Positions 1 through 64,000 of a stretch of DNA of 64,000 nt are shown here, piece after piece; positions within the stretch are counted from its first letter, which is position 1; every line of letters starts with the position of its first letter. The stretch covers positions 164,287 to 228,286 of the IMG/VR virus record IMGVR_UViG_3300032242_002041; one strand, written 5' to 3'. The notes beneath the pieces are model-generated. The model had not been told where the DNA came from, searched no databases, and worked only from the letters and a program-made list of their open reading frames with translations. Position numbers and translations under genes: made by a program.

Positions 1-1
1 A

Positions 2-379
2 TTCGTGTTTGGAATCTAACAGGGGAATAAACTTCTTGCGAGTAGTTCCGGGCAATACTGTACTAATTAACACTACTTTTTTAGGAGTTGTAGCATACTG
101 ATTTACATTATTGATAGCATCAATAACGGCATCATGTCCAAAGTCTCGAGGAGTCATATGACTTGATGGAACTGACCCATCATATCCTTCGGTGTGCGGA
201 GTAGGAACAGCAATAAAAATCCACTCGCTTTCGTTAACAAGTTCTTCGATACTGCATACTTTTACACTATCGCTAGTGCGTGGATAGATATCAAAACCGC
301 GTACTTCGTGCTTTTCAGCAAATACTTCTGCACAATCTAATCCTAATTTTCCAATTCCTATGAAGCCAATCTTAGCCAT
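2..379 (-). CDS. ugd: UDP-glucose/GDP-mannose dehydrogenase family protein (5' part; runs off window start)
   Basis: Manual translation MAKIGFIGIGKLGLDCAEVFAEKHEVRGFDI...WIFIAVPTPH; Rossmann GxGxxG and AVPTP motif. Confidence 0.8.
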   Translation of the reverse strand, partial: MAKIGFIGIGKLGLDCAEVFAEKHEVRGFDIYPRTSDSVKVCSIEELVNESEWIFIAVPTPHTEGYDGSVPSSHMTPRDFGHDAVIDAINNVNQYATTPKKVVLISTVLPGTTRKKFIPLLDSKHE

Positions 380-435
380 GAGTTTCCTTTAATATTGAAT
401 GCTACAGACTAATTTATCTGGGTTTGGGCAGGGTG

Positions 436-1185
436 TCAAGATTTTTTAAACACTGGAATAGGATTCATTTTGTGTAGACTGCGAGCACGTATCTCTTGAT
501 ATTTTTGTAGGCGTTCAAGTTCCAAGCTATTTTTTACTAAAATAGTGCCTTCGTCTTGTTGCATGGCAAGTTCCAAATCAACATAAGTCATTCCGCCTAG
601 TTGATCTTCGTCTGTACGTCCATCATCCCATAAACCGTCTGTAGGAGGAGCATCAATGATGTCTTTGAGTACACCTAGTTCACGACCCATTTGCCATACT
701 TCTGTTTTGTAGCAATCAGCAATAGGACTGATATCCACACCGCCATCACCGTATTTGGTATAAAAACCTACACCAAAGTCTTCTACTTTGTTACCTGTAC
801 CTACCACAATACCCGAAACACTTTGAGCAATTTGATAAAGTGTAACCATACGCAAGCGACTGCGACTGTTGGCAAATCCTAACAAGTTGTTGTAGGTGGC
901 CAAGCGGCCTTCAAACTCATCAAAGACAGTGGTTAAGTCAATGATCTCGTGACGCACATTGTCAAAGCGTTCAGCAAGCCAGGCACCTTGGCGCATACTA
1001 AGATCGTGTAGTTCTGGACGCTGACGAATAGGCATGGTTACTGCCACAGTATTCAACCCAGTGCGAGCGCAGAGTGCGCTGACTACAGCACTGTCAATGC
1101 CGCCACTAATGCCAACTACCAATGATTTTATATTGGCTTGTTGAGCATAGTTCTTAATCCAGGCTGTAATTTGATCTTGTAACAT
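436..1185 (-). CDS. nadE: NH3-dependent NAD+ synthetase
   Basis: SGGIDS PP-loop, RLRM..LY, GTGNKVE, GFYTKYGDG, PTDGLW, DEDQLG, HKM motifs. Confidence 0.93.
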   Translation of the reverse strand: MLQDQITAWIKNYAQQANIKSLVVGISGGIDSAVVSALCARTGLNTVAVTMPIRQRPELHDLSMRQGAWLAERFDNVRHEIIDLTTVFDEFEGRLATYNNLLGFANSRSRLRMVTLYQIAQSVSGIVVGTGNKVEDFGVGFYTKYGDGGVDISPIADCYKTEVWQMGRELGVLKDIIDAPPTDGLWDDGRTDEDQLGGMTYVDLELAMQQDEGTILVKNSLELERLQKYQEIRARSLHKMNPIPVFKKS

Positions 1186-1189
1186 TATT

Positions 1190-1453
1190 TTAATATCCTT
1201 TTAATTTTAATACCAACATTTCTTTTGTACTGTACCAACGAGTCCATATCGCACGATCACCAGGACCAGAAATAATATACTGAGCACGATAGGCTAGAGT
1301 AAGCCATAACCACCGACCACTGGCATGGCAACGTCTTGGCCATAGCGACCATTTTAAATCAGTACAGGCCCGTTTTAAAAATCGTTCTTCGCTATAATGA
1401 TCTGGCATACTGAGATCCGGAATTGGCATACTATAACTAAATCCTGGCCACAT
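1190..1453 (-). CDS. hypothetical protein
   Basis: ORF packed between neighbours in the operon. Confidence 0.55.
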   Translation of the reverse strand: MWPGFSYSMPIPDLSMPDHYSEERFLKRACTDLKWSLWPRRCHASGRWLWLTLAYRAQYIISGPGDRAIWTRWYSTKEMLVLKLKGY

Positions 1454-1767
1454 TATGTAATATTATGTTCCCAAAATTGAACCTTCAACCGAGTTTCAGG
1501 ATCAAGTGTTGCCGGATCCTTTGCTTGCATTAATTCAACCCATTTCATGTAAGCCTTCCTGCCATCGCCTTGTGCTTTGGCACGCCGCCCACATTCTTCA
1601 CACACGTGAAATGCCTGAACTAAAATTTTTCCATCTTTTTTAGGATAGACTTCAAAATCTTCTTTAGTAAATTTATCCACACACCCATTAAATGTGCAAA
1701 CCACTTCCATGGTCACTGGGTCTAAAAAAGCTACATCAACTTTCTTTTTTGACATTTTTTTAATCAT
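1453..1767 (-). CDS. hypothetical protein with Cys motifs (CxxxC, CxxC), possible Zn ribbon
   Basis: ORF track 1453..1791; ATG at 1767 abuts the queE stop. Confidence 0.6.
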   Translation of the reverse strand: MIKKMSKKKVDVAFLDPVTMEVVCTFNGCVDKFTKEDFEVYPKKDGKILVQAFHVCEECGRRAKAQGDGRKAYMKWVELMQAKDPATLDPETRLKVQFWEHNIT

Positions 1768-2633
1768 TACTTGCCCCAACCATTGCCCCACAAGTCTACA
1801 TGTAAACGTGGACTATAATTAAATCCACGTTCACAGCAAATATTGGCAATGTTTAGTTTATTTGATTCATACGGATCTACAACACCGCCTTGTGGCATTA
1901 GATAGACAACACCTGTAAATCCACCTGCACGAAAAGCATCAACGGCCCGAACAGCTTCATTGACATGATCTTCAGTTTCAACAACAAACTTAAGATATAC
2001 GTGTCCGTATGTTTGATATTCGGCAACAATATCAGGACAAATGGCATCTTCCCAACGTTCGCCACTGGCACTTAGTTTAGCACTGACACTAAAGGTAACT
2101 TCTTTGTCTTCACAACCATAGGTCCAAAAATTGTCAACCAAAAACTTTTTAAAATCTTCAGATAATGCTTGGGTGCCATTGGTTTCAAATGTAAGATTTT
2201 TTAAATCTGCCATACGAGGATGACTCAACAATTCACCATAAGCACGTTGCCAACCTAGCAACGGCTCTCCACCTGTAATAACCAAGTGTACATCATTGCC
2301 GTTGTTCTGTGCCCACTGACGATTGGGAGTTAGATCTGTCATATGTGTTACAAGTTCTTCTGTAGTGTAACTAGGCGATAAATGCTTAAATGCAGGATGC
2401 CACGACGCATAGCTGTCACATCCTGTTTCTACCAAGGGCAAGTCCAAAAAGTTATTGTACATATGGACAACTTCGGCTACATCGTCGGCACCTGTGCTCT
2501 TCTCACCTGGCTTACAACCAAACCCACTACAGGTAAAGTTACAGCCATAAGTGCGTAAGAACACACTAGGCACACCAACAAAGCGTCCTTCGCCTTGTAA
2601 ACTATAAAATATTTCGCTTACTTTTATTTTCAT
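1767..2633 (-). CDS. queE: 7-carboxy-7-deazaguanine synthase (radical SAM)
   Basis: EIFYSLQGEG, VFLRTYGCNFTC, ITGGEP, ETNGT, SPRLH..LWG; start 2633 overlaps the upstream stop (ATGA). Confidence 0.92.
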   Translation of the reverse strand: MKIKVSEIFYSLQGEGRFVGVPSVFLRTYGCNFTCSGFGCKPGEKSTGADDVAEVVHMYNNFLDLPLVETGCDSYASWHPAFKHLSPSYTTEELVTHMTDLTPNRQWAQNNGNDVHLVITGGEPLLGWQRAYGELLSHPRMADLKNLTFETNGTQALSEDFKKFLVDNFWTYGCEDKEVTFSVSAKLSASGERWEDAICPDIVAEYQTYGHVYLKFVVETEDHVNEAVRAVDAFRAGGFTGVVYLMPQGGVVDPYESNKLNIANICCERGFNYSPRLHVDLWGNGWGK

Positions 2634-3127
2634 TTCCACCAATCTTCCCAAGGAAAAACAATCCACACGTCTTCTTCAGCCTTATTTAGGTCAACGGCTG
2701 AGTAGCTAACATTTAATTCACTAGTACTCGCTTCATTATCTACTAACACAGCAACACGAACAGTATCGCCCCAGATCTCTTGCCACTTTGGATTGTCCGG
2801 TAAACTACTACTCATCCAATCTTCTCGGATCCAATTTAGTGTAGCACCCGAGTCGTTAATATCGTCCACAATAAGAATACGCCGTTGTTCAAAGGCATCT
2901 TCACTCATCCATAGGTTCGATTCGGGTTGGCTAGTATCATCACGCAAACTAACCTTAAGACATTCCATTGGACATTCTAAGTACTGACTAATTAGATTAG
3001 CTGGCACTAGTCCGCCACGAGTAAGTCCAACTACATAATCAGGCCGCCATGGATCCAGTGCCATTTGACGTAGGATTTCTTGTGTTTGTGCTTCGACATC
3101 TTGCCAGGTATAATATACTTTTTTCAT
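2630..3127 (-). CDS. type I purine phosphoribosyltransferase (Gpt-like)
   Basis: GLTRGGLVPA, ILIVDDINDSGATL PRPP loop, WIVFPWE terminus. Confidence 0.88.
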   Translation of the reverse strand: MKKVYYTWQDVEAQTQEILRQMALDPWRPDYVVGLTRGGLVPANLISQYLECPMECLKVSLRDDTSQPESNLWMSEDAFEQRRILIVDDINDSGATLNWIREDWMSSSLPDNPKWQEIWGDTVRVAVLVDNEASTSELNVSYSAVDLNKAEEDVWIVFPWEDWWK

Positions 3128-3133
3128 GTTACA

Positions 3134-3162
3134 ATTATACAATACTTGCCAACACTTGTCAA
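3134..3162 (-). promoter_or_regulatory. consensus sigma70 promoter
   Basis: TTGACA-17 nt-TATAAT on the minus strand immediately upstream of the PRT gene. Confidence 0.85.
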
Positions 3163-3165
3163 GAA

Positions 3166-3879
3166 TTATTCTATATGTAATTGATCGTTTATGTTTTTAA
3201 TGATTTGTAATTTGGCATCGGCATTTCGACTACCATGCCAATGAACGATTCTGGATTCCTCAAGACGGCAACCATTCCAATTATCGGTATAGTCCTTGGC
3301 ATCTTGTGGCCCAGGCAACCAAGGTCCTTGATAGGCCATGTGTGGCATGCGAGCCTGTTCTATAGTTAGTCCTTGCTCCCACATCATTTTGTTCAGAATA
3401 ACCTGTTCGGTATTCCATTCTTCCATGTCCCAATTTTCTGCCATGTTCAAACCAAAATTCCAAATGTCTTGACTCATTTCGGCTGGATAGTATCTAACAT
3501 CGGCGTTGAAGAAATGTGGTATGTCTTGGAACTGTCTTGGATCAGTGTAGTTGAACATACGGAATTCTTTGAAATGGCCAAAGAAATCGACCGGTGCAAT
3601 GGCCTGCACGTCTATGCCACAGTATAAAATATTACAAGGCTCACTGCGCCACAGATCGTAAATTTCAAAAAAGTTTTTACGGAATGTATCTCTAATGTTA
3701 TCGGTTTCTTCGTTGTAAAAAACCAATTCCCAATCACCTTGAACAAAGCGTTTTAAACTTTTCAAAGTAATTTCGTGCATCTCCATATATTTGGAGTATA
3801 TGTCACCTTCGTCACTGCGATCCTTAAACCATTCTGGACTTTTAATTTTATGTAAACTGCGAACTAGATAATTTTTCAT
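3166..3879 (-). CDS. putative glycosyltransferase (GT-A/nucleotide-diphospho-sugar transferase-like)
   Basis: ILYCGIDV DxD-like motif, FNADV, EQVILN, IVHWHGS; located in sugar cluster. Confidence 0.6.
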   Translation of the reverse strand: MKNYLVRSLHKIKSPEWFKDRSDEGDIYSKYMEMHEITLKSLKRFVQGDWELVFYNEETDNIRDTFRKNFFEIYDLWRSEPCNILYCGIDVQAIAPVDFFGHFKEFRMFNYTDPRQFQDIPHFFNADVRYYPAEMSQDIWNFGLNMAENWDMEEWNTEQVILNKMMWEQGLTIEQARMPHMAYQGPWLPGPQDAKDYTDNWNGCRLEESRIVHWHGSRNADAKLQIIKNINDQLHIE

Positions 3880-4823
3880 TGTTGTAACCATTCTGTATGT
3901 TGAGAAGACCATTGAACAAATTGTTCAATGCCTGATGTGCCGGTATATTTAGGTTCAAATCCTGCGGCAAGTATTTTTTTGTTGCTGACGCTATACCTGG
4001 CACCGTGCCCTGGGCGATCTGCCGACTTTACTTCATACCGTAAATCTTGACCAAACAACTGACTGATATATTGAGCGGTGGTCAACAAAGGTTGCTCAGA
4101 GTCACCACCCAGGTTATAAGTATCTACAAATCCGTTCAATGGGCTATACAACAAGAACTGTATGGCTTGGGCACAATCTTCCACATGTAACCAAGCACGT
4201 TGATCGGTGTTGCCGTTGTGGTCTCCGTGTAAAGTTATGGTTTCTTGCTGTAATATAGAACGAACCACCAAACTAAAAAACTTGCCAGGCAATTGTCTGG
4301 CACCGTAGATATTTTGTGCTCGCAATATAGTACAAGGAATTTTATAACTTTGTGCCCAGGCCGATACCAACATTTCGCCTGCGGCTTTGGTGCCACTATA
4401 AGGACTACGACAATTTAGTGGGTCTTGTTCGGTCCAAGAATCGTTGTTGACGTTTGGGCCATACACTTCTCCGCTGGAAACGTAAATGAATCTTTTTAAA
4501 TTTTTACTGGTATGTGCGTATTCCAACATGTTGGCAGTCAAAACTACATTGTCCTCAACTGCCTTGAGTGGATCTTGTAACGTATCTCCTACCTGTGCAT
4601 TGGCTGCACAATGCACAATGTAATCAATTGCTATTGTTGTGGGAAGTTTTTGAACTAGGTCAACTCGGTCAGCAAAATCAGGATGGCTGTCAATGACCCA
4701 CTGTAATCGTTTGCTGATGTTTCTAATGACGCATACAATGTGGTAGTCTGTTTCTTTTAAAAAATAATCCAGTGCATGATGCCCCAGGAATCCTGTAGCG
4801 CCGGTTAGCAATAGAGTTGTCAC
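3876..4823 (-). CDS. NAD-dependent epimerase/dehydratase (RmlB-like SDR)
   Basis: GATGFLG, HCAA, SSGEVYG, YSGTK; GTG start overlapping the rmlC stop. Confidence 0.85.
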   Translation of the reverse strand: MTTLLLTGATGFLGHHALDYFLKETDYHIVCVIRNISKRLQWVIDSHPDFADRVDLVQKLPTTIAIDYIVHCAANAQVGDTLQDPLKAVEDNVVLTANMLEYAHTSKNLKRFIYVSSGEVYGPNVNNDSWTEQDPLNCRSPYSGTKAAGEMLVSAWAQSYKIPCTILRAQNIYGARQLPGKFFSLVVRSILQQETITLHGDHNGNTDQRAWLHVEDCAQAIQFLLYSPLNGFVDTYNLGGDSEQPLLTTAQYISQLFGQDLRYEVKSADRPGHGARYSVSNKKILAAGFEPKYTGTSGIEQFVQWSSQHTEWLQQ

Positions 4824-5341
4824 AGTGATTCCTGATCTACAAATTTGGGCCAAGCACGGTCTTTGTCACTGACTACCGCAGGTTCATGAAGCCAAGGCAG
4901 GCCAAGATCTGAATCGTTCCAGACAATGCCTGTTTCTGCGGTTGGTGCATAGTAGCCATCCAAGTGATACTGTATAACAGTGTCTGGCTCCAAGGTCAAT
5001 ACACCATGATAGCAACCGGGTGGAACTATTAACATACTAGGGTCTTGGTCAGTTAAAGTAAAACTAAAAATCTTACCGTAATTTGGACTATTTCGACGAC
5101 CATCGACAAATATGTCCTGTATGGTACCTTTGATCACTGAGATAGCTTTACAAGTGCGATTGGGCTGGCGCTGTGCGTGTAGGCCTCTAAGCGTATATGC
5201 TTTTTTGGTATAAGAAGTGTTGGTCTGCAAAAAGTCGTTAGCAAATCCTGCATCGGCAAGACGTTGCTTGTTATAAGTTTCACTAAACCATCCGCGATTG
5301 TCATGAAACTTTGTTAGGTTTACTAGTAGGTGATCTTGCAT
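4820..5341 (-). CDS. rmlC: dTDP-4-dehydrorhamnose 3,5-epimerase
   Basis: DNRGWFSE, TLRGLH, DGRRNSPNYG, VPPGCYHG, VSDKD. Confidence 0.9.
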   Translation of the reverse strand: MQDHLLVNLTKFHDNRGWFSETYNKQRLADAGFANDFLQTNTSYTKKAYTLRGLHAQRQPNRTCKAISVIKGTIQDIFVDGRRNSPNYGKIFSFTLTDQDPSMLIVPPGCYHGVLTLEPDTVIQYHLDGYYAPTAETGIVWNDSDLGLPWLHEPAVVSDKDRAWPKFVDQESL

Positions 5342-6381
5342 TAGATTTTAAGCCAGCGATCGTTTTTGAGTGTCCAAGTAACCATTTGTTTGATACGGGT
5401 GTCAAAATCATACTTGGGTTCCCAACCTAACCCTTTCATGTATTCGCCACTGAGACTGTAACGAAAATCGTTACCAGGACGCTCTGGATCGTGTCCTACC
5501 ATGACATATTTTAATTCTCGTCCTAGTAAGGTAGCAATTTTCTGGGCCACAACTAAATTACTAATTTCCAATTGACCAACAATGTTAAACTTGGGGCAAG
5601 TGGCACCGCCAAAGTCACTGGCCAGTGGAAAGCCCTTGTGTGGCAAGTCCATAATGAACATGGTGGCATCGGCTACATCTGCGGCATGCACCCAGTGGCG
5701 CAGTCCACTTTGAGTTCCTGTGGCTTCGTCACAGTAGATGACAACAGTTTCATCTGCCAATACCTTACGCACAACCAATGGAATAAACTTTTCTGGACTT
5801 TGACGCTCGCCAAACACGTTCATGGTGTGCGTACAGTAGATAGGCATGCCAAAGGTGTTTTCGTAGGCAATGCACAATTCTTCACCGCCGGCCTTGGTGG
5901 CACTATAAGGACTGCGACTGTTGTAGCGATCCCACTCTTGGTACTCCACACCTTCGGGGGCATCTCCAAACACTTCGTCTGTACCAAAATATATAAACTT
6001 TTCTAATTTGGGCAAATAATGTCTAGCGTAGTCCAACAGGTTACAGGTTCCTACCACGTTGTCTTGCACAAACATCATAGGGTTTTCGATCGAACGAGTA
6101 ACGTGGCTACCTGCGGCCATGTGAATGATAAAATCAACAGGACCAATTTGATGTGCCAACTGTGGGTTAATTTCGGCACGTAAATCATGATAAATGAACT
6201 TTAGGCGGCTCATGGCATCTGTGCCAAACTCTTGACTCAATTCATACAGTCGATTTAGATTGCCTGAAAAGTCCAAACGATCTAGACAGGTAATTTCATA
6301 TTCTTCGTGTTTGAGCAAGCGACGAATCATATGGTGCCCAATGAATCCTGCACCACCGGTTACTAATACAGTTTTTTTCAT
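5341..6381 (-). CDS. rmlB: dTDP-glucose 4,6-dehydratase
   Basis: GGAGFIG, AAGSHVTRSI, TDEVFG, SPYSATK, QSPEKFIP, RPGNDFRY. Confidence 0.9.
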   Translation of the reverse strand: MKKTVLVTGGAGFIGHHMIRRLLKHEEYEITCLDRLDFSGNLNRLYELSQEFGTDAMSRLKFIYHDLRAEINPQLAHQIGPVDFIIHMAAGSHVTRSIENPMMFVQDNVVGTCNLLDYARHYLPKLEKFIYFGTDEVFGDAPEGVEYQEWDRYNSRSPYSATKAGGEELCIAYENTFGMPIYCTHTMNVFGERQSPEKFIPLVVRKVLADETVVIYCDEATGTQSGLRHWVHAADVADATMFIMDLPHKGFPLASDFGGATCPKFNIVGQLEISNLVVAQKIATLLGRELKYVMVGHDPERPGNDFRYSLSGEYMKGLGWEPKYDFDTRIKQMVTWTLKNDRWLKI

Positions 6382-7202
6382 CGTTGAGTTCTTATTTCAA
6401 ATTGTTGCATTTGGCCATTTACATCGTTTTCTCGTAGCACTTGCCAAGGATCTTGTTTACCAGATTTGACATTGTCCCAGAATGTAGGATTTAATCCTTG
6501 ACTTTTTAAATACTCATTGAGTTTGTCGCATTCCTTGAATCGTATCTGTGATGTTGGAGGGTAGTGAAAATCTCTAGGATTGCTAGGATTACCTTCTAAT
6601 AACTCACGTTCTTTATAAGTAGCATCTAAGTTATTACCAGTGAGGTCGGCACGATCGTGCAGGACATCGACTTCAATACGCTGATAAATGTCTACACAAT
6701 ATGCATTTTGACTTAACCAAGCATCGTTCATACTATGTAAACTCAAATGACCGATTACATCTAGCCAGGCCCTGGGCACAATGGGAAATATACTGTAGGG
6801 ATGATCGTTGTGAGTATGAACTGCCAGGAGTTTAAACTGGCCGGTGTACTTGCAAATTTCAGTATCCCAGCCTTGTGTTTCCATTACAGCATCATCGTTC
6901 CAGAAAAACATCCAATCTGCTGAACTAGCGTGTGCCAAGGTGTTTACATAATCGTGTAATCGACTATACCCCATTGGGTCAAAACTCATGGCAGTATAAT
7001 GCACTCCCATGTCATCCAATTTGGGCTGTAGTTTTTCTTGAAAATGTTCAATACCGACAGTATCATCGGTATCTAGTCCTAACAAAACCTGTATACTATC
7101 TAGGTCTGTGGTTAATTCTAGCAACCCAACAAGGCTACGATCCAATGCCGCTGTGCGGCCTCGTGTGGGTAATAATATGGCTATTTTGTATTCGTTTGTC
7201 AT
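6378..7202 (-). CDS. glycosyltransferase family 2-like
   Basis: ILLPTRGR, D-T-D-D, WNDD DxD-like motif. Confidence 0.75.
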   Translation of the reverse strand: MTNEYKIAILLPTRGRTAALDRSLVGLLELTTDLDSIQVLLGLDTDDTVGIEHFQEKLQPKLDDMGVHYTAMSFDPMGYSRLHDYVNTLAHASSADWMFFWNDDAVMETQGWDTEICKYTGQFKLLAVHTHNDHPYSIFPIVPRAWLDVIGHLSLHSMNDAWLSQNAYCVDIYQRIEVDVLHDRADLTGNNLDATYKERELLEGNPSNPRDFHYPPTSQIRFKECDKLNEYLKSQGLNPTFWDNVKSGKQDPWQVLRENDVNGQMQQFEIRTQR

Positions 7203-7210
7203 CGTGCGAA

Positions 7211-7218
7211 TATTTATA
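7211..7218 (-). promoter_or_regulatory. T4-late-like promoter TATAAATA
   Basis: Exact TATAAATA about 9 nt upstream of the GT2 start; motif recurs before many genes. Confidence 0.7.
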
Positions 7219-7248
7219 TGCGTATATTATTAGGCAAATAAATCTTCA

Positions 7249-7764
7249 TTAGTCTTCGTAAGTAGCTGAATTAGCACCATGTTCAAACACTTCTACAGAT
7301 TTAATCCTAACTGTTGGATTGATCGGATAACGCATGTCGCCACTAGCCAACAGTTCAGCCATTTTGTTATAGGCCAGTTTGGCAAACATTTCACAGCCTA
7401 CTCCGGGCACAATGCGCAGATCACACAAGGCACCGCGTTCATACGGCAACTTGCTTAGATGATTTTTGCTGTCAACATTTACAATTTCGTTCATGTGTTT
7501 GAAAAAATCTAACATTGGATCGTCTTCGGCCACGACCAAAGTATGATCAAACATATAGTCTGCCCATGCTTTGAATTCTTTCAAACCACCAAAGTCCATA
7601 CACCAGTTTTTGTCATCTAGTGTATCACATTCAAAGATTAATTTGATACCAATTGAGTATCCGTGAAGTGTTGAGCAGTGACTATGAGTCGCTCTCCACT
7701 GTCTAAAACAGCATGAAAGTCCGCGATCGTTGCCGTAAGTTTTTGTTGAATAGTACTTTGCCAT
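7249..7764 (-). CDS. queD: 6-carboxy-5,6,7,8-tetrahydropterin synthase
   Basis: CSTLHGY, MDFGGLK, FDHT, GCE, VEVFEHGAN. Confidence 0.9.
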   Translation of the reverse strand: MAKYYSTKTYGNDRGLSCCFRQWRATHSHCSTLHGYSIGIKLIFECDTLDDKNWCMDFGGLKEFKAWADYMFDHTLVVAEDDPMLDFFKHMNEIVNVDSKNHLSKLPYERGALCDLRIVPGVGCEMFAKLAYNKMAELLASGDMRYPINPTVRIKSVEVFEHGANSATYED

Positions 7765-7840
7765 TTGTTTCTCCTATGTTAGATTATAGCATAGGCGGCA
7801 GAGTTTGTAAAGCGGGAGTGACGCCAAGACCGCTGTGAAT
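7765..7840 (-). promoter_or_regulatory. candidate riboswitch-like structured leader of queD
   Basis: AGCGG/CCGCU stem, loop GGCG complementary to downstream CGCC, competing CCUAUG/CAUAGG hairpin over the SD. Confidence 0.55.
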
Positions 7841-8002
7841 CTATTTATTATCGCTGTTTGGTGCTTCTGGTTTTGTTGATGGCATTACCTTATCTATAGC
7901 AGGATTGATATAGGGTTCTACCACAGTTTTTTGGGCAGTGCCCCAACCAATGGCAGAGAAGAAGCCAATTACTATCCAGGTTCCAATCAATTCAATGATC
8001 AT
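7841..8002 (-). CDS. small membrane protein (53 aa, not in ORF track)
   Basis: Manual translation MIIELIGTWIVIGFFSAIGWGTAQKTVVEPYINPAIDKVMPSTKPEAPNSDNK; start overlaps the HIT stop. Confidence 0.65.
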   Translation of the reverse strand: MIIELIGTWIVIGFFSAIGWGTAQKTVVEPYINPAIDKVMPSTKPEAPNSDNK

Positions 8003-8367
8003 TTTTTATAATTACCTTTACCCGGTATTGTATTTCGTACACCGCCCACCGGATCCTCGACATCACCCGTTCTGCGTGGAATAAGATGAATATGGGGATA
8101 CATAACAGTCTGTCCAGCAGCCGTGCCACTGTTATACCCAATGTTGAAACCATCGCATTCTCCTTGTTCAACCATGTGATTACCATCGGCTAGTGCTTGT
8201 TCCATGGCCTGCACAATCCAATTTGGATTGTCATGTTTGGGAACATATAATCTATGACCCGGAGTACACGGATACCGGTCTAGGAATACTGCAACCAATG
8301 GACGTTCTTTGATCTTTTCAGTCCATGGTGCTATTCCGGCTTGTTGTGCTTCTAGTAGTGTTGTCAT
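7999..8367 (-). CDS. HIT family nucleotide hydrolase
   Basis: PCTPGH.L..PK.H, GQTVMYPHIHLIPR. Confidence 0.9.
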   Translation of the reverse strand: MTTLLEAQQAGIAPWTEKIKERPLVAVFLDRYPCTPGHRLYVPKHDNPNWIVQAMEQALADGNHMVEQGECDGFNIGYNSGTAAGQTVMYPHIHLIPRRTGDVEDPVGGVRNTIPGKGNYKK

Positions 8368-8368
8368 T

Positions 8369-11020
8369 TTAATCTATCCAAAATCTAAGTTCGTGCATTA
8401 GTCGATATTGATTCTGCTGGGTTCCCATAACACTGAAACGATACATGGTCTTTTTATCAATCATGTTAGTGTATAATGCTCTAACATACGCTGTAGTTTG
8501 ATTCTGTATTGCTAGTTTTTTGTTAGTGTACACTATATTGCCGCTGTTGTCAACACCAGTCGGCATCTTTGCCTCCACATTGCCTGATAATACCACAGGC
8601 TTGACACCAGCATATACTCCAAGATCACCAAACTGATCTTCGGTATAACGATATCCGGTTTCAGCCCAAGCACCGACTATGTTATTAACCTTGGTTATTA
8701 ATCCTGGAGTAATGTTGGTTGTAACGTGCATCAAGCTGGCCTGTGTGCTAAAGCCACCATCTCGGTAAGTGGCCACATTGTCTAGGATGCCTGAATTGGT
8801 AACAGTGCCCCAAGCACCACCAAACGCCATCCAGGGATTGGTGTTTAGGTTGGTAAACTGAGCACCATAGGTAAACTTACCGTTTTTATAAATTTCTGGA
8901 ATACCTACAGAGTATTGTGTGGGCTTTTGTAGCATTCCAGGTCCTTGATCGTTACCAAAAAATGCATTACGATTTTCTGTAGCAACACGCATATTGCCAT
9001 AGGTTACTGGTGTGCCATTAACCAGATATTCTGCGTGGCTAGTTAAATTGTATTGATCAGTGTGTTCAGTGTTATAACCAAAACTATTCATGCCTGACAC
9101 ATTCATAAATTTAAGGTTGGTTGTAAACCCACGACCTACACTGTCAGTGACCAATGTATCGCTATCATCAAGCCCTAGACCCATTACGTATCCACGTATT
9201 GGTGCAAATCCTTTGCCACCACTTAGTGGTATTGACATATCGCCCACGGGCTGAAATACTTTAGTCGTGTCTAGTAAATTAAAACCAAAATAGTTAGTTG
9301 AGCTGGCTGCCAGCACGGTGTTGACTTGTGCATTACTCATCCACGGCCATACCTGTTTAATCGCCGTAACAGTTGCCTGAGTAGTGGTACTGGCCGTGTC
9401 TCCTAATTTGCTGAGATAGATAGCTTTTTGTTGTGTACCATTGCCGCTATAACTGATTGCTGTAGCAAGATACATGCTATTATCTGGCCCTTTAACAAAC
9501 ACAATACCATTGGCACCGCCGGCTGCACTGGCATTAATTGCCTTTTCAAGAGCCACCGATTGTCCTACAAAAGCATCAATGATGGCGGCATAGCTGGCCA
9601 CATATTTGTTTTCTTTAGTGTGTATTAATACTTGTGCGCCGGTAGTACTTCCCCAACCAGTTGCGGCTAATACGATGTCAGTTAACCCGTCGCCGTTAAC
9701 GTCTACAAGTTTAGGATTATAGTTTGCAGAAGTTTTAGTATCATACCCAACCAGGGTAGTATCAGTAACATCTATAAATGTGCCACCACCTTTGTTTTTT
9801 AAGAATTGTATCTCACTGAAGTCAGGCCATGCTCCATTAGTAAACCAAGGTCTACTAAAAATAACAGCACTAGTTAATCCAGAGTTGTCAAAGTCAAACG
9901 CTAACGCTCTATAATCGGTCGCTCCGCTAAAACCGTAACTATCCCATTTAGGTAAAAAGAATCTTGAGCCTGGCAAAGTACTGATCTTGGTTATTTCAAA
10001 GTCTAGTGTGCCGCGATTGGTGTCGGTCATAGCCCAGCTATATAAATTTGTGCTACAAGTTTTGCAACTAGTTACTCCAGAGTCTGTTAGAATAACCGTA
10101 CTAGTGCCGTTGCCCATAAAATCAGCAATAGCTACTGAAGCAGCAGATCCACCATAATCCAGCCCCGACACAGTATGAGCAACAAAATTATTAGTACGCG
10201 AACCAAATACAACCTTACTACCTGTTGTAAAGATATCGTCAATGCCATCACCGTTGATGTCGTAGACTGCACTGTCATGACCATTAATACCGAGTCCTAA
10301 ATCAACTCTAGTAAAACTTGAACCGTTATTAAGAAATAACCAACCAGATCCAATATTAGCACCATTATCTGTATTTGGTGAAACGTACATACTTTTTCTT
10401 CCACTACCATTAAAGTCACCAAACTTTACACTAGGTTCTGTACCTAAAATTACATTATCCGTTCCTGTGAACCATTTACTAGTTTTGTTTACTAACTGAC
10501 CGTTTTCCCAATCAAAAATGTTCAAATTATATGTAGGATAACTACCGCCATTGGTTGTACCAGAGCGACCTGCTGTAACAAGTTGTTGACCCGTTCCGGC
10601 AAGATTTTCAGCGTATAATGCACTTGAATCGTATTCGTACACTGCACTATTAATCGGAGTAACTGATCCAACACGAACCGGCGTGGCATATGGAACATAG
10701 GTATTTGTGGGTGTAGTGGTTGTGGGTGTAGTAGTGGGTGTAGTGGTTGTGGGTGTAGTGGTTGTAGTGGGTGCGGTAGTGGGTGTAGTGGTTGTAGTGG
10801 TTGTGGGTGTAGTAGTGGGTGTAGTGGTTGTGGGTGTAGTAGTGGGTGTAGTAGTAGGTGTGGTGGTTGTGGGTGTAGTAGTGGGTGTAGTAGTAGGTGT
10901 GGTAGGACCTGTACCTTGGGTAGGGGGCGCAGATGTACCTGGATTGTTTGCGCCTCCACCGCCGCCAGCACAAGCTACTAATTGTAGTACTACTGTTGCT
11001 AAAAGCAAAATCCGTTTCAT
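8369..11020 (-). CDS. large lipoprotein: Thr/Pro linker, FG-GAP/VCBS-like repeats, probable C-terminal beta-barrel
   Basis: Lipobox LVAC; DFNGSG, DINGDGIDD, DFMGNG, DFDNSG, DVNGDGLTD repeats; amphipathic beta-rich C-terminus ending LRFWID. Confidence 0.75.
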   Translation of the reverse strand: MKRILLLATVVLQLVACAGGGGGANNPGTSAPPTQGTGPTTPTTTPTTTPTTTTPTTTPTTTPTTTTPTTTPTTTTTTTPTTAPTTTTTPTTTTPTTTPTTTTPTNTYVPYATPVRVGSVTPINSAVYEYDSSALYAENLAGTGQQLVTAGRSGTTNGGSYPTYNLNIFDWENGQLVNKTSKWFTGTDNVILGTEPSVKFGDFNGSGRKSMYVSPNTDNGANIGSGWLFLNNGSSFTRVDLGLGINGHDSAVYDINGDGIDDIFTTGSKVVFGSRTNNFVAHTVSGLDYGGSAASVAIADFMGNGTSTVILTDSGVTSCKTCSTNLYSWAMTDTNRGTLDFEITKISTLPGSRFFLPKWDSYGFSGATDYRALAFDFDNSGLTSAVIFSRPWFTNGAWPDFSEIQFLKNKGGGTFIDVTDTTLVGYDTKTSANYNPKLVDVNGDGLTDIVLAATGWGSTTGAQVLIHTKENKYVASYAAIIDAFVGQSVALEKAINASAAGGANGIVFVKGPDNSMYLATAISYSGNGTQQKAIYLSKLGDTASTTTQATVTAIKQVWPWMSNAQVNTVLAASSTNYFGFNLLDTTKVFQPVGDMSIPLSGGKGFAPIRGYVMGLGLDDSDTLVTDSVGRGFTTNLKFMNVSGMNSFGYNTEHTDQYNLTSHAEYLVNGTPVTYGNMRVATENRNAFFGNDQGPGMLQKPTQYSVGIPEIYKNGKFTYGAQFTNLNTNPWMAFGGAWGTVTNSGILDNVATYRDGGFSTQASLMHVTTNITPGLITKVNNIVGAWAETGYRYTEDQFGDLGVYAGVKPVVLSGNVEAKMPTGVDNSGNIVYTNKKLAIQNQTTAYVRALYTNMIDKKTMYRFSVMGTQQNQYRLMHELRFWID
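10707..10905. repeat. low-complexity tandem repeat encoding a (PTTT/PTTTT)n linker
   Basis: Repeated gggtgtagtagt / gggtgtagtggttgt units inside the CDS. Confidence 0.95.
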
Positions 11021-11051
11021 TGTATAACCTAGATTAATTAACAATACTAGT

Positions 11052-11080
11052 ATTATACAAGAAACGGATTTTCAGGTCAA
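11052..11080 (-). promoter_or_regulatory. sigma70-like promoter
   Basis: TTGACC-17-TATAAT upstream of the lipoprotein gene. Confidence 0.75.
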
Positions 11081-11110
11081 ACGGTAAATCTGTAGCTTTT
11101 TTACAACGGT

Positions 11111-11917
11111 TTATCTAGGCGCAAAGTCCTGTTGTAGTTTAATATTATCCATAAATTCTTTTTTAGTTCCAGGATCTGTATTAAACGCACCTTTAAGTAC
11201 TGTAGTCTGTGTTAGACTACTGTGCGCCATAATGCCTCGGTTTTCGCAACAACCGTGTGTAGCTTGAATATAAACTCCAACATTCTCACTGTCGGTTGCC
11301 CGCATTATTTCTCTCGCGATGTCATTGCATAGCTCTTCTTGCAAAGTACCACGCCTAGCGCACCACTGAGCTATCCTAGTATATTTGCTAAGACCAATGA
11401 GTTTATTTGCGGCAATAATACCAATATAAGCAACACCACTGACAGGTTGATGGTGATGACTACACATGCTACGGAGCTCACTACGAACCACAAGCATACC
11501 TTCGTAACGATCCGCTGAGTCATTTGGAAAAGCTGTTGCATCTGGTGCTGGATCATATCGACCTCCCATAATTTCGTTATAATACATTTTAGCTAGACGT
11601 CTAGCGGTACCTTTACTGTTAGGATCATTTTCACGATCAATTAATAGTGTGTCCAGTACCTGTTCAAATGCCACCGTGGCTTCATTGATTAGTTGTTCTT
11701 TATCACCTTCATGTAAATAATCACTGATATTATCGCCTGCCCAGAAACGCTTCTTATCACGTTTCATCTTAAAGCGGATAGCATCGGCTAAATTTGCTTC
11801 TTTATAGCCCTTATCGTCCATGCCAACATCTTCATAGCCTGGGTGATACGGTGCTTCTTCTACTAATTTAGAATTAGCCAATGCGTTTTTTAAGTCTTCT
11901 GATGTAAATGTTGTCAA
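11111..11917 (-). CDS. folE: GTP cyclohydrolase I
   Basis: SMCSHHHQP, IGLSKYTRI, LQEEL, HGCCENRG; TTG start. Confidence 0.95.
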   Translation of the reverse strand: MTTFTSEDLKNALANSKLVEEAPYHPGYEDVGMDDKGYKEANLADAIRFKMKRDKKRFWAGDNISDYLHEGDKEQLINEATVAFEQVLDTLLIDRENDPNSKGTARRLAKMYYNEIMGGRYDPAPDATAFPNDSADRYEGMLVVRSELRSMCSHHHQPVSGVAYIGIIAANKLIGLSKYTRIAQWCARRGTLQEELCNDIAREIMRATDSENVGVYIQATHGCCENRGIMAHSSLTQTTVLKGAFNTDPGTKKEFMDNIKLQQDFAPR

Positions 11918-11981
11918 TTCTTTTTCTCCGAGTTATAGGGTCGTGGATGACCAGTCTTGTTACTATTGTAACAGTTATTTA
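11918..11981 (-). promoter_or_regulatory. folE leader: TAAATA plus small SD-involving pseudoknot
   Basis: GGUC-AUCCAC-GACC hairpin whose loop UCC can pair with GGA of the SD (CUCGGAGA); an overlapping TAGACA-17-TACAAT promoter extends to 11993. Confidence 0.5.
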
Positions 11982-11997
11982 GACCGTTGTCTACAAG

Positions 11998-12591
11998 TTA
12001 ATCAATTATTTTAATTTTTCGGCAATCTGGATATGCTATGAATTTAGGCGCTTCGTTAACCAGTGGCAGTAATTGACTTCCTAATTCTGCTTCTTCCGTT
12101 GTGGGTTTATAGTGATAACCTACGTGGAACACTTCTTGTGCTTGCCAGGGCACAATCCTCAGGTCACGACCATCATAGCGTTGAGCCAACATTACCTTGT
12201 AGGCCACAGGATCATCTAGCAAGATAGCACCACAGCGACCAATCTCTAATGGCTTGGTGCGCCCAAAACTTACACAAGTTAATGTGCCAGGACGATACAT
12301 GTTGCGCTCTAATCTGCGAGCACTATCCCAAATCCTAGTAAATTCAAATTTATATTCACCAATCCATTCTTGTCTGTTTGGGTGTTCGTGATAACTGTAC
12401 TTGATACCCAGCTTGTGCATGGTCATAGGCACACTCAAATATGTAAAAGGAGTAAAACAAGTTTCTTTTACACGGTCGTATCTCATACATAATTCAATAG
12501 CATGAGTACAACAGTCAGTCATTACAGTATAAGGAGCACCTGTGTACTCGGCTAACTCTTGTTCAAATTTTAGTATACTGTCAAAGCTCAT
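11998..12591 (-). CDS. short DegT/DnrJ-like PLP aminotransferase
   Basis: FEQELAEYTGAPY.V..DCCTHAIELC, DSA, SFGRTKPL..GRCGAIL. Confidence 0.75.
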   Translation of the reverse strand: MSFDSILKFEQELAEYTGAPYTVMTDCCTHAIELCMRYDRVKETCFTPFTYLSVPMTMHKLGIKYSYHEHPNRQEWIGEYKFEFTRIWDSARRLERNMYRPGTLTCVSFGRTKPLEIGRCGAILLDDPVAYKVMLAQRYDGRDLRIVPWQAQEVFHVGYHYKPTTEEAELGSQLLPLVNEAPKFIAYPDCRKIKIID

Positions 12592-13538
12592 TGATTATAC
12601 CACTTCCATACATGGTTAATTATATCTGTCATAACAAATTTTGGTTGCCAGCCACTGACCTTTGTAAACTTGCCAGCATCAGCTGTTAGAATAGCTGGGT
12701 CACCTTCGCGCTTTGGTCCATGTAACATGGGAATATTAACGCCGGTAATCTGTGCAGACGCACGAACAATTTCAAGATTACTATATCCAGTGTTAGTACC
12801 GAGATTATAGATGTCGCTAGGAATAGTTCGATCCATTGCCAAGATATGTGCCTCGGCCAAGTCTTCCACGTGAATATAATCACGAATACAAGTGCCATCT
12901 GGTGTAGGATAATTAGTTCCATACAAAGTAAAATCTTGTTTGTTTTTAACTGATTCTAATACTCGAGCAATAATATGTGTTGCACCTGCGGCTTGTCCAT
13001 GCCGGGCTAGGCTATCTGCACCACACGCATTAAAATAACGAAAACTCACATAGTCTAAACCATAAGCACGATGATAACTGGCCAACATCCAATCAATCAT
13101 CAACTTGCTTTCGCCATACGGGCTGATCGGTTCTTTGGGATCAATTTCCTGCACAGGAGTTATGACGGGATTGCCGTAGGTTGCAGCACTGCTACTAAAA
13201 ATAAATCTAACTTGTTTATCGTGATTCCTAATCAAATAGTCTAGTAGGATTTTAGTTTTGATAAAATTGTTGTTGTAGTACTCTTGAGGATCTTGCATAC
13301 TAGGACCAACTAAGCTGGTACCAGCACAATGAATAACAGCGTCTGGACAAAATCGCTTGATAGCATCCAGCCCTAGCTCAGCTGCAAAGTCTCCAGTATG
13401 CCACTGGCACGGAACAGGAATCAAGTTACCAGGAGGCATTACCCGATCAATCGCTAATACATCGTGCCCGTCATCCACTAATTTTAATAATGTTTCCCCG
13501 CCAATGAATCCAGCAGCACCAGTGACTACTACTTTCAT
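12588..13538 (-). CDS. galE: UDP-glucose 4-epimerase
   Basis: GAAGFIG, FSSSAATYG, YGESK, RYFNACGA, DGTCIRDYIHV. Confidence 0.9.
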   Translation of the reverse strand: MKVVVTGAAGFIGGETLLKLVDDGHDVLAIDRVMPPGNLIPVPCQWHTGDFAAELGLDAIKRFCPDAVIHCAGTSLVGPSMQDPQEYYNNNFIKTKILLDYLIRNHDKQVRFIFSSSAATYGNPVITPVQEIDPKEPISPYGESKLMIDWMLASYHRAYGLDYVSFRYFNACGADSLARHGQAAGATHIIARVLESVKNKQDFTLYGTNYPTPDGTCIRDYIHVEDLAEAHILAMDRTIPSDIYNLGTNTGYSNLEIVRASAQITGVNIPMLHGPKREGDPAILTADAGKFTKVSGWQPKFVMTDIINHVWKWYNQ

Positions 13539-14740
13539 CCTTCAATTTTCCTTACGTGATACTTGGCTTGGCTTACATGATCGCGATAACGATTGCCTGC
13601 ACGATTCCACTGTTCACCGTTACCTTCTAAGATGTCCACAATACGATCCACAGTGCCATCAGTCCAGTCACTGATCAGGCCTGTATTGTGATGTAATTCA
13701 CCTAACAAGTTTTCTAACTTGTGATAAGCGTCATCAATGCTCCAAGGAACATATAACCTGTTAGGATCGTCAGCAAAAGTTTCAGGGAAACTGCGATAAG
13801 CAGGATAAAGCACATTAGAGCCAAGTGTGTCTGCTTCCGAGACGGTGTTGCTGACCCAGTCTTGTAAAGCACAATTAAACAATACCCGAGTATCATTGAG
13901 CAAATTATAGTAATCATTTTTCTTTAAGTTTTCATAGATTGTAAGTTTACCTTCGCTTTGCAAAACTCTTGCTCTAGTTACATATTCTGAATTATTACTA
14001 CGCAATGGACCACCTTGGAATATGGCAAATTCAATATCTTTATGACGACCTTGGCTATAGTACATGTCAATCAAATCCATAAAGAAACCTGGTTGTTTCT
14101 CTTGGTCAAATCTAGCTGCAAACCCCACTCGGATCTTACGTTCATTAAATGGTTTAATATTTTGAGCGCCACCAATGCGTTCTAGCACCTCTTCTTTGCC
14201 AAAAGCAAGTCCAGAGATATTGTAGATTGGAGCCGACCAACCTGCAATACGCATATGAGCCACCATCTCTTCGTTAGTGGCCAACACACCTGTTACGAAC
14301 TCATTGACCATCTTCTCATATAAGTCCATCCACTTGGCCATACCCCAGACATGAACAAAGTCGTCTGGATCAATTGCTTGTGCCAGACAACGCACAAAGA
14401 CCTTAGGACGTTGCTCCGCTGGAATTTGATCCATAATGTATGGCAACGATTCGATGCCTGGCTGGAACATGTCTTCAAAGTAGATAACGTCTTCACTAGT
14501 TACATCACCGTTACGCATCATTTGAACCAAGTTCATCATTTGACTCATGCCAAAGTAACTGCGACCGTGTGCGTCTAGCACCTGTCCAACACTAATACTT
14601 TGCGTGTTGTCAATAGTATTGCCAGGAACATAGACTACATCTAGTCCACGACGATCAAATACACGCCGATTCCATTCTGTAAGTTGTAGAGTGTAGCGAG
14701 CCTCATATGACTCCAAGCCCATATAGAATAATTTACGCAC
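13535..14740 (-). CDS. GT-B fold glycosyltransferase-like protein
   Basis: FAARFDQEKQP and LYPAYRSFPE resemble the GT-B C-terminal donor-binding region; likely GTG start 14740 (track start 14881 overlaps the upstream gene). Confidence 0.65.
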   Translation of the reverse strand: MRKLFYMGLESYEARYTLQLTEWNRRVFDRRGLDVVYVPGNTIDNTQSISVGQVLDAHGRSYFGMSQMMNLVQMMRNGDVTSEDVIYFEDMFQPGIESLPYIMDQIPAEQRPKVFVRCLAQAIDPDDFVHVWGMAKWMDLYEKMVNEFVTGVLATNEEMVAHMRIAGWSAPIYNISGLAFGKEEVLERIGGAQNIKPFNERKIRVGFAARFDQEKQPGFFMDLIDMYYSQGRHKDIEFAIFQGGPLRSNNSEYVTRARVLQSEGKLTIYENLKKNDYYNLLNDTRVLFNCALQDWVSNTVSEADTLGSNVLYPAYRSFPETFADDPNRLYVPWSIDDAYHKLENLLGELHHNTGLISDWTDGTVDRIVDILEGNGEQWNRAGNRYRDHVSQAKYHVRKIEG

Positions 14741-14960
14741 GGCGATATCCTGAGAATCTACGAGTATCTTCTTCCCACATGTTTTTGGCATTCTTGCCTT
14801 GAGTAAATTTGTTATACTGTTGCCAGGCATAAGAACGGAAGTTGTAGAGATCTTCTTCTCTATAACGGTATCCGTAGTCACGACAGAATTCCAAGTAGTT
14901 TGACAAATCTTCTAATGCTTGAAGAGCTCTTGGGTTTACACGATGTTGGGGTTTGCCCAT
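14733..14960 (-). CDS. hypothetical protein
   Basis: ORF with SD (AGGAAC) between dpdL and the GT gene. Confidence 0.65.
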   Translation of the reverse strand: MGKPQHRVNPRALQALEDLSNYLEFCRDYGYRYREEDLYNFRSYAWQQYNKFTQGKNAKNMWEEDTRRFSGYRRA

Positions 14961-14970
14961 GATAGTTCCT

Positions 14971-15432
14971 TTAAATTACAGTTGATTGTGTTGGACGAGT
15001 AAGATTATAACTAATGGAGCATCCGTTCTCGCCGTCTTCGGATACTTCAATTACTACAGCACGACCGGGATAGCGTTCGGCTATCTTTAAATATAAATCA
15101 TCGGCAATCATTTCACATGATTTCCAGTCTAGTTCTAAAACGGGATTCGAAACAATTCCGTTATTGGAATAGAGATTTTCAAGCCACCGTTTGAATTGGA
15201 TGAATTCGATATCTCTGTCGTTATGGAAGACATCGATTGACACCCGGAAATGAAAGATATGGCGATGAGGACTGGCCAAAAACGATACATCATATTCTCC
15301 TGCTGTGCATAATGCTGGGTCTGTTGCAGCCGCTGGATAGCGATGAATGCCTTCCTTACGGAATGTAACCCAAATTTGTCTCTGGGCTGCCGCTTTAATG
15401 CGTTCAATAGTTTCGCGTTCTTGTTGTATCAT
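14971..15432 (-). CDS. dpdL: QueD-like T-fold protein, probable CDG decarboxylase DpdL
   Basis: LASPHRHIF matches LxxxHRHxF; DRDIEFI, SCEMIA, VSEDGENG; second QueD paralogue in the cluster. Confidence 0.75.
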   Translation of the reverse strand: MIQQERETIERIKAAAQRQIWVTFRKEGIHRYPAAATDPALCTAGEYDVSFLASPHRHIFHFRVSIDVFHNDRDIEFIQFKRWLENLYSNNGIVSNPVLELDWKSCEMIADDLYLKIAERYPGRAVVIEVSEDGENGCSISYNLTRPTQSTVI

Positions 15433-16604
15433 TTCTGGTGGCTTTCTATATTAGTATTATTAAACGAGTCAATGGCATCATACATATCTGGAAAAATTGC
15501 ACGACTATTTAATTTTCTATCTTGGTCTAATTTGTTAAATTCTTCTACTGTATATTCAAGTCCGTCCCAATTGGATTTATAGGGAGTTCGATCGTCGTTT
15601 AACGAGGCAATTACGTTGTCAATGCCAAGAATATTTGAATAATCATTTTTAGAAATTCGCTGTCTAACCAACTCTCTCTGGTGATCAGTTAGTCGTTGAA
15701 TTGCCCACGGACCACCATTATCTCTCAGATTGTAGATATTAATAGTTATTGCTCGATGAGATATATTCAAAGTTTGATGCACCAAATCAATAAAATCCCA
15801 AATTGACAACGAGTTAATATTCATAAACACCATGTTAAAACTAAGGTGATGCTTTGCAATCAAGTTAATTGTGTGTAAATTTTCTAAGAAAACATTCCAT
15901 TTTCCGGGCCAACGAATATATTCATATTGTTCTGCAATTGATTCTCCGCTAACTAACCATTGTACATTACTAAACTGTTTCAACAATTCAAAAATTTTAT
16001 TTTCGTGTATTAGGCTAAGATTAGTATTAACACAAATACGACAAGATTTATTAACTTCTAATAATTTTCTTAAGACTATTTCGTTTTCTTTTATCATCAA
16101 CGGCTCGCCACCAGCAAGATATATTTCTTTAAGGTCGGCAGCAGATTCTAAAACATAATCTAACAAATCTCCTTTGGCTTCTTTCATCTTAACTACTTGA
16201 TATTTCTGTTCGGCCCATAGTGAGCTGAGCTCAGGGTCACAATATATGCAGGCAAAATTGCAGGTATTGTTCCAACGCAAATCAAGATATTTTAAATTAA
16301 AGTTATCAATATTGTTGTAAAACTCATCACCAAGATGGTTATATTTCTTTTTAAAATGATGTTGTAAAGTATGAGTACCAATCTGAGAGTGGCAATTTTT
16401 ACACCCTTCAACCGGAATATCATTTAACATCATTGTTTTGATATCGAGATTATTAGAGCCGCTTATTGTGTCTTTGATTGCAGGAGTTTTATTAATATTA
16501 CCTAATTTATTTTTACTCACACAACAATTTTCTATATTGCCTTGGGGGTCAATATACAGTGAAACCCACGGCGCTGGACAGAAATGTTTATTATCTATGG
16601 TCAT
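15429..16604 (-). CDS. radical SAM protein with N-terminal SPASM/twitch-like Cys domain
   Basis: FCPAPW..CC..GCKNC, then CNFACIYC, AGGEP. Confidence 0.85.
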   Translation of the reverse strand: MTIDNKHFCPAPWVSLYIDPQGNIENCCVSKNKLGNINKTPAIKDTISGSNNLDIKTMMLNDIPVEGCKNCHSQIGTHTLQHHFKKKYNHLGDEFYNNIDNFNLKYLDLRWNNTCNFACIYCDPELSSLWAEQKYQVVKMKEAKGDLLDYVLESAADLKEIYLAGGEPLMIKENEIVLRKLLEVNKSCRICVNTNLSLIHENKIFELLKQFSNVQWLVSGESIAEQYEYIRWPGKWNVFLENLHTINLIAKHHLSFNMVFMNINSLSIWDFIDLVHQTLNISHRAITINIYNLRDNGGPWAIQRLTDHQRELVRQRISKNDYSNILGIDNVIASLNDDRTPYKSNWDGLEYTVEEFNKLDQDRKLNSRAIFPDMYDAIDSFNNTNIESHQK

Positions 16605-16930
16605 TTTTGTAGCAATTCCATAGTTACAATTTTACCAATTGATTCAGATAAGTTTTCATCAGGGGTAACAATGTGTAGTTTAATCCGTTCTTCGTCTTTT
16701 TTGTGGTCATAATATTTGGTTTCAATTACTGTACCACCCGATACCTGTTGTACACGGAAGCGTATTGGATCCGGAAGTTCGAGACAATCTTTCGTCTCAA
16801 CGTCACAGTCATCAAAACTGACGCTAATACTTCCACGTCCAATCCTAGCAGGTTTACTTTTTTCTTCACTTAATTCGTAACTAAAATCCCAACCCCATGC
16901 AACTATCTTTGCCCATAACCATCTAATCAT
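16601..16930 (-). CDS. hypothetical protein
   Basis: Overlapping operon ORF. Confidence 0.65.
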   Translation of the reverse strand: MIRWLWAKIVAWGWDFSYELSEEKSKPARIGRGSISVSFDDCDVETKDCLELPDPIRFRVQQVSGGTVIETKYYDHKKDEERIKLHIVTPDENLSESIGKIVTMELLQK

Positions 16931-17442
16931 TTGATAACCTCGTCCTTTGTGTATTTAGACCAGTCAGTAAACACCTCACGTTTTTGTAAATCGTGTAACG
17001 AGTGGCACCAGACGCCTGGGTTTGTTGCTGCAAAATCTCGGTCATCAATTTTAAGAGTAGCATTGTATCCAAACTGTTTAATATAAGGAAGTTTAACGCT
17101 AATCATTGGAATGAAGTTATGGAATTCTACCAGTGCGGATTCAAGTAATCCTTCTGCCTGTTGAATATCTAAATCCAAAGTACATAACCAGCCAGCTTCC
17201 AAGCAGTCTTGTACCATGACTTCCCAATCACGCCATGCATCACCGTCATTTTTATCCAATGCTGGAAAACTCTGATTGGCACCAAAGTAGATATGTTCAA
17301 TGTTGTTATTCTTTGCTTCCTGTTGGACGATTTGTGAATCCTGTACACCTACTACAAATAGTGTACGGCGTCCAAACGCAGGGGTATGTTCTACTTCGGT
17401 TCCTGTAAAGAAACTTACTTCTTCGTGTCCTGCTCTAATCAT
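16927..17442 (-). CDS. conserved hypothetical protein of the deazaguanine cluster (paralogue within 26930..27655)
   Basis: GTEVEHTPAFGRRTLFV..HIYF..GVW..FTDWSKYTKD; likely start 17442. Confidence 0.7.
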   Translation of the reverse strand: MIRAGHEEVSFFTGTEVEHTPAFGRRTLFVVGVQDSQIVQQEAKNNNIEHIYFGANQSFPALDKNDGDAWRDWEVMVQDCLEAGWLCTLDLDIQQAEGLLESALVEFHNFIPMISVKLPYIKQFGYNATLKIDDRDFAATNPGVWCHSLHDLQKREVFTDWSKYTKDEVIK

Positions 17443-17641
17443 TTTGTTCTGTATTATAATGGGTGGATGGATTATTTTCTTGTTTAAGTATAACAATTTG
17501 TTTTTTTAATTGCAACCTTTGTTTCTTCAAATCAGTTAGTTCAACATCATCAAACACACCGGTGCTTTCCAAACCGTCAATTCTTTTGTTGAGTGCGTGG
17601 TGTGCTTCTTCTAAATGTTTAATTCTTCTTTCCCAAGACAT
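17435..17641 (-). CDS. small coiled-coil protein (YdcH/DUF465-like)
   Basis: HHALNKRI...LKKQRLQLKKQI pattern. Confidence 0.6.
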   Translation of the reverse strand: MSWERRIKHLEEAHHALNKRIDGLESTGVFDDVELTDLKKQRLQLKKQIVILKQENNPSTHYNTEQND

Positions 17642-19341
17642 TAGGCCTCCAGATTATCTAGTTTTGATTCATCTAAATCGGCATCATCTCCATCAATGCC
17701 ATCGTTTGATTCCTCTACTTCAAATAATGCATTAAATTGACTGTGTGCGTTTTTGGCTTTTTTACCTTTGAATCCGCGTGTGCCTACAATGTCCATCCAG
17801 TAACGATCATAAGACTCAATAATGGCTTCGGCTTCGGCACGATCAGGCGTAGCAAAGATGGCTTCTACAATGTCTTTAAATCGTGTATGATCTCCGTTTT
17901 GATCCCACATCATGGCGGGCCAAGATCCGTTGTCATATTCACGATTAGCTCTTTGTACAGCTTCTAGGTGCATCCAAACATTATGGCCCATTAGTAATGC
18001 ATAACTAAAACTATCCCACGATGTCTTGCCTTCTTTGCCAATCTTGTTCAACATACCAGGTTGATAGTAACAAACATCCTTCATTTGTAACTGTAGACTG
18101 ATTGGACTCTCGTCAAAGTGATCAACAAGACCATCGGCTACTACCGCTTGTCCATACGGACGAGTATCTGTTGAATACTTTTTATCGTCCGCAATTGGAC
18201 TCATTCGATAGCACCACTTTTCGTTGTGTGGAAGGTCGATGTGGTGGTAGACTTGCCCATTTGCTGTAGCCAAAAACGGCGAAGCACAATCAAAACTAAT
18301 AGTAAAAGAAGGATTAACATACTTACGAACTGCACGTTGAATGTCTGTAAGTAATACTGCCCACTCTAATTTACTTGTGCCCAAGAAGTGCATCCAATCA
18401 TGCACACCTTCTTTTAACAAGCCATCGTGGCGTAATGCTACAAGTCTACGCAGGACCAAATGCACATCGCACATGTTCTGACCACCCATTGACCAACCAT
18501 CAAAGTGTGTGTCTGGGTATATGGCAGGGTCACAATAGTGTTTCATTGTTTCATACCAACGATCTGCGTCAGCGTGATTGGCACCTTGTAAAACATTAAG
18601 AACTTTCATGCCACCATTCTTGGCGCCCTTGCGGTGCTTCATGTAATAGTCATTATTATATTTGGTAGCAGCCACAGCTTCTTCTAGTGTAGTAATGCCA
18701 CACTTGGCGCTGGCGTGTTTGTCATGTATGACCCAGGTTGGTATATCAAGTGTCATACCATAGTCGGCAACACCATCTAACCATTTGAGTACAGCTTCAC
18801 GTTTCTTCTGTGCAGCATCTAATAGATTTTGATAATTTTTAACATGATCAATCTTAATGTATTTGGTATTACCATTCTTATCGTGCTTGGGGGTACCATC
18901 GGGTTTAAGATCCGGCACATGCTCAACACCCTTGGCCCGGAGCTCGGCCATCTTGGCCAACACCACTGGACTTGTTGGGTCGCGCCACTCACCTTCCCAT
19001 AGACCTTTGGCAATTTGGAATCCACCTGAGTCGCCTAGCATTACAGTGCCAGGTTCACGATTACGAACCATATCCTCTGACCAGTCTTGTTTGGTTAGAT
19101 CCAAGTTGGCATGTCCACCCGAATACAAAGACCACTTATATGGAAATAAGCTCTTGGCGCTGTTAAGCCAGTTCATCATTTCCATATCTTTCATGCCAGC
19201 TGGCATACGAGTTTTTGGGTCTACATACGGTCCGTTTACTGGATCTCGTTGTTTACCTATGTAAGTGGCATAGAAACCACTAATAGCTGGCAAGAACACA
19301 GCATAATCGTTTTGTTTGGCTGTAAGATTATCTTGAGTCAT
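17641..19341 (-). CDS. dpdA: divergent tRNA-guanine transglycosylase-like protein (DpdA family, probably DpdA3-type)
   Basis: DSGGFQ, MTLDIP, VLQG, HFLGTS, SFDCASP TGT core motifs; in folE/queD/queE cluster. Confidence 0.8.
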   Translation of the reverse strand: MTQDNLTAKQNDYAVFLPAISGFYATYIGKQRDPVNGPYVDPKTRMPAGMKDMEMMNWLNSAKSLFPYKWSLYSGGHANLDLTKQDWSEDMVRNREPGTVMLGDSGGFQIAKGLWEGEWRDPTSPVVLAKMAELRAKGVEHVPDLKPDGTPKHDKNGNTKYIKIDHVKNYQNLLDAAQKKREAVLKWLDGVADYGMTLDIPTWVIHDKHASAKCGITTLEEAVAATKYNNDYYMKHRKGAKNGGMKVLNVLQGANHADADRWYETMKHYCDPAIYPDTHFDGWSMGGQNMCDVHLVLRRLVALRHDGLLKEGVHDWMHFLGTSKLEWAVLLTDIQRAVRKYVNPSFTISFDCASPFLATANGQVYHHIDLPHNEKWCYRMSPIADDKKYSTDTRPYGQAVVADGLVDHFDESPISLQLQMKDVCYYQPGMLNKIGKEGKTSWDSFSYALLMGHNVWMHLEAVQRANREYDNGSWPAMMWDQNGDHTRFKDIVEAIFATPDRAEAEAIIESYDRYWMDIVGTRGFKGKKAKNAHSQFNALFEVEESNDGIDGDDADLDESKLDNLEA

Positions 19342-19344
19342 CTA

Positions 19345-20067
19345 TTATTTAGACTGTGCTGGAATGATATAAGTGTAAGTAGCCAATCCAGAATCAACAG
19401 TAATCTGTGCTGCGCCATCGTCGCTGATCTTCATAACTTTATCGCCGGTTAAATCTAAAATACTAATAACTGTTTTAATTGGCCAACTCCAAGCACGTTT
19501 AAGAGTACCTGTTACACCTGGGTGGAACACAAAGTTACCTGCGTGTGTTGAATGGTCGCCGAAGAAGAATTTTAAATCGCCGTCTTCTGTTTTTGCTTGA
19601 AAGTTAACTTCTTCGGCATTGGCACTGGCCTGCATCTTCAATCGTTGAATAGCTGCTACAGTTGGTTCAAACTCAACGTGCCAAGGAACGCCTTTAAATT
19701 TAACTGTTTTGGCCTTTTGATCAACATGTTCGGCAGCCATAAAGCGATAATTATTTTTAAAGTCGCCGGTGGCATTTTTAAAATTAATACCATCTAGTGC
19801 CCCGGTATCTTTCTTTGTTACACCAAGTTCTGCACCTTCTTTATACTCTGGCAAGTTTAATAAAATATTAAGTTTAGCCAAATTTGGCATGCCAAACAAA
19901 CCAATAAACTCTGGCACCGGGTTGGTATATTTGCCTTCTACAATTACGCTACGATCTTCAGCAATACCAAATATTTCGGTTGCCTTGTCATCGCCTGTAA
20001 TTTTAACTAGGTCAATACAGCCTAATTTGTGTGTGTGTTCTACTAAGTCTAGTAAATGATCTTTCAT
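19345..20067 (-). CDS. DNA polymerase sliding clamp (gp45/PCNA-like)
   Basis: About 240 aa two-domain beta-rich protein ending YTYIIPA, near polB; SD AGGAGA before ATG 20067. Confidence 0.65.
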   Translation of the reverse strand: MKDHLLDLVEHTHKLGCIDLVKITGDDKATEIFGIAEDRSVIVEGKYTNPVPEFIGLFGMPNLAKLNILLNLPEYKEGAELGVTKKDTGALDGINFKNATGDFKNNYRFMAAEHVDQKAKTVKFKGVPWHVEFEPTVAAIQRLKMQASANAEEVNFQAKTEDGDLKFFFGDHSTHAGNFVFHPGVTGTLKRAWSWPIKTVISILDLTGDKVMKISDDGAAQITVDSGLATYTYIIPAQSK

Positions 20068-20098
20068 ATAATTCTCCTTGTTGTTGATTGTACGTGGT

Positions 20099-21058
20099 TT
20101 ATTTAGATTCTGCAACGGGTTTAGGTAATATTTGTGCCAAGGCCTGGCCACCACGGTATGATTGCCATTTTCCTGGTTTACGAAATTCTATCCAGGTCCA
20201 CGGCCCGTTGTCGTGATAGGTAAAGTGTTGTTCAAATCCTAAACTTTCAGCAAACGATAGAATCAGTGACCCCGGTGTGTACAGCCCTGTTGTTGCTTCA
20301 ACTGCTTTGACCCCTTCCCATCGATCACAGTCATTAAAGGTCATTAAGAGCATGCCCCCTGGGCGCATCTTTCTATAAAGTTCTATTAGGTATTGACGAA
20401 TTATTTCAAAAGGTCTATGGTTAAAATAATTCCAAGCAAGTACTAATCCAAATTGATTATTGGGCAATTGCCACAATATATCCTGATCTTGATCTTCTCG
20501 TATTGTGTAAGTTCGTAATCTACGTTGATATGCTTCATTGAACTGTGATAAAACTGGTTTTAACAGTTCATAATCTTCGTCAACAAGATATATAGGATCA
20601 TTGTTAACCATGTTGTGTATCCAAGATTCTACTCCAGGACGCAAAATCATAGTTGTATTTTGCCAACCAGAAACTCGCGTAATGCGATTTATGAGAAGTT
20701 CTCGAGTCTGGTCTGATACAGGCAAACGACTACTAAGAACATTATTAACATACTCGTTTGGGTCTCTCCATTTGTACCAACTATATCGATAAGAACGAAA
20801 TTCTTCATATGTTTTATAACTATTTTGTAGGTATGGCTGTTCTTCTTTTCTAATTTGATCGTATACTTGACGTTTAATAGTGTTGAATGCACTTTCAAAT
20901 TGATCAAATGAATTTAGTACATCGGAACGCAGATTTTCTAATTCTGAATGCTGAGATATTTGAATAATTTTTTGTAATTCTGCGTCAGCAAACCGTTTGG
21001 CATCTATTGCGGTTATAGAACACAGTTGATTGTAGTAGTTAACTAGATCGCTTAACAT
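20099..21058 (-). CDS. class I SAM methyltransferase-like protein
   Basis: FGLVLAWNYFNH...LYRKMRPGGMLL motif. Confidence 0.55.
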   Translation of the reverse strand: MLSDLVNYYNQLCSITAIDAKRFADAELQKIIQISQHSELENLRSDVLNSFDQFESAFNTIKRQVYDQIRKEEQPYLQNSYKTYEEFRSYRYSWYKWRDPNEYVNNVLSSRLPVSDQTRELLINRITRVSGWQNTTMILRPGVESWIHNMVNNDPIYLVDEDYELLKPVLSQFNEAYQRRLRTYTIREDQDQDILWQLPNNQFGLVLAWNYFNHRPFEIIRQYLIELYRKMRPGGMLLMTFNDCDRWEGVKAVEATTGLYTPGSLILSFAESLGFEQHFTYHDNGPWTWIEFRKPGKWQSYRGGQALAQILPKPVAESK

Positions 21059-21059
21059 A

Positions 21060-23717
21060 TTACCACTCAAATAAAGTTTGGAAGGTATTTTCGGTGTTAG
21101 TAGCTGCCGCTAGATCCCATTCCAACACACCTAACAAATTGTCTAATTTTTGATCTACCACTGTGGCTTCCATTTCGCTGTCATCAAATGGTAGTTCTTT
21201 AAACCACGTAGGAAGATGTGTTTCATCAGTAGGATAACCTATTGACGTCCAGCCCAGTGGGTTTGCTTTAAGTTTGCAAACAATAGTTTTCATGCCATCT
21301 ACAATTTGCATACTATACTTGTCACTGTTCATACGACGCAAATTGTTCCAGTTAAGTGCGGCACGGACATGTCCTGGCATGTTGGCTTTGCCTAGGCGTT
21401 CTTCTTCCTTGCCATATTTGGTCAAGTTGTTTACACGCTTAGGACTACCCTTTTCCCAACCTGGACGTTCTTTGAACTTGTACTTGAACTCGCGAATCTT
21501 TTCAATGATTTCTTCACGACTTGTGCCAATTAGTACCTCATCAAGAATTTGACTTAGGAATTCTTGAATAACCTTAGGAGTATCACTACGCTTGAGATCT
21601 AATCCCATGGCTTTTACTTTACCCGGTGATCCGTGTGTGTCTACACGCTTGTTTTCTTTGTCGTAGTACATGACAGCATACCGCTTTTTAGTAATAAACA
21701 AGCCTTTACTGGCAACAATCTCACGTCCACCTTTAATAACATCGCCCATCTCCCTAGGCACGTGAAATGCTTGTTCCATAAAACCTGGAAAGCTATCGTT
21801 AACTTGATCAGCAATACTGTTATACAGTCGAACGGCAATTTCACGACTCCAGGTCATGTTGCCTGCTTCTATTTCTTTTTGTAGTACAGGATACGCTGTA
21901 AAATAACACGAGTCTGTATCACCATATATAATTGCCTCGCCTACGTGATCATACACACCTGTGATACATTCGTTCACATACGCATCCATATGCCGGGCAA
22001 TTGCACGACCAGTAAGAGTTGTGGATTGACCAATACGCTTATCAAAGAAACGGCAACCAGGATTAAGAATAGCACCATAGAGACTGTTGAGGTTAATCTT
22101 TTTAACAAGTTGACGCTTGTCCCAGTATTCTTCATCTTCTGCATTTTTACACTCCTTTAATCGGGCCTGCATCTCTTTACGTTCAGCATACCAACGTTTT
22201 AACAATCCTGGAATAACAGCTTCCTTCTCATAGGTAAAGATAGTACCGTTAGCGGTAATCATCCAAGGATGATTGCTATCAAAAATTATCTTCCATATGT
22301 CAGCGGCACTGTGTACACTCTCCTCACCGTCTTTCCAGTCAATGGTAATTTCTGTACCTACTTCGGTATTCATGACTGCTTCGTATTCTAAACTTCCAAA
22401 CAGGCCTTCCCATGCCCCGGCAAATGAGCTACCTGCTCGCATCTTATCACCAATATAGCGTTCAGTCATTATAGGTCGGAGTTGTCCTACAATAGTTTCA
22501 GGTCCCATATTAAGTGCTCTAATAGCACTTGGATACAGTGAGTTAATATCTATACTACCTACATACTCGTGTATGCCTTTTTTTGGAAACGCAACATAGG
22601 CACCTGCGGCTTGTGTGTCTTCATCCGAATAGCGTTCCTTGCGATTAGGCACAACCATACCACGCTCGTGTGCTTCGTTAATAATTGCTTGTTCTGTTAC
22701 AGCTACAGCACCCATTGTAGTTTGTAGTAACACTGTGTTTTCGTGTGCTAGGGTATTGGCCAAATCCAAGAACTTTAATTTCTTATCCAGCTTGGCAAGA
22801 ATCATTGTGTCCTGACGGTTATATTCGATAAACTTTTTAAAGTTTTGATTGTACAATTGATCAAGTGTGCCTTCAAACACCGTCTTGGTTTCTTGTAACT
22901 CATATTCAGCAATAGCATCCAAACTATAACTATGGCGTTCTTCGTATGTGTACTTGCGATACAGTTGCATATAGTCCATATGCACACGACCAATTAAATC
23001 GTAGGTTTCGTTTTCTGCACCAAAGCGTTCGAACATACGTTTCTTAGGGTACTGGTTCCACAGGCAAAATCTGCGTGTATCATCCTTGCTGAGAATACGT
23101 GTAACACGATTTACTGTGTAGGGTATATCATAACCCTCTGAGTTCCAACCGGATAGTGCATCGGCGTCTTCGATAAGGTCCAAGAATGTTTTTAACATTT
23201 CATCTTCACGCTCAAAGACGACGCAGTTTTCAAACTCCTTGGCAATTTCGTTCGCAGTTGCACGACTCATATGCTTGGGCGGAACAACTAGCGTGACCAT
23301 TTGATCGAGCCATTGCAAGTAGACCGAGATTGCAGTGATAGCATTAAATGGATCTGTTGTTGGTGAGAAACCACGTTCGGGATCAAAGTCTACTTCAATG
23401 TCAAAGAATGCTACGTTTAACTTGGGACCATCTTGCCCTTTGTAGTTTTCTTCTAAGCACCGAAAGATTGGATTGATATCACTCTCATACAGTTGCTTGC
23501 CTGACTGTATGCGAATTTCTTTACGAAACTCTTTGTTGTTGCGTGTGCTGAATCTACTGACAGGTGTGCCGAATAGGCTTAGGAATTTACCACGAGGATC
23601 CTCGTAATAAAATACATAGTTGGCCGGATATTCTTGATAGGTTCTACGTCCATCCTTCCGTTCAACTACATGAATACGATCGTGTTCACGATCAAATAGT
23701 GCATCTACATAACTCAA
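21060..23717 (-). CDS. polB: family B DNA polymerase
   Basis: FFDIEV ExoI, WNSEGYD, DINSLYPS, KINLNSLYG, YGDTDS, KKRY; TTG start. Confidence 0.97.
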   Translation of the reverse strand: MSYVDALFDREHDRIHVVERKDGRRTYQEYPANYVFYYEDPRGKFLSLFGTPVSRFSTRNNKEFRKEIRIQSGKQLYESDINPIFRCLEENYKGQDGPKLNVAFFDIEVDFDPERGFSPTTDPFNAITAISVYLQWLDQMVTLVVPPKHMSRATANEIAKEFENCVVFEREDEMLKTFLDLIEDADALSGWNSEGYDIPYTVNRVTRILSKDDTRRFCLWNQYPKKRMFERFGAENETYDLIGRVHMDYMQLYRKYTYEERHSYSLDAIAEYELQETKTVFEGTLDQLYNQNFKKFIEYNRQDTMILAKLDKKLKFLDLANTLAHENTVLLQTTMGAVAVTEQAIINEAHERGMVVPNRKERYSDEDTQAAGAYVAFPKKGIHEYVGSIDINSLYPSAIRALNMGPETIVGQLRPIMTERYIGDKMRAGSSFAGAWEGLFGSLEYEAVMNTEVGTEITIDWKDGEESVHSAADIWKIIFDSNHPWMITANGTIFTYEKEAVIPGLLKRWYAERKEMQARLKECKNAEDEEYWDKRQLVKKINLNSLYGAILNPGCRFFDKRIGQSTTLTGRAIARHMDAYVNECITGVYDHVGEAIIYGDTDSCYFTAYPVLQKEIEAGNMTWSREIAVRLYNSIADQVNDSFPGFMEQAFHVPREMGDVIKGGREIVASKGLFITKKRYAVMYYDKENKRVDTHGSPGKVKAMGLDLKRSDTPKVIQEFLSQILDEVLIGTSREEIIEKIREFKYKFKERPGWEKGSPKRVNNLTKYGKEEERLGKANMPGHVRAALNWNNLRRMNSDKYSMQIVDGMKTIVCKLKANPLGWTSIGYPTDETHLPTWFKELPFDDSEMEATVVDQKLDNLLGVLEWDLAAATNTENTFQTLFEW

Positions 23718-23788
23718 ATTTTTCTCCGTTTATGGCCGGTTAGCCATGATTCATGCTCCTTATGGGAGCGACTCAGTAAATATTTATA
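23718..23788 (-). promoter_or_regulatory. polB TATAAATA promoter and two-hairpin leader (putative translational operator)
   Basis: TATAAATA 23781-23788; GCUCC/GGAGC and AUGGC/GCCAU stems; loop CCG complementary to CGG at the SD. Confidence 0.55.
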
Positions 23789-23801
23789 TACACAACTCGA
23801 C

Positions 23802-24875
23802 TCAGTTAAAATTTCCTTCAAACCATGTGTCCGGAAGTAACTTTGCCTGGTTAATTAAATCTAATGCTATAATTTTTTCTGGATGTAAATTATTAAAAAC
23901 ATCGTGAGTTTTAAATTCATGTTTATCCCAGGTATTCCAATTGGTCAGTCGAGAGTATTCAACTCGATCAACATTGTATAGCTTGCACAGACTGTAAAAT
24001 TCAAGAATTTCTCGAAAGTTAGATTGTTGCACAATCATTCGAGTATTAAACTTGAATCCTACTGCCTCTTTTTTATTTTTTAAAAATTCCAAAGACCTTA
24101 AAATGTCTGGCCACTGGCCACCGCGTCTAATTTTTTCATATGTATCGGGTCTAGCTGCATCAACTGATATAGTTACATTACTAATTGCTGATTCTATGTG
24201 TTTGACTCTATGCCAATTTTTTTCAGCCAATAAGCCATTACTGTGTAAACTTATTGCTATGTTTGGAAAGTCTTTTAAATTTAATAGTCCCAAAAAACTT
24301 TGTATCATAGGACTAGAAAAAACTTCTCCAGCGCCACTGGTTACTAAGTGTATACGTTGACTAGATGGTTTTGAAAAAATATTTTGAAAGATACGTTGAC
24401 TAATTTCTTCTTGTCTAGCTATATCTTCCTCACTGATTTTGGTTACCTTTGTTCTACAACTAGGACAACTAAGATTGCAGGTAGAATCAACATTTAACGC
24501 AATTTCGTAAGGCATGTCATGTAGACTGGCATCTTCGATTTGCCGAGCTACATTTAACGGAAGAGTGTCCGCGGTGTTTAAATTGCCATTGATTATTAAT
24601 GCACATTGATTCTCGTCGCAATAATCATAAGTGCCATCTATAATGCTTTGTCTGATGCGTTGTGCTTTTGGAGACGACAGCATCTGTTCCAGTGTTTCGG
24701 TTAAAATATTTCCAATTCTGGTATCGCCCCAACCGGGACAGGGGCAAAGATGAACTTCGCCTATGACACTGATGTGTATGTTTATAAACGGACTAAGACA
24801 AAAGTAACCTTTAAGATTCTTAGGAGGAAACTTTTTCTTATCTATAAACACCACCGGAACAGCTACAGAGTTCAA
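23802..24875 (-). CDS. radical SAM protein with N-terminal SPASM/twitch-like domain
   Basis: FCLSPF..CPC..YCDENQC, CNLSCPSC, GAGEVF. Confidence 0.85.
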   Translation of the reverse strand: MNSVAVPVVFIDKKKFPPKNLKGYFCLSPFINIHISVIGEVHLCPCPGWGDTRIGNILTETLEQMLSSPKAQRIRQSIIDGTYDYCDENQCALIINGNLNTADTLPLNVARQIEDASLHDMPYEIALNVDSTCNLSCPSCRTKVTKISEEDIARQEEISQRIFQNIFSKPSSQRIHLVTSGAGEVFSSPMIQSFLGLLNLKDFPNIAISLHSNGLLAEKNWHRVKHIESAISNVTISVDAARPDTYEKIRRGGQWPDILRSLEFLKNKKEAVGFKFNTRMIVQQSNFREILEFYSLCKLYNVDRVEYSRLTNWNTWDKHEFKTHDVFNNLHPEKIIALDLINQAKLLPDTWFEGNFN

Positions 24876-25135
24876 AGAGTCTTGCCTACTGTAACTAAAA
24901 TTTGTTCAAGTAATTCGTGATCCTGTTGCTCACGACCAAACTCACTCTTGTGTGCCAGCTTGATAGCCTTCTTGAGAATGTTGGGTTTGATGTCTAATTC
25001 TTCGGCAATGGCTTTGATAGTATCGTTAAGTCCACCTGTGAGTGTTTCGATCTCCAAGGTCACCTGCATACCTTCGTTAATAACCTGGGTCAATTTGGCC
25101 TGTTCGGCTGTGTTAAAAGTTCTGTTGTTAGACAT
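24872..25135 (-). CDS. small dsDNA-binding protein (T4 DsbA/GapR-like)
   Basis: Helical IETL..LNDTIKAIAEELDIKPNILKKAIKLAHK pattern; sigma70-like promoter at 25157-25184. Confidence 0.55.
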   Translation of the reverse strand: MSNNRTFNTAEQAKLTQVINEGMQVTLEIETLTGGLNDTIKAIAEELDIKPNILKKAIKLAHKSEFGREQQDHELLEQILVTVGKTL

Positions 25136-25210
25136 GTAAATCTCCTTTGTTCTGCTATTATATACGATTATTTTAAAAAGTCAAGCCTGGATTGGCTAAA
25201 CTTAAATGCG

Positions 25211-26110
25211 TCAACCTAATATTATTAGATTAACAGACACAAAGTCTTCTCGCCACCTACAAAATATTCTATCTAGTTGGTCCTGGTCTCGATTAACAAT
25301 ATTACCCAATGGATAATCTCCCCAAAGGTCTTGATAAGTAACCGCATTTTGATCCATCCATTTGCGAAACAATGGACCTTGATAGATCTCTTGTCTATAA
25401 GTTCCGTTTACTAATTTGCAACCGCCCCAACTCATGTGATGACCGGTTGTGTCCCAATGGTTAGGATCATCATTGTCGATAAAACTTTGCATGGTTGTTT
25501 TGCCATGCACAGCTTGATCCAAAATTAAATCAGCGTGTTCCCAGCTGTGGTATTGACGATGAGGAGCTAGATCAACATAACCAATTTTAAATCCGTGTCT
25601 ATCTAACTTAGGCTGAAAATTAAACTCCAATCCAGCTGTGCTTAATTCTTTTTTTGGATACTCATGAATAGTGGATTCTAAAACATGCACTACCTGATTT
25701 AATTCGTTCAACCAGTAATACTCAGCAGATAGTTCTAAATTATCAGTTGTTATTCCTTGAATATAATCATCAAACCAACTAGGATTGTTAGTTATTATCC
25801 GTTGAGAATGCTCAGTAAACCATCTATGCCATACATTAAGATGGTGTTGTGTAATCTCTTCCGGTGTACTAACCGGTAACGGTATAGGTAAAGAAGTCTT
25901 GGACAATTCTTGTTGCACTAATTGTTGATGAACCCACTGTGATTGATTTGCAACTAATAAGTTTGTTGCTATTCCTTGCTTTATTACACTTCTAGACTGG
26001 GGAAGTTTTTTGCAATATTCACCCCAGGCGCAAACTCCCGGATTATCTATTAAATCAATTAATAAACTTTCGGTGCTAGATCTAAATTTGATATCAATTT
26101 TTAGTTGCAT
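25211..26110 (-). CDS. hypothetical protein
   Basis: 299-aa AT-rich ORF. Confidence 0.7.
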   Translation of the reverse strand: MQLKIDIKFRSSTESLLIDLIDNPGVCAWGEYCKKLPQSRSVIKQGIATNLLVANQSQWVHQQLVQQELSKTSLPIPLPVSTPEEITQHHLNVWHRWFTEHSQRIITNNPSWFDDYIQGITTDNLELSAEYYWLNELNQVVHVLESTIHEYPKKELSTAGLEFNFQPKLDRHGFKIGYVDLAPHRQYHSWEHADLILDQAVHGKTTMQSFIDNDDPNHWDTTGHHMSWGGCKLVNGTYRQEIYQGPLFRKWMDQNAVTYQDLWGDYPLGNIVNRDQDQLDRIFCRWREDFVSVNLIILG

Positions 26111-26114
26111 ATTA

Positions 26115-26229
26115 ACCTGTAGCTCACTTTAAGTTACCATTCCGGGGCACGACTCCCATAATAACTAACCCAGCAGCCGGGCACACCCAAAGTAACGGTA
26201 ACGTCCTAAGGTAGGTGTTTTATACAGGT
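26115..26229 (-). ncRNA. candidate structured non-coding RNA
   Basis: GC-rich intergenic segment closed by ACCUGUA/UACAGGU with internal stems ACACC/GGUGU, GCCCGG/CUGGGU, AGUUAUU/GGUAACU, GGG/CCC. Confidence 0.45.
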
Positions 26230-26300
26230 GCATAGGGATTACGTTTGTAATCGCTATTATCACCTTCTTGTTGTTCTGGATAAATTGGATAATCGTTCAT
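26220..26300 (-). CDS. 26-aa micro-ORF
   Basis: MNDYPIYPEQQEGDNSDYKRNPYAPV; starts 5 nt after the upstream stop. Confidence 0.5.
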   Translation of the reverse strand: MNDYPIYPEQQEGDNSDYKRNPYAPV

Positions 26301-26304
26301 ATGT

Positions 26305-26943
26305 CTACTTACCGTCGACATGGAGCTGGCTACCATTATTGAAGCTGGGGCTAAATGGACTTTGTGCTACACGCCCGCCTTTGGATTGTGACCATGCATA
26401 GCCGGCACGATGTCCTGAACAGTCTTTGGTGCAAGGGCTACCAAGGAAGCTGAGTTCGTTTAATTCATCTTTGAGCCAGGTATCAGCAAAGGCTTTGCAC
26501 AATGCTTGAATTTTTTTATTTCGAGTAATTTCTAAATGATATGTTTTATTACCGGCTTTGGTTTGTTGACTAGGATCTCTATAGCCAGCATAGACTTTAT
26601 GTACCGGTGTACTACTGATCAAATCTCGACAGCTAGAACCCGCACGTTCAGGCATGGGTTCGGTGCAAGGACTACAGGTAGTCAGGATGATACTGCCATT
26701 GGGTATGTCGCCAAAACGGTCATGATACGCATCAATAGCCGCTCGTTCAGCGTGAACATCACCTGATTCGATCCAGTAGTTCAGTGCTGCCACACAGTTG
26801 TTGTTACGATCCAGCACCGCGGCTGCACACATCATGTAAGCATCGGGATCTCGACGCTGTCCGTCAATTACCAACTCACAAAGACGTACCAGGATTTCAT
26901 CTAGTTGCTTTCTATCATGTATTTGAAAATCACTTATGCGCAT
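26305..26943 (-). CDS. zinc-dependent deaminase-like protein plus C-terminal Cys peptide
   Basis: HAE...SPC..C deaminase motifs; MRISDF leader; LNE boundary before PCTKDCSGHRAGY. Confidence 0.75.
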   Translation of the reverse strand: MRISDFQIHDRKQLDEILVRLCELVIDGQRRDPDAYMMCAAAVLDRNNNCVAALNYWIESGDVHAERAAIDAYHDRFGDIPNGSIILTTCSPCTEPMPERAGSSCRDLISSTPVHKVYAGYRDPSQQTKAGNKTYHLEITRNKKIQALCKAFADTWLKDELNELSFLGSPCTKDCSGHRAGYAWSQSKGGRVAQSPFSPSFNNGSQLHVDGK

Positions 26944-27655
26944 CTTTAATCCAGTCGTCGGGAACTACACCGTGTTTTTCAACAAACAGCTCGTGCAGTT
27001 TTTTTGGAGTAATTTTGTATTTTTTGGCTATAGACTTCATCATGTGATCTATAGCATCGTAGCTGTAGGGATGGCGAAGATCTTTTTCAAGATCATCAAC
27101 ACTGCCTTCTTTTAATGGAATAACCTTGACATCTTTATCATACCGTTTCCAAGGTGTAAAGTTTTTGTTAGTTCTAATCGTATCAAAGTCAGCAACATAT
27201 ACACCGCCTGACTTGTTCCAGTCAGCACCGCCAACAAATTTCATGGACACACGGTCTCCTAACTTGTGCATGTCAGGGATTTGTATAGCCACATTCATAA
27301 CAAAGTTTTTATTGTTAGTTAAATCAGCATAACGGCTAGCTAGTTCGTTAGGAATATCAATAGTAACTGTATAGTTTTGTCGTAAGAAGTGCTGGGCCAA
27401 TTGCCTATATCTCTTTAATACCTGCGCCTGATTACTACTGTGATTTAACGCATAGGTAACTTCTAAATAAATGTGACGGCATTTGAATTGTTCGGCTATA
27501 GATTGAATGGTGTCAATGTCTTTGAACTGGTTGACAATCAAAGTTTTTTTGCCGTAGGCAGCAGTCCTCTCAACTTCAGGACCGATGATATAATCGGGTC
27601 TATTGCCGGTTGGATGCACATTTTTTGTGCTGGTAGTAAAGTCACTGGCTCTCAT
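26930..27655 (-). CDS. putative virion internal protein carrying a paralogue of 16927..17442
   Basis: MRASDF leader; GPEVERTAAYGKKTLIV..HIYL..GVY..FTPWKRYDKD; LKE boundary. Confidence 0.7.
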   Translation of the reverse strand: MRASDFTTSTKNVHPTGNRPDYIIGPEVERTAAYGKKTLIVNQFKDIDTIQSIAEQFKCRHIYLEVTYALNHSSNQAQVLKRYRQLAQHFLRQNYTVTIDIPNELASRYADLTNNKNFVMNVAIQIPDMHKLGDRVSMKFVGGADWNKSGGVYVADFDTIRTNKNFTPWKRYDKDVKVIPLKEGSVDDLEKDLRHPYSYDAIDHMMKSIAKKYKITPKKLHELFVEKHGVVPDDWIKDAHK

Positions 27656-30600
27656 TCAACACCAAGGATCTGTTGAACCTGATTGACATAAGCACTAACA
27701 TCACTGGTGCCAATTTCGTCTACGTCACCTACATTGTATGCCACTTCCTCAATGGCCTGTGTGACTTTATCTAGCCCAAATTCCATTATCAAATCAGTGT
27801 GCGCCACTAGGATACGCCTGATAATGGCGATCTCAACGGCTTCGCTACTGGTTGAATTTTCGTCCTCGACCAAGTCTTGTTCAAGTCGATTGATCAGTTT
27901 GGAAACTGTTGTTTCAAAGGACTGTATGCTGGGTTTACCCAATCGAGCCTGCTCAATGGCAGCTTCTTCGCTATCGCCACGTCGTGTGATGCTGACCATT
28001 CGAGTTTGAGGATTGTAATAGACCACATAGCCGCGGATCACACTTTTCTGTGGAATAGTAGTACCGGGCATTTCAAATTCTTCTGTGACTTTGTCCTCAA
28101 ATGGCAAATACCAGAACCAGTTTTGGAAACCACCTGGGTTGGTATCATAGTCCATATGCGCACGATTACGAGCACCAGCCATCATACGTTTGAACTCATT
28201 TTCTGCGCCATGTAGTTCAGCAATGTTTTCTAGCTCGTCGTACAGTTGACCAGCAAGAAAACTGTCCCTGTGACGTTCAATTTTAGGAGCCAGGCGGCGA
28301 TAAACTCTAGCCATTTCTGCTCGAACATCTGTAACAGTTTCGGCTACGCCTTGCTTGCGCTCGTAGTCACGAATGATGTCAGCCCGCATATTAGGATTAC
28401 GTTCAATAGCCCGTAGCACTGCCTCGGGATAACGTGCAGGTTGTTTTGCTTTAACTGCTATGTGAGCATCTGGCATGTCATTCCATTCACCATCATCATA
28501 ATCATCACTTTCGTTCTTGGGTTTGACATGATGTTTTTTCATGTTGATTGCAATAGCAGCCTGCTGTGCGGCATTGGCGGCTTCCTCAAAGTCATCTCGA
28601 GGATTCATGACAACCGAACGAGATTGAGGTTGATTAACTGATTTTGCTGTCGGAGATTGATTAATGGTTTGAGCTTGTGAGCCGGCCGCATTTCTATGAC
28701 CAATTGCACCAATAATACTATTAACATCATTACTGCCCTGCATACCGGCTGTATTTTGTAATATTTTCCATACCGCTTGTTTATTACTTGCGTTACCTAG
28801 TGCTGACATTAAATCATTTTGATTTTGAATTTTACCAGACTGAATTTGTTGTATAACAGCGGTAGGATTGACTACACTAGGACCACTGCTTTGTGCCTGA
28901 GCCGCACCGGCGCCGCCCAAGGCCATGGCACCTGCTAGGGCTGCACCACCTAATGCTGATTTCCAGCCTTCATCCAGATCAATATCAGCCGGAGCAACCC
29001 ATACTGTATCGTGAGTCCATTTTGTTGGATCTTTCTTGCGCATGGCGGCCACATAGGCTTCAGCTTCTCTAGTATTCATGGGTTTGCCAATCTTATTTGT
29101 GGATTTGATACGCTTGACTTGACCGTTTTGTTTGGTATACACCGCATAGTGGTCACGTAGTCCTGCGGCCCCACTTCCACCCCAATTGCCTTCCTTGACT
29201 GGTGTGTCTTGTTGAGGTGCTGGTTTTAGCAGTGTGCGATACTGTTGTTGAAATGCCGCTTTGCTCATACCATATGCAGTATAAAACTGGCGCTCATTCA
29301 TATGTTCTACGTCTTGACGCATGATATCTATATCACTCAAACTGTCGCTTTCATCTAACTCGTCGTACCAATCATCTTCTTCTTGTTTGTCAGCATACTG
29401 GTTGTATTCAACATCACTCAGGTGCATGCTGTGTTTACCGTGATTGTACAAGTCGACAATAACAAATGTTCCACTTGGACTGAGTTCATAGATCTCGCCA
29501 GTCTTGCCTTCAAATTCGTTGGGTGCTGTAACAATGATAGGATCACCCGGGTGTAATCGGTTAGCAGATTCGTCAATGTTTAATAAATCAAATTCATCTT
29601 CTGGATTAGGAACTGGTAGTGTCTGAGATTTAATCTGAGGAGCGGCAGGCTTGGCCTTAGGTTTAGATTTGGATTTGGAAGGTGCAACATCTAAATCACT
29701 AAACGGAGCCTGCACACGCGGAGTCTGTTGTTTTTTGGTCGTGGTCAAATTATCCTGATCTATGTTTAATGCCTGTGCGGCCTGTGCCGGCAGTGAGTTT
29801 ATTTGAGTTCGTAATTTTGCTATTTCGGCCTTGACATTATCTGATGGTGGCTGTTGTTGTAATTGATTAATTTGCATTTTAAGATCTTGTAGTTCTTTTT
29901 CAACTCCTGGATCTGCACCAGGCGCAATGATTGTTGTGGGCTCTGGGGTTATTGTCTGTGGTGTTGTCTTGGCTGCTTGTTTAGGACGTGTGGACTGTTT
30001 TGCTCCAGTCATTGATTGGATGGTGTTTTGTAAACGATCGTTAGTAGCTTGTATGCGAGCTAACTGAGCTTCAAGACTATTATTTTCAGAATCTAACCCG
30101 TCAATCTCACGCCCTTGCTCTTGGTCAAGTGATACTAATTTTTTTAAGAGTTCGTCTTGTTTAGTGTTAGCACCCTGAATAGCAGCCAACTGTTGATCAC
30201 TACGTTTTTGATGGTCCAATTCATCTTTGGCCAAAGCTGCCATAGCATTAGGAGCTGCAGGGTGCTTGGCTTGTATTTTTCTTACAGCGTTGGTGGTTTC
30301 GGCGTCGCCAAAGTTTGGATCTTCAGAATTTTTTTTTTGAGCTCGTTCTGAGACTGGGCTTATCTTAGGTTCAGCATACCCTGTCAATTTGGGCTGGAAA
30401 GGATCTGCGGGTTGTTTTAACTGTGGACGAGTGGTTACTTTTTTCTGCCCACCTAACCATAAGGCAAAATTATTACGATCAGCTAATGTTTGTAGTGCAA
30501 ATTGATTACGAGTTTGGCGGCTCATATTTTTTAATTTTAATAAAGTATGATATATTTGATTACGTGACATAGTAATTGGTTCAGGACTGTTCATCCAGCG

Positions 30601-31137
30601 GATAGTTGCAATATCAACATTGTCGTCATGTGCTTTACGCATTTGTTCGTAGGCATATTTGGCAGCAGCTACAGGAGAAATTGCGGCTGTTTGTTCTTTA
30701 ACTGTGGACTCGTATGTAGGACCAGTGTCGTCTCGACCTGCTAACCAATCAACAAAACTAGAAAAAGTCGATTTAGCTTTTCCTAACGCAGTATTGCTTG
30801 GAGGAGTAGCACCGGTTACACGTTGTTGCGGAGTAACTAAATCTGTACCAGCACGAACAGGTTGGGCGGGTGCTGGAACTTGGTCAGCTTCACCTAAGCT
30901 ACCATAGCCCATGCACTCATCTTTAATCTTGTAATAGCCGTCGCGCTCAGTTTTGCACTTTTGAAATTCTTTAACCAATGCCGCCTTAGATTCTGGAGTA
31001 GTAGCTGTTTTAGCACGAGCAACCAAGTCATCCATCTTCATAGCTAAATCGTCAATGCGACGTTGTTCTAATTGGTCAACAGCACCTTCTGCAAGGCGTC
31101 GTTCGTGATCTGTGTTAAATAGGTCTAATGCAAACAT
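27652..31137 (-). CDS. large modular putative internal virion polyprotein
   Basis: Many short modules between LxE/VxE/GVAE sites; coiled coil; KOW-like segment; internal hydrophobic helix. Confidence 0.75.
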   Translation of the reverse strand: MFALDLFNTDHERRLAEGAVDQLEQRRIDDLAMKMDDLVARAKTATTPESKAALVKEFQKCKTERDGYYKIKDECMGYGSLGEADQVPAPAQPVRAGTDLVTPQQRVTGATPPSNTALGKAKSTFSSFVDWLAGRDDTGPTYESTVKEQTAAISPVAAAKYAYEQMRKAHDDNVDIATIRWMNSPEPITMSRNQIYHTLLKLKNMSRQTRNQFALQTLADRNNFALWLGGQKKVTTRPQLKQPADPFQPKLTGYAEPKISPVSERAQKKNSEDPNFGDAETTNAVRKIQAKHPAAPNAMAALAKDELDHQKRSDQQLAAIQGANTKQDELLKKLVSLDQEQGREIDGLDSENNSLEAQLARIQATNDRLQNTIQSMTGAKQSTRPKQAAKTTPQTITPEPTTIIAPGADPGVEKELQDLKMQINQLQQQPPSDNVKAEIAKLRTQINSLPAQAAQALNIDQDNLTTTKKQQTPRVQAPFSDLDVAPSKSKSKPKAKPAAPQIKSQTLPVPNPEDEFDLLNIDESANRLHPGDPIIVTAPNEFEGKTGEIYELSPSGTFVIVDLYNHGKHSMHLSDVEYNQYADKQEEDDWYDELDESDSLSDIDIMRQDVEHMNERQFYTAYGMSKAAFQQQYRTLLKPAPQQDTPVKEGNWGGSGAAGLRDHYAVYTKQNGQVKRIKSTNKIGKPMNTREAEAYVAAMRKKDPTKWTHDTVWVAPADIDLDEGWKSALGGAALAGAMALGGAGAAQAQSSGPSVVNPTAVIQQIQSGKIQNQNDLMSALGNASNKQAVWKILQNTAGMQGSNDVNSIIGAIGHRNAAGSQAQTINQSPTAKSVNQPQSRSVVMNPRDDFEEAANAAQQAAIAINMKKHHVKPKNESDDYDDGEWNDMPDAHIAVKAKQPARYPEAVLRAIERNPNMRADIIRDYERKQGVAETVTDVRAEMARVYRRLAPKIERHRDSFLAGQLYDELENIAELHGAENEFKRMMAGARNRAHMDYDTNPGGFQNWFWYLPFEDKVTEEFEMPGTTIPQKSVIRGYVVYYNPQTRMVSITRRGDSEEAAIEQARLGKPSIQSFETTVSKLINRLEQDLVEDENSTSSEAVEIAIIRRILVAHTDLIMEFGLDKVTQAIEEVAYNVGDVDEIGTSDVSAYVNQVQQILGVE

Positions 31138-31147
31138 TTATTTTTCC

Positions 31148-31960
31148 TTAAGCTTCGTCTATGTAATCTTGTGCTTCGTTGTGCTTACGTTGACGATGTG
31201 CAAACATTTCAATGGCCATTTCGGCCTCATCTAACGTTTTAAAACGTGTAGGCAAGCTACGGCCGGATCGACGAATTTCAAAACCATTATGCTCATTGCC
31301 GTGCATTTCCCAAAGTCCACATTCGTTAGTGATAGTTTTAACTGGACTATCTTCCTTGATGCTAACTCCGGGTTCTCCAGCAGGTTGTTCTGCGGGAATA
31401 ACACCGCTTAAGTCCGTACCAAGTTCTGACTCGTTGGCTATTAAATCTCGATCTTGTTTATCTTTTGATTTTAAATCGCCATCTTCGTGTTTTTTATCTT
31501 TAAGATCTGAATCTTTAATTTCTTGTTCAGCTTGTTTAATAAAATCTGTAAACGAACGTTTAACCTTGTCCAGGACATCCTCGCTAGTAATAGCTTCTGC
31601 TAAGTCCTGATTATGATAATTATCCCAGAACTCTTCCGGATCATCAAAGTAACGACTATATTCGTCATAGAACTCATCATAGTCCATTACTTGTGCATCG
31701 GCAATTAAGTCTTGTAATAGCGCAGGGTCTTTAATACCATGCCATGGTTCTTCATCATGTTCAACACTTTCTTCGCAGCCGCCAACCAACTTGCCTGCCA
31801 TTGGATTCTTGGGATCTTGTTTGGCAGTGAGTACTGCCACTGTCTTGGGTTTAAAAGTTGCGCCAAGTTGATTGACGCTTTTTTGATTCGCGTTTAGACC
31901 TTCTTCCAACATACGAAGACGTTCTACAATAGTATAGATATCGTTATGGTCTTGTGCCAC
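31148..31960 (-). CDS. acidic putative head-associated protein
   Basis: Glu-rich, with LEE/LAE/IKE sites. Confidence 0.65.
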   Translation of the reverse strand: MAQDHNDIYTIVERLRMLEEGLNANQKSVNQLGATFKPKTVAVLTAKQDPKNPMAGKLVGGCEESVEHDEEPWHGIKDPALLQDLIADAQVMDYDEFYDEYSRYFDDPEEFWDNYHNQDLAEAITSEDVLDKVKRSFTDFIKQAEQEIKDSDLKDKKHEDGDLKSKDKQDRDLIANESELGTDLSGVIPAEQPAGEPGVSIKEDSPVKTITNECGLWEMHGNEHNGFEIRRSGRSLPTRFKTLDEAEMAIEMFAHRQRKHNEAQDYIDEA

Positions 31961-31963
31961 AGA

Positions 31964-32404
31964 TCATGCCCTTGCTTCTTTTAAACTAGAACGTAATTGC
32001 CAAGCAAACTTATTGGTTTGACTTAAACGTTCAGCAATAAAATTTGCTATGTCTTGTTTGTTTTCTTTGGTGGCAGCTGCAAAACATTGGTTTAATAACC
32101 CAACCATCTCTTCGCTATTGGCCAACAATTCTTCAATCATTAATCGGGCACGGGGCACTTTGAGTTGCCCGGGGATTACGCTTAGTTCTAGGAAACGTTC
32201 CATACTACCTGGGGAATATTCTTGTAGACTGCGAATGTATTCGGCTGTGGGATCTATGGCACTATAGGCATCTTCATAGATCTTTTGGAAAAACTTATGA
32301 TATTGATAAAAGTCTGGCGATTCAATATTCCAGTGGAAAGCATGTGCTTTTACATAATAGGCAAATTGAGTTCCTAACAAGGTTTTTAACAAATCAGCTA
32401 ACAT
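31964..32404 (-). CDS. dps: Dps/ferritin-like DNA starvation protection protein
   Basis: HAFHWNI..PDFYQYH..F..IYE, D..AEYIR, K.AWQL. Confidence 0.88.
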   Translation of the reverse strand: MLADLLKTLLGTQFAYYVKAHAFHWNIESPDFYQYHKFFQKIYEDAYSAIDPTAEYIRSLQEYSPGSMERFLELSVIPGQLKVPRARLMIEELLANSEEMVGLLNQCFAAATKENKQDIANFIAERLSQTNKFAWQLRSSLKEARA

Positions 32405-32613
32405 TACTTTTTCCGTTTATATTTCTTGTACTCTGCAGGCGTATTGGGCGTTGCATCGTCAGTAGTGTATTTAGTGCCAGAAAAGAAATGGCCACCATTT
32501 CTACTAATCATGCCACCTAAGGGCATGGCTACAGGGGCTATACTGCCTGCGCAAGTAGATCCACTACTTGCGCCACTGTCTTCTCGTAAGTCAACAAATT
32601 CGTGCAATCTCAT
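32404..32613 (-). CDS. small putative internal virion protein
   Basis: MRLHEFVDLRE leader, basic C-terminus. Confidence 0.65.
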   Translation of the reverse strand: MRLHEFVDLREDSGASSGSTCAGSIAPVAMPLGGMISRNGGHFFSGTKYTTDDATPNTPAEYKKYKRKK

Positions 32614-32894
32614 TCTGCAATCCTTAATACGTTATTTTCTACGGTTCCAGGGCCAAAATCTACACGGATATTTTGTACTTGCAACTGAGCTAAATGCGGT
32701 GGAACTAATTCCCAACGTAACCGATACTCTCCGGGCTCTGCTTCAATCTGTAGCATTTCTTCAAGATATTCTGTGGTCCAATACCAGGTACGCTCGGCAA
32801 ACAATTCGTCATTGACGTACACGCGATAGATAGGATTTAACCCTTCCCAGTCGCAGTCTACATCGGCTAACACACGTACAAAATGTTTATTCAT
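32610..32894 (-). CDS. hypothetical beta-rich protein
   Basis: TAAATA directly upstream (32899-32904). Confidence 0.65.
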   Translation of the reverse strand: MNKHFVRVLADVDCDWEGLNPIYRVYVNDELFAERTWYWTTEYLEEMLQIEAEPGEYRLRWELVPPHLAQLQVQNIRVDFGPGTVENNVLRIAE

Positions 32895-32919
32895 AGTGTA
32901 TTTAGCGTAATTTAAACTG

Positions 32920-33654
32920 TTATATTGATAGATATCTTATAATCAAAACGCCAGGCTGAGCCGATAATCGATTACAATAGTTAGACTCGGCTAGATCGTA
33001 GCCGCCGCCAGCGCCATAGCTGGTATATCCTGTGCCATTAAGGCCAATACCGCCTGGGCCCTTGCCACTGCCGCCGCCGGCATAATAAACCATGTTACCA
33101 GTGATATCACTAGGTATACCTACACCACCACGTCCGCCAACTCCATCTAGAGTGCCCTGTCCGCCAGAGCCAGCAGCGCCACCCCCGCCACCTGGACCAA
33201 ACGGTGGATATCCACCACCAGCTGGAGCACCGCCGGCATAGCCTTGTCCGGGTATGCCAGCACCGCCTACAAAGTTTTGAAAATTGATATGTGTGACACC
33301 CAAGGTTCCGCCACCGCCGCCGGATCCACCACTAAAGCCATTGCCATAAAATCCACCCTGCCCGCCACCGTTGGCTGTCATGTTTAAGAAACTGCTGTTG
33401 TTGCCCGGATCACCAACAATTACTGGATATGATCCTGTGTTAATTGTAACGTTGCCTGTGAGTACTCCACCTGCACCACCACCGGCTACATAGGTACTCT
33501 GTGGCAGAGCTGCATTGCCGCCGCCGGCTACAAGCAAGTATTGGACGTCTGCAAGTGTACCACCCGACACAGTTAAACTACCATTGGCCTCAAAGGTTAC
33601 GACAGTATAATCACCGTCGGTGGTGACTGTACCAGTGGATGTTACCACGGTCAT
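32920..33654 (-). CDS. glycine-rich structural protein (tail/fibre-associated type)
   Basis: YLLVAGGG, GGGAGG repeats, GVLIIRY terminus. Confidence 0.75.
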   Translation of the reverse strand: MTVVTSTGTVTTDGDYTVVTFEANGSLTVSGGTLADVQYLLVAGGGNAALPQSTYVAGGGAGGVLTGNVTINTGSYPVIVGDPGNNSSFLNMTANGGGQGGFYGNGFSGGSGGGGGTLGVTHINFQNFVGGAGIPGQGYAGGAPAGGGYPPFGPGGGGGAAGSGGQGTLDGVGGRGGVGIPSDITGNMVYYAGGGSGKGPGGIGLNGTGYTSYGAGGGYDLAESNYCNRLSAQPGVLIIRYLSI

Positions 33655-33863
33655 CGAACTTCCTTTACACTGCCAATATGCCAGAGTGGCACACCATACT
33701 GTGCTTGCATTAGTTGACGGGCCAGTTGTGCGTTGGGCGCAGTCACAGTTACATCAATATAGCCTACATAATTAGGTTGAGTAATCTTAACCGGCGCTGT
33801 CCATAGCTTGGCAGCCACGGCTGTGTTTTGTTTTACGGCTTCCGATATTTCGTAGAATCTCAT
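33651..33863 (-). CDS. small putative internal virion protein
   Basis: MRFYEISE leader; ATGA overlap with the upstream stop. Confidence 0.6.
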   Translation of the reverse strand: MRFYEISEAVKQNTAVAAKLWTAPVKITQPNYVGYIDVTVTAPNAQLARQLMQAQYGVPLWHIGSVKEVR

Positions 33864-34693
33864 TGTCCTGTCCACTTGGCTATCATAGTTGCTTGACTGG
33901 TATAAATGCCAGTGCCTCTTCGTCCGCTACGCATACTACTGCTACCAGGTTTTACTGGAAATGTATATCTAGTCCAATCCGCCGTTTGATCAACGACCTG
34001 GTCACCGCGTTGTGGCCGGTATTCATCAGTGGGCGTCATGTTGTAACCTAGGACTTCAACTCCTGGAATACTATTTAACATTAGCCACATCTGTTGTCCG
34101 TGACGGGTTTGTGTTTCGCCAGCTTCTACTGTGAGCTTTAATATGCTTAAGGCAATGCCATACAAGGCTTTGCCAAGCCCCTGTCCACGAAAATCAGGAT
34201 CAACCACTACAGTATCAACTTTCCAAGTTTTCATGTAGTCCTGAGTATAATACAAATCCATTTCGGCAGCTAATATTTGGCCATCAAAGATCATAATTTC
34301 TATATTTTCAGCATCGGGTTGATTAACAGCATAGTCAAACTTACTACCGCCTGGCAGGGGTTTTGTTTTGGGCGGAGTTTTAGGATCGGCCAAGGTGCCT
34401 TTTTTGCCCCAGTCACCTAGTTCACTTTTTGGCAAGCGGGCTATCTCAAATAATTCTGGATCAAAGTCATCAGCACTGATAAAATGTGTAGTGCCATCAC
34501 GATGTTGTAGTTGCACAGCATCATCCTCTGATTCAACTTGATGTATGCTCCAACCAAGACTGTTTAGTACATGTTCAATCTGTGGTTGTCGGTCCGTGGC
34601 GTTCCACCAACGATTGGCCAGAACAAAAATAGGATCTGGAACATCATCATTGTTGTCACGCTCAGGACTGGGAGCAAATTCTCTTAATCTCAT
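33860..34693 (-). CDS. GNAT acetyltransferase-domain protein
   Basis: VVVDPDFRGQGLGKALY acetyl-CoA motif; MRLREF leader; LFE boundary. Confidence 0.8.
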   Translation of the reverse strand: MRLREFAPSPERDNNDDVPDPIFVLANRWWNATDRQPQIEHVLNSLGWSIHQVESEDDAVQLQHRDGTTHFISADDFDPELFEIARLPKSELGDWGKKGTLADPKTPPKTKPLPGGSKFDYAVNQPDAENIEIMIFDGQILAAEMDLYYTQDYMKTWKVDTVVVDPDFRGQGLGKALYGIALSILKLTVEAGETQTRHGQQMWLMLNSIPGVEVLGYNMTPTDEYRPQRGDQVVDQTADWTRYTFPVKPGSSSMRSGRRGTGIYTSQATMIAKWTGQ

Positions 34694-35169
34694 AGGTATC
34701 CTACCCAGGCTGGTCCTGCGTATCCTTGTGGAAATGCCTTTAATGCTTGTGTGGTTCTATGTCCACCTTCAACCAACGCATAGCCGTCGGGCATTTTTAT
34801 AACAATGATGGGTTCTCCACTGACCCCTTGTTGTTGTATCTTGGCGGCTTGTGCGGCATGCCGTTCGGCATCTCTGGGCACCTGATTGGGATTTTTAGAG
34901 CCGCCTTCTCTTTTACGAATTTGTTCCTGTGTAGCAGGTGTAAAGATGTCCATGGTAATAGGCAATTTTTCTAAACGCCATTGCCGGATTGGATATTCCT
35001 GTAACAAATGCTGTATGTGGGCTTTTTTATCTTCAAGTTCCATGTTATCAGGAATACGACCATACAACCAATCTTTGACCACATAGTCAGGCCAGTGTTT
35101 AGGCACCATGCTGCGTATTAAACGCCATGCTCCGCCTTGATATTCAAACAAAAATTCTTCAGCTCTCAT
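34690..35169 (-). CDS. ParB/Srx-like domain protein
   Basis: EPIIV...YALVEGGHRT; MRAEEFLFE leader. Confidence 0.7.
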   Translation of the reverse strand: MRAEEFLFEYQGGAWRLIRSMVPKHWPDYVVKDWLYGRIPDNMELEDKKAHIQHLLQEYPIRQWRLEKLPITMDIFTPATQEQIRKREGGSKNPNQVPRDAERHAAQAAKIQQQGVSGEPIIVIKMPDGYALVEGGHRTTQALKAFPQGYAGPAWVGYL

Positions 35170-36249
35170 TTAGCAGTTCCAACGACGGCGTGCCTTGCAG
35201 ATAGCTTTGTCAGGAGTTTTTGCACAGCTAATATTGTGCATCTTCATTTGACCACGACTGCGTGAGCAGTAGCTCTTGCGACGCTTGCTGGCTTTGCTAC
35301 CTTTTTTGAGCTTGGAAGGTTTAGTAGTCACAGCAGTTTGTAGTTTGCTACCAGGATGCTCACGGCGATATGTTTTGACGGCTTTCTTACTCATGCCATC
35401 TGTGCGGTCTCGATTGTTGACCTTCTGCCAGGCTTCGGTTTCCATAATAGTTGTTGTGGTTGCAAACACATACAGTTCATCATCGTCCAAGCTCTCTAGG
35501 TCTTCCCAGATCACTTCGCTATCTACGCCATTACGCTCAGCAAGAGTTTCAATAATGTTTTCGATTAAGTCAAATTCTTCAGCCAGTTCTGTGTCTTCCG
35601 CCACACCTTGCTGTCTTTGGACAGGGCTGTCTCTAAGTGCATCTCGATAAAACTCTTTGAAATCTTGTGCCAATTCTCTTGCTGACCACGCCCAAGTTTG
35701 ACGGTCCCAATCGTCTGTCATCTCAGCTTCAAGTTTAGCACCTGGTGCTCGACCACGACTAAACCCTATACGAACAGTATGTTCAATTTGTTTATTAACC
35801 AACTTTGCAAATAGTTTGCCATTGGGATTTGGATTAATTGTTACTTTATATCCGTGTCGTTCGGCAAACTGTATCGTTGGCTGTAAGAACTGGATTTTAG
35901 GATCAACAACACCAGCTTGAGGCGGAACAGCTTCCGCCACACTCTCGTTAGGCACACAGTTACGCACCTGGCCGCCATTCCGGCCTTTCTTTGTACCTTC
36001 GGCATGTTTGCCAGGCCAGCAACGAGTATAGCCATTGGCATCTTTAGCACCCTTCTTGATTTCATTGAGATTGCCATGTGTTTGACACATGCCACAGTCT
36101 TCACAGACCATTTCCATTTCTGTGCTTTCATTGTGCTTTTTCTTACCAGCACAATGAGCTCGTTGCGAGAAGCCCTTGGGGTGGCTACAGTTGATACTGC
36201 TCTTGTATTTTTGACTCCACTTTTCAGTGATAAATTCATAGGCTTTCAT
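35170..36249 (-). CDS. putative internal virion polyprotein of basic Cys-containing peptides
   Basis: MKAYEFITE leader; Lys/Cys-rich modules between xxE sites. Confidence 0.75.
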   Translation of the reverse strand: MKAYEFITEKWSQKYKSSINCSHPKGFSQRAHCAGKKKHNESTEMEMVCEDCGMCQTHGNLNEIKKGAKDANGYTRCWPGKHAEGTKKGRNGGQVRNCVPNESVAEAVPPQAGVVDPKIQFLQPTIQFAERHGYKVTINPNPNGKLFAKLVNKQIEHTVRIGFSRGRAPGAKLEAEMTDDWDRQTWAWSARELAQDFKEFYRDALRDSPVQRQQGVAEDTELAEEFDLIENIIETLAERNGVDSEVIWEDLESLDDDELYVFATTTTIMETEAWQKVNNRDRTDGMSKKAVKTYRREHPGSKLQTAVTTKPSKLKKGSKASKRRKSYCSRSRGQMKMHNISCAKTPDKAICKARRRWNC

Positions 36250-39200
36250 TCTTTGTGTTTCCTTTTCTGTCCTCTACGCATATTTAACTGCCAACGTGCC
36301 AGTTGTCCTTTACGACCTTTGGCATGACTCGCTTTTTCTAATTCAGCCATTGTAGCACCTTTGGGGATGCCGTGACGAACGCTATCGCCTGGACGACCAG
36401 GTCCTTTGCCGTCGGCAAAATTTTCTTGTAATCCTCTGACTGACATATTGTGTCCAGTGCTACGTTCTAGTTCGTTGGCACGAGCATCAGCCTGCGACCA
36501 AGGCACGTTATCCATTCTGCTGATCTCGCGTCCTAAGGTAACATCGTATATTGCCCAAGTGCCTACTCTATTGGTAGCATCCGCGGGTTGGTCAAAGTTC
36601 TGTGCCACATCTGGCTCAACATCCTTGACTGCTGTTTCTTGCTTGCGTGGTCTATAACCATAGTCGTGAGTGTCGTTTGGCAAACCCTTCATTGTCAGCC
36701 ATTTATCAAACGTTGCATCTGCTTCTTGTTTGTCAGCGGCATAGAACCGGTCCACTACACGTAGATTTACATCGCCAAGATTTACAATTTCGTAGTTGTA
36801 GTCTGTGGGCTTTTTGGTTTGAGTAATGCGCTTGGCTAACTTGGCACGTGGTGTCATAGTTGCTGGATCTTCCCAAGGGCGAACCTGGAAGCCAATGCCT
36901 TGATCCACATACTTGTCGTAGACCTGATCAGCCACTTCGCCTTTGCTCTTGCCCTTGACTATTTCCAGCGTCTTGCCAGTGTTGACATCATACACTTCCC
37001 AGTCTTGCTCACCCATGTTGACCAGCTGATATTCACCAGAGTCCAAGGCTTCACGACCATACTTGGCCCATACTCGGTTTTTAACTTCACTTTCGGGGTA
37101 ACCATTCCACTCGGCACCAGGAACTGGTTCCCACCGACCGTTGACGTTTTGATACAGTCTAAAACGCTGATTCATTTTCTTTTCTTTACCGATGGTCTTT
37201 TCGGCCCATTGTTTCTTGAGTTGTTCTGCGGTGAGTTCACCCGCGGCATATTGACTGAACAGAGCTAGTTCACTGTCGCCTTCGGGCGCTACTAACTTGT
37301 ACAACTTCTTGGCATACTCTCTGCGTTCTTCAGCAGGGTTAGCCGCCAAACTCATAGCACGGGCAAAACGCAACATGGTTGTTTGTAATTTTTCCGGATC
37401 AGCTGACTCTTCTGCTAACCAATCACCACCTGGCGATCTAAATTCAATATAGCCTTTTTGTATGTGGGCACTGGTGTACTTGCCATCGCCTACCCCTTTT
37501 TGTATTTCTTTGTGTGCTAGTTCAATCAAGCCACTCTGCATGAGTTTGATCGCACCCATAGGATCAGCACGACCGCCTTTGATGTTTTCACGGAACTTGC
37601 TCATGGCACTCTTGGTGTAGGTATTGGCTTCGCGACCAAATGACCGTAACACATACTCGTCACCCAAGAACAGGATTAATTTCAAGTAGTCAACATCGCC
37701 ACCTTTGAATGGCACACTAACGCCCATGTGCAGGCCAGTTGAGCTGTTGGTATAGGCATTACCTTCTTGAGGATTATTGGCCCAGTCACATACTTGTTGT
37801 AGTTTTTCTAATGCTGTCAACAGGGGCATAGGAGGACTTACAATTTCCAACCCAAAATCTTCACGATCATCGGGTTCTAAACTGGTATCAGGTTCTACAA
37901 TAAACTGTCCTTCTCGGCGAGTAGCTTGGTGATAACCGCTACTTACTTTAACCGGCATGTCAACGGCACTGTTCAAACTGTCACCAATTTCATCCCAATC
38001 ACGACTTCCGTCATTGCCACCGCCACCGGTCATGTAAGGCCAGTCTAAGTCATATGAATTGGCCACATCACTCATCCAGCGTAGACCCACATCATCAAAG
38101 AATCCTGAATCGTCATCAATTTGATAATTGTCGCGGAAATCATCCAGTGCGGCATCCCAGTTGGCACCTTCCTTACGTACTTCATCTGCTATTAAATCAT
38201 CCAACAAGCCTTCGGCTTCGTTTTGTGCATCCAGGTATTTGTCGTAAAGTGGGTTGGCTTCAGCATACAAGATCTGTTCTTTACTGCTTGTGAACTTAGG
38301 TGCCCGTTCGCCCGCTTGTATAATGTCATTCATTTCATCGTCGGTTAAATCCAACAACTCCAACTGTTTTTGTATTTCGTTGTCAAGATCCCAATCGCCT
38401 TCATCTACTAGAACTTTACGAATCAAGTCCTCGGCTTCTTCTCTAAAGTCTTTGTGCATTTGCTCGTCATACCACTCATAATACTGTTCGTCAAGTCCTT
38501 CTTGTAAGGCACGCTCTTGTCTAGGACTTAAATTTCCGTAGTCGCCACCACTAAAAAAGTCTATGATATCTTGGATGCTACGACAACGTTCGTCCTGATC
38601 ATAGTCAGGTTCCATTTCGTAGTCACTGTCGCCGTTGTTGCTGGTGTCACGGAAGATTAACTCTGCTTCAAACCCAGCACGTATACCCTGGGCTTCTGGA
38701 CTCCGTGCCCACTGCATTAGATTGCTTGGACTCATACGTACTTCGTCTAGTTGCTCAACTGATTCGGCTACCTTTGTTTTTTTGAACTGTGATAATTCTA
38801 AGGCTAATTTTTCAAACAGGCCATTAGGATTAGCAATCTGCGGTTGTCCTTGACTGTTGGTTTTTAATTTTAATTTGTTAGCTTCTTTGCCAACTTGACC
38901 TGGCTTGATATCTTGTGTAAGCGCCATTGAATAGCGTGGATCTCGGGCCTGTTTCCGTGTAGGGATGTATCCCGATGCTGACTCCTCTACACCTTGCTTG
39001 GCACGTTGCTTGGCACGTTTGGCACGTTGTAAGTAGTATTTTTTTAATTCTAAATCTTTTGGTGTAGCAGTTCTGATCAGATCTAAATGTTGATCCACTG
39101 GAACTTTTTCAACTTCTATTGGTTTAAGTTCGGTTACGCTGGGCACGGAAGTAAACTCTCTGTCATTGCCGCCGGGCTCAAACAAAGGACGACCATTGGC

Positions 39201-40652
39201 ATCATACCTTGGTAACTTGTGTAGGTAAACCATTTGACCGTGTCTAATTTTGCCGCTGAATAAAACCAATTGCGGATCATTGGGAAATCCAGCAGTATCA
39301 GACCCTCGTTCTGTAAGGCCCATTGCTATAGCAAAATTTTTGTCGGCTGTGGCATAAATGGCTTTTTTATTACTCTTAGGATTGCCGCCGGTGTCTTCTG
39401 CCTGTTGTGGCGTCAGTACTGGAATCTCGTTTCTAGATCCGTGCCATAGATATTCTTGTGACGCACTTTCTTTAACTTCATCAGCGTGTAAGCCTTGGGC
39501 TTGCCCTACAGCAAAGTAGTCCGGGTGTAGTCTAGCATAGTCGCGCATTAAGATACCAGCACGGGCATTGGCTTCATTTTCCCATGGTGATCCTGTTTCT
39601 CCAGCTGTTGGTCCCATACGTTGACCATCGCGTTCGTGTTGATGCTTGTGTGTAAGTTCGTGTGCCACAGTGCGCAACACATCCATGATGTGACGATGGC
39701 CCCAGGCTACTTCAAGCAAGTGTTGATTGTTGATGTAACGGCCAAAAGTTTTGTTACGCACAGACCATTCAGGATCTTTGCGTAATTTAATTGTGGGCAT
39801 CTGCTTGAGTTTTAATTCTTTAAAACAAAAGTCAATAAAATCTTTTAGTATCTCTTCGTCTGAGGGAACAGGGTCTGGTTCCGTTACGGCTTCAACTATC
39901 TCTGGAGTTCGAAATCCATACTTTACAGGAGTCTTAACTACAGTTTTTTCTTTTAAACTGAGTTCCTGATCTTTGGCTGCGTTACGAGCATCATATAATT
40001 CTTTAATCTTGCCTTGACTACGTAACATTTTAAATGCCAAATTTTCTGGTCCAAATTCGCCGTGTTGTTCAAGTCCAGTTTGGCGCATCTTTTTAATCTT
40101 TTCAGCCATACAGGTCATCTGTTTTAAGTTGCCTGATTTGATAGCACGTTCAATTTGGTGCCCTACTGACTCAAATTTGTTTCGAGTGCTGGTATCGTCT
40201 ACCACTGACTTGACACGACGCGGAACTTGAATCCAGTCATTGTTTAAGATACTGTAAATGCCTTGACTAATATGCGGAGCATCGGCATCTTGAACATATA
40301 GTTCAACATCGTATCCACCAATTGTAATATTGTGTTGTTCGTTATACTGAAACTTTTTAGCATCAAACAGTTCACGATAAACTTCGTTATCGGGCATTTT
40401 AACTACTAGGTGTAGATCGATGTCTGAATTGGGTGTGTATGTGTAAGCGGCATTGCTACCACTAATAGTTATGTCTTTGAGGTCAAGGTCTGTAACGCCC
40501 AGAAACTCGCGAAAATCTTCAGCTATTAACAATAGCTGTGCTTTAACTTCTGGCTTTAAATGCTCAGTAGAATCCCATAATCTAGGATTTAATCGATTAT
40601 TAAATTTGACGGCATCGTCAAGGTTATAGGCGTCTAATTCAAGAATATTCAT
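36246..40652 (-). CDS. multi-enzyme polyprotein: Pol-beta nucleotidyltransferase + HExxH metallopeptidase + ADP-ribosyltransferase-like + amidoligase
   Basis: GSNAAY..SDIDLH; AHELTH..WENEA; WHGS..IYAT..E; GFEAE..DTSL..EIVSP..TGLHM..IEFR; start 40652 just after TAAATA. Confidence 0.8.
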   Translation of the reverse strand: MNILELDAYNLDDAVKFNNRLNPRLWDSTEHLKPEVKAQLLLIAEDFREFLGVTDLDLKDITISGSNAAYTYTPNSDIDLHLVVKMPDNEVYRELFDAKKFQYNEQHNITIGGYDVELYVQDADAPHISQGIYSILNNDWIQVPRRVKSVVDDTSTRNKFESVGHQIERAIKSGNLKQMTCMAEKIKKMRQTGLEQHGEFGPENLAFKMLRSQGKIKELYDARNAAKDQELSLKEKTVVKTPVKYGFRTPEIVEAVTEPDPVPSDEEILKDFIDFCFKELKLKQMPTIKLRKDPEWSVRNKTFGRYINNQHLLEVAWGHRHIMDVLRTVAHELTHKHQHERDGQRMGPTAGETGSPWENEANARAGILMRDYARLHPDYFAVGQAQGLHADEVKESASQEYLWHGSRNEIPVLTPQQAEDTGGNPKSNKKAIYATADKNFAIAMGLTERGSDTAGFPNDPQLVLFSGKIRHGQMVYLHKLPRYDANGRPLFEPGGNDREFTSVPSVTELKPIEVEKVPVDQHLDLIRTATPKDLELKKYYLQRAKRAKQRAKQGVEESASGYIPTRKQARDPRYSMALTQDIKPGQVGKEANKLKLKTNSQGQPQIANPNGLFEKLALELSQFKKTKVAESVEQLDEVRMSPSNLMQWARSPEAQGIRAGFEAELIFRDTSNNGDSDYEMEPDYDQDERCRSIQDIIDFFSGGDYGNLSPRQERALQEGLDEQYYEWYDEQMHKDFREEAEDLIRKVLVDEGDWDLDNEIQKQLELLDLTDDEMNDIIQAGERAPKFTSSKEQILYAEANPLYDKYLDAQNEAEGLLDDLIADEVRKEGANWDAALDDFRDNYQIDDDSGFFDDVGLRWMSDVANSYDLDWPYMTGGGGNDGSRDWDEIGDSLNSAVDMPVKVSSGYHQATRREGQFIVEPDTSLEPDDREDFGLEIVSPPMPLLTALEKLQQVCDWANNPQEGNAYTNSSTGLHMGVSVPFKGGDVDYLKLILFLGDEYVLRSFGREANTYTKSAMSKFRENIKGGRADPMGAIKLMQSGLIELAHKEIQKGVGDGKYTSAHIQKGYIEFRSPGGDWLAEESADPEKLQTTMLRFARAMSLAANPAEERREYAKKLYKLVAPEGDSELALFSQYAAGELTAEQLKKQWAEKTIGKEKKMNQRFRLYQNVNGRWEPVPGAEWNGYPESEVKNRVWAKYGREALDSGEYQLVNMGEQDWEVYDVNTGKTLEIVKGKSKGEVADQVYDKYVDQGIGFQVRPWEDPATMTPRAKLAKRITQTKKPTDYNYEIVNLGDVNLRVVDRFYAADKQEADATFDKWLTMKGLPNDTHDYGYRPRKQETAVKDVEPDVAQNFDQPADATNRVGTWAIYDVTLGREISRMDNVPWSQADARANELERSTGHNMSVRGLQENFADGKGPGRPGDSVRHGIPKGATMAELEKASHAKGRKGQLARWQLNMRRGQKRKHKE

Positions 40653-40669
40653 GATAGTATTTACCGGGC

Positions 40670-40696
40670 AAACAAAAGCCGCTTTGATAGCGGCTT
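40670..40696 (-). terminator. rho-independent terminator
   Basis: AAGCCGCT/AGCGGCTT stem followed by a U-rich tract on the minus strand. Confidence 0.7.
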
Positions 40697-40718
40697 GTGT
40701 CATTTAAACAAAAACAGT

Positions 40719-41621
40719 TTATTTTTTCTTTTTCTTGCTGGATGATGCCAGTACTTTAGCTTCAACCGGCTTGGGTGCTACATCAACAGGTGCAGCAACA
40801 CCTGTAGGACCACCTAGTGCTACATTATTGTTTAATGCCAGAGTATGCAGATCTTTGTAGAGTTGATCTTGTGTTTGAAAGTCAAATACATAGGTTCCTG
40901 TGTGCTTGAGTAGGACACGCTTGTCAACCCACACTTTACCTCCTAGATCACGCCAGTTTTCACAGAAAGTCCAGTCTTCGCTATAGTAGCGGTTCTCACG
41001 AACTGCTGTATCAAAGTAGGTTTTCATAAACGGATTTAATTCAGGCGGCAGGCCAATGTCATTTAAAAACGGCTTGGTAGCAGGATGAGCATTGAGTTTT
41101 TCAAATACATCACGTTTGATCAACATAAATCCTGTGCCAGTTTTGCTAACTTCTTGCAGACCATCTGGGCCTTCTTCGGCTCCTTCAAAACCATTGACAC
41201 ACCACTTGACTGGCAGGCTTTTCATTGGGTATAAACCACCAATAACGTCCACGTCACGATTTAACATGACCAGCAGGTGCCATGGCTCCCAACCAATGTC
41301 AGCATCAATAAACATCAGGTGTGTGGATTCTTTGTTGTACAGGAACTTGGCTGTGAGTGTGTTACGAGCACGGCTAATCAATGACTCATTGGTCATGGTT
41401 TCCATGGTCCAATCAATGCCCAATTGACGGCAAGTATTGGCCCATTTGATATAGCTCATAAAACAACTTTCTGTTAGCATACCACCATAGCAGGGCATAC
41501 AAATATGAACTCGAGTAGTTTTTAAATAATCAACGTTAACTTGAATTTGTTGTTGTCCTGGCTGTAGGGCCGGCGCTTGTGGTGTTTCTGTTGTTGGTAC
41601 TGCGTCTTTGGTTTCAGCCAT
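40719..41621 (-). CDS. GT-A fold glycosyltransferase-like protein
   Basis: PCYGG, ESLISRARN, THLMFIDADI, GTGFMLIKR, SEDWTFC. Confidence 0.75.
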   Translation of the reverse strand: MAETKDAVPTTETPQAPALQPGQQQIQVNVDYLKTTRVHICMPCYGGMLTESCFMSYIKWANTCRQLGIDWTMETMTNESLISRARNTLTAKFLYNKESTHLMFIDADIGWEPWHLLVMLNRDVDVIGGLYPMKSLPVKWCVNGFEGAEEGPDGLQEVSKTGTGFMLIKRDVFEKLNAHPATKPFLNDIGLPPELNPFMKTYFDTAVRENRYYSEDWTFCENWRDLGGKVWVDKRVLLKHTGTYVFDFQTQDQLYKDLHTLALNNNVALGGPTGVAAPVDVAPKPVEAKVLASSSKKKKK

Positions 41622-41671
41622 GATTTCCTCTAGTAAAGTGTCTGATATTTACTAGAGTTTAACACACCTGG

Positions 41672-42484
41672 TTATTTTTTCCTAGGCCTACATTCGTCAA
41701 TATAGTCTTGACTGTCACGTAAAATTTGAATTTGTTCTCGCAGATATTGGATATTTTTTTGTAATTTTGCCATACGATTTTCGCGCATAACTGTCACAGG
41801 TTGATCACCGGCAAATACCTTTTCCTGCCCATAAATTACAGCATCTTGAGGCTCATTAACACCCAAACGTTGATCAAAAATATCTTTTAATTCTGGATCT
41901 GGAGCACCATACAAATCAGTAATGATTTGATTACGATCGTTTTCATTGCCATCAACATACATTTTTCTCACAGTGCTGGCAGAATCTGCATCTTGACCCA
42001 GGACTTTAAATGGAATAGTATCCACAACATCTACATAGGCTGTGCCATCGGAAATAGGCTTGCAATCTTTTAAATTTTTAGGCAGGGGTTGTGGGTTAGC
42101 TGGACTTCCGTCCCGCTTGGGAGCAAAGCTAAATCTAGGACGTTGAATAACTTTGCCATCAGCATCTTTAATTAACTGTTGATCTTTTGCTCCCACAGCA
42201 AAAATTAATACAGTATTTTCTGGATCTGGAATATTGGTATATTCTGTAATATGATAAGGATTAACTACTTTGACAATGTCGCTGGCCGGAACGCCCATTT
42301 TGGTTAACATGGTAACTTTGTCACTGTAGCTAAATGGACTGCTTGCTCCGTCTTGTTTTTCAGTTGTAGCAATTTTGACACGCCCGCCCAGTGGAGTGTA
42401 TTTCTTGACAAGATAGTCATAAACACCTTTATGACCTCGGTGGAATAGATGGAATCTGCCTGGATATATTACAAGATAGTTCAT
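41672..42484 (-). CDS. cytidylyltransferase/HxGH nucleotidyltransferase-like protein
   Basis: PGRFHLFHRGH, SPF, SASTVR. Confidence 0.7.
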   Translation of the reverse strand: MNYLVIYPGRFHLFHRGHKGVYDYLVKKYTPLGGRVKIATTEKQDGASSPFSYSDKVTMLTKMGVPASDIVKVVNPYHITEYTNIPDPENTVLIFAVGAKDQQLIKDADGKVIQRPRFSFAPKRDGSPANPQPLPKNLKDCKPISDGTAYVDVVDTIPFKVLGQDADSASTVRKMYVDGNENDRNQIITDLYGAPDPELKDIFDQRLGVNEPQDAVIYGQEKVFAGDQPVTVMRENRMAKLQKNIQYLREQIQILRDSQDYIDECRPRKK

Positions 42485-42500
42485 TGTAACATATTTATGG

Positions 42501-42938
42501 TTACATGTGCTCTAAGAGCCAGAGATAAACAGGGGTAGAAAATTTAAGACTAACTGTGCCATTACATCCCATTTCTCCATAGAATTTACTTTGGGTTTCT
42601 GGGCCAGTGCTATTGAACCGGTGCGTATAAACAGCCTGTTCTACAAGTGTATGACCCAGGGCTATTTCGTCAAATGTCAAGTTTGAAATGGTTAATGTAG
42701 CATCTGCAATAATATCGCCGGCTGCGTTGATTTTAGTATGATCCGTGGTTTTATTTTTCATTACAAATCGTAATTCGTGGTCAGCTTCGTCCTCGACAAG
42801 TTCTATAAAAATTTTCTCTGCAGACGCCACATGGTTGGTGTCAAAATGTTTTTGATCATCAACCCAGACTTCTAAACCCAGTGCCGCAGAGGCATCGGTA
42901 GTATCAACATGACACGAAATTACTATATTGTTTGTCAT
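42501..42938 (-). CDS. hypothetical beta-rich protein
   Basis: Operon ORF ending FSTPVYLWLLEHM. Confidence 0.7.
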   Translation of the reverse strand: MTNNIVISCHVDTTDASAALGLEVWVDDQKHFDTNHVASAEKIFIELVEDEADHELRFVMKNKTTDHTKINAAGDIIADATLTISNLTFDEIALGHTLVEQAVYTHRFNSTGPETQSKFYGEMGCNGTVSLKFSTPVYLWLLEHM

Positions 42939-43298
42939 TTAATACGAAGCGTTGACGATGTTTACGTTGCCGGCAACAAAATCAGTTACAGTTGCTCGTA
43001 ACCAAGTAAAATTACCAACAACTGTGTTGCTACGAACTTCTGACTGGTTGTTGGCTTCTAGTCGTGCTATTTCAAACCAAGGTGCTGATTCTTGAAGATC
43101 ATTTAGCGTAGCCTCAATGGTAATATTTCCTTGCAGAGCATCTACATCATACAAGATAGTTTGAATAGCACCTTGCCCACCGTAGTAGTTGGCTGCCGGG
43201 ACTGCATTACCTATATAGGTGTTACCACCATCGTAATAGGCTGACGGGTCGCCCCATTGTAAAAAGGGCACTAGCGTTTGTGTGGTGTATGAGTTCAT
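42939..43298 (-). CDS. hypothetical structural protein
   Basis: Beta-rich, GNFTWLRA motif. Confidence 0.65.
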   Translation of the reverse strand: MNSYTTQTLVPFLQWGDPSAYYDGGNTYIGNAVPAANYYGGQGAIQTILYDVDALQGNITIEATLNDLQESAPWFEIARLEANNQSEVRSNTVVGNFTWLRATVTDFVAGNVNIVNASY

Positions 43299-43462
43299 GC
43301 TAATGTAAGTTCAACTAGCGTATTATCACCGGCTAGTGCTTCTACTACACTGACAACTTCAGCTATGTTTTCTGAGCTTAACGGAAGACGGTCAATTTCT
43401 GTAGAATTTGGAACCATTTTGCTAACGGTAATTACAAAGGTTTGTTCGATTAATTTTGCCAT
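43295..43462 (-). CDS. hypothetical protein (55 aa, not in ORF track)
   Basis: MAKLIEQTFVITVSKMVPN...LVELTLA; TAAATA at 43470-43475; ATGA overlap downstream. Confidence 0.65.
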   Translation of the reverse strand: MAKLIEQTFVITVSKMVPNSTEIDRLPLSSENIAEVVSVVEALAGDNTLVELTLA

Positions 43463-43468
43463 AGTGTA

Positions 43469-44179
43469 TTATTTAGTCGGGATTATCTGCATAGTTTTTC
43501 TTATAAGGCCAGGGCGAACTAAACCGAGCATGGTTAACCACAGCATTTCGTTGTGATCAACAAAAAAGTAATCTTGGGTCCTATTAAACGGCCCTACTAT
43601 CCATGCGTTGAGCGCAGGGCTTACCCTAACAGTCTGTTGATTTAATAAAAATCCCGTTAGATGAGTCTTTTGTTCCGCGGTCAATTTGACTATTTTAAAA
43701 TAACTACGAAATTGGTGTTGAGGGTTTTTTAGTTGTATAGTATTTGGAGGACGATTAATATCTGCTCGACTGTAACTGTTACTTTCTACTCCATTGAGTT
43801 GATCTACCCGATCAATTAAAGTTAAATCGTTGGTGTAAAGGTATCCTTGGTTGGCACTTACTACTAGTTTAAAATCTACAGGTGCAGTTAACAACAGCGT
43901 TGCCAAGGTGTGTAAGTTATCAACCGTTTGGTCGGTAATTTCTTTTCTTCGCTGTCCTAGTATATGTTGACGGCCTAATACTTGTCCGGTCTTGTGCCAT
44001 CGTTGCATGGCTATGCTACGCCACTCTCGGCGACGTTCAATCGTTCGATCAATTTCGTCATGACCAAGGTCGCGCAAAGCACTGGCTTCATCCATTGTGA
44101 AACTTAGCACGTATTCAAATCGATTATGAAACAATCGATCTTTGACAACCGATTTAAATTGTTGGATCGCTTTGGTCAA
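43469..44179 (-). CDS. hypothetical protein
   Basis: 236-aa ORF downstream of clpA. Confidence 0.7.
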   Translation of the reverse strand: MTKAIQQFKSVVKDRLFHNRFEYVLSFTMDEASALRDLGHDEIDRTIERRREWRSIAMQRWHKTGQVLGRQHILGQRRKEITDQTVDNLHTLATLLLTAPVDFKLVVSANQGYLYTNDLTLIDRVDQLNGVESNSYSRADINRPPNTIQLKNPQHQFRSYFKIVKLTAEQKTHLTGFLLNQQTVRVSPALNAWIVGPFNRTQDYFFVDHNEMLWLTMLGLVRPGLIRKTMQIIPTK

Positions 44180-46430
44180 GAACTATATATCCATTTTCAT
44201 CGACTACAGGAGCCAGCATAGGAGGCTCGATTATAAAATCAATTCGATCATCAACCATGATAGCTGAAATATTGCAGTTTTCTAATCGATCAAACAAGAT
44301 CTTCTTACTCAACGGCACACGAATTAACTCGTCAATCTTACGACCTAAGGGACGAGCACCCATCTTATTGTCATAGCCCTTATCGGCTAACATATCAATA
44401 ACAGATTCCGTTAAGTTTAGCTTAATGTTCTTGTTCATTAGGCTATCTTTAAGTTCATCTACAAATTTAACAACAACTTTCTTGATAGCCAAGGTATCTA
44501 ACTTGTTAAACTTGCACACACAGTCGATACGATTGCGTAGCTCAGGCTTGAAGAACTCTTTCATGGCTTTGTCTTCACTACCGGTCTTTTCTAATGCCTG
44601 ACCGAAGCCAATGTTGTTTGACTCGTTATCACGAGCACCCAAGTTTGATGTCATGATAATGATGCAGTTCTTAAGATCTACTGTTTTACCATTGCTCGAT
44701 GTAATACGAGCTTCGTCTAACATTTGTAACATAATGTTAACAACGTCGGGGTGAGCCTTTTCAATTTCGTCAAACAACAAGATACTAAATGGATTCTTAC
44801 TAACATCACTAATTAACTTGCCGCCGCCTAGGTTACCATCTTCAAAGCCTACGTAGCCTGGAGGCGCACCAATCAAGCCCGAAACTGTATGACGTTCTTG
44901 ATACTCACTCATATCGTATTTTAACAACTTCATATCTAAGTGTTCGCCTAGCAACTTGGCTAGTTCTGTTTTGCCTGTGCCTGTTGGTCCAAGGAATAAA
45001 AAGCTGGCAATAGGACGTTTGTTGTTGCCAATGCCGGAGAAATTAATGTAGACACGTTCTAAGACACGATCTACAGCCGCATCTTGTCCGTAGAGCTTTT
45101 GTTTGATGTTACTTTCCAGTTCAACAATCTTGGTTGAACGTTCGTTTTCAAGTCGATCTAAGGGAACATCAGTTACCCGACTTAGTTGTTCCATAATCAT
45201 TTCTTTGGTAATGGTTACATTGCCCAAGTCCTTGACACGTTCCTTAGCACAAGCACCGTCCAACAGATCAATTGACTTGTCTGGATTCTTACGATCATGA
45301 ATGTAACGGCCACTTAATTCAACTGCGGCTGTAATAGCATCAGTATCAATCATGACATTATGAAACTGTTCCAAACGTGGGCTAAGTCCAATAAGAATCT
45401 GTTCTGTTGTTTCTGCATTGGGCTCATCGATGCTCACACGATGGAAGCGACGCATTAAGGCGCGGTCTTTTTCAAACGACTCGTAGTATTCTTCCCAAGT
45501 AGTACTAGCAATTACTTTTAAACTGCCCTTGGTAATACTTGGCTTTAACATGTTGGCCATGTCCAAGCTACTTTGACTGCTGGCACCAGCACCTTTCATG
45601 GTATGCGCTTCATCAACAAACAAGATACAATTCTTTTTAGTTTCTAGAGCAGTAATAACTGCTTTGAACTTTTCTTCAAACTCACCGCGATACTTTGATC
45701 CAGCTAGTAATGAGCCCACTTCCAATGACCATAGTTCGTGTCCTTTAAGGAATTCTGGTACATGACCAGCGGTCATTTCCTGTGCTAGTCCTTCTACAAT
45801 AGCAGTCTTGCCTACACCGGGGTCGCCAACCATTAACACGTTGGCCTTGAACTTGCGAGCCAACACAGTAATCATTTCATCGAGCTCTGCACTACGGCCA
45901 ATCATGGGTTCAAGACGATCTTCACGGGCTAGCTTGGTAAGCTCAACACAGTGTTCTGTTAATATTTCTGTGGCCTGTTGATCCGTGAGCTTGACATCAC
46001 TTTGTTTGTAATGAGCGTTGTAAAATTCTACAAATTCAGTTTTCTTCATACCATACTTGAGTAGGAAGTAATGAGCGTGACTGTTGTTCTCAGCCATCAT
46101 GGCCAAGTATAAATCTACAGTACTAATAGTTCTGCGACCAGTAAACAAGACCTGAGTCAGTGCGCGATTAAACACACGTTCTAGAGCATTGGTTTTTTTA
46201 GGTTGCACATCTTTGTCAGTGACTAGTGCTGCCAAATTATTTAGATAGGTGTTTAATTCCATATCTAGCAAATTTACGTCAACACCAAATTTTTCCATGA
46301 CACGATGAAAAGGTTCGTGTCTAATTAGGCTCAATAGTACATGTTCAGTTAATACGTATTCGTGATGGCGATCACGTGCTAATTTAACTGCACCGTCAAC
46401 TATTTGTTCAATTTCTGGATTATTTTGCAT
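44154..46430 (-). CDS. clpA: ATP-dependent Clp protease ATP-binding subunit
   Basis: Clp N-domain, GDPGVGKT and GPTGTGKT Walker A motifs, no M-domain, IGF loop. Confidence 0.92.
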   Translation of the reverse strand: MQNNPEIEQIVDGAVKLARDRHHEYVLTEHVLLSLIRHEPFHRVMEKFGVDVNLLDMELNTYLNNLAALVTDKDVQPKKTNALERVFNRALTQVLFTGRRTISTVDLYLAMMAENNSHAHYFLLKYGMKKTEFVEFYNAHYKQSDVKLTDQQATEILTEHCVELTKLAREDRLEPMIGRSAELDEMITVLARKFKANVLMVGDPGVGKTAIVEGLAQEMTAGHVPEFLKGHELWSLEVGSLLAGSKYRGEFEEKFKAVITALETKKNCILFVDEAHTMKGAGASSQSSLDMANMLKPSITKGSLKVIASTTWEEYYESFEKDRALMRRFHRVSIDEPNAETTEQILIGLSPRLEQFHNVMIDTDAITAAVELSGRYIHDRKNPDKSIDLLDGACAKERVKDLGNVTITKEMIMEQLSRVTDVPLDRLENERSTKIVELESNIKQKLYGQDAAVDRVLERVYINFSGIGNNKRPIASFLFLGPTGTGKTELAKLLGEHLDMKLLKYDMSEYQERHTVSGLIGAPPGYVGFEDGNLGGGKLISDVSKNPFSILLFDEIEKAHPDVVNIMLQMLDEARITSSNGKTVDLKNCIIIMTSNLGARDNESNNIGFGQALEKTGSEDKAMKEFFKPELRNRIDCVCKFNKLDTLAIKKVVVKFVDELKDSLMNKNIKLNLTESVIDMLADKGYDNKMGARPLGRKIDELIRVPLSKKILFDRLENCNISAIMVDDRIDFIIEPPMLAPVVDENGYIVLDQSDPTI

Positions 46431-46464
46431 GAATACCTTTTTATGTAAATGTGGCCTATGCTAC

Positions 46465-46493
46465 ATTATACTATATAGTGAATTAAAAATCAA
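46465..46493 (-). promoter_or_regulatory. sigma70-like promoter of clpA
   Basis: TTGATT-17-TATAAT. Confidence 0.6.
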
Positions 46494-46506
46494 TCTATAT
46501 GGATAG

Positions 46507-47298
46507 TTATTGATTACGGGTTTGAGCAATAGCATCCACTACGGATTCTGGAATATTTTCGGGTATTTGTGCCTGAATCCGTACAAACAAATCGCCAGCT
46601 GGCCCGGATCTTTGTCTAAGTCCCCGTTCGCGTAGTCTAAACATAGTTCCTGGTTGAGTTCGGGGTGGTACAGTTACACTCAGGGTGTTGCCCAAGATAT
46701 CACGAACTGGGATTTCCGCTCCCAAAATCAAATCCCAGACGCTAACGGCTTCTTCTGCAATTAAGTTAGCACCTTGTCGCTCCCAACGAGGATTAGGATG
46801 TATTCTAAAAGTAATCAACAAGTCCATGCCCATGGGTCCTGTTTTGGGATACTGTACTGTGTCGCCGTCGTTGATGTTTAGGGGTATTTCTATTTCTACA
46901 GTAACATTGCCTTGATGCGAACCCACGCTGATGGTTTTTCTTCCACCCTCGGCTACATCTTGTAAGGTTATCCATAGGCTCATGCGGGCCTGTTGTGTAC
47001 GTTGTTGATGTGGATGATGAAATTGTGCTCCAAACGCATTGAATATGTTTTCAAAATCAAACGATCCGCCATTGGTTCTAAAACTAAACCCGTGTTGCCC
47101 AAATGGATTAGGATTATCGTGTTGGGCACGTTGTTGTGGATCGCTTAAGGTGCGATATGCCTGTTCTATTTCTTGGAATTTGTTTTTGTCGCCGCCTTTA
47201 TCAGGGTGATGCTGACTGGCCAATCGACGATAAGCTCGTTTGATTTCTTCAGAGGAAGCGGTTTGATTAACGCCTAGTGTTTGATATGGATTTTGCAT
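46507..47298 (-). CDS. dnaJ: DnaJ/CbpA-like co-chaperone
   Basis: J-domain with HPD, G/F region, C-terminal domain, no Zn finger. Confidence 0.88.
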   Translation of the reverse strand: MQNPYQTLGVNQTASSEEIKRAYRRLASQHHPDKGGDKNKFQEIEQAYRTLSDPQQRAQHDNPNPFGQHGFSFRTNGGSFDFENIFNAFGAQFHHPHQQRTQQARMSLWITLQDVAEGGRKTISVGSHQGNVTVEIEIPLNINDGDTVQYPKTGPMGMDLLITFRIHPNPRWERQGANLIAEEAVSVWDLILGAEIPVRDILGNTLSVTVPPRTQPGTMFRLRERGLRQRSGPAGDLFVRIQAQIPENIPESVVDAIAQTRNQ

Positions 47299-47303
47299 AA
47301 AAT

Positions 47304-47338
47304 AAAAAAGCAGACAGCATAGTAATTATACTGTCTGC
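47304..47338 (-). terminator. putative terminator hairpin
   Basis: GCAGACAG/CTGTCTGC inverted repeat followed by a U-tract on the minus strand. Confidence 0.55.
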
Positions 47339-47353
47339 CAAGGGCGATGCGAA

Positions 47354-47566
47354 TTACTTCTTGGCTGGTTTTTTAGCTGGTGTAGGTGCCTTTTCTGGAA
47401 CCGCTGTTCCTTCTACCTTTTTGTGCGTCTTGATTGTTTTGCAAACTTCTTGTTTGGTTTTACTATCTTCGTGGCACACTTTCTGCATGACTGCTTCTGC
47501 GTGTGCAACTTCATAGCCAACTAAACTCCAAATTACAATGTTTAATGCAATTAAAAACTTTTTCAT
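47354..47566 (-). CDS. small secreted protein
   Basis: Signal peptide ending AHA, two Cys, basic tail. Confidence 0.65.
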   Translation of the reverse strand: MKKFLIALNIVIWSLVGYEVAHAEAVMQKVCHEDSKTKQEVCKTIKTHKKVEGTAVPEKAPTPAKKPAKK

Positions 47567-47567
47567 T

Positions 47568-47684
47568 TTACTTTCCTTTTAATAACCCTAAAAGTTTTGC
47601 CTGAATGTTCTTGGCAAAATCAGGTTGTGGTAAATTCCAACCTACAAATGCTCCTACTGCAATCCAAAATAATGTTTCTAACAT
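47568..47684 (-). CDS. 38-aa membrane peptide (not in ORF track)
   Basis: MLETLFWIAVGAFVGWNLPQPDFAKNIQAKLLGLLKGK with strong SD AAGGAG. Confidence 0.7.
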   Translation of the reverse strand: MLETLFWIAVGAFVGWNLPQPDFAKNIQAKLLGLLKGK

Positions 47685-47700
47685 GGTGATTCTCCTTTAG

Positions 47701-48330
47701 TTATAGTGCTGGGAATGATTGTGCAGGTCCCAAGGGTTTACCTGTGTTTGGGCAAGCTGGCGCTGGTGTCCCAAATGCAGGTGCTGGTGTGGAGCCAAAT
47801 GCAGGTGCTGGTGTGGAGCCAAATGCAGGTGCTGGCGCGGATCCATATGCTGGTGTTGCACTGCCGTAACCTCCTGTTGCAGGTGCGCCATATGCTGGTG
47901 CTCCGCCCATTGTTTGCGATCCATATCCATTATTAAATCCTCCACCCATATTGTTATTCATACCACCCATTGCACCGCCTGGAGGAACATACTGTGTACC
48001 TGCTCCTGGTCCAAATCCTTGACTTAATCCGCCATTCTCTGCTCCAGCCATTTTTTCTTTAGTACGGCCATATGCGGCAATACCTAATACAGCACCCATG
48101 GCAATATGGAAAAGTCCAGCACCTTGTAAGGTCAAGGGTTGCCATTGGCTATTAACTTGTCCGTGGTTAATTGCTTGATGTAGACTCCATAGTACCGGAA
48201 ACAACATAAAGTCGCAGGCACAGACAGCCATGTACATCCAACCCATCATTGGACGCCATTTGGCATTCATCCAATCTTCTTTTTTCTTTTCACTATCCGT
48301 AGAGTGATTGTATTCACTTAACTGTGACAT
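47701..48330 (-). CDS. putative holin (GTA 3TM-holin-like) with repetitive Gly/Pro tail
   Basis: WRPMMGWMY, TM helices, LGIAAYGRTKEK; in lysis cassette. Confidence 0.7.
   Translation of the reverse strand: MSQLSEYNHSTDSEKKKEDWMNAKWRPMMGWMYMAVCACDFMLFPVLWSLHQAINHGQVNSQWQPLTLQGAGLFHIAMGAVLGIAAYGRTKEKMAGAENGGLSQGFGPGAGTQYVPPGGAMGGMNNNMGGGFNNGYGSQTMGGAPAYGAPATGGYGSATPAYGSAPAPAFGSTPAPAFGSTPAPAFGTPAPACPNTGKPLGPAQSFPAL
47760..47860. repeat. 24-bp tandem repeat encoding (GSTPAPAF)n
   Basis: gcaggtgctggtgtggagccaaat repeated, with degenerate flanking copies. Confidence 0.85.
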
Positions 48331-48379
48331 ACCTGCTCCTTTTTATTATTATTATTATATTTACTACAAAACTACTTTA

Positions 48380-48664
48380 TTACTTTGCTTCGTCTACGTT
48401 TCCTGCGTGATAATTGGCCAATGCTTCCGCTTCTTTAGCGGCTTCAATTAAGGCGGCTGTTTCGGCCTGTGCTTTGGTTGCAGCGGCCAATGCAGCTAAA
48501 TGTGCGGCCTTGCTAAACTTGGCGGCACGCTGTTTGGCATCTGCCAAGGCACGTTCCGCGGCCGCAACATCATCAATTGCTTCTGTGGACAACTTTTTAG
48601 CATTGGTAAATGCTTCTTTTAACTTGCCCGCTACTGTTTGTTCTAATCGAGTAAACCAACCCAT
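48380..48664 (-). CDS. Ala-rich coiled-coil protein
   Basis: SD AAGGAG before ATG 48664. Confidence 0.65.
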   Translation of the reverse strand: MGWFTRLEQTVAGKLKEAFTNAKKLSTEAIDDVAAAERALADAKQRAAKFSKAAHLAALAAATKAQAETAALIEAAKEAEALANYHAGNVDEAK

Positions 48665-48674
48665 TTTATTCTCC

Positions 48675-48932
48675 TTAAACGGCTCCAGCAATCATAATTA
48701 GCCCGGTAATACAAGTGTTTAAAGTTTCTTTAAACGACAAGGCACTCATGTCATTTAGAATGGCCAATTGATTTTGAGCGTCCTTAAGGATTTCTGCTGT
48801 GTCTTGTGGCGACATTTGTCCTGCCTTGGCTTGTTCTACGATTTGATTTATTTGCGAGGCAAAATTAGCAAATGTTGGATCACCAGAGTTGGCGATATTA
48901 TAAAGTTGTTGTTGAATTTCATCTAGTGTCAT
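48675..48932 (-). CDS. hypothetical protein
   Basis: Operon ORF in the lysis region. Confidence 0.65.
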   Translation of the reverse strand: MTLDEIQQQLYNIANSGDPTFANFASQINQIVEQAKAGQMSPQDTAEILKDAQNQLAILNDMSALSFKETLNTCITGLIMIAGAV

Positions 48933-49327
48933 CTTGGTCTATTTCCTATAACGTGTTGTATTACTCGGGCACTGTTCTCAATACTTGTGTATTTTAACTT
49001 ACAGAACAAGGGAGGAACAGGAGGTGTATCATAACGTTTGGCTAACCCTTGCGCTATATCATTTAAACTTTTAGCGGCCTTATAACTATCTGTGTTATTA
49101 GGAATCTGCTCGCTGTAAACTTCATATAACTCTGTCTTGCGGGCTAATGCAACAGCATTTGGTTGTGCTACCAATGGATTGCTACAGCCATCTCGATAGT
49201 ATGCAGCATCTACACGAATCTCAGTTATAATACGATATTCATTGGAATCAAAGCTGGTCATCATTATAGCGTCATAAACAGCACAGCTTGACAACACAGG
49301 CAACAGTAGCAAGACTAATCTTTTCAT
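48929..49327 (-). CDS. lipoprotein
   Basis: Lipobox LSSC. Confidence 0.7.
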   Translation of the reverse strand: MKRLVLLLLPVLSSCAVYDAIMMTSFDSNEYRIITEIRVDAAYYRDGCSNPLVAQPNAVALARKTELYEVYSEQIPNNTDSYKAAKSLNDIAQGLAKRYDTPPVPPLFCKLKYTSIENSARVIQHVIGNRPR

Positions 49328-49596
49328 TGTGCGCCTTGGTAAATTTGCTTGTGTGTGTTATACCAATTTTGCCAGGCTTCATACCGGTCTTTAAGAATAT
49401 AGTATTTAGAAAAATTAGTGTTGGCGTTGTCAATTAGGTCGCTTAATTTGGTTTGGTCGGCGGCCAACGGGGTTAGGTCTTCGGCAGGTTCCATTAGTTC
49501 GGCGGGTGCATCGGGCCATTTAATATTGATCGGTGCAACTTTGGTGGCACATCCAACTAGACCAACAAGCATTACAGCAATAAGTAATCGTTTCAT
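49324..49596 (-). CDS. o-spanin (Rz1-like lipoprotein)
   Basis: Lipobox LVGC, Pro-rich, follows i-spanin. Confidence 0.75.
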   Translation of the reverse strand: MKRLLIAVMLVGLVGCATKVAPINIKWPDAPAELMEPAEDLTPLAADQTKLSDLIDNANTNFSKYYILKDRYEAWQNWYNTHKQIYQGAQ

Positions 49597-50066
49597 TTTG
49601 TTGGTCCTAATATCTTACTACCGGAGTTTTTTACGGCACGGTTATAGTCTTCCCATGCGTCACTATTGATCTTATTGCAATCAGCATTGATCTTGTCTCG
49701 GTCTTTCTGAATAATAACACTTACTCCATAAGCACGACCTTTAACTAAGTGTGCATTGGCATCAAGTGCTTGACTTAATTGTTGATTAGCTGCCTTGGCC
49801 TGTTCGTCAGCAATGTCTGCCTTGTGTTGTGCTTCTATAACATCGGCTTTGTACACGGCAATCACACCGGCACCACCATACATAAACACACCGGTCAGCA
49901 TGGCAATAAACGCCACAGGTTTGATAAACTTGGCATACAGGCTAAACTGTGGCAAATGACTGATAACACCAGCAAAGAACCAGATCACAAAAGCACCACC
50001 GGCCAGAGCAGGCCATAGCCAGTCTGGAATGTTGCCTAAGGCGTAGTGGACAAATAATTCAAACAT
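49593..50066 (-). CDS. i-spanin (Rz-like)
   Basis: N-terminal TM helices plus coiled coil with C-terminal Cys, after endolysin. Confidence 0.7.
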   Translation of the reverse strand: MFELFVHYALGNIPDWLWPALAGGAFVIWFFAGVISHLPQFSLYAKFIKPVAFIAMLTGVFMYGGAGVIAVYKADVIEAQHKADIADEQAKAANQQLSQALDANAHLVKGRAYGVSVIIQKDRDKINADCNKINSDAWEDYNRAVKNSGSKILGPTK

Positions 50067-50677
50067 TATGAACTAAACACCTGCATGGCCTGCAGGTAAC
50101 GATGCTGACGATCATCTAATCCCAAGGTGCCGCCATTGATCTTCTTGGTCATGGTAACAAAGTCTCCCGAGTCAGCATAAGAATTTAAGTTGTTGTTTTC
50201 CCAGAACCAGCAGGCACTTTGAACAGCACCTTCAAATGTTTGTAGGAACGCAGGAACATCATTGATCGCCATACCAACTGAATCAGCAAACGCTTGATAG
50301 TTTACACGCCCTGTAACTTGTAACAAGCCTCGGCCGCAAAAGTTCCAACCGTCGCCTGACGCTTCATCGCCATTGCCCATACGGCCAGCATAGGCACGGT
50401 TGGCAATACGTTCTGGATTGTGAGCGTATTGCTCGGCGATATCTGGAGTAAAGTGGCTAGGCCAGACCCGACAAAGACTGGCCGCTTGATAGTTTAAGTT
50501 TTCATGTAAGGCAGAATAACCACCCGACTCGTGTGCTGTTTGTGCTAAGAATGCCGCCACACGCTGTGGTGTAGTGATATCATAATCTGGTAGTATTTTG
50601 TTCAAGGCTTCGCACCAATGGTCAACATAAGGGTTGCCCGGTAGGATTTGTGCTAATTGATCTTGTCTGATTTCCAT
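50066..50677 (-). CDS. glycoside hydrolase family 19 endolysin
   Basis: AAFLAQTAHESG, ENLNY, GRGLLQVTGR.NY, TKKINGG. Confidence 0.92.
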   Translation of the reverse strand: MEIRQDQLAQILPGNPYVDHWCEALNKILPDYDITTPQRVAAFLAQTAHESGGYSALHENLNYQAASLCRVWPSHFTPDIAEQYAHNPERIANRAYAGRMGNGDEASGDGWNFCGRGLLQVTGRVNYQAFADSVGMAINDVPAFLQTFEGAVQSACWFWENNNLNSYADSGDFVTMTKKINGGTLGLDDRQHRYLQAMQVFSS

Positions 50678-50719
50678 GGTATTGTGCTCCGTTGATACCA
50701 ATATTTAGCTGATCAAGTG

Positions 50720-51379
50720 TTACAAACTATAAGGGCTCCGACTTCTTAATATACGCAGAAAATCTCTAGTTTTGTCTGTAACTACACCGGTCATCTGTAG
50801 TGTAATCCTGGGGCCATGTCCTGCGTTGGCAGTTGAGTGTGGAATGTTTTGCCAGTCAAAAGTGTGAACATCACCGGCACGCCATCCTGTATGGAGATAG
50901 TTGCCGTAGCTAAAGAAATGTCCTGGTTCATAGTCGTTGAGCGCAATCATAACTCGCATGACTTTGGAAGGGTCTTCTGGATTCCACTTTTCTAGTTTGT
51001 CTAAATGTAAGTTCCAAACTTGTCCTGGTTGTTGAACGTGCAAGCGCATTTTACAGTTGTCCATGCCAAACCATACAGCAATTTTGTTAAATGTTTCCGG
51101 AACGTCCCAGGATAGGTCACCAACAATATGATCTTTGCCGTAGCCAAACTGCTCAAGATCGTAATCCTCTTGATCGTATTCTTCTGCAGGACGGTCAGCA
51201 CCCCGGCCACGAGTACGCCATGTTTTAGGCTTTGCCAGCTCTACAATAGTTGCTAGCTCATCTTGCCAAAATGGCGAAATATTACCTAGGCTAGTAACAC
51301 AGTCTTGATCTGGATCAAATCTAAAATTATCAAAATGATACGTACTACGCTGTTTAGTTAATTCCCAACTTCCGTTCAT
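50720..51379 (-). CDS. 2OG-Fe(II) oxygenase / Asp-Asn beta-hydroxylase-like cupin
   Basis: HLD...PHSTANAG..PRITLQ (HxD..H..R). Confidence 0.7.
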   Translation of the reverse strand: MNGSWELTKQRSTYHFDNFRFDPDQDCVTSLGNISPFWQDELATIVELAKPKTWRTRGRGADRPAEEYDQEDYDLEQFGYGKDHIVGDLSWDVPETFNKIAVWFGMDNCKMRLHVQQPGQVWNLHLDKLEKWNPEDPSKVMRVMIALNDYEPGHFFSYGNYLHTGWRAGDVHTFDWQNIPHSTANAGHGPRITLQMTGVVTDKTRDFLRILRSRSPYSL

Positions 51380-51993
51380 ATTACTTTGACTCCTAAGTCT
51401 GATTTGTTGTAATTCTGCTTATACTCGTCTGGTGCAGGTTGAATACCCAATATGTGTGCTAGAGCAAAATTATCAGTGGGCATCATACCTGTGTATTTGT
51501 CCCATGCCAGTTGAATATCTCTGTTTTGATCAGCTATAATTCCTGCCATGGTTCGTAAATCTTTATAATACTTAGTATAGCTAGGATAGGTAATGTTGAA
51601 ATGCCCGCACTTGACCCACCAACCCAAACATGCATCATCGCCGCGGTGTGCTAAGATAATAGGAGCATCTGGCCAGGTATGACGCAAGAAGTCAATGTTG
51701 TGAGCAAAAATATGGCTCTTGATAATACGCACACCTTCACCACTAAACGGTTCATCAAACCGCCGTTCTAATTCTGCTTTGCTCAAAGTGCTAAGATCTG
51801 CCGGTAAGTCAAATTCCATGCCTGGATCAAAGTACGCACCTAGATGCATGAGCTCAAGTTGTCCAGGAGCATCGTGCCAGTATGTGCGCTCTTCTGAGTA
51901 GTCACTACGATCAACACTGGAACTATAGTAAATATTTTTAATTAAACTTGACCACTTGCTACCAGGAGCGGCTGCACAAAATATATATTTCAT
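51376..51993 (-). CDS. sulfotransferase-fold/P-loop-like protein
   Basis: N-terminal APGSKWS loop, IIKSH, IILAHR. Confidence 0.5.
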   Translation of the reverse strand: MKYIFCAAAPGSKWSSLIKNIYYSSSVDRSDYSEERTYWHDAPGQLELMHLGAYFDPGMEFDLPADLSTLSKAELERRFDEPFSGEGVRIIKSHIFAHNIDFLRHTWPDAPIILAHRGDDACLGWWVKCGHFNITYPSYTKYYKDLRTMAGIIADQNRDIQLAWDKYTGMMPTDNFALAHILGIQPAPDEYKQNYNKSDLGVKVI

Positions 51994-52970
51994 TAATTGG
52001 TTCCTTCTGCGCTGATGTACTTTTGCATAGGCAAGAAGGTGGCACGTAGATCTTCTATCTGCTGATTTAATCCCTTGGGAGTAAGTTCACGCTCTTCAAC
52101 AAAGACCAAATTTTGGTCGCACCACTCTCGATATTCTTTAGTTTTCATTGCGGCGCTAAATGTTCGTTGATACCAAGCAACAATGTCTTTAGGAGTTTTA
52201 GGCGGAAGTGCTATTGCCCATCCGGCATAAACATTAATACCTGGAGCAATTGTGCTTAAGAATGGAACATTGGGATATTGTGCTAACTTACGATCGCCGG
52301 TGAATCCAATGATTTTTACTTTACCAGCATCAGCTAAAGGATGAGCTACAGCAATAGGCATTATTCCAAATTCTGTGCCACCGGCATCCAGACTGGCCAC
52401 ACTGGTAACTGCTTGCAATGGACCTTGGAACTTGATAAACTTGACCTGATCACGCTTGCCATTGCCTTTGACCATCAAGTATTCATAAGCCATGCGATGT
52501 GCGCCCCCGCCAATGGCCACGTTAATAGGTCGATCTGTGGTAGAAATTAATCGCACAAAATCTATAGGAGTGTTTACCCGGCTGTTGGGCCAGGCTACCA
52601 ATACCAACGGACTCTTGCCCATGGTCAATACGTATTCAAATGAATTGTAATCAAATTTTTTAACTTTCTTTTCCCAAATATCATTAGTAACAAACGTACT
52701 CATATGGCTAGGAATACCTGCGGTGTAACCGTCGGGAGCAGCATCGTACACATAATTCATGCCTACCACTGAGTCAGCACCGGGTTTATTTTCAATAACA
52801 AATTTAACCTTGCTCATTTTCTTTTCTGAAATGATGCTGGCTAACTTACGAAAAGCAATTTCATTTCCTGCTCCAGGAGCATTACCTATAACAACAATTA
52901 CAGGTTTTGTGGGTTCCCAGGCAAATGCCAGTGTGGGTATTAATAATAGTATTGCTAACAAACGTTTCAT
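51993..52970 (-). CDS. tripartite tricarboxylate transporter substrate-binding protein (Bug/TctC)
   Basis: Signal peptide, APGAG, IENKPGA, APDGYT, PPKTPKDIV. Confidence 0.85.
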   Translation of the reverse strand: MKRLLAILLLIPTLAFAWEPTKPVIVVIGNAPGAGNEIAFRKLASIISEKKMSKVKFVIENKPGADSVVGMNYVYDAAPDGYTAGIPSHMSTFVTNDIWEKKVKKFDYNSFEYVLTMGKSPLVLVAWPNSRVNTPIDFVRLISTTDRPINVAIGGGAHRMAYEYLMVKGNGKRDQVKFIKFQGPLQAVTSVASLDAGGTEFGIMPIAVAHPLADAGKVKIIGFTGDRKLAQYPNVPFLSTIAPGINVYAGWAIALPPKTPKDIVAWYQRTFSAAMKTKEYREWCDQNLVFVEERELTPKGLNQQIEDLRATFLPMQKYISAEGTN

Positions 52971-52971
52971 T

Positions 52972-53523
52972 TTAGTCCTTGAATAATAAATTTTTAATTT
53001 CGTCGGGTATCCAGGGTTCCTTCATGCGCTCTGGATGCCATACTACTCCTGCTATGTTGGCATCAATCCAGGCTTCGATGTTTCCTTCTGGGTCTGTTGC
53101 CAATGGTGTTGCTTGTTTGGGCAATCGTGTAATTGCTAGGCCATGGTAACTGTTTACCTGATGTTGATCTCCGAAATACATAATGGTATGTTCTGTATTA
53201 TGATGCCCAATAACATCTTCAACTTCGCCACCTAATACTTCTGCTAATAAAAATGCACCATGACAAACACCAACTACGGGTTTTCGTCTAAGTGTCATCT
53301 GTCCCGCTAATTTTAATTCTATTGTGCGGCGGAGAGCTGAATCGTCACCACCTGTGATAATCACGGCGTCTAAATCTACTGCTAACTGCTCAAAATCTTG
53401 ATCGGTTCTATTTGCAATAGGAACAAGCGTATGGCCCTTAAGGTATGAATACCAGGAGTGGGAGCTAGAGTCATACGCCTGTCCGTTATGATATAGGATT
53501 CGTTGTGTTAATCCTATCTTCAA
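52972..53523 (-). CDS. class I glutamine amidotransferase (peptidase C26-like)
   Basis: TGGDD, GVCHG, VNSYH, WHPE triad. Confidence 0.88.
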   Translation of the reverse strand: MKIGLTQRILYHNGQAYDSSSHSWYSYLKGHTLVPIANRTDQDFEQLAVDLDAVIITGGDDSALRRTIELKLAGQMTLRRKPVVGVCHGAFLLAEVLGGEVEDVIGHHNTEHTIMYFGDQHQVNSYHGLAITRLPKQATPLATDPEGNIEAWIDANIAGVVWHPERMKEPWIPDEIKNLLFKD

Positions 53524-53524
53524 A

Positions 53525-54220
53525 TTACCAACCGTATGCGTCTGCTACTAGCTCTCGTCCAGCTTCGGCCGCTACAGTGTTCTTGCATGAAATTTCATAC
53601 AAGTCTTTACGCATAGCGGCAACCAAAGTTTCAACTCGAGCAGCAACTTCTGCGTCTGTAACTAACTGCTCTAACTTACGAGCACCAATCTTGGCATGGA
53701 AACCTTCGTCCTTGGCAATCTTGGCATAACTCTTACGAATAAATTCGTCCTCAACACACTCAGCCATTGTGTTCCAAACAGCTTCAGCACGACCTTCAGC
53801 AACTAGTTGATAAGCAGCAAGAGCAACTGGATCATTTTCTGCTTCGTACTTAGCAAGTAGGCCAGCACCTTTGGCAGTTGGTTTAGCAGCTTCACGGGCA
53901 ATAGCGGCTTCAACATCAACTGGTGCTCCTGTGATATGTTCAATAACATCTTTAACCATACGGAAATGAACGGCTTCATCATGGGCTTGCTGAGTTAGTA
54001 GCTGGAGTTCTACTGGATCAGCATCTGCTGGCATTTGTGCAATAGCTTGGCTGATTTCAACCATGTTCATGCGCTCATTGACCATACGGCCAATGAAGTG
54101 CTCTACTAGCTCTTCTTGAGCTGGCTTGCTGTCAAAGTAAGCCCGAACATTGTGTTGGCTTGCTTGAAATAGGGCTTGGTTGTCTGCTACAATCTTGGCA
54201 ACAAATTGTTTACTGTTCAT
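53525..54220 (-). CDS. ferritin-like diiron protein
   Basis: E...DEAVH and E...DEGFH paired ExxH motifs. Confidence 0.75.
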   Translation of the reverse strand: MNSKQFVAKIVADNQALFQASQHNVRAYFDSKPAQEELVEHFIGRMVNERMNMVEISQAIAQMPADADPVELQLLTQQAHDEAVHFRMVKDVIEHITGAPVDVEAAIAREAAKPTAKGAGLLAKYEAENDPVALAAYQLVAEGRAEAVWNTMAECVEDEFIRKSYAKIAKDEGFHAKIGARKLEQLVTDAEVAARVETLVAAMRKDLYEISCKNTVAAEAGRELVADAYGW

Positions 54221-54312
54221 AAAATCTCCTTAAATAGTTATCATGAAATTACAAGAGGCATAAAATTTTTTATCTCTTTGTAAAATTATTTACCTGAAAC
54301 GGAAATTTTTTA

Positions 54313-55041
54313 ATGAATACCAAAATTTATAAGCTAATACAGAAAAATTTGTATGATACCTTTAATTTGCCCAAGTACAAAGATGTTATTGTCACACCCG
54401 ATACTCGAGTAGATGAGTTGCCTTGGACTCCTGCACGTTATCGCAAGTTTAAAGACGCAGTAGAAACAGAGTTAATGTTAGAGGATTGTGACTTTAATGG
54501 CCCGCTACTTAAAATTGTAGACACTATCAGCGAACGCTACATTCTACGTTTTTTTGGAGAAATTTGGAAACCCAGAACTGATGACTATAATCACACTGGC
54601 TGGAGCCTGGTTGAAGAAATTAACAAACTTGACCCTAAAAATGTATTAGATGTAGGTTGTGGATACCACCCATTTAAAGGGCGCATTCAAAACCTAATAG
54701 GTATTGATCCATACAATGCGGCCGCTGATTATCAAGTTGACATTTTAGAATATCGGGTTAAACACAAGCACGATGTTATTATTGCTCTTGGATCAATTAA
54801 CTTTAATAGTCAAGATGAAATTGAAGCTAGATTTGGGCATTGTGTAGATTTACTTGAAACCGGTGGCCGCTTCTATCTACGTGCCAACCCAGGAATTGCA
54901 CACAAGGCAGGACCATATGTAGAAATATTTCCTTGGACGTTTGAAATAGTAAACGAGTTTGCTGAACGATATAATCTTAAATTGTTAGAGTTTAAAAAGG
55001 ATGCTAACAATCGTTTATATTTTGTTTACGAAAAACTTTAA
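54313..55041 (+). CDS. class I SAM methyltransferase with ACP-like N-terminal domain
   Basis: VLDVGCG, IGIDP, LGSINF; divergent from the ferritin operon; TAAATA at 54231. Confidence 0.75.
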   Translation: MNTKIYKLIQKNLYDTFNLPKYKDVIVTPDTRVDELPWTPARYRKFKDAVETELMLEDCDFNGPLLKIVDTISERYILRFFGEIWKPRTDDYNHTGWSLVEEINKLDPKNVLDVGCGYHPFKGRIQNLIGIDPYNAAADYQVDILEYRVKHKHDVIIALGSINFNSQDEIEARFGHCVDLLETGGRFYLRANPGIAHKAGPYVEIFPWTFEIVNEFAERYNLKLLEFKKDANNRLYFVYEKL

Positions 55042-55690
55042 TCATTAATTCGCCAGCGGCTTGATGTGCTGCTTCTAATGGGTGCCAGCTAGCAGTTTCG
55101 GGGTGCCCATTTTTACGACTCCAGTCTAAAAAATTTAATCCATCGAACTTGGTCATACGAGTTTTTACATAGTCTTGTAGATCCATAATTGCTGGGGTGG
55201 TATGCCACTGTTGATCAAATAGTAACTCATCCATATAGGTCATAACAAACGGAATATTTCTTTGATCAAGAGTATCTATAGCTAATTTTATATAACTTAA
55301 ACAGGTAAATTTATCTCGATACTCAGAATGTAAATCGCGATAGTAGACTTTTGCTATTTCTGTATTGTCTACGGGCATGATAGTTGACCAGTCTTGCCAG
55401 ACTGTTCCAATTTGTTTAGTATTATAATAATCAAACCGATCAATCCAGGTCCAGCTAATAACAAATAAATCAGAGTTATTGCTAGTAGACGCCTGATTTA
55501 ATACTTTTTCTAAAATTTGTAAATTGCCACTACCGGGTCTGGCAAAACATTCATATTGATAATTAAGATTTTTAGCTAAAATTGCTGGCCAGGTTTGTTG
55601 GCTTGGTACAATTGGGCCGCCTGGAACTATAACAGCATCGTTTAGATCACTGCCAAAGATAAATGAACAACCGAAACTTTTTAGAATCAT
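55004..55690 (-). CDS. SGNH/GDSL hydrolase-like protein
   Basis: FGCSFIFG, PGSGN, HPLEAAH. Confidence 0.65.
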   Translation of the reverse strand: MILKSFGCSFIFGSDLNDAVIVPGGPIVPSQQTWPAILAKNLNYQYECFARPGSGNLQILEKVLNQASTSNNSDLFVISWTWIDRFDYYNTKQIGTVWQDWSTIMPVDNTEIAKVYYRDLHSEYRDKFTCLSYIKLAIDTLDQRNIPFVMTYMDELLFDQQWHTTPAIMDLQDYVKTRMTKFDGLNFLDWSRKNGHPETASWHPLEAAHQAAGELMIKVFRKQNINDC

Positions 55691-55721
55691 AGGTAATTAT
55701 ATACCTACTTTTAAAACAAGA

Positions 55722-56306
55722 TTAAATTAATCCAGCGGCGCTTTGGATTGCTTGTAGTGCTGGGTCTTTACGATCGTAAATAGCAACAACTGGCATGCCT
55801 GCTGCTATGCGCATTTCATTAAGATCTGCATCCGAACGTTCACGATATGCTTTAGGACTTAGTGGTACTGTGCTGTCGAATGCATCACGGCTAAATGGAA
55901 CGGACTGACCTTTATAATGCATGGTCCAATCTGTGGCCTTTTCAAATTCCGTAAGAGTATTCAAGTCATCTAAGAGCTCTTCTACCTGTGCTCCGGCTGT
56001 TGAACGGCGACGTATTTCAACGTAAACTAGGTAACGGTTGGGTTTAATTTCACCTGGACTACGGTCAGCATCAAGAACAAAGTCGTAGCCTTTTTCAAAC
56101 CATGACATCAGATCTTTGGCTGCCTGCGGATCACGTACAAAAAAACTCAATACAATGATATCATCATCATCGCCCATTTTGCTTGAAAATTCATCCACGT
56201 GAATAGTAGGCTTCATTAGGCCATCTAAATCTTTAAAATTAAGATTTTCAGAAAGCAGGTTGAGTGGGTTGTTGGAGTTGTTGTTGTGCATTTTCAGCTT
56301 TCTCAT
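55722..56306 (-). CDS. hypothetical phage protein
   Basis: ORF; IHVDEFSSKMG..FVLDAD.SPGE. Confidence 0.7.
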   Translation of the reverse strand: MRKLKMHNNNSNNPLNLLSENLNFKDLDGLMKPTIHVDEFSSKMGDDDDIIVLSFFVRDPQAAKDLMSWFEKGYDFVLDADRSPGEIKPNRYLVYVEIRRRSTAGAQVEELLDDLNTLTEFEKATDWTMHYKGQSVPFSRDAFDSTVPLSPKAYRERSDADLNEMRIAAGMPVVAIYDRKDPALQAIQSAAGLI

Positions 56307-56838
56307 CGCTTTGATAACTATCTTGATCTAGATCCTTCTCGTAGGCTTGATCTAAATCCTCTAAATCAATTTCTTCATCTTCTAATTCTACAGAGCCTGT
56401 GCGGATATCGCTCATCAAGGCCTTGGGCATGGAGATCTGTACTAACCATATTTTCTTTTCTATCAAGCGAGCTTTTTTGGTACCAGGACGATAATCACTG
56501 GGATCTTCAATCTTCATGGGTACTTGCATATTGGTTTTTTTGTATTTGACTTCACAGTCAAATGGCAACAATCTGCGTCCACCACGTGGATCTGGCATAA
56601 GATTTTCAGGCCACATAAAAATGCAGGTCACACGATATTTTCCAATATCAGGGCCACTAACTAGCTCACCAATAGCCCAGTTTTTAAAAGCATATAAATC
56701 CAGCTCGTCAAGCACACGCTCAAAGTCTAGTAGAGTCAGCAGACTGCCTTCGCTAAGATAGATATCCTGAATATTTTGGGCTACTTGCCAGTAGTCGCTC
56801 CCATCCTTGAATATGGCTTGGTCAATGGTTTTGCTCAT
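56248..56838 (-). CDS. hypothetical phage protein
   Basis: ORF with TAAATA at 56844-56849; acidic tail. Confidence 0.7.
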   Translation of the reverse strand: MSKTIDQAIFKDGSDYWQVAQNIQDIYLSEGSLLTLLDFERVLDELDLYAFKNWAIGELVSGPDIGKYRVTCIFMWPENLMPDPRGGRRLLPFDCEVKYKKTNMQVPMKIEDPSDYRPGTKKARLIEKKIWLVQISMPKALMSDIRTGSVELEDEEIDLEDLDQAYEKDLDQDSYQSDEKAENAQQQLQQPTQPAF

Positions 56839-57016
56839 ACAGTTATTTATGGTGTTTTGGAAGAGTCGAATACTTTGAAGATGCGTGTGGACAGCTTAAT
56901 ACTTAGTCCGTTTTTAACTTGTTTAGTACCCATATTAAATGATTTGGCATTCATCTGTAAATATTTCTAACAGCATGTCGCTGTTAGAAGTAATCTAACC
57001 CACTACACGGAGTATC

Positions 57017-57754
57017 ATGAGTAGACAAAAAGCAGTTAGTAAACAACAAAAACGTCAAATGACATACCAAGAAAACACCATAAGATTTGATCAAGCAAAA
57101 CCACAAAAGCAAAGGCCCATTGATATCGTGCCACGTTCACGCAATCAAGAACGCCTTGTATTAGCTTTACAAAGTGCTGATCAGCATATTGTGGTCACAG
57201 CAGGGCCAGCAGGAACAGGAAAGACATATTTGGCCATGCTAGCAGCAGTCAAGGCTTTTAGAGCTGGAGAAGTAGATCGCATAGTATTAACGCGACCAGC
57301 AGTAGGAGTGGAAGATGAAAAGCATGGGTTCCTACCCGGTGATTTAAATCAAAAAATGGATCCGTGGGTTCGCCCATTGACCGATATACTTAGAGAGTAC
57401 TATCGTCAGCCCGACATCCAGGCCATGATAGAGGAGCAAACTATAGAGATTGCCCCGCTCGCTTTCATGCGAGGTCGTACTTTCAAAAGTGCATATATTA
57501 TAGCTGATGAGATGCAGAACGCAACTCCTAGTCAGGTAAAAATGCTGATGACCCGTATCGGCGAAGGCTCAAAAATCGTAATCACGGGCGATGTAGAACA
57601 GGCGGATCGCAACCGCGGCAACAACGGGTTAATGGACCTATGCCAAAGATTGCAGGAAGGAGGTGTAAAGGGAATAGCTGTTTGTCATTTGGACAACCGA
57701 GACATACAGCGGCATGCTATCATTGATAGTGTGCTTACGCTTTACGCTGACTGA
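57017..57754 (+). CDS. phoH: PhoH-like ATPase
   Basis: GPAGTGKT, GFLPG, FMRGRT, DEMQN, TRIG, GD.EQ.D. Confidence 0.95.
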   Translation: MSRQKAVSKQQKRQMTYQENTIRFDQAKPQKQRPIDIVPRSRNQERLVLALQSADQHIVVTAGPAGTGKTYLAMLAAVKAFRAGEVDRIVLTRPAVGVEDEKHGFLPGDLNQKMDPWVRPLTDILREYYRQPDIQAMIEEQTIEIAPLAFMRGRTFKSAYIIADEMQNATPSQVKMLMTRIGEGSKIVITGDVEQADRNRGNNGLMDLCQRLQEGGVKGIAVCHLDNRDIQRHAIIDSVLTLYAD

Positions 57755-58356
57755 CCAGTAATGTGTTCATAAATGTGCCTCCAGTTTTTTACTATTGTAA
57801 TATCTGGATGGTGCTTGTGCATATTATGACCATGTTCCAGGACTAGAGGGCTGAGACCATATTTGTACCCGGTCTCAGCATTCTCCCATTTATCTTCAAT
57901 CCAAAATAATCCAGTGCCTTCATATTCTTCCAAGGCATCGTCTTTGTGTGCGCCAGTGTCTAGACATACAATTCTTTCAAATGCTGTTGGCCCAAACATT
58001 TTGTGAATATTCATTTCGCGCAATCTTTGAGCATTAGGATCAAGACTTAGTGAAGTAATACAGTGGAAGATGTATCCATGTTCTTCGTGCAAGCGTTTGA
58101 CATAGTACATGGCATCACGTTGGGCTGGTAAAAATCCAATTGCGGCACTTTCGTTGAATATACGAATTAATTTGACCACTTGCTCTCTGGGTATGCCGTA
58201 GCGTACACTCATATCATAATTGAGCTTACTGCCCGGAACTTCTTCGAAACCGTGCTCCTGCATCCAAACATTAAAGGCCCACTCCCAGTCGAGTAAACAC
58301 CCGTCTGCGTCAGTTAGGATTAATTTGTTTTTTTTGTTTCTATATTTCGATTTCAT
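57742..58356 (-). CDS. HAD-family 5'-nucleotidase-like phosphatase
   Basis: DADGCLLD, ITS, WIEDK; TTGACC-17-TATAAT promoter at 58363-58391. Confidence 0.8.
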   Translation of the reverse strand: MKSKYRNKKNKLILTDADGCLLDWEWAFNVWMQEHGFEEVPGSKLNYDMSVRYGIPREQVVKLIRIFNESAAIGFLPAQRDAMYYVKRLHEEHGYIFHCITSLSLDPNAQRLREMNIHKMFGPTAFERIVCLDTGAHKDDALEEYEGTGLFWIEDKWENAETGYKYGLSPLVLEHGHNMHKHHPDITIVKNWRHIYEHITGQSA

Positions 58357-58387
58357 AATAATATTATACTTGAAATCGATTTAATGG

Positions 58388-58672
58388 TCAACCAGCTGGA
58401 ATTTCAGCTTTTATATCAACAGGATGCCCGTTTTCTGCAAATAAACGTTCCATAATGCTGGTATAGAATGGATAGTAATATCCAACAATACGATCCCAAT
58501 CTTTAGGAATGGTTGTATCACGCAAGGCGGCCTTAAGAACTTTTAGTTCTTTAAAGTCTAGAATTACGCTGGCAGTTTGCCAATCTTTAGTTCTAACCCG
58601 GGTAGCCACAGTCATACCTTCATCAATTTTACCATTAGCCTGGTAAAAGTAGGTTAACATTAAGTATCTCAT
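58388..58672 (-). CDS. hypothetical protein
   Basis: Overlaps the clamp loader stop. Confidence 0.65.
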   Translation of the reverse strand: MRYLMLTYFYQANGKIDEGMTVATRVRTKDWQTASVILDFKELKVLKAALRDTTIPKDWDRIVGYYYPFYTSIMERLFAENGHPVDIKAEIPAG

Positions 58673-59589
58673 AATCTGCTCAATTCTACTAGAGTGGATG
58701 ATAAATTAATCTCTTGGTCTGCTACCAAGGGCATATTGGCCATGCCATTCTTAATAATAATAATAGCAGAATCCTGTTTTTCTACATCAGTAGACCACAG
58801 GTCCAAGTTGTCATACATCCATCGAAAAATATCTTCAGTTTCTTCTGGAGTACTTTGCTGACAAATCAGTGTGCGAGCTTCGCGAATCTTTCCAGCTTTA
58901 AACAATTGAACACAGTCTAACTTCCAATCGCCCACACTTTTATCTGTTGTGTTGGGAGCATTCAACACACCGGCTTGACTATTTTGTTGTAGCAACTGCA
59001 AACACTTACGCAGGTCTGGATAGGTAGCACGAACATAACTGTCTAGGGTATCGATGTCAAACTCTACGTTCTCTGTGACCAACACAGTGGCCGCACGGGC
59101 TGTAAATTCTGTATGATCCGTTTTTAGAATATGTAATTGTTGCAGTCTCGAATGTAGCGGTGGAATAATCTTGTTAGGATAGTTACAAGTTAAAATAAAA
59201 CGGACGCTGTGACTGTAGTCTTCCATTAAGTTACGCATAGCTGGCTGAACACTATTAGGATTCAAATAGTCCGCTTCGTCAATGAACACTACTTTAAAGT
59301 TACCATAAGGCATGGTTTGACAAAATGAAATTAGTTTGTCTACCCATTCAATCTTACGTCCTTCTTTACTACCATTGGCATATAGGACATCAAACTCGTC
59401 TACTCCAAGCTCATTGATCAGCATCTTGCCAAGAGTAGTTTTACCTGTGCCCGGGCTACCACTAAACAATAGATTTGGAATAGATTGATCCTTAATCCAT
59501 GCCTCTACTTGCTGGCGTTGATTATCATCTACAAATACATAACCGTCAATTGTTTTAGGTCTGTATTTTTCTATCCACAGTTCGTTCAT
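58669..59589 (-). CDS. clamp loader AAA+ subunit (gp44/RFC-like)
   Basis: WIEKYRP, GSPGTGKTT, IDEADYL, FILTCNY, SR motif. Confidence 0.93.
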   Translation of the reverse strand: MNELWIEKYRPKTIDGYVFVDDNQRQQVEAWIKDQSIPNLLFSGSPGTGKTTLGKMLINELGVDEFDVLYANGSKEGRKIEWVDKLISFCQTMPYGNFKVVFIDEADYLNPNSVQPAMRNLMEDYSHSVRFILTCNYPNKIIPPLHSRLQQLHILKTDHTEFTARAATVLVTENVEFDIDTLDSYVRATYPDLRKCLQLLQQNSQAGVLNAPNTTDKSVGDWKLDCVQLFKAGKIREARTLICQQSTPEETEDIFRWMYDNLDLWSTDVEKQDSAIIIIKNGMANMPLVADQEINLSSTLVELSRL

Positions 59590-59781
59590 TTACACTAGTT
59601 CCTCAGCGATTCCTAAAAGTTCTGCAATGGCCAACAAAATAGCCGCAGTTTGAATTTCGTAGAACGCTAAGGCAAAGCAAGCACCAAGGCGGAATCCGCT
59701 TTTGACCAGGCTAATGGCCTTGTGCTTACCTGCATCTGGATGTTGTTCTAGTTGAGTTGTTTTTGGTTTAGTTAATGCCAT
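59590..59781 (-). CDS. small membrane protein
   Basis: ISLVKSGFR..AELLGIAEELV hydrophobic helices. Confidence 0.65.
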   Translation of the reverse strand: MALTKPKTTQLEQHPDAGKHKAISLVKSGFRLGACFALAFYEIQTAAILLAIAELLGIAEELV

Positions 59782-59782
59782 T

Positions 59783-59935
59783 TTATTTTCCCTTAAAAAA
59801 ATTAATTAAATTCATAAATCTTAGTTTTACTGCCGACGAATTGATTGTTGCTGGGTGATACGGGCAACGACCTTGCCGATAATCGCACATGGGCGTGTAT
59901 TTTTTGCCGCAGGTTTTGCAATTTGTTTGTTTCAT
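59783..59935 (-). CDS. 50-aa Cys/His zinc-finger-like protein (not in ORF track)
   Basis: MKQTNCKTCGKKYTPMCDYRQGRCPYHP...; TTGCTA-17-TATACT upstream. Confidence 0.6.
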   Translation of the reverse strand: MKQTNCKTCGKKYTPMCDYRQGRCPYHPATINSSAVKLRFMNLINFFKGK

Positions 59936-59983
59936 TGTAATAGTATAAACGGTTTTACTAAATTTAGCAATACCGTTTGGTGA

Positions 59984-60385
59984 TTATTCTTTGATTTGTT
60001 TTGGTATGTGAACAGCATCACTTTGTGTGTCGTCCTGGGGACGATCCGCCCTATCGCTGATCAATAAAATATCTTTGGGATCAATTTTACGAATGGTGCG
60101 TTTGTGCGCTACCTGTCCATCTTCGATGTCGATGCCTCGTGTCCAACGTCCGTGTGCTACCATGATCCATTGTCCTACTCGAACTTCTGTTTGTTTTGGA
60201 CCTACAGCGTAGACACGACCCCAACGTGGACGAATACCTAGACTGGTTCCGTTATCATTGGGTAGGATAATACCTGACTGTGTAATGCGTGTATCAAACT
60301 CCATGTCTGCTACTAATATATTATCGTGCAGGGCTTTAATTTGTTCTTGTTGAATTTGGTGTGGTGCAAATGCCGCTTTAGTCAT
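59984..60385 (-). CDS. groES: co-chaperonin GroES-like
   Basis: LHDNILV, TQSGIILP, GRVYAVGP, VRVGQ. Confidence 0.85.
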   Translation of the reverse strand: MTKAAFAPHQIQQEQIKALHDNILVADMEFDTRITQSGIILPNDNGTSLGIRPRWGRVYAVGPKQTEVRVGQWIMVAHGRWTRGIDIEDGQVAHKRTIRKIDPKDILLISDRADRPQDDTQSDAVHIPKQIKE

Positions 60386-60393
60386 AGGTCCTC

Positions 60394-60867
60394 TTAAAAT
60401 TTTCTTACGCCTTTGTCTTGCGCTTGTTGGCGTCGTGTTTTGTCTAAATTCTGCTTGATTTCTCTACTGCGAGCAATGGCCTCGGCGAGTCCGCCAGCTA
60501 CTGGTTCCAGACTTGGTGCAGGCTCTGTAACCGGCTCCGTCACAGGTGCAGGTGCTACAACTGGTTCTGGTGTAGGATCTGCTACAAGTGTTACCACTGG
60601 TGCAGGTGGCTCTACATTTGTTTTGGTTTCTCGAACTTTTTTAGAGCTTGACTGAACTGGGGCAGCAGATACATTAGTTGTGGTACGATCGCTTTGTCGT
60701 TGAATTTGCTTTGCCTTAGTTTCAATAACTTGATTATTACTGTCTAATTTATCGCCTCGTGCATTGACTTTCATGTTGCCAACAGCACGTACATGTTCGT
60801 TTTGTAACATTATAGTGCCCAGATCAACGGACTTTCCTTGCGCACTTTTGTAAACTTTACTGGTCAT
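60394..60867 (-). CDS. hypothetical protein with Pro-rich linker
   Basis: AVGNMKVNARGD motif; TAAATA at 60892-60897. Confidence 0.7.
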   Translation of the reverse strand: MTSKVYKSAQGKSVDLGTIMLQNEHVRAVGNMKVNARGDKLDSNNQVIETKAKQIQRQSDRTTTNVSAAPVQSSSKKVRETKTNVEPPAPVVTLVADPTPEPVVAPAPVTEPVTEPAPSLEPVAGGLAEAIARSREIKQNLDKTRRQQAQDKGVRKF

Positions 60868-60894
60868 TATCGTTTCCTTGGAGTAATATTGTAT

Positions 60895-61416
60895 TTAACG
60901 TAAAAATTCACCTGGATCTAAATTATAGTGCAGGCTATTGATACGGTGTACACCCAATTTGTATAATACAAAACTTGCCACACTGGAACCACGTCCTACA
61001 CCCCAAATAATACGGTTAGCGACCATGGTATCTACCAGATATTTTAAATAGCGTAACAAATCAAATAGGTCACGTTCTTGATACAACAACAACTCTTGAC
61101 CGCAGCGTTGTAATTCGGCCTCGTCATTGCACAAATTTAATATGTGTTGAGCAATGTCAATTGTTTTATATTCATCGGGCATGTGCCAGGACTGTTGTTG
61201 TATTAGGTGAAACTCTGGAACCGATGATTCTTGGCTATAAGGAAACGACCAAGTAAGTAATGACTCTGGACGCTCAATGTATCTAGCCAGCTCTTCAAGA
61301 TTAACACTATCGTCAACTACTAGGTGTTTTAAAGAATCGATATTGCGTCCTTGCATAAGCAAATCGCATACATCGTTTTCTGAAAAAACTACCTCACTAA
61401 ATTTATTTTGTTTCAT
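60895..61416 (-). CDS. stand-alone fragment of DNA polymerase III alpha (DnaE-like)
   Basis: IIWGVGRGSSVASFVLYKLGVHRINSLHYNLDPGEFLR matches the DnaE GRGS region. Confidence 0.75.
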   Translation of the reverse strand: MKQNKFSEVVFSENDVCDLLMQGRNIDSLKHLVVDDSVNLEELARYIERPESLLTWSFPYSQESSVPEFHLIQQQSWHMPDEYKTIDIAQHILNLCNDEAELQRCGQELLLYQERDLFDLLRYLKYLVDTMVANRIIWGVGRGSSVASFVLYKLGVHRINSLHYNLDPGEFLR

Positions 61417-62011
61417 CGGGCTGTTTAAAATCTGCAAACACTACAATGTTTCCTGATGCGTCCGAAGTTGGTATATCGGACCATGCCAAGTCTATATCTC
61501 TCCAGGCTGTAGACTGGGGTATAGATACTACTTTGTCAGACTCTACGGGCACAAAATCACTGTGTGTTAAATCAGCGGTGGTCCACCAGTCTGGTTGCTC
61601 ATATCCCAAGGTATTTTCAAATTCACTGTGCAGGTAAGTCATATTTTCACCATAGGTGCTAGATAATTCGGTTTCTACTATGTTCATACGATCTTCGGTA
61701 ATGGCATTAAGTTTATAGTATAACATAATTCCTACCAACTGATCTACAGGGTCTCCAGGCATAGTGGTTATGTTAAGGTCTGCTTGAACAAATCGTTGGC
61801 ACTCGTTTTTTAATTCACTACTAATAAAAATAGTACTGTCTATTTGTGTATAGAGAAAATATTTGATTCGTTCAAATGAAATATTTTGATCAGCTGGATT
61901 TTCACTATTGGTTGTCATCCACAGTCTAAGGTTGTAGTTGTTCATACGCAACGTACCATCATAGTATACGCCGGCAGTAAAAGACATGTCATACTTGAGT
62001 CGTACATTCAT
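61403..62011 (-). CDS. hypothetical protein
   Basis: Operon ORF. Confidence 0.7.
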   Translation of the reverse strand: MNVRLKYDMSFTAGVYYDGTLRMNNYNLRLWMTTNSENPADQNISFERIKYFLYTQIDSTIFISSELKNECQRFVQADLNITTMPGDPVDQLVGIMLYYKLNAITEDRMNIVETELSSTYGENMTYLHSEFENTLGYEQPDWWTTADLTHSDFVPVESDKVVSIPQSTAWRDIDLAWSDIPTSDASGNIVVFADFKQPDETK

Positions 62012-62229
62012 GATATGTCAATCACGCTGTCAAAGTTAGTGTCTGGATTGTTACGAATTTTTTCTTGATATTTGGTTTGATAACTTTCGATAGCCATTCT
62101 GAGTTGATTGCAAAGGTCATTATTGCCCATACGATAGGCTATGCCCAATTTACGATTGAGCTCAGAAATTTTTTCTAGAAGTTGTTCGGCTGTAAACTCT
62201 TCTAAACTAGCAATTAAAGGATGTTCCAT
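62008..62229 (-). CDS. hypothetical protein
   Basis: ORF with TTGACT-17-TACAAT promoter at 62236-62264. Confidence 0.65.
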   Translation of the reverse strand: MEHPLIASLEEFTAEQLLEKISELNRKLGIAYRMGNNDLCNQLRMAIESYQTKYQEKIRNNPDTNFDSVIDIS

Positions 62230-62274
62230 ATACCTATTGTATATGATTACGTGACAAAAGTCAACTAGTTTTGG

Positions 62275-63165
62275 TTAGCCAAATACAGCACCGTTGTTGC
62301 CGACACAGTACCATTTACTATTTGCATATCGTAAACTGCATCCCTGACCAATGGTACTAAATGTGATAGTGCCTGATCCAGATGATTTCCATCCAGCATT
62401 GGCCACAGTAATAACCATATTGCCGGCAGAGGCAGTCATAATAAACTCTTTAACTTGACCGATTACACCGGCAGCCAAAGTAGCTGTCCATGCACCGGTT
62501 GTGGCAAATTTGGTACTGGTTACAGCTAAACTACAAGCCTGACCAGTAGCACTAAGAGTTTCACCTGTAGCGTTAAACGGAGCAAGTTCTTTATTATTTT
62601 CAAAAACAGTAATAGTAGTTCCGGCATTGCTGGTTACAAATTGAAAACTGTATACCCCAACTGCGGCAAAAGTTATTACATTGGTCAATACGTTTAATCC
62701 TTGAATTCCAGCAGCATTAACTGAAACAGCTGAAGGAAGTGTTAACGTATGTGCAACACTAGTTACTGTAGCTACTACGGTAACAGAGGCTGCAGCTCCT
62801 GCGGCAGGAAAATTGCTAAACGCTAAACTAACGGCACCATTGGTGCTCAAGGTCTGATAACTGCCCAAAGCATAGTTGATAGTAACAGAACTGGCCACTG
62901 GTCCTAAGGCCACGGTGGTCTGGTACATGTTTTTTAAATAACCATTACTTAAGGTACTGGTTTGTAGGTTATTGACCACTGGCTGACTGTTGGCCAAACT
63001 AGCGGTTAACACTGCGGTATTTTGTAAAGCAGTTATTTCGTCGGCTGCAAATTGGAAATTAGTAGACGTATTGGTAAAATTTGTACGAAATCCTTGCGAA
63101 TTATTGTCTTGTCCGGCAACTGGATAAGCGCCGTCGATGTTGTTTGGGTTAATGTTACTTGTCAT
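62275..63165 (-). CDS. putative tail/structural protein
   Basis: YPVAGQDNNSQGFRTNF N-terminus, Ser/Thr/Ala beta-rich body; TATAAATA at 63189-63196. Confidence 0.65.
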   Translation of the reverse strand: MTSNINPNNIDGAYPVAGQDNNSQGFRTNFTNTSTNFQFAADEITALQNTAVLTASLANSQPVVNNLQTSTLSNGYLKNMYQTTVALGPVASSVTINYALGSYQTLSTNGAVSLAFSNFPAAGAAASVTVVATVTSVAHTLTLPSAVSVNAAGIQGLNVLTNVITFAAVGVYSFQFVTSNAGTTITVFENNKELAPFNATGETLSATGQACSLAVTSTKFATTGAWTATLAAGVIGQVKEFIMTASAGNMVITVANAGWKSSGSGTITFSTIGQGCSLRYANSKWYCVGNNGAVFG

Positions 63166-63234
63166 AGGTATTCCTAGGTTATATGATGTATTTATACTGG
63201 ATTATTCTAACTGGGTAAATCTTATTATTGTGGA

Positions 63235-64000
63235 TTATAATATTACTGCAATAATGATTTTTTCGCCGTCTGCAAGATCAGTTTCAAGCGATTTGGCAAA
63301 TACAGACATGGCATAACTGCGATCTCTTCCTATACTTTGGGCAAATCCTGCTTGCGAACTAGCAACCAAATTGTCACCTTTGTTTACCGGACCTACGACT
63401 TTTACAGGCACACGACCACGCAAGGCCACTGGCAGCCCAGATTGGCTAGCATTCATTAGGTGTGCTGGCTGAGTACTAATAGCCCCTGCAACTCGTTCGT
63501 CGGCCATTTCTGTAGTCACGGTTATTTCTTGTTTGCCACCAAATATAACCACAGTACCGGGTGCATAATCTGCATCTGACAAATAATTCTCTGCCAAGTC
63601 CGCGTATACTGCTGATGTTGCTTTGGCAAATACCGTGTTAAAATATCCAGTTGAGTTACCGATATTGCCAACGGCATTGGCATTGTTATTGATAATATTA
63701 CCAACAGTTAAACTTGATATATTTGTGATATTGTATCCAGCACCAGCAATATTAGAAGTCAGTGTGCCGCTAAAGGTTCCTGTAGCGCCAGTGGCACCTG
63801 CACCAGTAGCACCAGTAGCACCTGTGGCACCCGAGGCGCCGCCGCCTGGGCCAGTAGCTCCAGTAATGCCAGTAGCGCCTGTAGCGCCTGCACCAGTGGC
63901 ACCAGTACTTCCCTGAATACCTGTAGAGCCAACAATACCAGTGGCACCTGTAGCGCCTGCACCAGTGGCACCAGTACTTCCCTGAATACCTGTAGAGCCA
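63235..64000 (-). CDS. tail fibre C-terminus with collagen-like repeats and intramolecular-chaperone/peptidase G2-like domain (5' end outside window)
   Basis: Frame continues past 63597 to the window end; (GAT)n collagen triplets; [27 protein letters not shown]. Confidence 0.75.
63778..64000. repeat. collagen-like Gly-X-Y repeat with a 69-bp-period direct repeat
   Basis: cctgtagcgcctgcaccagtggcaccagtacttccctgaatacctgtagagcca occurs twice. Confidence 0.85.

What the first reader, a model, noticed from the sequence alone, without database searches (positions are those of the whole stretch)
2630..3162. Purine PRT co-transcribed with queE from a perfect sigma70 promoter
Seen: a Gpt-like PRT translationally coupled to queE behind TTGACA-17-TATAAT. 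Inference: it could phosphoribosylate a deazaguanine base (CDG/DG), giving a pre-replicative nucleotide route for incorporation by PolB instead of base exchange on DNA.
Basis: inference. Interest (0 to 1): 0.6.

Follow-up and report, generated by a model that had tools for sequence, protein, structure and literature searches.

The report
Phage purine PRT inside deazaguanine DNA-modification cluster
A jumbo phage expresses a guanine-type phosphoribosyltransferase together with the enzymes that make 7-deazaguanine for its DNA; this gene turns out to be a widespread but apparently undescribed part of such clusters, and it always sits beside, not instead of, a DNA base-exchange enzyme.

Summary
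On the minus strand a 165-aa type I PRT (3127..2630) overlaps queE by ATGA. It is preceded by a perfect TTGACA-17-TATAAT whose -10 ends 6 nt before the ATG, so the mRNA is probably leaderless. The promoter is kept in 47 of 76 related contigs, and PRT-then-QueE order in 78 of 78.

The link to deazaguanine is real and general. Of 105 diverse viral PRT loci, 76 carry FolE/QueD/QueE/DpdL within 10 kb. Isolates with the PRT include phiST (dDG replaces all G), Flavobacterium phage immuto_2-6A (fdPreQ1 replaces all G), PA5oct-like phages, BUCT-ZZ01 and Brevundimonas phages. The papers I could search never mention this PRT.

The idea that it works "instead of base exchange" fails. The same gene array holds a DpdL (15432..14971) and a divergent 566-aa TGT-fold transglycosylase (19341..17641) that standard profiles miss. 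68 of the 105 loci carry a TGT-like gene.

My best reading (about 0.45) is that the PRT recycles the guanine expelled from DNA into GMP and then GTP, the pathway's precursor. The main rival (about 0.3) is a TubE-like PRT acting on CDG or 7-deazaguanine. An enzyme assay would decide between them.

The parts
3157..3162 (-). -35 hexamer TTGACA of the PRT-queE promoter
   Evidence: Conserved in 47 of 76 related loci.
3134..3139 (-). -10 hexamer TATAAT, 17 nt after the -35 and 6 nt before the ATG (leaderless-type arrangement)
   Evidence: The same geometry occurs at 6 other genes of the genome.
2630..3127 (-). Type I purine phosphoribosyltransferase, Gpt/XGPRT-like, 165 aa
   Evidence: PF00156 at 4.5e-17. 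Best NCBIfam hit is xanthine PRT PRK09177 at 51.6 bits, below the 138 cutoff. PDB hits are 1vdm, 4z1o and E. coli XGPRT. Motifs RGG, VDDINDSGAT and WIVFPWE.
1767..2633 (-). QueE-like radical-SAM CDG synthase; its ATG overlaps the PRT stop (ATGA)
   Evidence: phrog_2076 at 5e-52; QueE NCBIfam N-terminal matches; sequence.
1190..1453 (-). orf87, a conserved small ORF downstream of QueE, function unknown
   Evidence: Present in 50 related loci. No family hit.
436..1185 (-). NadE-type NH3-dependent NAD synthetase, same operon direction; a neighbour specific to this lineage
   Evidence: PF02540 at 2.8e-48; TIGR00552 at 168 bits, above its cutoff. Absent from other PRT loci.
7249..7764 (-). QueD (CPH4 synthase), with its own 11/12 promoter at 7811-7783
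   Evidence: PF01242 at 7e-15; promoter.
7999..8367 (-). HIT-family nucleotide hydrolase/transferase, conserved between FolE and QueD in this lineage
   Evidence: PF01230 at 1.2e-9; synteny.
11111..11917 (-). FolE (GTP cyclohydrolase I)
   Evidence: PF01227 at 8e-39.
14971..15432 (-). DpdL (QueD paralogue, proposed CDG decarboxylase), motif L-x3-HRH-x-F
   Evidence: HMM E 6e-63; alignment with phiST DpdL; 28 phage isolates carry homologues.
13535..14881 (-). GT-B (GT1/GT4-like) glycosyltransferase that follows DpdL; also beside DpdL in PA5oct and BUCT-ZZ01
   Evidence: Atlas feature search; synteny.
16927..17496 (-). orf189, unknown, conserved between the TGT-like gene and DpdL
17641..19341 (-). 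Divergent TGT-fold (DpdA-like) transglycosylase, 566 aa, with invariant DSGGFQ (D104) and FDC (D351) motifs
   Evidence: hhalign against a DpdA3 profile: E 1.4e-4. Alignment A5. AF2 model with pLDDT 84.6. Top 50 Foldseek PDB hits are all TGT, E 3e-8. Homologue in PA5oct gp168.
21060..23717 (-). T4 gp43-like family B DNA polymerase (context only)
   Evidence: phrog_262 at 2e-195.

Best explanation
The PRT is a fixed, co-inherited component of a phage 7-deazaguanine DNA-modification module of the QueC-less DpdL type. The module comprises FolE, QueD, QueE, DpdL, a TGT-fold DNA transglycosylase and the PRT. In this ~345-kb freshwater jumbo phage the PRT heads an operon (PRT-QueE-orf87-NadE). A consensus host sigma70 promoter drives the operon, and its -10 lies 6 nt before the AUG, which should give a leaderless mRNA. 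Most likely mechanism (inferred): the enzyme keeps its ancestral chemistry, guanine + PRPP -> GMP. Each base exchange by the transglycosylase expels one free guanine from phage DNA, and each new deazaguanine base costs one GTP at FolE. The PRT, helped by an NMP kinase, closes this loop: DNA-G -> guanine -> GMP -> GTP -> CDG -> 7-deazaguanine -> DNA. It also removes the guanine that would otherwise compete for re-insertion, which would allow near-complete replacement of G. Shown here: the gene, the overlap with queE, the promoter and its conservation, the module composition, the TGT fold of orf566 and the co-occurrence statistics. Inferred: the substrate, the direction of flux, and that this phage's DNA is modified.
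For: Gene, overlap and promoter.
Module membership:
- 76 of 105 diverse viral PRT loci carry que genes within 10 kb, and 68 of 105 carry a TGT-like gene.
- The PRT phylogeny groups by the type of TGT-like partner.
- The closest cellular PRTs (30-39% identity) are not next to que genes.
- The family is rare among isolates. Of 27 of 50,697 phage records found, 23 are deazaguanine phages.
TGT-like enzyme in the same array.
For guanine as substrate:
- All 6-oxopurine PRT signatures are invariant: the RGG loop, D88-D89, the N7-contacting Asp92, and W155 with the FPW motif. These hold in both que-linked and cellular homologues.
- The PRT accompanies pathways with different end bases: DG in phiST, preQ0-type in StAshley, fdPreQ1 in immuto_2-6A. 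What these share is GTP consumption and guanine release.
- Both phages with measured total G replacement (phiST and immuto_2-6A, Table 1 of PMC10516641) carry it.
- The PRT is very often directly beside FolE and beside NMP/dNMP kinases.
Against: - No assay exists, and sequence cannot fix the base specificity.
- TubE, a Gpt-like PRT whose authors align it with the same PDB entry (4Z1O) that ranks second for this protein, is specific for CDG.
- The PRT is most often adjacent or translationally coupled to QueE, the enzyme that makes CDG.
- phiST's cluster also holds a MazG-like pyrophosphatase and a P-loop kinase. These are typical of pre-replicative nucleotide pathways.
- Cui et al. could not obtain dDG from DpdL plus DpdA alone.
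- Que-linked PRTs share an R62-D63 pair in the flexible loop that cellular homologues lack. This could reflect a changed substrate.
- Many DpdL phages (ACP17, Xanthomonas, Vibrio and others) showed no PRT with my two queries, so the PRT is not obligatory.
Confidence: 0.45

Rival explanations
1. TubE/ToyH-like deazapurine PRT. The enzyme condenses PRPP with CDG (the QueE product) or with 7-deazaguanine to give a 7-deazaguanosine 5'-monophosphate. DpdL may then decarboxylate at the nucleotide level. Kinases, RNR and NDK turn this into 7-deaza-dGTP, which PolB incorporates during replication. The TGT-like enzyme would then only top up or proofread residual G.
For: - Precedent: TubE is a CDG-specific, Gpt-like PRT in a FolE/QueD/QueE cluster without QueC.
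- PRT and QueE are adjacent or translationally coupled across several phage lineages.
- phiST has PRT-dNMP kinase-x-RNR, and MazG plus an AAA_18 kinase inside the dDG cluster.
- Total replacement of G in phiST and immuto_2-6A is easier to reach pre-replicatively.
- The dDG pathway was not reconstituted with DpdL+DpdA alone.
- An R62-D63 pair is specific to que-linked PRTs.
Against: - A TGT-like transglycosylase is present in nearly all of these modules.
- Asp92, which pairs with purine N7, is invariant. It would face C7-H or a 7-carboxylate in a deaza substrate.
- The PRT also occurs in preQ0 and fdPreQ1 pathways, where a CDG-nucleotide branch would bypass QueC and QueF.
- A ribonucleotide product would also enter RNA.
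- No dGTP-removing enzyme was found in the jumbo phage: the phiST MazG profile gave no hit.
Confidence: 0.3
2. Ordinary purine-salvage auxiliary gene. The PRT simply boosts GMP/XMP/IMP supply for a large genome, and its position beside que genes reflects shared early expression or a nucleotide-metabolism neighbourhood rather than a mechanistic tie.
For: - 29 of 105 viral PRT loci show no que gene within 10 kb, and a faecal phage has the PRT alone.
- The sequence is a typical XGPRT-like enzyme.
- Neighbours in this window include many unrelated metabolic genes: Rml genes, UDP-glucose dehydrogenase, NadE.
Against: - Linkage recurs in at least five unrelated phage groups, with different gene orders.
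- 23 of 27 isolate records with this PRT are deazaguanine phages.
- The PRT tree tracks the TGT-type partner.
- Cellular homologues lack the linkage.
Confidence: 0.12
3. The PRT starts a small-molecule branch. A deazapurine ribonucleotide is further tailored (GT-B glycosyltransferase, HIT protein, NadE-type amidation, sugar-nucleotide genes) into a nucleoside or dinucleotide analogue that is used against the host or rival phages, not placed in DNA.
For: - FolE/QueD/QueE plus a PRT is the signature of toyocamycin- and tubercidin-type clusters.
- A GT-B gene sits beside DpdL in the jumbo lineage, PA5oct and BUCT-ZZ01.
- NadE and HIT are conserved in the array.
Against: - A TGT-fold enzyme and DpdL point to DNA.
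- Relatives with the same core genes have chemically proven DNA modification.
- NadE and HIT are absent from other PRT modules.
- NadE passes the curated nadE cutoff, so it is probably a true NAD synthetase.
Confidence: 0.08

Closest known systems
Phage 7-deazaguanine DNA-modification clusters of the dDG type (Cellulophaga phage phiST: FolE, QueD, QueE, DpdL, DpdA3; Cui et al., NAR 2023, PMC10516641)
   Same: FolE, QueD and QueE are present and QueC is absent. DpdL carries the published LxxxHRHxF motif. A TGT-superfamily transglycosylase is present. phiST itself carries a homologous PRT (33% identity).
   Different: The published scheme has no PRT or kinase step; the words 'phosphoribosyl' and 'kinase' occur 0 times in that paper. 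It concludes that all such modifications are post-replicative. The transglycosylase here is a 566-aa protein that the DpdA1-like and DpdA3 profiles and Pfam TGT all miss. The cluster is spread over ~19 kb and interleaved with sugar-nucleotide and glycosyltransferase genes.
TubE (tubercidin) and ToyH (toyocamycin) phosphoribosyltransferases of Streptomyces
   Same: A small Gpt-like type I PRT encoded with GTP cyclohydrolase I, CPH4 synthase and CDG synthase. TubE's cluster, like this one, lacks QueC and has a decarboxylation step. The TubE paper aligns it with S. solfataricus GpT-2 (4Z1O), the second-best PDB match of this protein.
   Different: Those clusters lack any TGT or DpdA and make free nucleoside antibiotics. 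Their decarboxylase is UbiD-type, not a T-fold DpdL. I could not obtain the TubE or ToyH sequences, so direct similarity and active-site residues were not compared.
Xanthine-guanine PRT (Gpt, E. coli) and archaeal purine PRTs (P. horikoshii 1VDM, S. solfataricus GpT-1/2)
   Same: PRPP motif with the two Asp plus the third Asp, the RGG loop and the C-terminal W-x-x-FPW purine-stacking motif. Best family and PDB hits.
   Different: Only 24-33% identity. The score is far below the equivalog cutoff (51.6 against 138 bits). There is a 25-residue insertion after the PRPP motif in the jumbo lineage. An R-D pair in the flexible loop is specific to que-linked phage enzymes.
Pre-replicative base-replacement systems of phages (T4 hmC; S-2L/PhiVC8 2-aminoadenine with PurZ, MazZ, DatZ)
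   Same: A phage-encoded nucleotide-metabolism enzyme placed beside the polymerase and replication genes, in phages that replace a base completely (from my own knowledge of these systems).
   Different: No enzyme that removes the canonical dGTP was found in the jumbo phage. A post-replicative exchange enzyme is present.

Membership tests
Type I phosphoribosyltransferase (PF00156) | PRPP-binding motif (hydrophobic run, two acidic residues, then xxxTGxT) and a score above the Pfam gathering threshold | tested here: met
   62.2 bits against a 26.3 cutoff. Motif LIVDDINDSGAT at residues 84-96.
6-oxopurine PRT, XGPRT/Gpt subfamily | NCBIfam equivalog score for xanthine PRT (NF006613) | tested here: not met
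   51.6 bits against a 138 cutoff. The match covers only residues 2-103.
6-oxopurine PRT, XGPRT/Gpt subfamily | Third Asp of the PRPP motif (the N7-contacting Asp; that role is from my memory of HGPRT/XGPRT structures) and the C-terminal aromatic W-x-x-FPW purine platform | tested here: met
   D92, W155, P159 and W160 are conserved in 92-100% of 61 que-linked and of 23 cellular homologues.
6-oxopurine PRT, XGPRT/Gpt subfamily | Catalysis of guanine/xanthine + PRPP -> GMP/XMP | not testable with these tools
   Needs an enzyme assay.
TubE/ToyH deazapurine PRT | Encoded with FolE, QueD and QueE homologues | tested here: met
TubE/ToyH deazapurine PRT | Cluster and genome lack nucleic-acid insertion enzymes (TGT/DpdA), the rule used in 10.64898/2026.04.15.718813 | tested here: not met
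   A TGT-fold orf566 lies 14.5 kb upstream in the same array. 68 of 105 PRT loci have a TGT-like gene.
TubE/ToyH deazapurine PRT | Activity on CDG or preQ0; direct sequence kinship to TubE/ToyH | not testable with these tools
The only link is indirect, through the shared PDB relative 4Z1O.
Phage dDG-type deazaguanine DNA-modification module | FolE + QueD + QueE present, QueC absent | tested here: met
   The only QueC-profile hit is the NadE PP-loop region.
Phage dDG-type deazaguanine DNA-modification module | DpdL with LxxxHRHxF in place of the QueD CxxxHGH motif | tested here: met
   The sequence FLASPHRHIFHF is present. HMM E 6e-63.
Phage dDG-type deazaguanine DNA-modification module | DpdA-family DNA transglycosylase | tested here: met
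   Fold and both catalytic-Asp motifs are present. The subfamily is unassigned: hhalign to DpdA3 gives only 53% probability, and there are no hits to phrog_887, phrog_7068 or phrog_20335. Activity on DNA is inferred.
Phage dDG-type deazaguanine DNA-modification module | dDG actually present in virion DNA | not testable with these tools
   Only assembled contigs of DNA runs hold this sequence.
Sigma70-type promoter giving a leaderless mRNA | Consensus -35/-10 with a 17-nt spacer, more than chance, conserved among relatives | tested here: met
Sigma70-type promoter giving a leaderless mRNA | Mapped 5' end at the AUG | not testable with these tools
   No RNA run holds the sequence.

The most novel reading that the evidence does not exclude
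The phage PRT has been retuned, like TubE, to phosphoribosylate CDG or 7-deazaguanine. Phages that replace all G (phiST-type, immuto-type, PA5oct-type and this jumbo lineage) would then build a 7-deaza-(d)GTP pool and write the base during replication, with the TGT-like enzyme as a secondary, polishing route. This would overturn the current view that all phage 7-deazaguanine DNA modifications are post-replicative. It would also supply the missing factor in dDG reconstitution.
Probability: 0.28. Interest if true: 0.85.

Novelty: new variant of a known kind. Interest (0 to 1): 0.6.

Why it matters
How some phages replace every guanine with a 7-deazaguanine is unresolved. The published dDG pathway (DpdL + DpdA3) could not be reconstituted, and its authors suggested that an enzyme is missing.

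This analysis identifies a purine PRT as a recurrent, co-inherited member of exactly those modules. It is present in both phages with measured 100% replacement. It is not mentioned in the literature I could search.

Whichever role it has, guanine recycling or synthesis of a deaza-nucleotide, it is a concrete candidate for the missing factor and is cheap to test.

The work also uncovers a large (~500-570 aa) TGT-fold family that the Pfam TGT model and the three PHROG transglycosylase profiles I tried miss. This shows that "no DpdA found" calls in phage genomes are unreliable. That matters for genome-mining rules which use DpdA absence to label clusters as secondary metabolism.

Finally, the conserved consensus promoter abutting the AUG indicates systematic use of leaderless mRNAs by an abundant freshwater jumbo-phage lineage.

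Tried and rejected
- orf112/103 downstream of QueE as DpdL: no similarity.
- orf274 beside QueD as DpdA: it has LPTRGR and DxD motifs, so it is GT-A-like, and it has no PDB hit.
- Pfam TGT (PF01702) as a DpdA detector: it fails on the positive controls phage 9g and phiST, so its negatives are void.
- phrog_887 (positive control works), phrog_7068 and phrog_20335: no hit in G000, in the complete relatives G001 and G002, in BUCT-ZZ01 or in StAshley. I briefly read this as "no DpdA". That was wrong, because orf566 is TGT-fold and StAshley_00090 is DpdA3-like.
- hmmsearch of the orf566 profile against PDB sequences: nothing. Only the fold search worked.
With the phiST PRT alone it found no viral relatives.
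- The reverse test starting from DpdL was swamped by the jumbo lineage, in which the PRT lies more than 10 kb away. I used isolate genomes instead.
- A riboswitch in the ~190-nt PRT-QueE spacer of relatives: there is no Rfam hit, and the spacer is a small ORF.
- RNA evidence for the transcription start: no RNA run holds the sequence.
- The PRT tree: deep nodes are unresolved (quick search only), so I claim neither monophyly nor polyphyly of the que-linked PRTs.
- TubE and ToyH sequences could not be fetched, so I made no direct comparison.
Full report
**What is there**

The window is the last 64 kb of a 228-kb IMG/VR virus record, estimated 66% complete. Complete relatives are 337-344 kb with terminal repeats. 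Nearly all genes lie on the minus strand.

- The flagged ORF runs from ATG 3127 to TGA 2630 (165 aa) and is a type I PRT. It matches PF00156 at 4.5e-17.
- Its best family hit is xanthine PRT, at 51.6 bits against an equivalog cutoff of 138.
- Its best solved relatives are the P. horikoshii purine PRT, S. solfataricus GpT-2 and E. coli XGPRT.
- Its stop overlaps the ATG of a QueE-like radical-SAM gene as ATGA.

**The promoter**

- TTGACA (3162-3157), a 17-nt spacer and TATAAT (3139-3134) fill the 38-nt gap after the upstream gene's stop. This is the only 12/12 site in the window.
- The -10 ends 6 nt before the ATG and there is no Shine-Dalgarno, so the mRNA should be leaderless.
- In 47 of 76 related contigs the same -35/17/-10 arrangement, followed 5-6 nt later by the ATG, is kept. 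The spacer sequence and the upstream gene differ between them.
- Across the 228-kb record, strong sites of this type are nearly all on the coding strand. Seven of them sit 6-7 nt before the ATG of an ORF of at least 73 aa.
- No RNA run holds the sequence, so the 5' end is untested.

**The operon**

- PRT-then-QueE order holds in 78 of 78 informative relatives.
- The overlap is direct in 18 of them.
- In about 35, a ~64-aa ORF lies between the two genes with ATGA overlaps at both ends. The window has lost that small ORF.

**The surrounding array**

Going upstream on the coding strand from the PRT, the array holds:
- an unknown 248-aa gene;
- three Rml-type sugar genes;
- a GT-A-like gene;
- QueD, with its own 11/12 promoter;
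- a HIT protein and an FG-GAP protein;
- FolE;
- aminotransferase and epimerase genes;
- a GT-B glycosyltransferase;
- a DpdL carrying the published LxxxHRHxF motif;
- a radical-SAM/SPASM gene;
- orf109, orf189 and orf566;
- then PolB.

QueC is absent.

**Is there a DNA transglycosylase?**

Standard profiles said no. Pfam TGT, phrog_887 (whose positive control on phage 9g worked), phrog_7068 and phrog_20335 gave no hit. This was true even in two complete relatives. Pfam TGT also failed on phage 9g and on phiST, so its negatives mean nothing.

A profile-profile screen of the conserved unknown genes then flagged orf566 against a DpdA3 profile at E 1.4e-4.
- Its 16-member alignment has invariant LGDSGGFQI and FDC motifs. 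From my own knowledge these are the two catalytic-Asp signatures of TGT.
- The AlphaFold model has pLDDT 84.6.
- The model's 50 best PDB matches are all tRNA-guanine transglycosylase, at E about 3e-8.

So the phage does encode a DpdA-like enzyme, from a long and unrecognised subfamily. That subfamily is also present in PA5oct gp168, in Sinorhizobium phage Phosso and in many metagenomic contigs.

**How general is the PRT link?**

Isolates that carry a homologous PRT:
- The Cellulophaga phiST group. The gene order is PRT-dNMP kinase-x-RNR, and the dDG cluster with DpdA3, an AAA_18 kinase, DpdL and MazG lies elsewhere in the genome.
- Synechococcus phage BUCT-ZZ01, with QueE-PRT-x-QueD-FolE-GT-x-DpdL-GT.
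- Brevundimonas phages, with QueC-QueD-QueE-x-DpdA3-like ... RNR-dNMP kinase-FolE-PRT.
- Flavobacterium phage immuto_2-6A, with QueD-x-QueE-x-x-PRT-FolE ... DpdA3-type-DpdN-kinase-QueF.
- Eleven PA5oct-like jumbo phages, with TGT-like-GT-DpdL-x-x-PRT-QueE.

Among 105 diverse IMG/VR loci found with the BUCT-ZZ01 and Brevundimonas PRTs:
- 76 have que genes within 10 kb, and 58 have DpdL;
- 68 have a TGT-like gene (35 DpdA3, 26 orf566-type, 7 DpdA1-type);
- only 8 have QueC.

The closest cellular homologues come from Sphingomonadales, Ca. Actinomarina and others, at 30-39% identity. They are not beside que genes. In a quick tree the PRTs cluster by the type of TGT partner, but the deep nodes are unresolved.

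**What the literature says**

- Cui et al. 2023 found dDG replacing all G in phiST and fdPreQ1 replacing all G in immuto_2-6A. They proposed DpdL and DpdA3 and could not reconstitute dDG. They concluded that all such modifications are post-replicative.
- That paper never mentions a phosphoribosyltransferase or a kinase.
- TubE of the tubercidin pathway is a Gpt-like PRT specific for CDG + PRPP, and it rejects 7-deazaguanine. Its authors align it with PDB 4Z1O, which is also this protein's second-best PDB hit.
- A 2026 genome-mining preprint uses "PRT present, DpdA absent" to mark secondary-metabolite clusters, and it does not treat phages.
- I found no paper that connects a PRT with phage deazaguanine DNA.

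**Interpretation**

The specific proposal, a nucleotide route that replaces base exchange, is not supported, because a transglycosylase accompanies the PRT almost everywhere. Two mechanisms remain.

(A) Guanine recycling, which I favour at about 0.45.
- Every exchange releases one guanine, and every new deaza base costs one GTP.
- The PRT, with the NMP kinases often found beside it, closes that loop. It also removes a competing substrate.
- This explains three things. The enzyme keeps every 6-oxopurine signature, including the N7-contacting Asp. It occurs with pathways that end in different bases. It marks the two phages known to replace all G, and it so often abuts FolE.

(B) A TubE-like deaza-base PRT, at about 0.3.
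- This is favoured by the QueE coupling and the Streptomyces precedent.
- It is also favoured by the MazG and kinase genes in phiST, the failed reconstitution, and an R62-D63 pair specific to que-linked PRTs.

A plain salvage gene (about 0.12) and a small-molecule branch (about 0.08) are less likely.

**Novelty**

The kind of system is known. What appears to be new:
- the PRT as a conserved module member;
- the orf566-type TGT-like family together with its GT-B and orf189 companions;
- the conserved leaderless promoter.

A handful of enzyme assays and knockouts in PA5oct, phiST or immuto would settle the mechanism.

Noticed in passing
window 17641-19341 (-): 566-aa protein with a TGT fold and invariant DSGGFQ/FDC motifs. 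It is missed by Pfam TGT and by the DpdA-type PHROG profiles. It represents a ~500-570-aa DpdA-like family that is also found in PA5oct gp168, Sinorhizobium phage Phosso and 26 of 105 metagenomic PRT loci.
   Followed up: yes
window 13535-14881 (-); L376:8584-9666; L002:12909-14072: A GT-B (GT1/GT4-like) glycosyltransferase sits next to DpdL in three unrelated phages (this lineage, PA5oct and BUCT-ZZ01) and in 30 of 105 PRT loci. This hints that the final product or the DNA is further glycosylated. Unexplained.
   Followed up: partly
window 16927-17496 (-): orf189 is always wedged between the TGT-like gene and DpdL, and often overlaps DpdL. No family, atlas or profile match. It occurs in 19 of 105 diverse PRT loci.
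   Followed up: partly
G000 226550, 222677, 175366, 167448, 161705, 15386, 15102 (window 62264, 58391, 11080, 3162 for the first four): Several strong sigma70-consensus promoters end 6-7 nt before the start codon, so leaderless mRNAs seem to be a regular feature of this phage. Five perfect 12/12 promoters occur in 228 kb, all on the coding strand.
   Followed up: partly
L007:14973-15260, L009:12603-12909, L020:11322-11655: Relatives carry a betaproteobacterial-type (permuted) tmRNA and several tRNA genes a few kb downstream of the NadE/UDP-glucose dehydrogenase genes. This is a hint that the host is a freshwater betaproteobacterium. The window itself has no Rfam hit.
   Followed up: no
L007:7653-7859 and about 35 other related loci: A ~64-aa ORF lies between PRT and QueE with ATGA overlaps at both ends. 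It has been deleted in the window, which creates the direct PRT/queE overlap.
   Followed up: partly
L006:46381-46860 (phiST CGPG_00066); L379:12621-13145 (immuto gp203): P-loop nucleotide-kinase-like genes lie inside the published dDG and fdPreQ1 clusters. In phiST the gene gives an AAA_18 hit; in immuto it is annotated 'thymidylate kinase'. The phiST gene was left as unknown in Cui et al. 2023.
   Followed up: partly
L088:6975-7775 (StAshley_00090); L002:11254-12504 (BUCT-ZZ01 416-aa protein): StAshley_00090 is DpdA3-like (hhalign 96%). The BUCT-ZZ01 protein directly upstream of DpdL carries a 'DSGGLQ' motif and may be yet another hidden TGT-like enzyme. Both are annotated as hypothetical.
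   Followed up: partly
window 436-1185 (-) and 7999-8367 (-): A bona fide NadE-type NAD synthetase lies in the PRT-QueE operon, and a HIT-family protein lies between FolE and QueD. Both are conserved in this lineage only. Their relation to the pathway, if any, is unknown.
   Followed up: partly
window 15429-16604 (-) and 23802-24875 (-): Two radical-SAM/SPASM proteins. One is inserted between orf109 and DpdL in this genome but not in most relatives.
   Followed up: no
L092 (Chitinophagales MAG contig), L091, L093: 'Bacterial' MAG contigs carry DpdL, FolE, PRT, QueE and an orf566-type gene, or close PRT homologues (48-68% identity). They are probably phage contigs binned into MAGs.
   Followed up: no

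Follow-up and report, generated by a model that had tools for sequence, protein, structure and literature searches.

Does the short hairpin that lies just ahead of the ribosome-binding site of a phage GTP cyclohydrolase I (folE) gene have a function, and if so, does it control the translation of that gene? The locus is present in IMG/VR virus record IMGVR_UViG_3300032242_002041, a 228-kb record that is estimated to be 66% complete, and the window that we analyzed is the 64,000-nucleotide stretch from position 164,287 to position 228,286 of that record. The initial annotation, made from sequence alone, described a mini-pseudoknot in which loop UCC can pair with the GGA of the Shine-Dalgarno sequence (SD), followed by a weak UUG start codon, and compared it with the preQ1-I riboswitches. 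The sequence is exactly as described, on the minus strand, and all genes around it lie on that strand (Table 1). The UUG codon opens a 268-aa open reading frame that matches Pfam GTP_cyclohydroI (PF01227) with an E value of 8e-39, and the N terminus from this UUG is conserved in relatives.

Table 1. Window coordinates of the folE leader and of the other features mentioned in the text
Feature	Coordinates	Strand	Sequence or description
-35-like hexamer	11988-11993	-	TAGACA
Late-promoter-like element in the promoter spacer	11976-11982	-	CTAAATA
Extended -10	11965-11973	-	TGtTACAAT
Palindrome overlapping the -10 hexamer	11958-11973	-	TGTTAC-AATA-GTAACA
Whole described string, hairpin to start codon	11915-11952	-	
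P1 5' strand	11949-11952	-	GGUC
Loop	11943-11948	-	AUCCAC
Proposed P2 5' strand	11945-11947	-	UCC
Final loop bases, directly before the P1 3' strand	11943-11944	-	AC
P1 3' strand	11939-11942	-	GACC
Linker L3, conserved core AACUC	11930-11938	-	CUAUAACUC
Shine-Dalgarno	11926-11929	-	GGAG
Proposed P2 3' strand	11927-11929	-	GGA
Spacer	11918-11925	-	AAAAAGAA
Start codon	11915-11917	-	UUG
folE	11111-11917	-	GTP cyclohydrolase I
Covariance model hit	11923-11955	-	35.1 bits, E 5.8e-7
Gene just upstream of folE	11998-12591	-	truncated DegT-like ORF, 197 aa
PTPS/QueD-like gene	7764-7249		
Leader of the QueD/PTPS gene	about 7765-7830		promoter plus SD
ORF with weak QueE-like N terminus	2666-1767		
DSGGFQ protein	17641-19341	-	566 aa
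Second composite CTAAATA promoter	about 20080-20106	-	precedes a phrog_12062 gene
Leader of the DNA polymerase gene	23715-23760	-	hairpin plus SD
Family-B DNA polymerase gene	23717-21060		TTG start
Epimerases/dehydratases	12588-13538, 5341-6381, 3876-4853		sugar-nucleotide enzymes
dTDP-sugar epimerase	4820-5341		sugar-nucleotide enzyme
SPASM radical-SAM genes	15429-16604, 23802-24875		

Taken alone, the structure in the window is no better than chance. The minimum-energy fold of the leader is just the 4-bp hairpin (-4.8 kcal/mol), and the leader as a whole is less structured than shuffled versions of itself (z = +1.2). No Rfam family matches: scans of 11 kb and of the 106-nt leader alone, at E values up to 10, gave no hit to the PreQ1 or THF-II models and only a spurious plus-strand hit (L25 leader, 12.8 bits). 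This hit falls on the promoter palindrome, which is conserved only among the closest relatives (the GGTC stem class). The case for the element therefore rests entirely on comparison.

Aligning folE leaders of related phages had been proposed beforehand as the check on the motif, and we found that the motif is conserved. Among FolE relatives in viral contigs, 55 of 80 upstream regions showed the same hairpin, loop, and tail, with different stem sequences. We then dropped the gene and scanned viral contigs for the pattern ATCCWC-N5-11-AACTCGGAGAA, which returned 119 loci. In 110 of these, a FolE open reading frame starts a few bases after the match; in 4, there is a 129- to 132-aa open reading frame whose stop overlaps the folE start; 1 is a folE with an in-frame TAG; 3 are cut by the contig end, with nothing readable downstream; and 1 is a chance match. 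In phages such as L106 (548-934) and L121 (1479-1874) (L numbers are our labels for the sequences compared), and also in L111, L176, L067, and L069, the 129- to 132-aa protein of unknown function lies between the motif and folE, and its stop overlaps the folE start (TAATG), so that the motif heads a two-gene operon there. The folE with the in-frame TAG (L120, about 10150-10200, minus strand) is interrupted after 17 codons (...AGIR*WAGDNISEF...), which could be a sequencing error, a pseudogene, or recoding. The same pattern in 596 Gb of prokaryote genomes, where about a thousand chance matches are expected, gave at least 120 matches; none of the 120 seen has folE nearby and all look like chance, although absence is not proven by such a sample.

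The motif also precedes a second FolE clade that is only about 40% identical to that of the window, and motif-bearing folE genes have at least 18 upstream and 32 downstream neighbor families, so the neighbors are not conserved. A covariance model built from 93 unique copies hits the window once and the whole 228-kb record once. It finds one hit per whole jumbo-phage record where the hairpin exists and none where it does not. In contrast, a megablast search of the locus against cultured phages found nothing, the closest FolE genes from cultured phages (Sinorhizobium Phosso, Rhizobium RHph_I1_18, Vibrio 2.275.O, and phage NCTB) lack the motif, and a blastn search of the motif against phage records gave only chance hits inside genes. 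The observation made in the initial annotation thus holds: the hairpin is real and recurs in hundreds of uncultivated aquatic phages, almost only before folE.

The stem (P1) covaries strongly. In 123 unique sequences, the three inner pairs are paired in 123 of 123, using 9 pair types: C-G in 115, A-U in 5, and G-C in 3 at the first; U-A in 58, A-U in 51, C-G in 13, and G-C in 1 at the second; and G-C in 123 at the third. A fourth pair is formed in 79% of copies, with four pair types. The covariation score is 0.291, against 0.075 for shuffled partners (0 of 500 shuffles reach it) and at most 0.095 when partners are slid, and RNAalifold predicts the same stem independently. The loop is AUCCAC in 75 copies, AUCCUC in 47, and other in 1. 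Loop position 5 is A or U, rarely C, and never G, and no association of this position (A or U) with other columns was found. Rare loop variants occur in L393 (about 1440-1490), L395 (476-507), and L390 (1442-1472): AUCCAU with a degraded SD (CAGAGAG), AUCCCC, and GUCCUC; the first looks like a decaying copy. The linker ends in AACUC, or in AACAUC in one stem class, and AAC(U/A)(C/U) is invariant or nearly so. The SD is CGGAGA in 122 of 123 copies. The distance from the loop to GGA is 11 nt in 106 of 123 but 13 nt in the window, where the hairpin ends 9 nt before GGAG (11 nt in most relatives). The UUG start is shared by about 60% of the 123 relatives.

Whether the loop pairs with the SD is less clear. 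Both UCC and GGA are invariant in 93 of 93 aligned sequences, so that this alignment carries no information either way, and the SD is constrained by the ribosome in any case. Elsewhere there is some support. Three distinct sequences of one lineage (L400/L403, L447, and L453) have the loop ACCC(U/A)C together with CGGGAG, whereas their sister L441 has AUCCUC with CGGAG, which is a U-A to C-G exchange at one position of the proposed 3-bp P2. L041 has the loop AUACCUC with UAGGAA, which allows CCU to pair with AGG. In addition, a G at loop position 5, which is never seen, would lengthen P2 by pairing with the conserved C before GGA. We count this as one clear evolutionary event and one looser one, which is suggestive but not proof. 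An alternative, pairing of loop AUCC with GGAU of the 16S rRNA, was set aside, because the ACCC/GGGAG lineage would break it while keeping the intramolecular pairing. A hairpin like that of T4, closing around AAUAACUC, was rejected since at most 2 bp are possible. A terminator was also rejected, because there is no U tract and the only terminator-like call is on the opposite strand.

The promoter upstream of the hairpin is a composite. A consensus scan found a near-consensus sigma-70-like -35/-10 pair with a 17-bp spacer (10 of 12 positions, with TG), and CTAAATA is centered in this spacer. Relatives carry TTGACA or TTGCAA at the place of the -35 hexamer and TATAAT or TACAAT as the -10. CTAAATA is the late-promoter motif reported for the T4-like phage Aeh1 (PMC1524935). 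It is present within 127 nt upstream of the hairpin in 203 of 232 unique motif contexts, against 2 and 6 for control words. The word CTAAATA-N4-6-TAYAMT occurs only 1 to 2 times per jumbo-phage record, and one copy is always at folE; in the window, the second copy precedes the phrog_12062 gene, which lies upstream of the DSGGFQ protein. In the whole record, for example at genome positions 207762, 197191, 183638, 45578, 44181, and 33057 (minus strand), CTAAATA often sits just after terminator-like hairpins or 4 to 6 nt before an ATG. This is consistent with a T4-type late promoter, and some genes may be nearly leaderless.

How might such an element work? It lies at -35 to -9 relative to the start codon, inside the 30S binding region. 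In the explanation that we favor, it is a cis-acting RNA element consisting of a 3- to 6-bp hairpin (core G-N-C/G-N'-C) with the loop A-UCC-(A/U)-C, a linker of about 7 nt ending in AACUC, and the SD, in which the loop would pair with the first three SD bases to give an H-type pseudoknot of roughly 29 nt that hides the ribosome-binding site and so lowers folE translation. A weak UUG start would lower it further. About 15 invariant bases are not explained by Watson-Crick pairing, the spacing is strictly kept, and the element is tied to one metabolic gene across unrelated genomic contexts, a pattern shown by riboswitches and autogenous operators; this points to an effector that sets the stability of the pseudoknot. 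The most likely effector would be a metabolite with a guanine-like face made downstream of FolE (a 7-deazaguanine or pterin intermediate), read by the invariant C that precedes the P1 3' strand, as in preQ1-I riboswitches, and giving feedback repression. As FolE is the first enzyme toward preQ0 and also toward pterins, such feedback is a coherent model. What our comparisons establish is that the element exists, that it is folE specific, and that P1 is selected, and of this we are nearly certain. P2 is only partly established, and a pseudoknot that sequesters the SD and lowers translation is somewhat more likely than not. The effect on translation, the existence of an effector, its binding, and its identity are inferred; a small-molecule effector is possible but doubtful, and the whole chain taken together remains tentative. 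No RNA sequencing runs were found that contain the locus. Close relatives have lost only the hairpin while keeping AACUCGGAGAA (L002 and L008), so it is dispensable.

The interpretation in the initial annotation is partly supported: the hairpin is a selected RNA structure tied to folE, the loop-SD pairing has some comparative support, and the comparison with preQ1-I is apt in architecture, whereas feedback control remains an inference. The remark that two genes of one pathway each have a structured leader was not borne out for the QueD/PTPS gene, whose leader is a plain promoter plus SD, and the model finds no second copy of the element. The deazaguanine pathway itself is only partly detectable in the window: FolE, PTPS, a weak QueE-like N terminus, and a TGT-like lead, but no QueC, as the Pfam QueC hit is an NAD synthase. 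The TGT-like lead is the protein with the DSGGFQ motif, which has no Pfam, PHROG, or PDB sequence hit; its language-model neighbors in the Atlas include a TGT-like cluster (0.92), so that it may be a divergent DpdA-type transglycosylase, and CTAAATA lies 4 nt before its ATG. In five related jumbo records, PTPS is present in all five, whereas QueC and Pfam TGT were not detected, including in two FolE-containing records that are 96 to 100% complete, so the end product of the pathway, and with it any ligand, is uncertain. The window also holds a run of sugar-nucleotide enzymes and two SPASM radical-SAM genes, and the DegT-like protein just upstream of folE matches only the first roughly 60 positions of the DegT/DnrJ/EryC1 aminotransferase family, so it is a shortened relative.

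The closest known architecture is that of the preQ1-I riboswitch (RF00522), especially type III (E. coli yhhQ leader, PDB 8FZA). That riboswitch is a very small H-type pseudoknot lying directly on the SD, and the folE element, whose P1 is clearly supported but whose P2 is only proposed, would have the same form. Type III uses a short pyrimidine-rich loop and a 3-bp P2 with the first SD bases, pairing CCU with AGG (PMC10622847), where the folE element would pair UCC with GGA and L041 CCU with AGG. In preQ1-I, the C directly before the P1 3' strand is the specificity base and is preceded by A (types II and III) or U (type I) (PMC11625349), and the folE loop ends in AC in 75 and UC in 47 of 123 copies. 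The preQ1-I riboswitch is linked to the 7-deazaguanine pathway, whose first enzyme is FolE. However, the folE element is not a member of that family: besides giving no hit with the Rfam model, its loop is 6 nt instead of 9 to 12, L1 is a single A instead of the UU(C) of types I and III, AACUC or AACAUC stands where type III has 4 to 5 conserved adenines directly before P2 (PMC10622847), so that the poly-A tract and UU motif that build the preQ1-I pocket are absent, and the top P1 pair is C-G rather than G-C. It has been found only in phage contigs and before folE, not before queCDEF, queT, or yhhQ. The THF-II riboswitch (the folE motif, RF02977) is a cis-regulatory RNA in front of folE that occludes the SD, as is proposed for this element, but it is a longer hairpin of about 50 nt with internal loops, found in bacteria, and is not a pseudoknot. 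Minimal viral H-type pseudoknots, such as the beet western yellows virus frameshift signal, have similar size and proportions (28 to 29 nt, a short S2 of 3 bp, and a linker of about 7 nt with adenines crossing the S1 minor groove), but those act on elongating ribosomes inside coding sequence, whereas this one sits on an initiation site.

The main alternative, although unlikely, is a translational operator bound by a protein that recognizes the conserved loop and linker and blocks the adjacent SD. The protein could be FolE itself (autogenous control, like T4 gp43 or gp32 on their own mRNAs), a distally encoded phage RNA-binding protein, or a universal host factor. A variable stem with an invariant loop is typical of protein-binding hairpins, and the only gene that always travels with the motif is folE. 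The T4 gene 43 (DNA polymerase) operator has the same layout, a small hairpin immediately 5' of the SD. In the T4 record (L612, 5900-5945, minus strand), this operator, AGCCU-AAUAACUC-GGGCU, shares the 10-mer AAUAACUCGG with the linker plus SD of several folE leaders (L007, L009, L011, and L024) and 7 nt (AACUCGG) with the consensus. In T4, however, the shared string is the hairpin loop plus the 3' stem, whereas in the folE leaders it is the single-stranded linker plus the SD. The effector in T4 is the gene's own protein. The similarity may be chance. The DNA polymerase leader of this phage has a superficially similar layout, with a 5-bp hairpin, AUGGC[UAACCG]GCCAU, then AAAC, then GGAGAAAAAUUUG, the hairpin lying right before CGGAGAAAAA-UUUG; its loop CCG could pair with CGG at the SD. 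This recalls the T4 gene 43 operator and hints at protein-type operators in this phage. On the other hand, the joint change of loop and SD is expected for RNA-RNA pairing and not for a protein site, although a protein could still stabilize the fold. GTP cyclohydrolase I is not known to have RNA-binding activity, the motif is the same in FolE clades that are only about 40% identical, and no conserved partner gene lies nearby.

It is also possible, though again unlikely, that the element is a constitutive structure, a tuner or stabilizer with no effector. Minimal H-type pseudoknots of this size, such as the luteovirus frameshift pseudoknots, can be stable alone, the hairpin lies about 10 to 20 nt from the likely transcript start in many loci, and its loss is tolerated in some relatives. 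However, a stabilizer or tuner would not need the many invariant unpaired bases, the fixed 11-nt spacing, or the restriction to one gene per genome, and the distance to the promoter-like element is bimodal (about 25 or about 75 nt), so that it is not a 5'-terminal hairpin everywhere. A role in DNA, as an inverted-repeat operator or a cruciform or hairpin site next to a promoter, is very unlikely, because the arms vary freely while complementarity is kept, the asymmetric spacer (the loop) is conserved, and the element is always in the sense orientation at a fixed distance from the SD of folE.

SD-sequestering H-type pseudoknots are already known, but this element is absent from Rfam 15, and our literature searches, limited to the papers that could be searched, found no description of it. 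Even as an orphan motif, it is a well-populated, gene-specific structured RNA from uncultivated aquatic phages. It has a real, though on present evidence doubtful, chance of being a new riboswitch class, or a fourth, miniaturized type of preQ1-I, of about 29 nt and so far phage only, which would sense a 7-deazaguanine or pterin intermediate and throttle GTP cyclohydrolase I, the entry enzyme for phage DNA hypermodification. That would make it the smallest natural aptamer known and the first riboswitch tied to a phage DNA modification pathway. If it binds a ligand, it would push down the lower size limit of natural aptamers and give a compact sensor for deazaguanine or pterin metabolites, and it would also give a handle on which product these FolE-plus-PTPS phages, many without QueC, actually make. 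If it is a regulator, it shows that phages control the first step of GTP-derived deazapurine or pterin synthesis at the level of translation, using a portable RNA module of about 30 nt.

Follow-up and report, generated by a model that had tools for sequence, protein, structure and literature searches.

A glycosyltransferase (GT) predicted to have the GT-B fold is encoded inside the 7-deazaguanine DNA-modification gene set of a freshwater jumbo phage. The same enzyme family stays inside that gene set in many unrelated phages, which points to an undescribed sugar-decorated purine in phage DNA. The link between the GT and the deazaguanine pathway is strongly supported, whereas the product, a glycosylated 7-deazaguanine in DNA, is inferred. 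The window analyzed here is a stretch of 64,000 nucleotides (IMG/VR record IMGVR_UViG_3300032242_002041, positions 164,287 to 228,286). It is part of a 228-kb fragment, about 66% complete, of a phage genome of ~340 kb. The relevant features of the window are as follows.

17641-19341, minus strand: DpdA-like guanine transglycosylase (566 aa), a divergent subfamily shared with PA5oct gp316
16927-17496, minus strand: conserved protein (189 aa), homologue of ACP17 ASD50402
15429-16604, minus strand: radical SAM protein with an N-terminal SPASM domain
14971-15432, minus strand: DpdL (QueD-like T-fold, proposed 7-carboxy-7-deazaguanine decarboxylase)
14733-14960, minus strand: conserved basic ORF (75 aa)
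13535-14722, minus strand: GT4-like GT-B glycosyltransferase (395 aa)
12588-13538, minus strand: UDP-glucose 4-epimerase (GalE)
11998-12591, minus strand: half-size DegT-like PLP enzyme (197 aa)
11111-11917, minus strand: GTP cyclohydrolase I (FolE), first step of the deazaguanine pathway
7249-7764, minus strand: QueD (CPH4 synthase), CxxxHGY variant
3876-6381, minus strand: RmlB-like 4,6-dehydratase (5341-6381), RmlC 3,5-epimerase (4820-5341) and RmlD-like SDR (3876-4853)
1767-3142, minus strand: QueE-like CDG synthase (1767-2666) and purine phosphoribosyltransferase (PRT; 2630-3142)

The original prediction described the order dpdL, small ORF, GT-B-like gene, galE, short DegT and folE with coupled starts and stops, and this observation was confirmed. 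The radical SAM/DpdL, GT/GalE and GalE/DegT pairs each overlap by 4 nt, DpdL and the small ORF as well as the small ORF and the GT are each 10 nt apart, and DegT and FolE are separated by 80 nt. One correction is required: the mechanically called ORF 13535-14881, which begins with GTG, overlaps the small ORF, and the real GT start is the ATG at 14722, giving 395 aa in agreement with the 394-402 aa of most homologues. The start codon of FolE (PF01227, E 8e-39; phrog_2197) is uncertain, as the ORF is listed from a TTG at 11917 and the Pfam match begins at residue 85. The arrangement is not due to chance, as the block PolB-clamp-DpdA-...-DpdL-ORF75-GT-GalE-DegT-FolE recurs in nearly all of 80 related viral contigs. 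In these relatives, the 75-aa ORF (pI 9.4, no family hit) is found in 79 of 80 at 67% median identity, GalE in 78 of 80 and the 189-aa protein in 72 of 80. The latter has no family or atlas assignment and matches ASD50402, which precedes DpdA in ACP17 (blastp 4e-13). In contrast, the radical SAM gene (Radical_SAM at residues 113-274, SPASM at 9-72) is found in only 15 of 80 and is a variable insert that does not belong to the core.

To determine whether the surrounding genes form a DpdL-type system, we examined them one by one. DpdL carries LASPHRHIF, which fits the published signature LxxxHRHxF, is homologous to the DpdL proteins of phages phiST and ACP17, and matches phrog_17812 (E 1.5e-34). 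Residues H30, H56, H58, E76, SCE and ED(G) are invariant in a 13-sequence alignment. QueD (PF01242, E 7e-15) carries the CxxxHGY motif also found in phiST, ACP17, BUCT-ZZ01 and 51 relatives. QueE matches the annotated QueE of X1 (blastp 4e-44) and of PA5oct (1e-28), and the adjacent PRT matches PF00156 (E 5e-17); the same QueE-PRT pair occurs in BUCT-ZZ01. QueC is absent, as the only PP-loop hit is a NadE-like gene scoring 2.8e-48 to NAD_synthase and 1.9e-5 to QueC. The apparently missing DpdA is the 566-aa gene located 2.2 kb upstream of DpdL. Searches with Pfam and NCBIfam models (including PF01702 and TIGR00449) and with DpdA2 and DpdA3 queries gave no hit, and the protein is not assignable to DpdA1-4. 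However, DSGGFQ (residues 104-109, with D104) and SFDC (349-352, with D351) are invariant in 18 relatives, the AF2 model (pLDDT 79, pTM 0.81) has as its top 50 Foldseek PDB hits only Z. mobilis TGT (E 2e-8), and protein-language hits go to TGT/DpdA clusters. Its PA5oct homologue EST35_0316 (blastp 3e-76) sits directly upstream of the GT and DpdL of that phage, and PA5oct virion DNA resists restriction enzymes with G-containing sites (PMC12191111). Activity of the window protein on DNA is inferred from these features. Among the closest known systems is that of Cellulophaga phage phiST (Cui et al. 2023, PMC10516641), which has FolE, QueD (CxxxHGY) and QueE without QueC, DpdL, a TGT-superfamily DNA transglycosylase and a location among replication genes. 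phiST differs by having DpdA3, no GT and plain dDG in its DNA, while here a GT4-like GT and sugar-nucleotide genes are integral to the module.

The GT fold could not be recognized with Pfam on the window protein itself; a six-frame search gave 15.4 bits (E 1.3e-3) for Glycos_transf_1 (PF00534), below the gathering score. The BUCT-ZZ01 homologue just passes (26.5 against a cut-off of 26.4), and a few close homologues carry a precomputed PF00534 assignment. The AF2 model is confident (pLDDT 95.6, pTM 0.93) and all top Foldseek and VIA structural matches are GT-B enzymes. Foldseek returned BshA, MshA and glycogen synthase (E 2e-11), and VIA gave Z 26.3 (over 339 residues) to 20 with GT4, GT5 and GT20 enzymes. 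The best matches are retaining GT4 small-molecule enzymes (sucrose-phosphate synthase, BshA, MshA, PimA and the BH4 glucosyltransferase BGluT), at Z 22-26 over about 310-340 residues with only 9-14% identity, and profile hits go to PglH/WlaC, GlgM and MshA. Across 109 sequences, R204-x4-K209 is invariant and D288-x7-E296 is nearly invariant, with D replacing the first E of the E-x7-E motif; these positions bind the donor in GT4 enzymes. The N-terminal acceptor domain has its own set of invariant acidic and aromatic residues. The original prediction drew an analogy with T4 DNA glucosyltransferases, which holds only at the level of the fold. T4 alpha-glucosyltransferase (AGT, family GT72, 1y6f) ranks 30th, behind 29 PDB representatives, at Z 20.0 with 9% identity, the GT of phage HY126 (9iqz) scores Z 18.6, both over about 300 residues, and T4 beta-glucosyltransferase (BGT, family GT63) is not among the top 50. 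No sequence similarity to AGT or the HY126 GT was detectable, and a sequence search of the PDB returned neither AGT nor BGT.

We next analyzed whether the GT is linked to dpd genes in relatives, as absence of such linkage had been set beforehand as grounds for rejecting the interpretation; the result was the opposite. Firstly, 18 of 23 phage records with the GT also hold DpdL, against about 0.013 expected by chance (P about 6e-58). They represent six cultured lineages with differing gene order: ACP17, PA5oct, X1/BUDD, Phosso, BCSR5 and BUCT-ZZ01. In ACP17, DpdA2, a homologue of the window GT and DpdL lie in a row. Secondly, in a distant GT subfamily, 71 of 80 viral contigs have DpdL within 2.1 kb of the GT at a median gap of 213 nt; of the other nine, six have the GT overlapping a DpdA-like gene near QueE or FolE and three are cut at the contig end. 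Thirdly, six of eight sampled subfamilies have DpdL within 1.5 kb, one more is probable, and one was represented by a contig too short to tell. The family comprises 733 clusters at 50% identity, is restricted to viruses and almost never leaves 7-deazaguanine genes; it is virtually absent from 185,579 prokaryote genomes, with three hits, all on short MAG contigs. Combined, these results strongly support a functional tie to the deazaguanine pathway, with a DpdA-DpdL-GT triad as the core.

The interpretation offered in the original prediction, a sugar hypermodification of DNA tied to the deazaguanine pathway, is thus supported only in part. We favor, at about even confidence, a model in which the GT is a dedicated third component of the module. 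FolE, QueD and QueE would make 7-carboxy-7-deazaguanine (CDG), as shown only by homology, and DpdL would convert it to 7-deazaguanine, as proposed by Cui et al. on grounds short of biochemical proof. The TGT-fold DpdA would exchange guanine in phage DNA for the deazapurine (inferred from fold, motifs and the behavior of PA5oct DNA), and the GT would transfer a sugar from an NDP-sugar onto the deazaguanine, either on the free base before insertion or on the base in DNA. In this lineage GalE, the mini-DegT and a variable set of sugar-tailoring genes, here the RmlB/RmlC/reductase trio, would supply and diversify the donor sugar. The expected glycosylated 7-deazaguanine would protect DNA against nucleases and perhaps against defences that have learned to recognise plain deazaguanine. 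The gene order, motifs, predicted folds and linkage are results of the analysis, while retaining glycosyl transfer by the GT, DNA as its acceptor, the presence of a modified base in virion DNA, the identity of the product and the roles of the sugar genes are inferred. The position of the sugar is speculative, as 7-deazaguanine has no obvious hydroxyl handle; candidates are the exocyclic N2 and a C-glycoside on the electron-rich pyrrole carbon freed by decarboxylation. Known DNA glycosyltransferases act on hydroxylated pyrimidines, as for glucosyl-5hmC in T4 and arabinosyl-5-hydroxycytosine in HY126. The second modified base also considered in the original prediction finds no support, as no thymidylate-synthase or hydroxymethylase family gene (PF00303) was found in the 228-kb fragment, although absence is not proven in a genome that is about 66% complete. 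No competing acceptor pathway is visible in the fragment, which also has no other GT of the PF00534 type.

Precedents exist for sugar attachment to deazaguanine bases. HuiG of huimycin biosynthesis in Kutzneria albida (PMC7439116), a GT with a GT4-type domain (PF13439) encoded next to FolE, QueD and QueE genes, attaches GlcNAc to the exocyclic N2 of a 7-deazaguanine base. HuiG is a bacterial secondary-metabolite enzyme acting on a free, O6-methylated preQ0 base, and its cluster has QueC and no DpdA or DpdL. In eukaryotic tRNA, QTMAN/GTDC1 and QTGAL decorate queuosine, a 7-deazaguanine derivative already inserted by a TGT enzyme; the acceptor is a hydroxyl of the cyclopentenediol side chain, whereas the pathway here stops at CDG/DG without such a side chain and the presumed target is DNA.

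The GT might instead glycosylate a free heterocycle that never enters DNA, giving a soluble deazapurine glycoside (huimycin- or dapiramicin-like) or a pterin glycoside used as an inhibitor, a signal or a storage form during infection. The closest structures are small-molecule enzymes, including the UDP-glucose:tetrahydrobiopterin glucosyltransferase 5zer (Z 22.0), and the family is acidic (median pI 5.8), which fits a small-molecule acceptor at least as well as DNA. FolE and PTPS-like T-fold genes also start pterin synthesis, HuiG acts on a free base, and a PRT lies near QueE, as in the toyocamycin and tubercidin pathways, and near the GT in 27 of 80 distant loci. However, a DpdA-like transglycosylase, for which a soluble product would have no need, is adjacent or near in 55 of 80 distant loci and in all cultured examples checked. 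QueE is specific to deazapurines, which argues against a pterin end product, PA5oct DNA behaves as G-modified, and the module sits inside the PolB-clamp-DpdA replication block. We consider this alternative unlikely.

A further possibility is that the GT is an auxiliary step in making or delivering 7-deazaguanine, through a transient glycosyl intermediate or carrier or as a structural partner of DpdA and DpdL, the final base being plain dDG. Cui et al. could not obtain dDG in E. coli from ACP17 dpdL plus dpdA alone and suggested that other enzymes may be required. The ACP17 GT lies between exactly those two genes, and neither the GT nor the small conserved gene flanking them was part of that experiment; the tight adjacency of the triad also fits this view. 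In contrast, phiST has dDG with DpdL and DpdA3 and no GT, indicating that the GT is not needed for the base itself, the donor-binding residues are conserved as in a true transferase, and a dedicated GalE with variable deoxy- or amino-sugar tailoring genes makes little sense for a transient intermediate. This reading appears doubtful.

In the literature we searched, natural DNA glycosylation is reported only on hydroxylated pyrimidines, all known 7-deazaguanine DNA bases are sugar-free, and no report of a glycosylated purine-type base in DNA was found. In the boldest form of the model, which we hold only tentatively, the triad makes the first glycosylated purine analogue in any natural DNA, linked at N2 or as a C-glycoside, with a sugar that differs between phage lineages because of the hypervariable tailoring cassette next to the GT. 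The triad is widespread in environmental jumbo and T4-like phages. If true, this would be a new chemical class of DNA hypermodification, with consequences for restriction and CRISPR evasion, type IV and glycosylase-type defences, sequencing artefacts and enzyme tools, namely a GT that labels deazaguanine. It would also bear on the failed reconstitution of dDG from ACP17 genes and on the chemically unidentified modified G of PA5oct, a therapy-relevant Pseudomonas jumbo phage that carries this triad. As several cultured phages hold the module, the hypothesis is directly testable.

Finally, GT, GalE and mini-DegT could act on something else (another DNA base, a virion protein or the host envelope), their position reflecting only shared timing of expression in the replication module. 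GalE and mini-DegT genes do occur in ordinary phage glycan clusters without dpd genes nearby, in Flavobacterium phage immuto_2-6A and Synechococcus phage S-SCSM2R, and may therefore serve another glycan; an 891-aa FG-GAP protein and the Rml-type genes lie in the same stretch of the window. This is the least likely alternative, as the GT family is linked to DpdL and DpdA across many lineages that lack any other sugar genes (ACP17, X1, PA5oct, Phosso, and the loci L090-L097 and L100-L179), the linkage persists while gene order differs, and no hydroxymethylase family gene is present in this fragment. 

In the favored model, a sugar supply for the GT is supported by GalE, which is translationally coupled to the GT, and by the genes around the GT in relatives. 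GalE scores 296.9 bits against TIGR01179, above the equivalog cut-off of 262.3 (PF01370, E 2e-53), and a GalE-like SDR lies near the GT in 36 of 80 distant loci. The mini-DegT (Pfam DegT, E 4e-12) lacks the full fold-type I domain of about 360 aa and matches only profile positions 25-87 and, by NF008687, about 169-197; its length of 192-212 aa is conserved in 66 relatives and in two distant phages. Its residues 101-129 align with NF008687 positions 169-197, placing K113 where the Schiff-base lysine K181 of WecE lies, and D89, which would correspond to the Asp that binds the pyridine nitrogen, S108, F109 and K113 are invariant across 20 sequences, including the homologues from immuto_2-6A and S-SCSM2R. 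The deoxysugar cassette, assigned by Pfam, is specific to this genome, as RmlC is found in 0 of 80 relatives and the RmlB and SDR hits there are only 24-28% identical, i.e. cross-hits to GalE. The slots around the GT in relatives hold an NDP-hexose C-methyltransferase, radical SAM enzymes, a 2OG oxygenase, an aminotransferase and other SDRs.

The 228,286-bp IMG/VR virus record that contains the window (bases 164287-228286) was rated about 66% complete by CheckV, and nearly all long ORFs of the window lie on the minus strand. Related contigs reach 317-353 kb. To place the virus, we first considered a cyanophage origin, as the only phage-database hit of the glycosyltransferase (GT) was Synechococcus phage BUCT-ZZ01. 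However, the family-B polymerase (PolB) was closest to those of Sinorhizobium phage Phosso (50%), Agrobacterium phage Atu_ph07 (46%) and Rak2-like jumbo phages (42%), and a cyanophage origin was rejected although BUCT-ZZ01 shares the module. The only sequencing runs in which the region was found are DNA metagenomes, with no RNA, one of them labelled freshwater. The sequence is therefore from a freshwater jumbo myovirus of unknown host.

The original prediction described a GT-B-like gene, galE and a short DegT gene wedged between dpdL and folE, with coupled starts and stops, and this arrangement was confirmed. Read 5' to 3' on the minus strand, the genes are as follows.

Genes of the dpdL-folE interval and the gene preceding it
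15429-16604, minus strand, radical SAM/SPASM protein
14971-15432, minus strand, DpdL
14733-14960, minus strand, 75-aa ORF (ORF75)
13535-14722, minus strand, 395-aa GT
12588-13538, minus strand, GalE
11998-12591, minus strand, 197-aa DegT-like protein
11111-11917, minus strand, FolE

The radical SAM gene and dpdL, the GT gene and galE, and galE and the DegT gene each overlap by 4 nt, whereas dpdL and ORF75, and ORF75 and the GT gene, are 10 nt apart. The start of the GT is the ATG at 14722 and not the GTG at 14881 of the mechanical ORF. DpdL carries LASPHRHIF, which fits the published signature LxxxHRHxF that distinguishes it from QueD; it is 32% identical to the phiST protein and 53% identical to the ACP17 protein named in the paper reporting that signature, and it shares the conserved His, Glu, SCE and EDG positions. 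GalE passes the GalE equivalog threshold. The short DegT is not a pseudogene: its length (192-212 aa) and the residues D89, S108, F109 and K113 (the lysine of SFxxxK) are invariant in 20 sequences, including homologues in Flavobacterium phage immuto_2-6A and Synechococcus phage S-SCSM2R. The radical SAM protein at 15429-16604, directly upstream of DpdL, and a second one at 23802-24875 have their SPASM domain N-terminal to the radical SAM core (SPASM 9-72 and radical SAM 113-274 in the former, SPASM 26-91 and radical SAM 132-294 in the latter), which is the reverse of the usual order.

To identify the GT, Pfam, PHROGs and NCBIfam were searched and gave no significant hit. A full HMMER search of 1.84 billion representatives found 733 clusters at 50% identity and, with 109 of them used as the alignment, AlphaFold2 gave a model with a pLDDT of 95.6 and a pTM of 0.93. 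Sequence searches of the PDB gave nothing with the single GT and only weak GT4 hits with the profile. In contrast, searches with the predicted structure by Foldseek and VIA-align both returned GT-B enzymes of the retaining GT4, GT5 and GT20 kind: sucrose-phosphate synthase (Z 26.3), BshA (Z 25.0), PglH (Z 24.7), glycogen synthase, PimA and MshA, and BH4 glucosyltransferase (Z 22.0). T4 alpha-glucosyltransferase appeared at rank 30 (Z 20.0), the GT of phage HY126, whose DNA carries arabinosylated 5-hydroxycytosine, scored Z 18.6, and T4 beta-GT was not in the top 50. R204-x4-K209 is invariant and D288-x7-E296 nearly so; in GT4 enzymes these are the diphosphate- and ribose-binding motifs. The pocket of the N-domain is lined by the invariant R9, D84, D121 and E136 and by conserved aromatic residues. 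As inferred from fold and motifs, the protein is thus very probably an active NDP-sugar transferase, and the analogy with the T4 DNA glucosyltransferases made in the original prediction holds at the level of fold only. Isoelectric points gave no information on DNA binding, because both the GT and the DpdA-like protein are acidic.

We next analyzed whether the GT is linked to deazaguanine genes in relatives, as had been proposed beforehand as a test, and this linkage is the main result. Firstly, in 80 close relatives a block is conserved that comprises PolB, a methyltransferase-like gene, the clamp, a 566-aa protein, a 189-aa protein, DpdL, ORF75, GT, GalE, DegT and FolE, then HIT, QueD and a 274-aa protein. 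By contrast, the radical SAM gene was found in only 15 of 80, the FG-GAP protein in 14 of 80 and the Rml-type genes in none (RmlC in 0 of 80). The FG-GAP protein is an 891-aa repeat protein (8369-11044) inserted between FolE and the HIT gene, inside the metabolic module, and is 38% identical in the relatives that have it. The methyltransferase-like gene between PolB and the clamp (20099-21070) is fast-evolving, with weak class I SAM-MTase hits, a median identity of 38% among relatives and a length varying from 309 to 573 aa. An atlas search with the 189-aa protein returned only noise-level scores.

Secondly, the linkage was examined in cultured phages. In Acidovorax phage ACP17, the gene between the DpdA2-type transglycosylase (ASD50403) and DpdL (ASD50405) is a homologue of the window GT (ASD50404; blastp 1e-10), with weak Glycos_transf_1 hits of its own. 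The DpdA assignment of ASD50403 was inferred by us from its match to TIGR00449 (4.6e-7) and its homology to the DpdA2 of Vibrio phages nt-1, KVP40 and VH7D. A tblastn search with the ACP17 GT found 23 phage records out of 50,697, and 18 of them are among the 28 records that hold DpdL, compared to an expected overlap of 0.013 (hypergeometric P 6e-58); after collapsing to six independent lineages the P is about 3e-16, under an assumed 5,000 lineages. In ACP17, PA5oct, X1/BUDD, Phosso, BCSR5 and BUCT-ZZ01 the two genes are 0-4 kb apart, in differing order.

Thirdly, eight members from eight different subfamilies of the GT, 30-42% identical to the window protein, were looked up: six have DpdL within 1.5 kb, one has a 118-aa PTPS-type gene beside QueE and FolE, and one lies on a contig of only 2.7 kb, too short to be judged. 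Fourthly, 80 viral contigs whose GT is only 37-53% identical to a distant member were scanned with HMMs. DpdL was present in 71, at a median distance of 213 nt and a maximum of 2.1 kb. Of the nine without it, three are cut at the contig end, and the other six have the GT overlapping a DpdA-like gene, two of these also showing QueE and FolE nearby. Within 6 kb, FolE occurred in 62, QueE in 53, a DpdA of either type in 55, a GalE-like SDR in 36 and a PRTase in 27, and the commonest order was DpdA-DpdL-GT. Finally, a scan of one genome for each of 185,579 prokaryote species with a subfamily alignment found three loci, all on MAG contigs, two of them only about 4 kb long, and the family is in effect viral.

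As the Pfam TGT model (PF01702) found nothing in this genome, we looked for a DpdA by other means. The negative result is uninformative, because the model also misses the accepted DpdAs of phiST and ACP17. Searches of the genome by tblastn and with profiles, using phiST DpdA3 and the DpdA2 of ACP17, BUCT-ZZ01 and X1, gave nothing either, and the DpdA here belongs to another subfamily. The gene at 19345-20154 was considered as a DpdA3 candidate because of its size, but it encodes a gp45-like sliding clamp. The 566-aa protein at 17641-19341, which gets no significant match to the Pfam TGT/DpdA or NCBIfam tgt models, fills the role, as inferred from its motifs and predicted fold. It has invariant DSGGFQ and SFDC motifs, which correspond to the Asp102 and Asp280 motifs of Z. 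mobilis TGT, and its protein-language neighbours carry TGT or DpdA domains. A profile search of PDB sequences with this protein gave nothing, but its AlphaFold2 model (pLDDT 79, pTM 0.81) has Z. mobilis TGT as all of its top 50 PDB matches, at E about 2e-8. It is homologous to gp316 of PA5oct (EST35_0316; 3e-76), which lies directly upstream of the PA5oct GT and DpdL, and to a Phosso gene at 323-325 kb, and looks like an unnamed DpdA subfamily with large insertions and a disordered C-terminal tail. ACP17, X1 and BUCT-ZZ01 instead use a long DpdA2. The DpdA2 proteins of these three GT-bearing phages (ACP17, locus L003:6725-7999; BUCT-ZZ01, L001:10328-11578; X1, L085:7112-8425), and that of pf16, are about 420-440 aa; only their first ~255 residues match the DpdA2 of Vibrio phages, so that they carry a C-terminal extension of about 170 aa without an assigned role.

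On the sugar side, GalE is coupled to the GT. In relatives, the slots between ORF75, GT, GalE and DegT hold different tailoring enzymes (loci L030:9090-16821, L019:12138-15016, L010:12133-13161, L020:11218-11964 and L052:11226-12655): an NDP-hexose C-methyltransferase (PF08421/PF08484), a B12-binding radical SAM enzyme and another radical SAM enzyme, a 2OG-Fe(II) oxygenase, an aminotransferase, a DUF6071 protein and alternative SDRs, which together form a hypervariable sugar cassette. This genome alone adds an RmlB-like dehydratase, RmlC and a reductase-like SDR. We infer that this pattern of a fixed transferase with changing sugar chemistry is what an arms race over a displayed glycan would produce. 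The assignment of the mini-DegT and GalE to this pathway is weaker than that of the GT, because both types also occur in phage glycan clusters that are not next to dpd genes; an unrelated target is one of the rival explanations. The half-size DegT (11998-12591; also loci L088:7968-8612 and L089:9004-9591) is a distinct conserved family, found in immuto_2-6A, whose DNA carries fdPreQ1, in S-SCSM2R and in two 0.6-Mb uncultured phages. In immuto_2-6A and S-SCSM2R, whose context was read, it sits inside a glycosyltransferase-rich cluster.

The gene content, predicted folds, motifs and linkage described here are results of the analysis, whereas the chemistry is inferred. That FolE, QueD and QueE make CDG, that DpdL gives 7-deazaguanine and that DpdA exchanges it for G in DNA is inferred from the established pathway and from Cui et al. 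2023; that the GT transfers a sugar, and adds it to the deazaguanine, is inferred by us. Transfer could occur before insertion, on the free base, which fits the small-molecule GT neighbours and the acidic protein, or after insertion, on DNA, as in T4. A soluble deazapurine or pterin glycoside was considered as a rival product. With respect to the attachment atom, HuiG of huimycin biosynthesis shows that a GT can glycosylate N2 of a 7-deazaguanine base. A C-glycoside at the pyrrole carbon exposed by decarboxylation would explain why DpdL and the GT travel together, but it has no precedent in DNA. A further rival is a helper role of the GT in making dDG. phiST shows that DpdL works without the GT and yields plain dDG; the GT is therefore an add-on, much as glucosylation is to hydroxymethylcytosine. 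The original interpretation, a sugar hypermodification of DNA tied to the deazaguanine pathway, is thus partly supported: the link is supported, while the chemistry remains inferred. In the literature searched, DpdL occurs in only one work and no paper combines deazaguanine with a phage glycosyltransferase acting on it, so that, as far as could be seen, the DpdA-DpdL-GT association is undescribed. We regard the module as a Dpd system that differs in having a dedicated glycosyltransferase arm. That it encodes a new class of DNA base modification is possible, but somewhat less likely than not.

Within the genome fragment, no QueC and no thymidylate-synthase or hydroxymethylase family gene was found, and the window GT is its only match to the Glycos_transf_1 model (PF00534). 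A NadE-like PP-loop amidotransferase (436-1185; NAD_synthase 2.8e-48, with a weak QueC N-terminal match) lies downstream of QueE and could serve ordinary NAD metabolism or an amidation of the CDG carboxylate; it was seen in only 2 of 80 relatives, although it lies outside the 10-kb flank in most of them. A purine phosphoribosyltransferase (2630-3142) recurs next to QueE (27 of 80 distant loci; also BUCT-ZZ01 L001:7075-7536 and PA5oct, locus L086:9324-9758). It could salvage the guanine that DpdA releases or, alternatively, make a deazaguanine nucleotide, as in the toyocamycin and tubercidin pathways. The QueD of the window (7249-7764) and the phage QueD proteins of loci L001-L004, including that of phiST, all carry CxxxHGY instead of the canonical CxxxHGH. 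On a 7.9-kb metagenomic contig (L092:1111-7858), a DpdA-like/DpdL/GT/QueE cluster lies next to a resolvase and a RES-domain gene, and this may be a plasmid or another mobile element rather than a lytic phage. At another GT-bearing locus (L094:9076-11151), a 691-aa gene with an intein (Intein_splicing, LAGLIDADG) lies directly after the GT and is followed by a UDG-PolA fusion.
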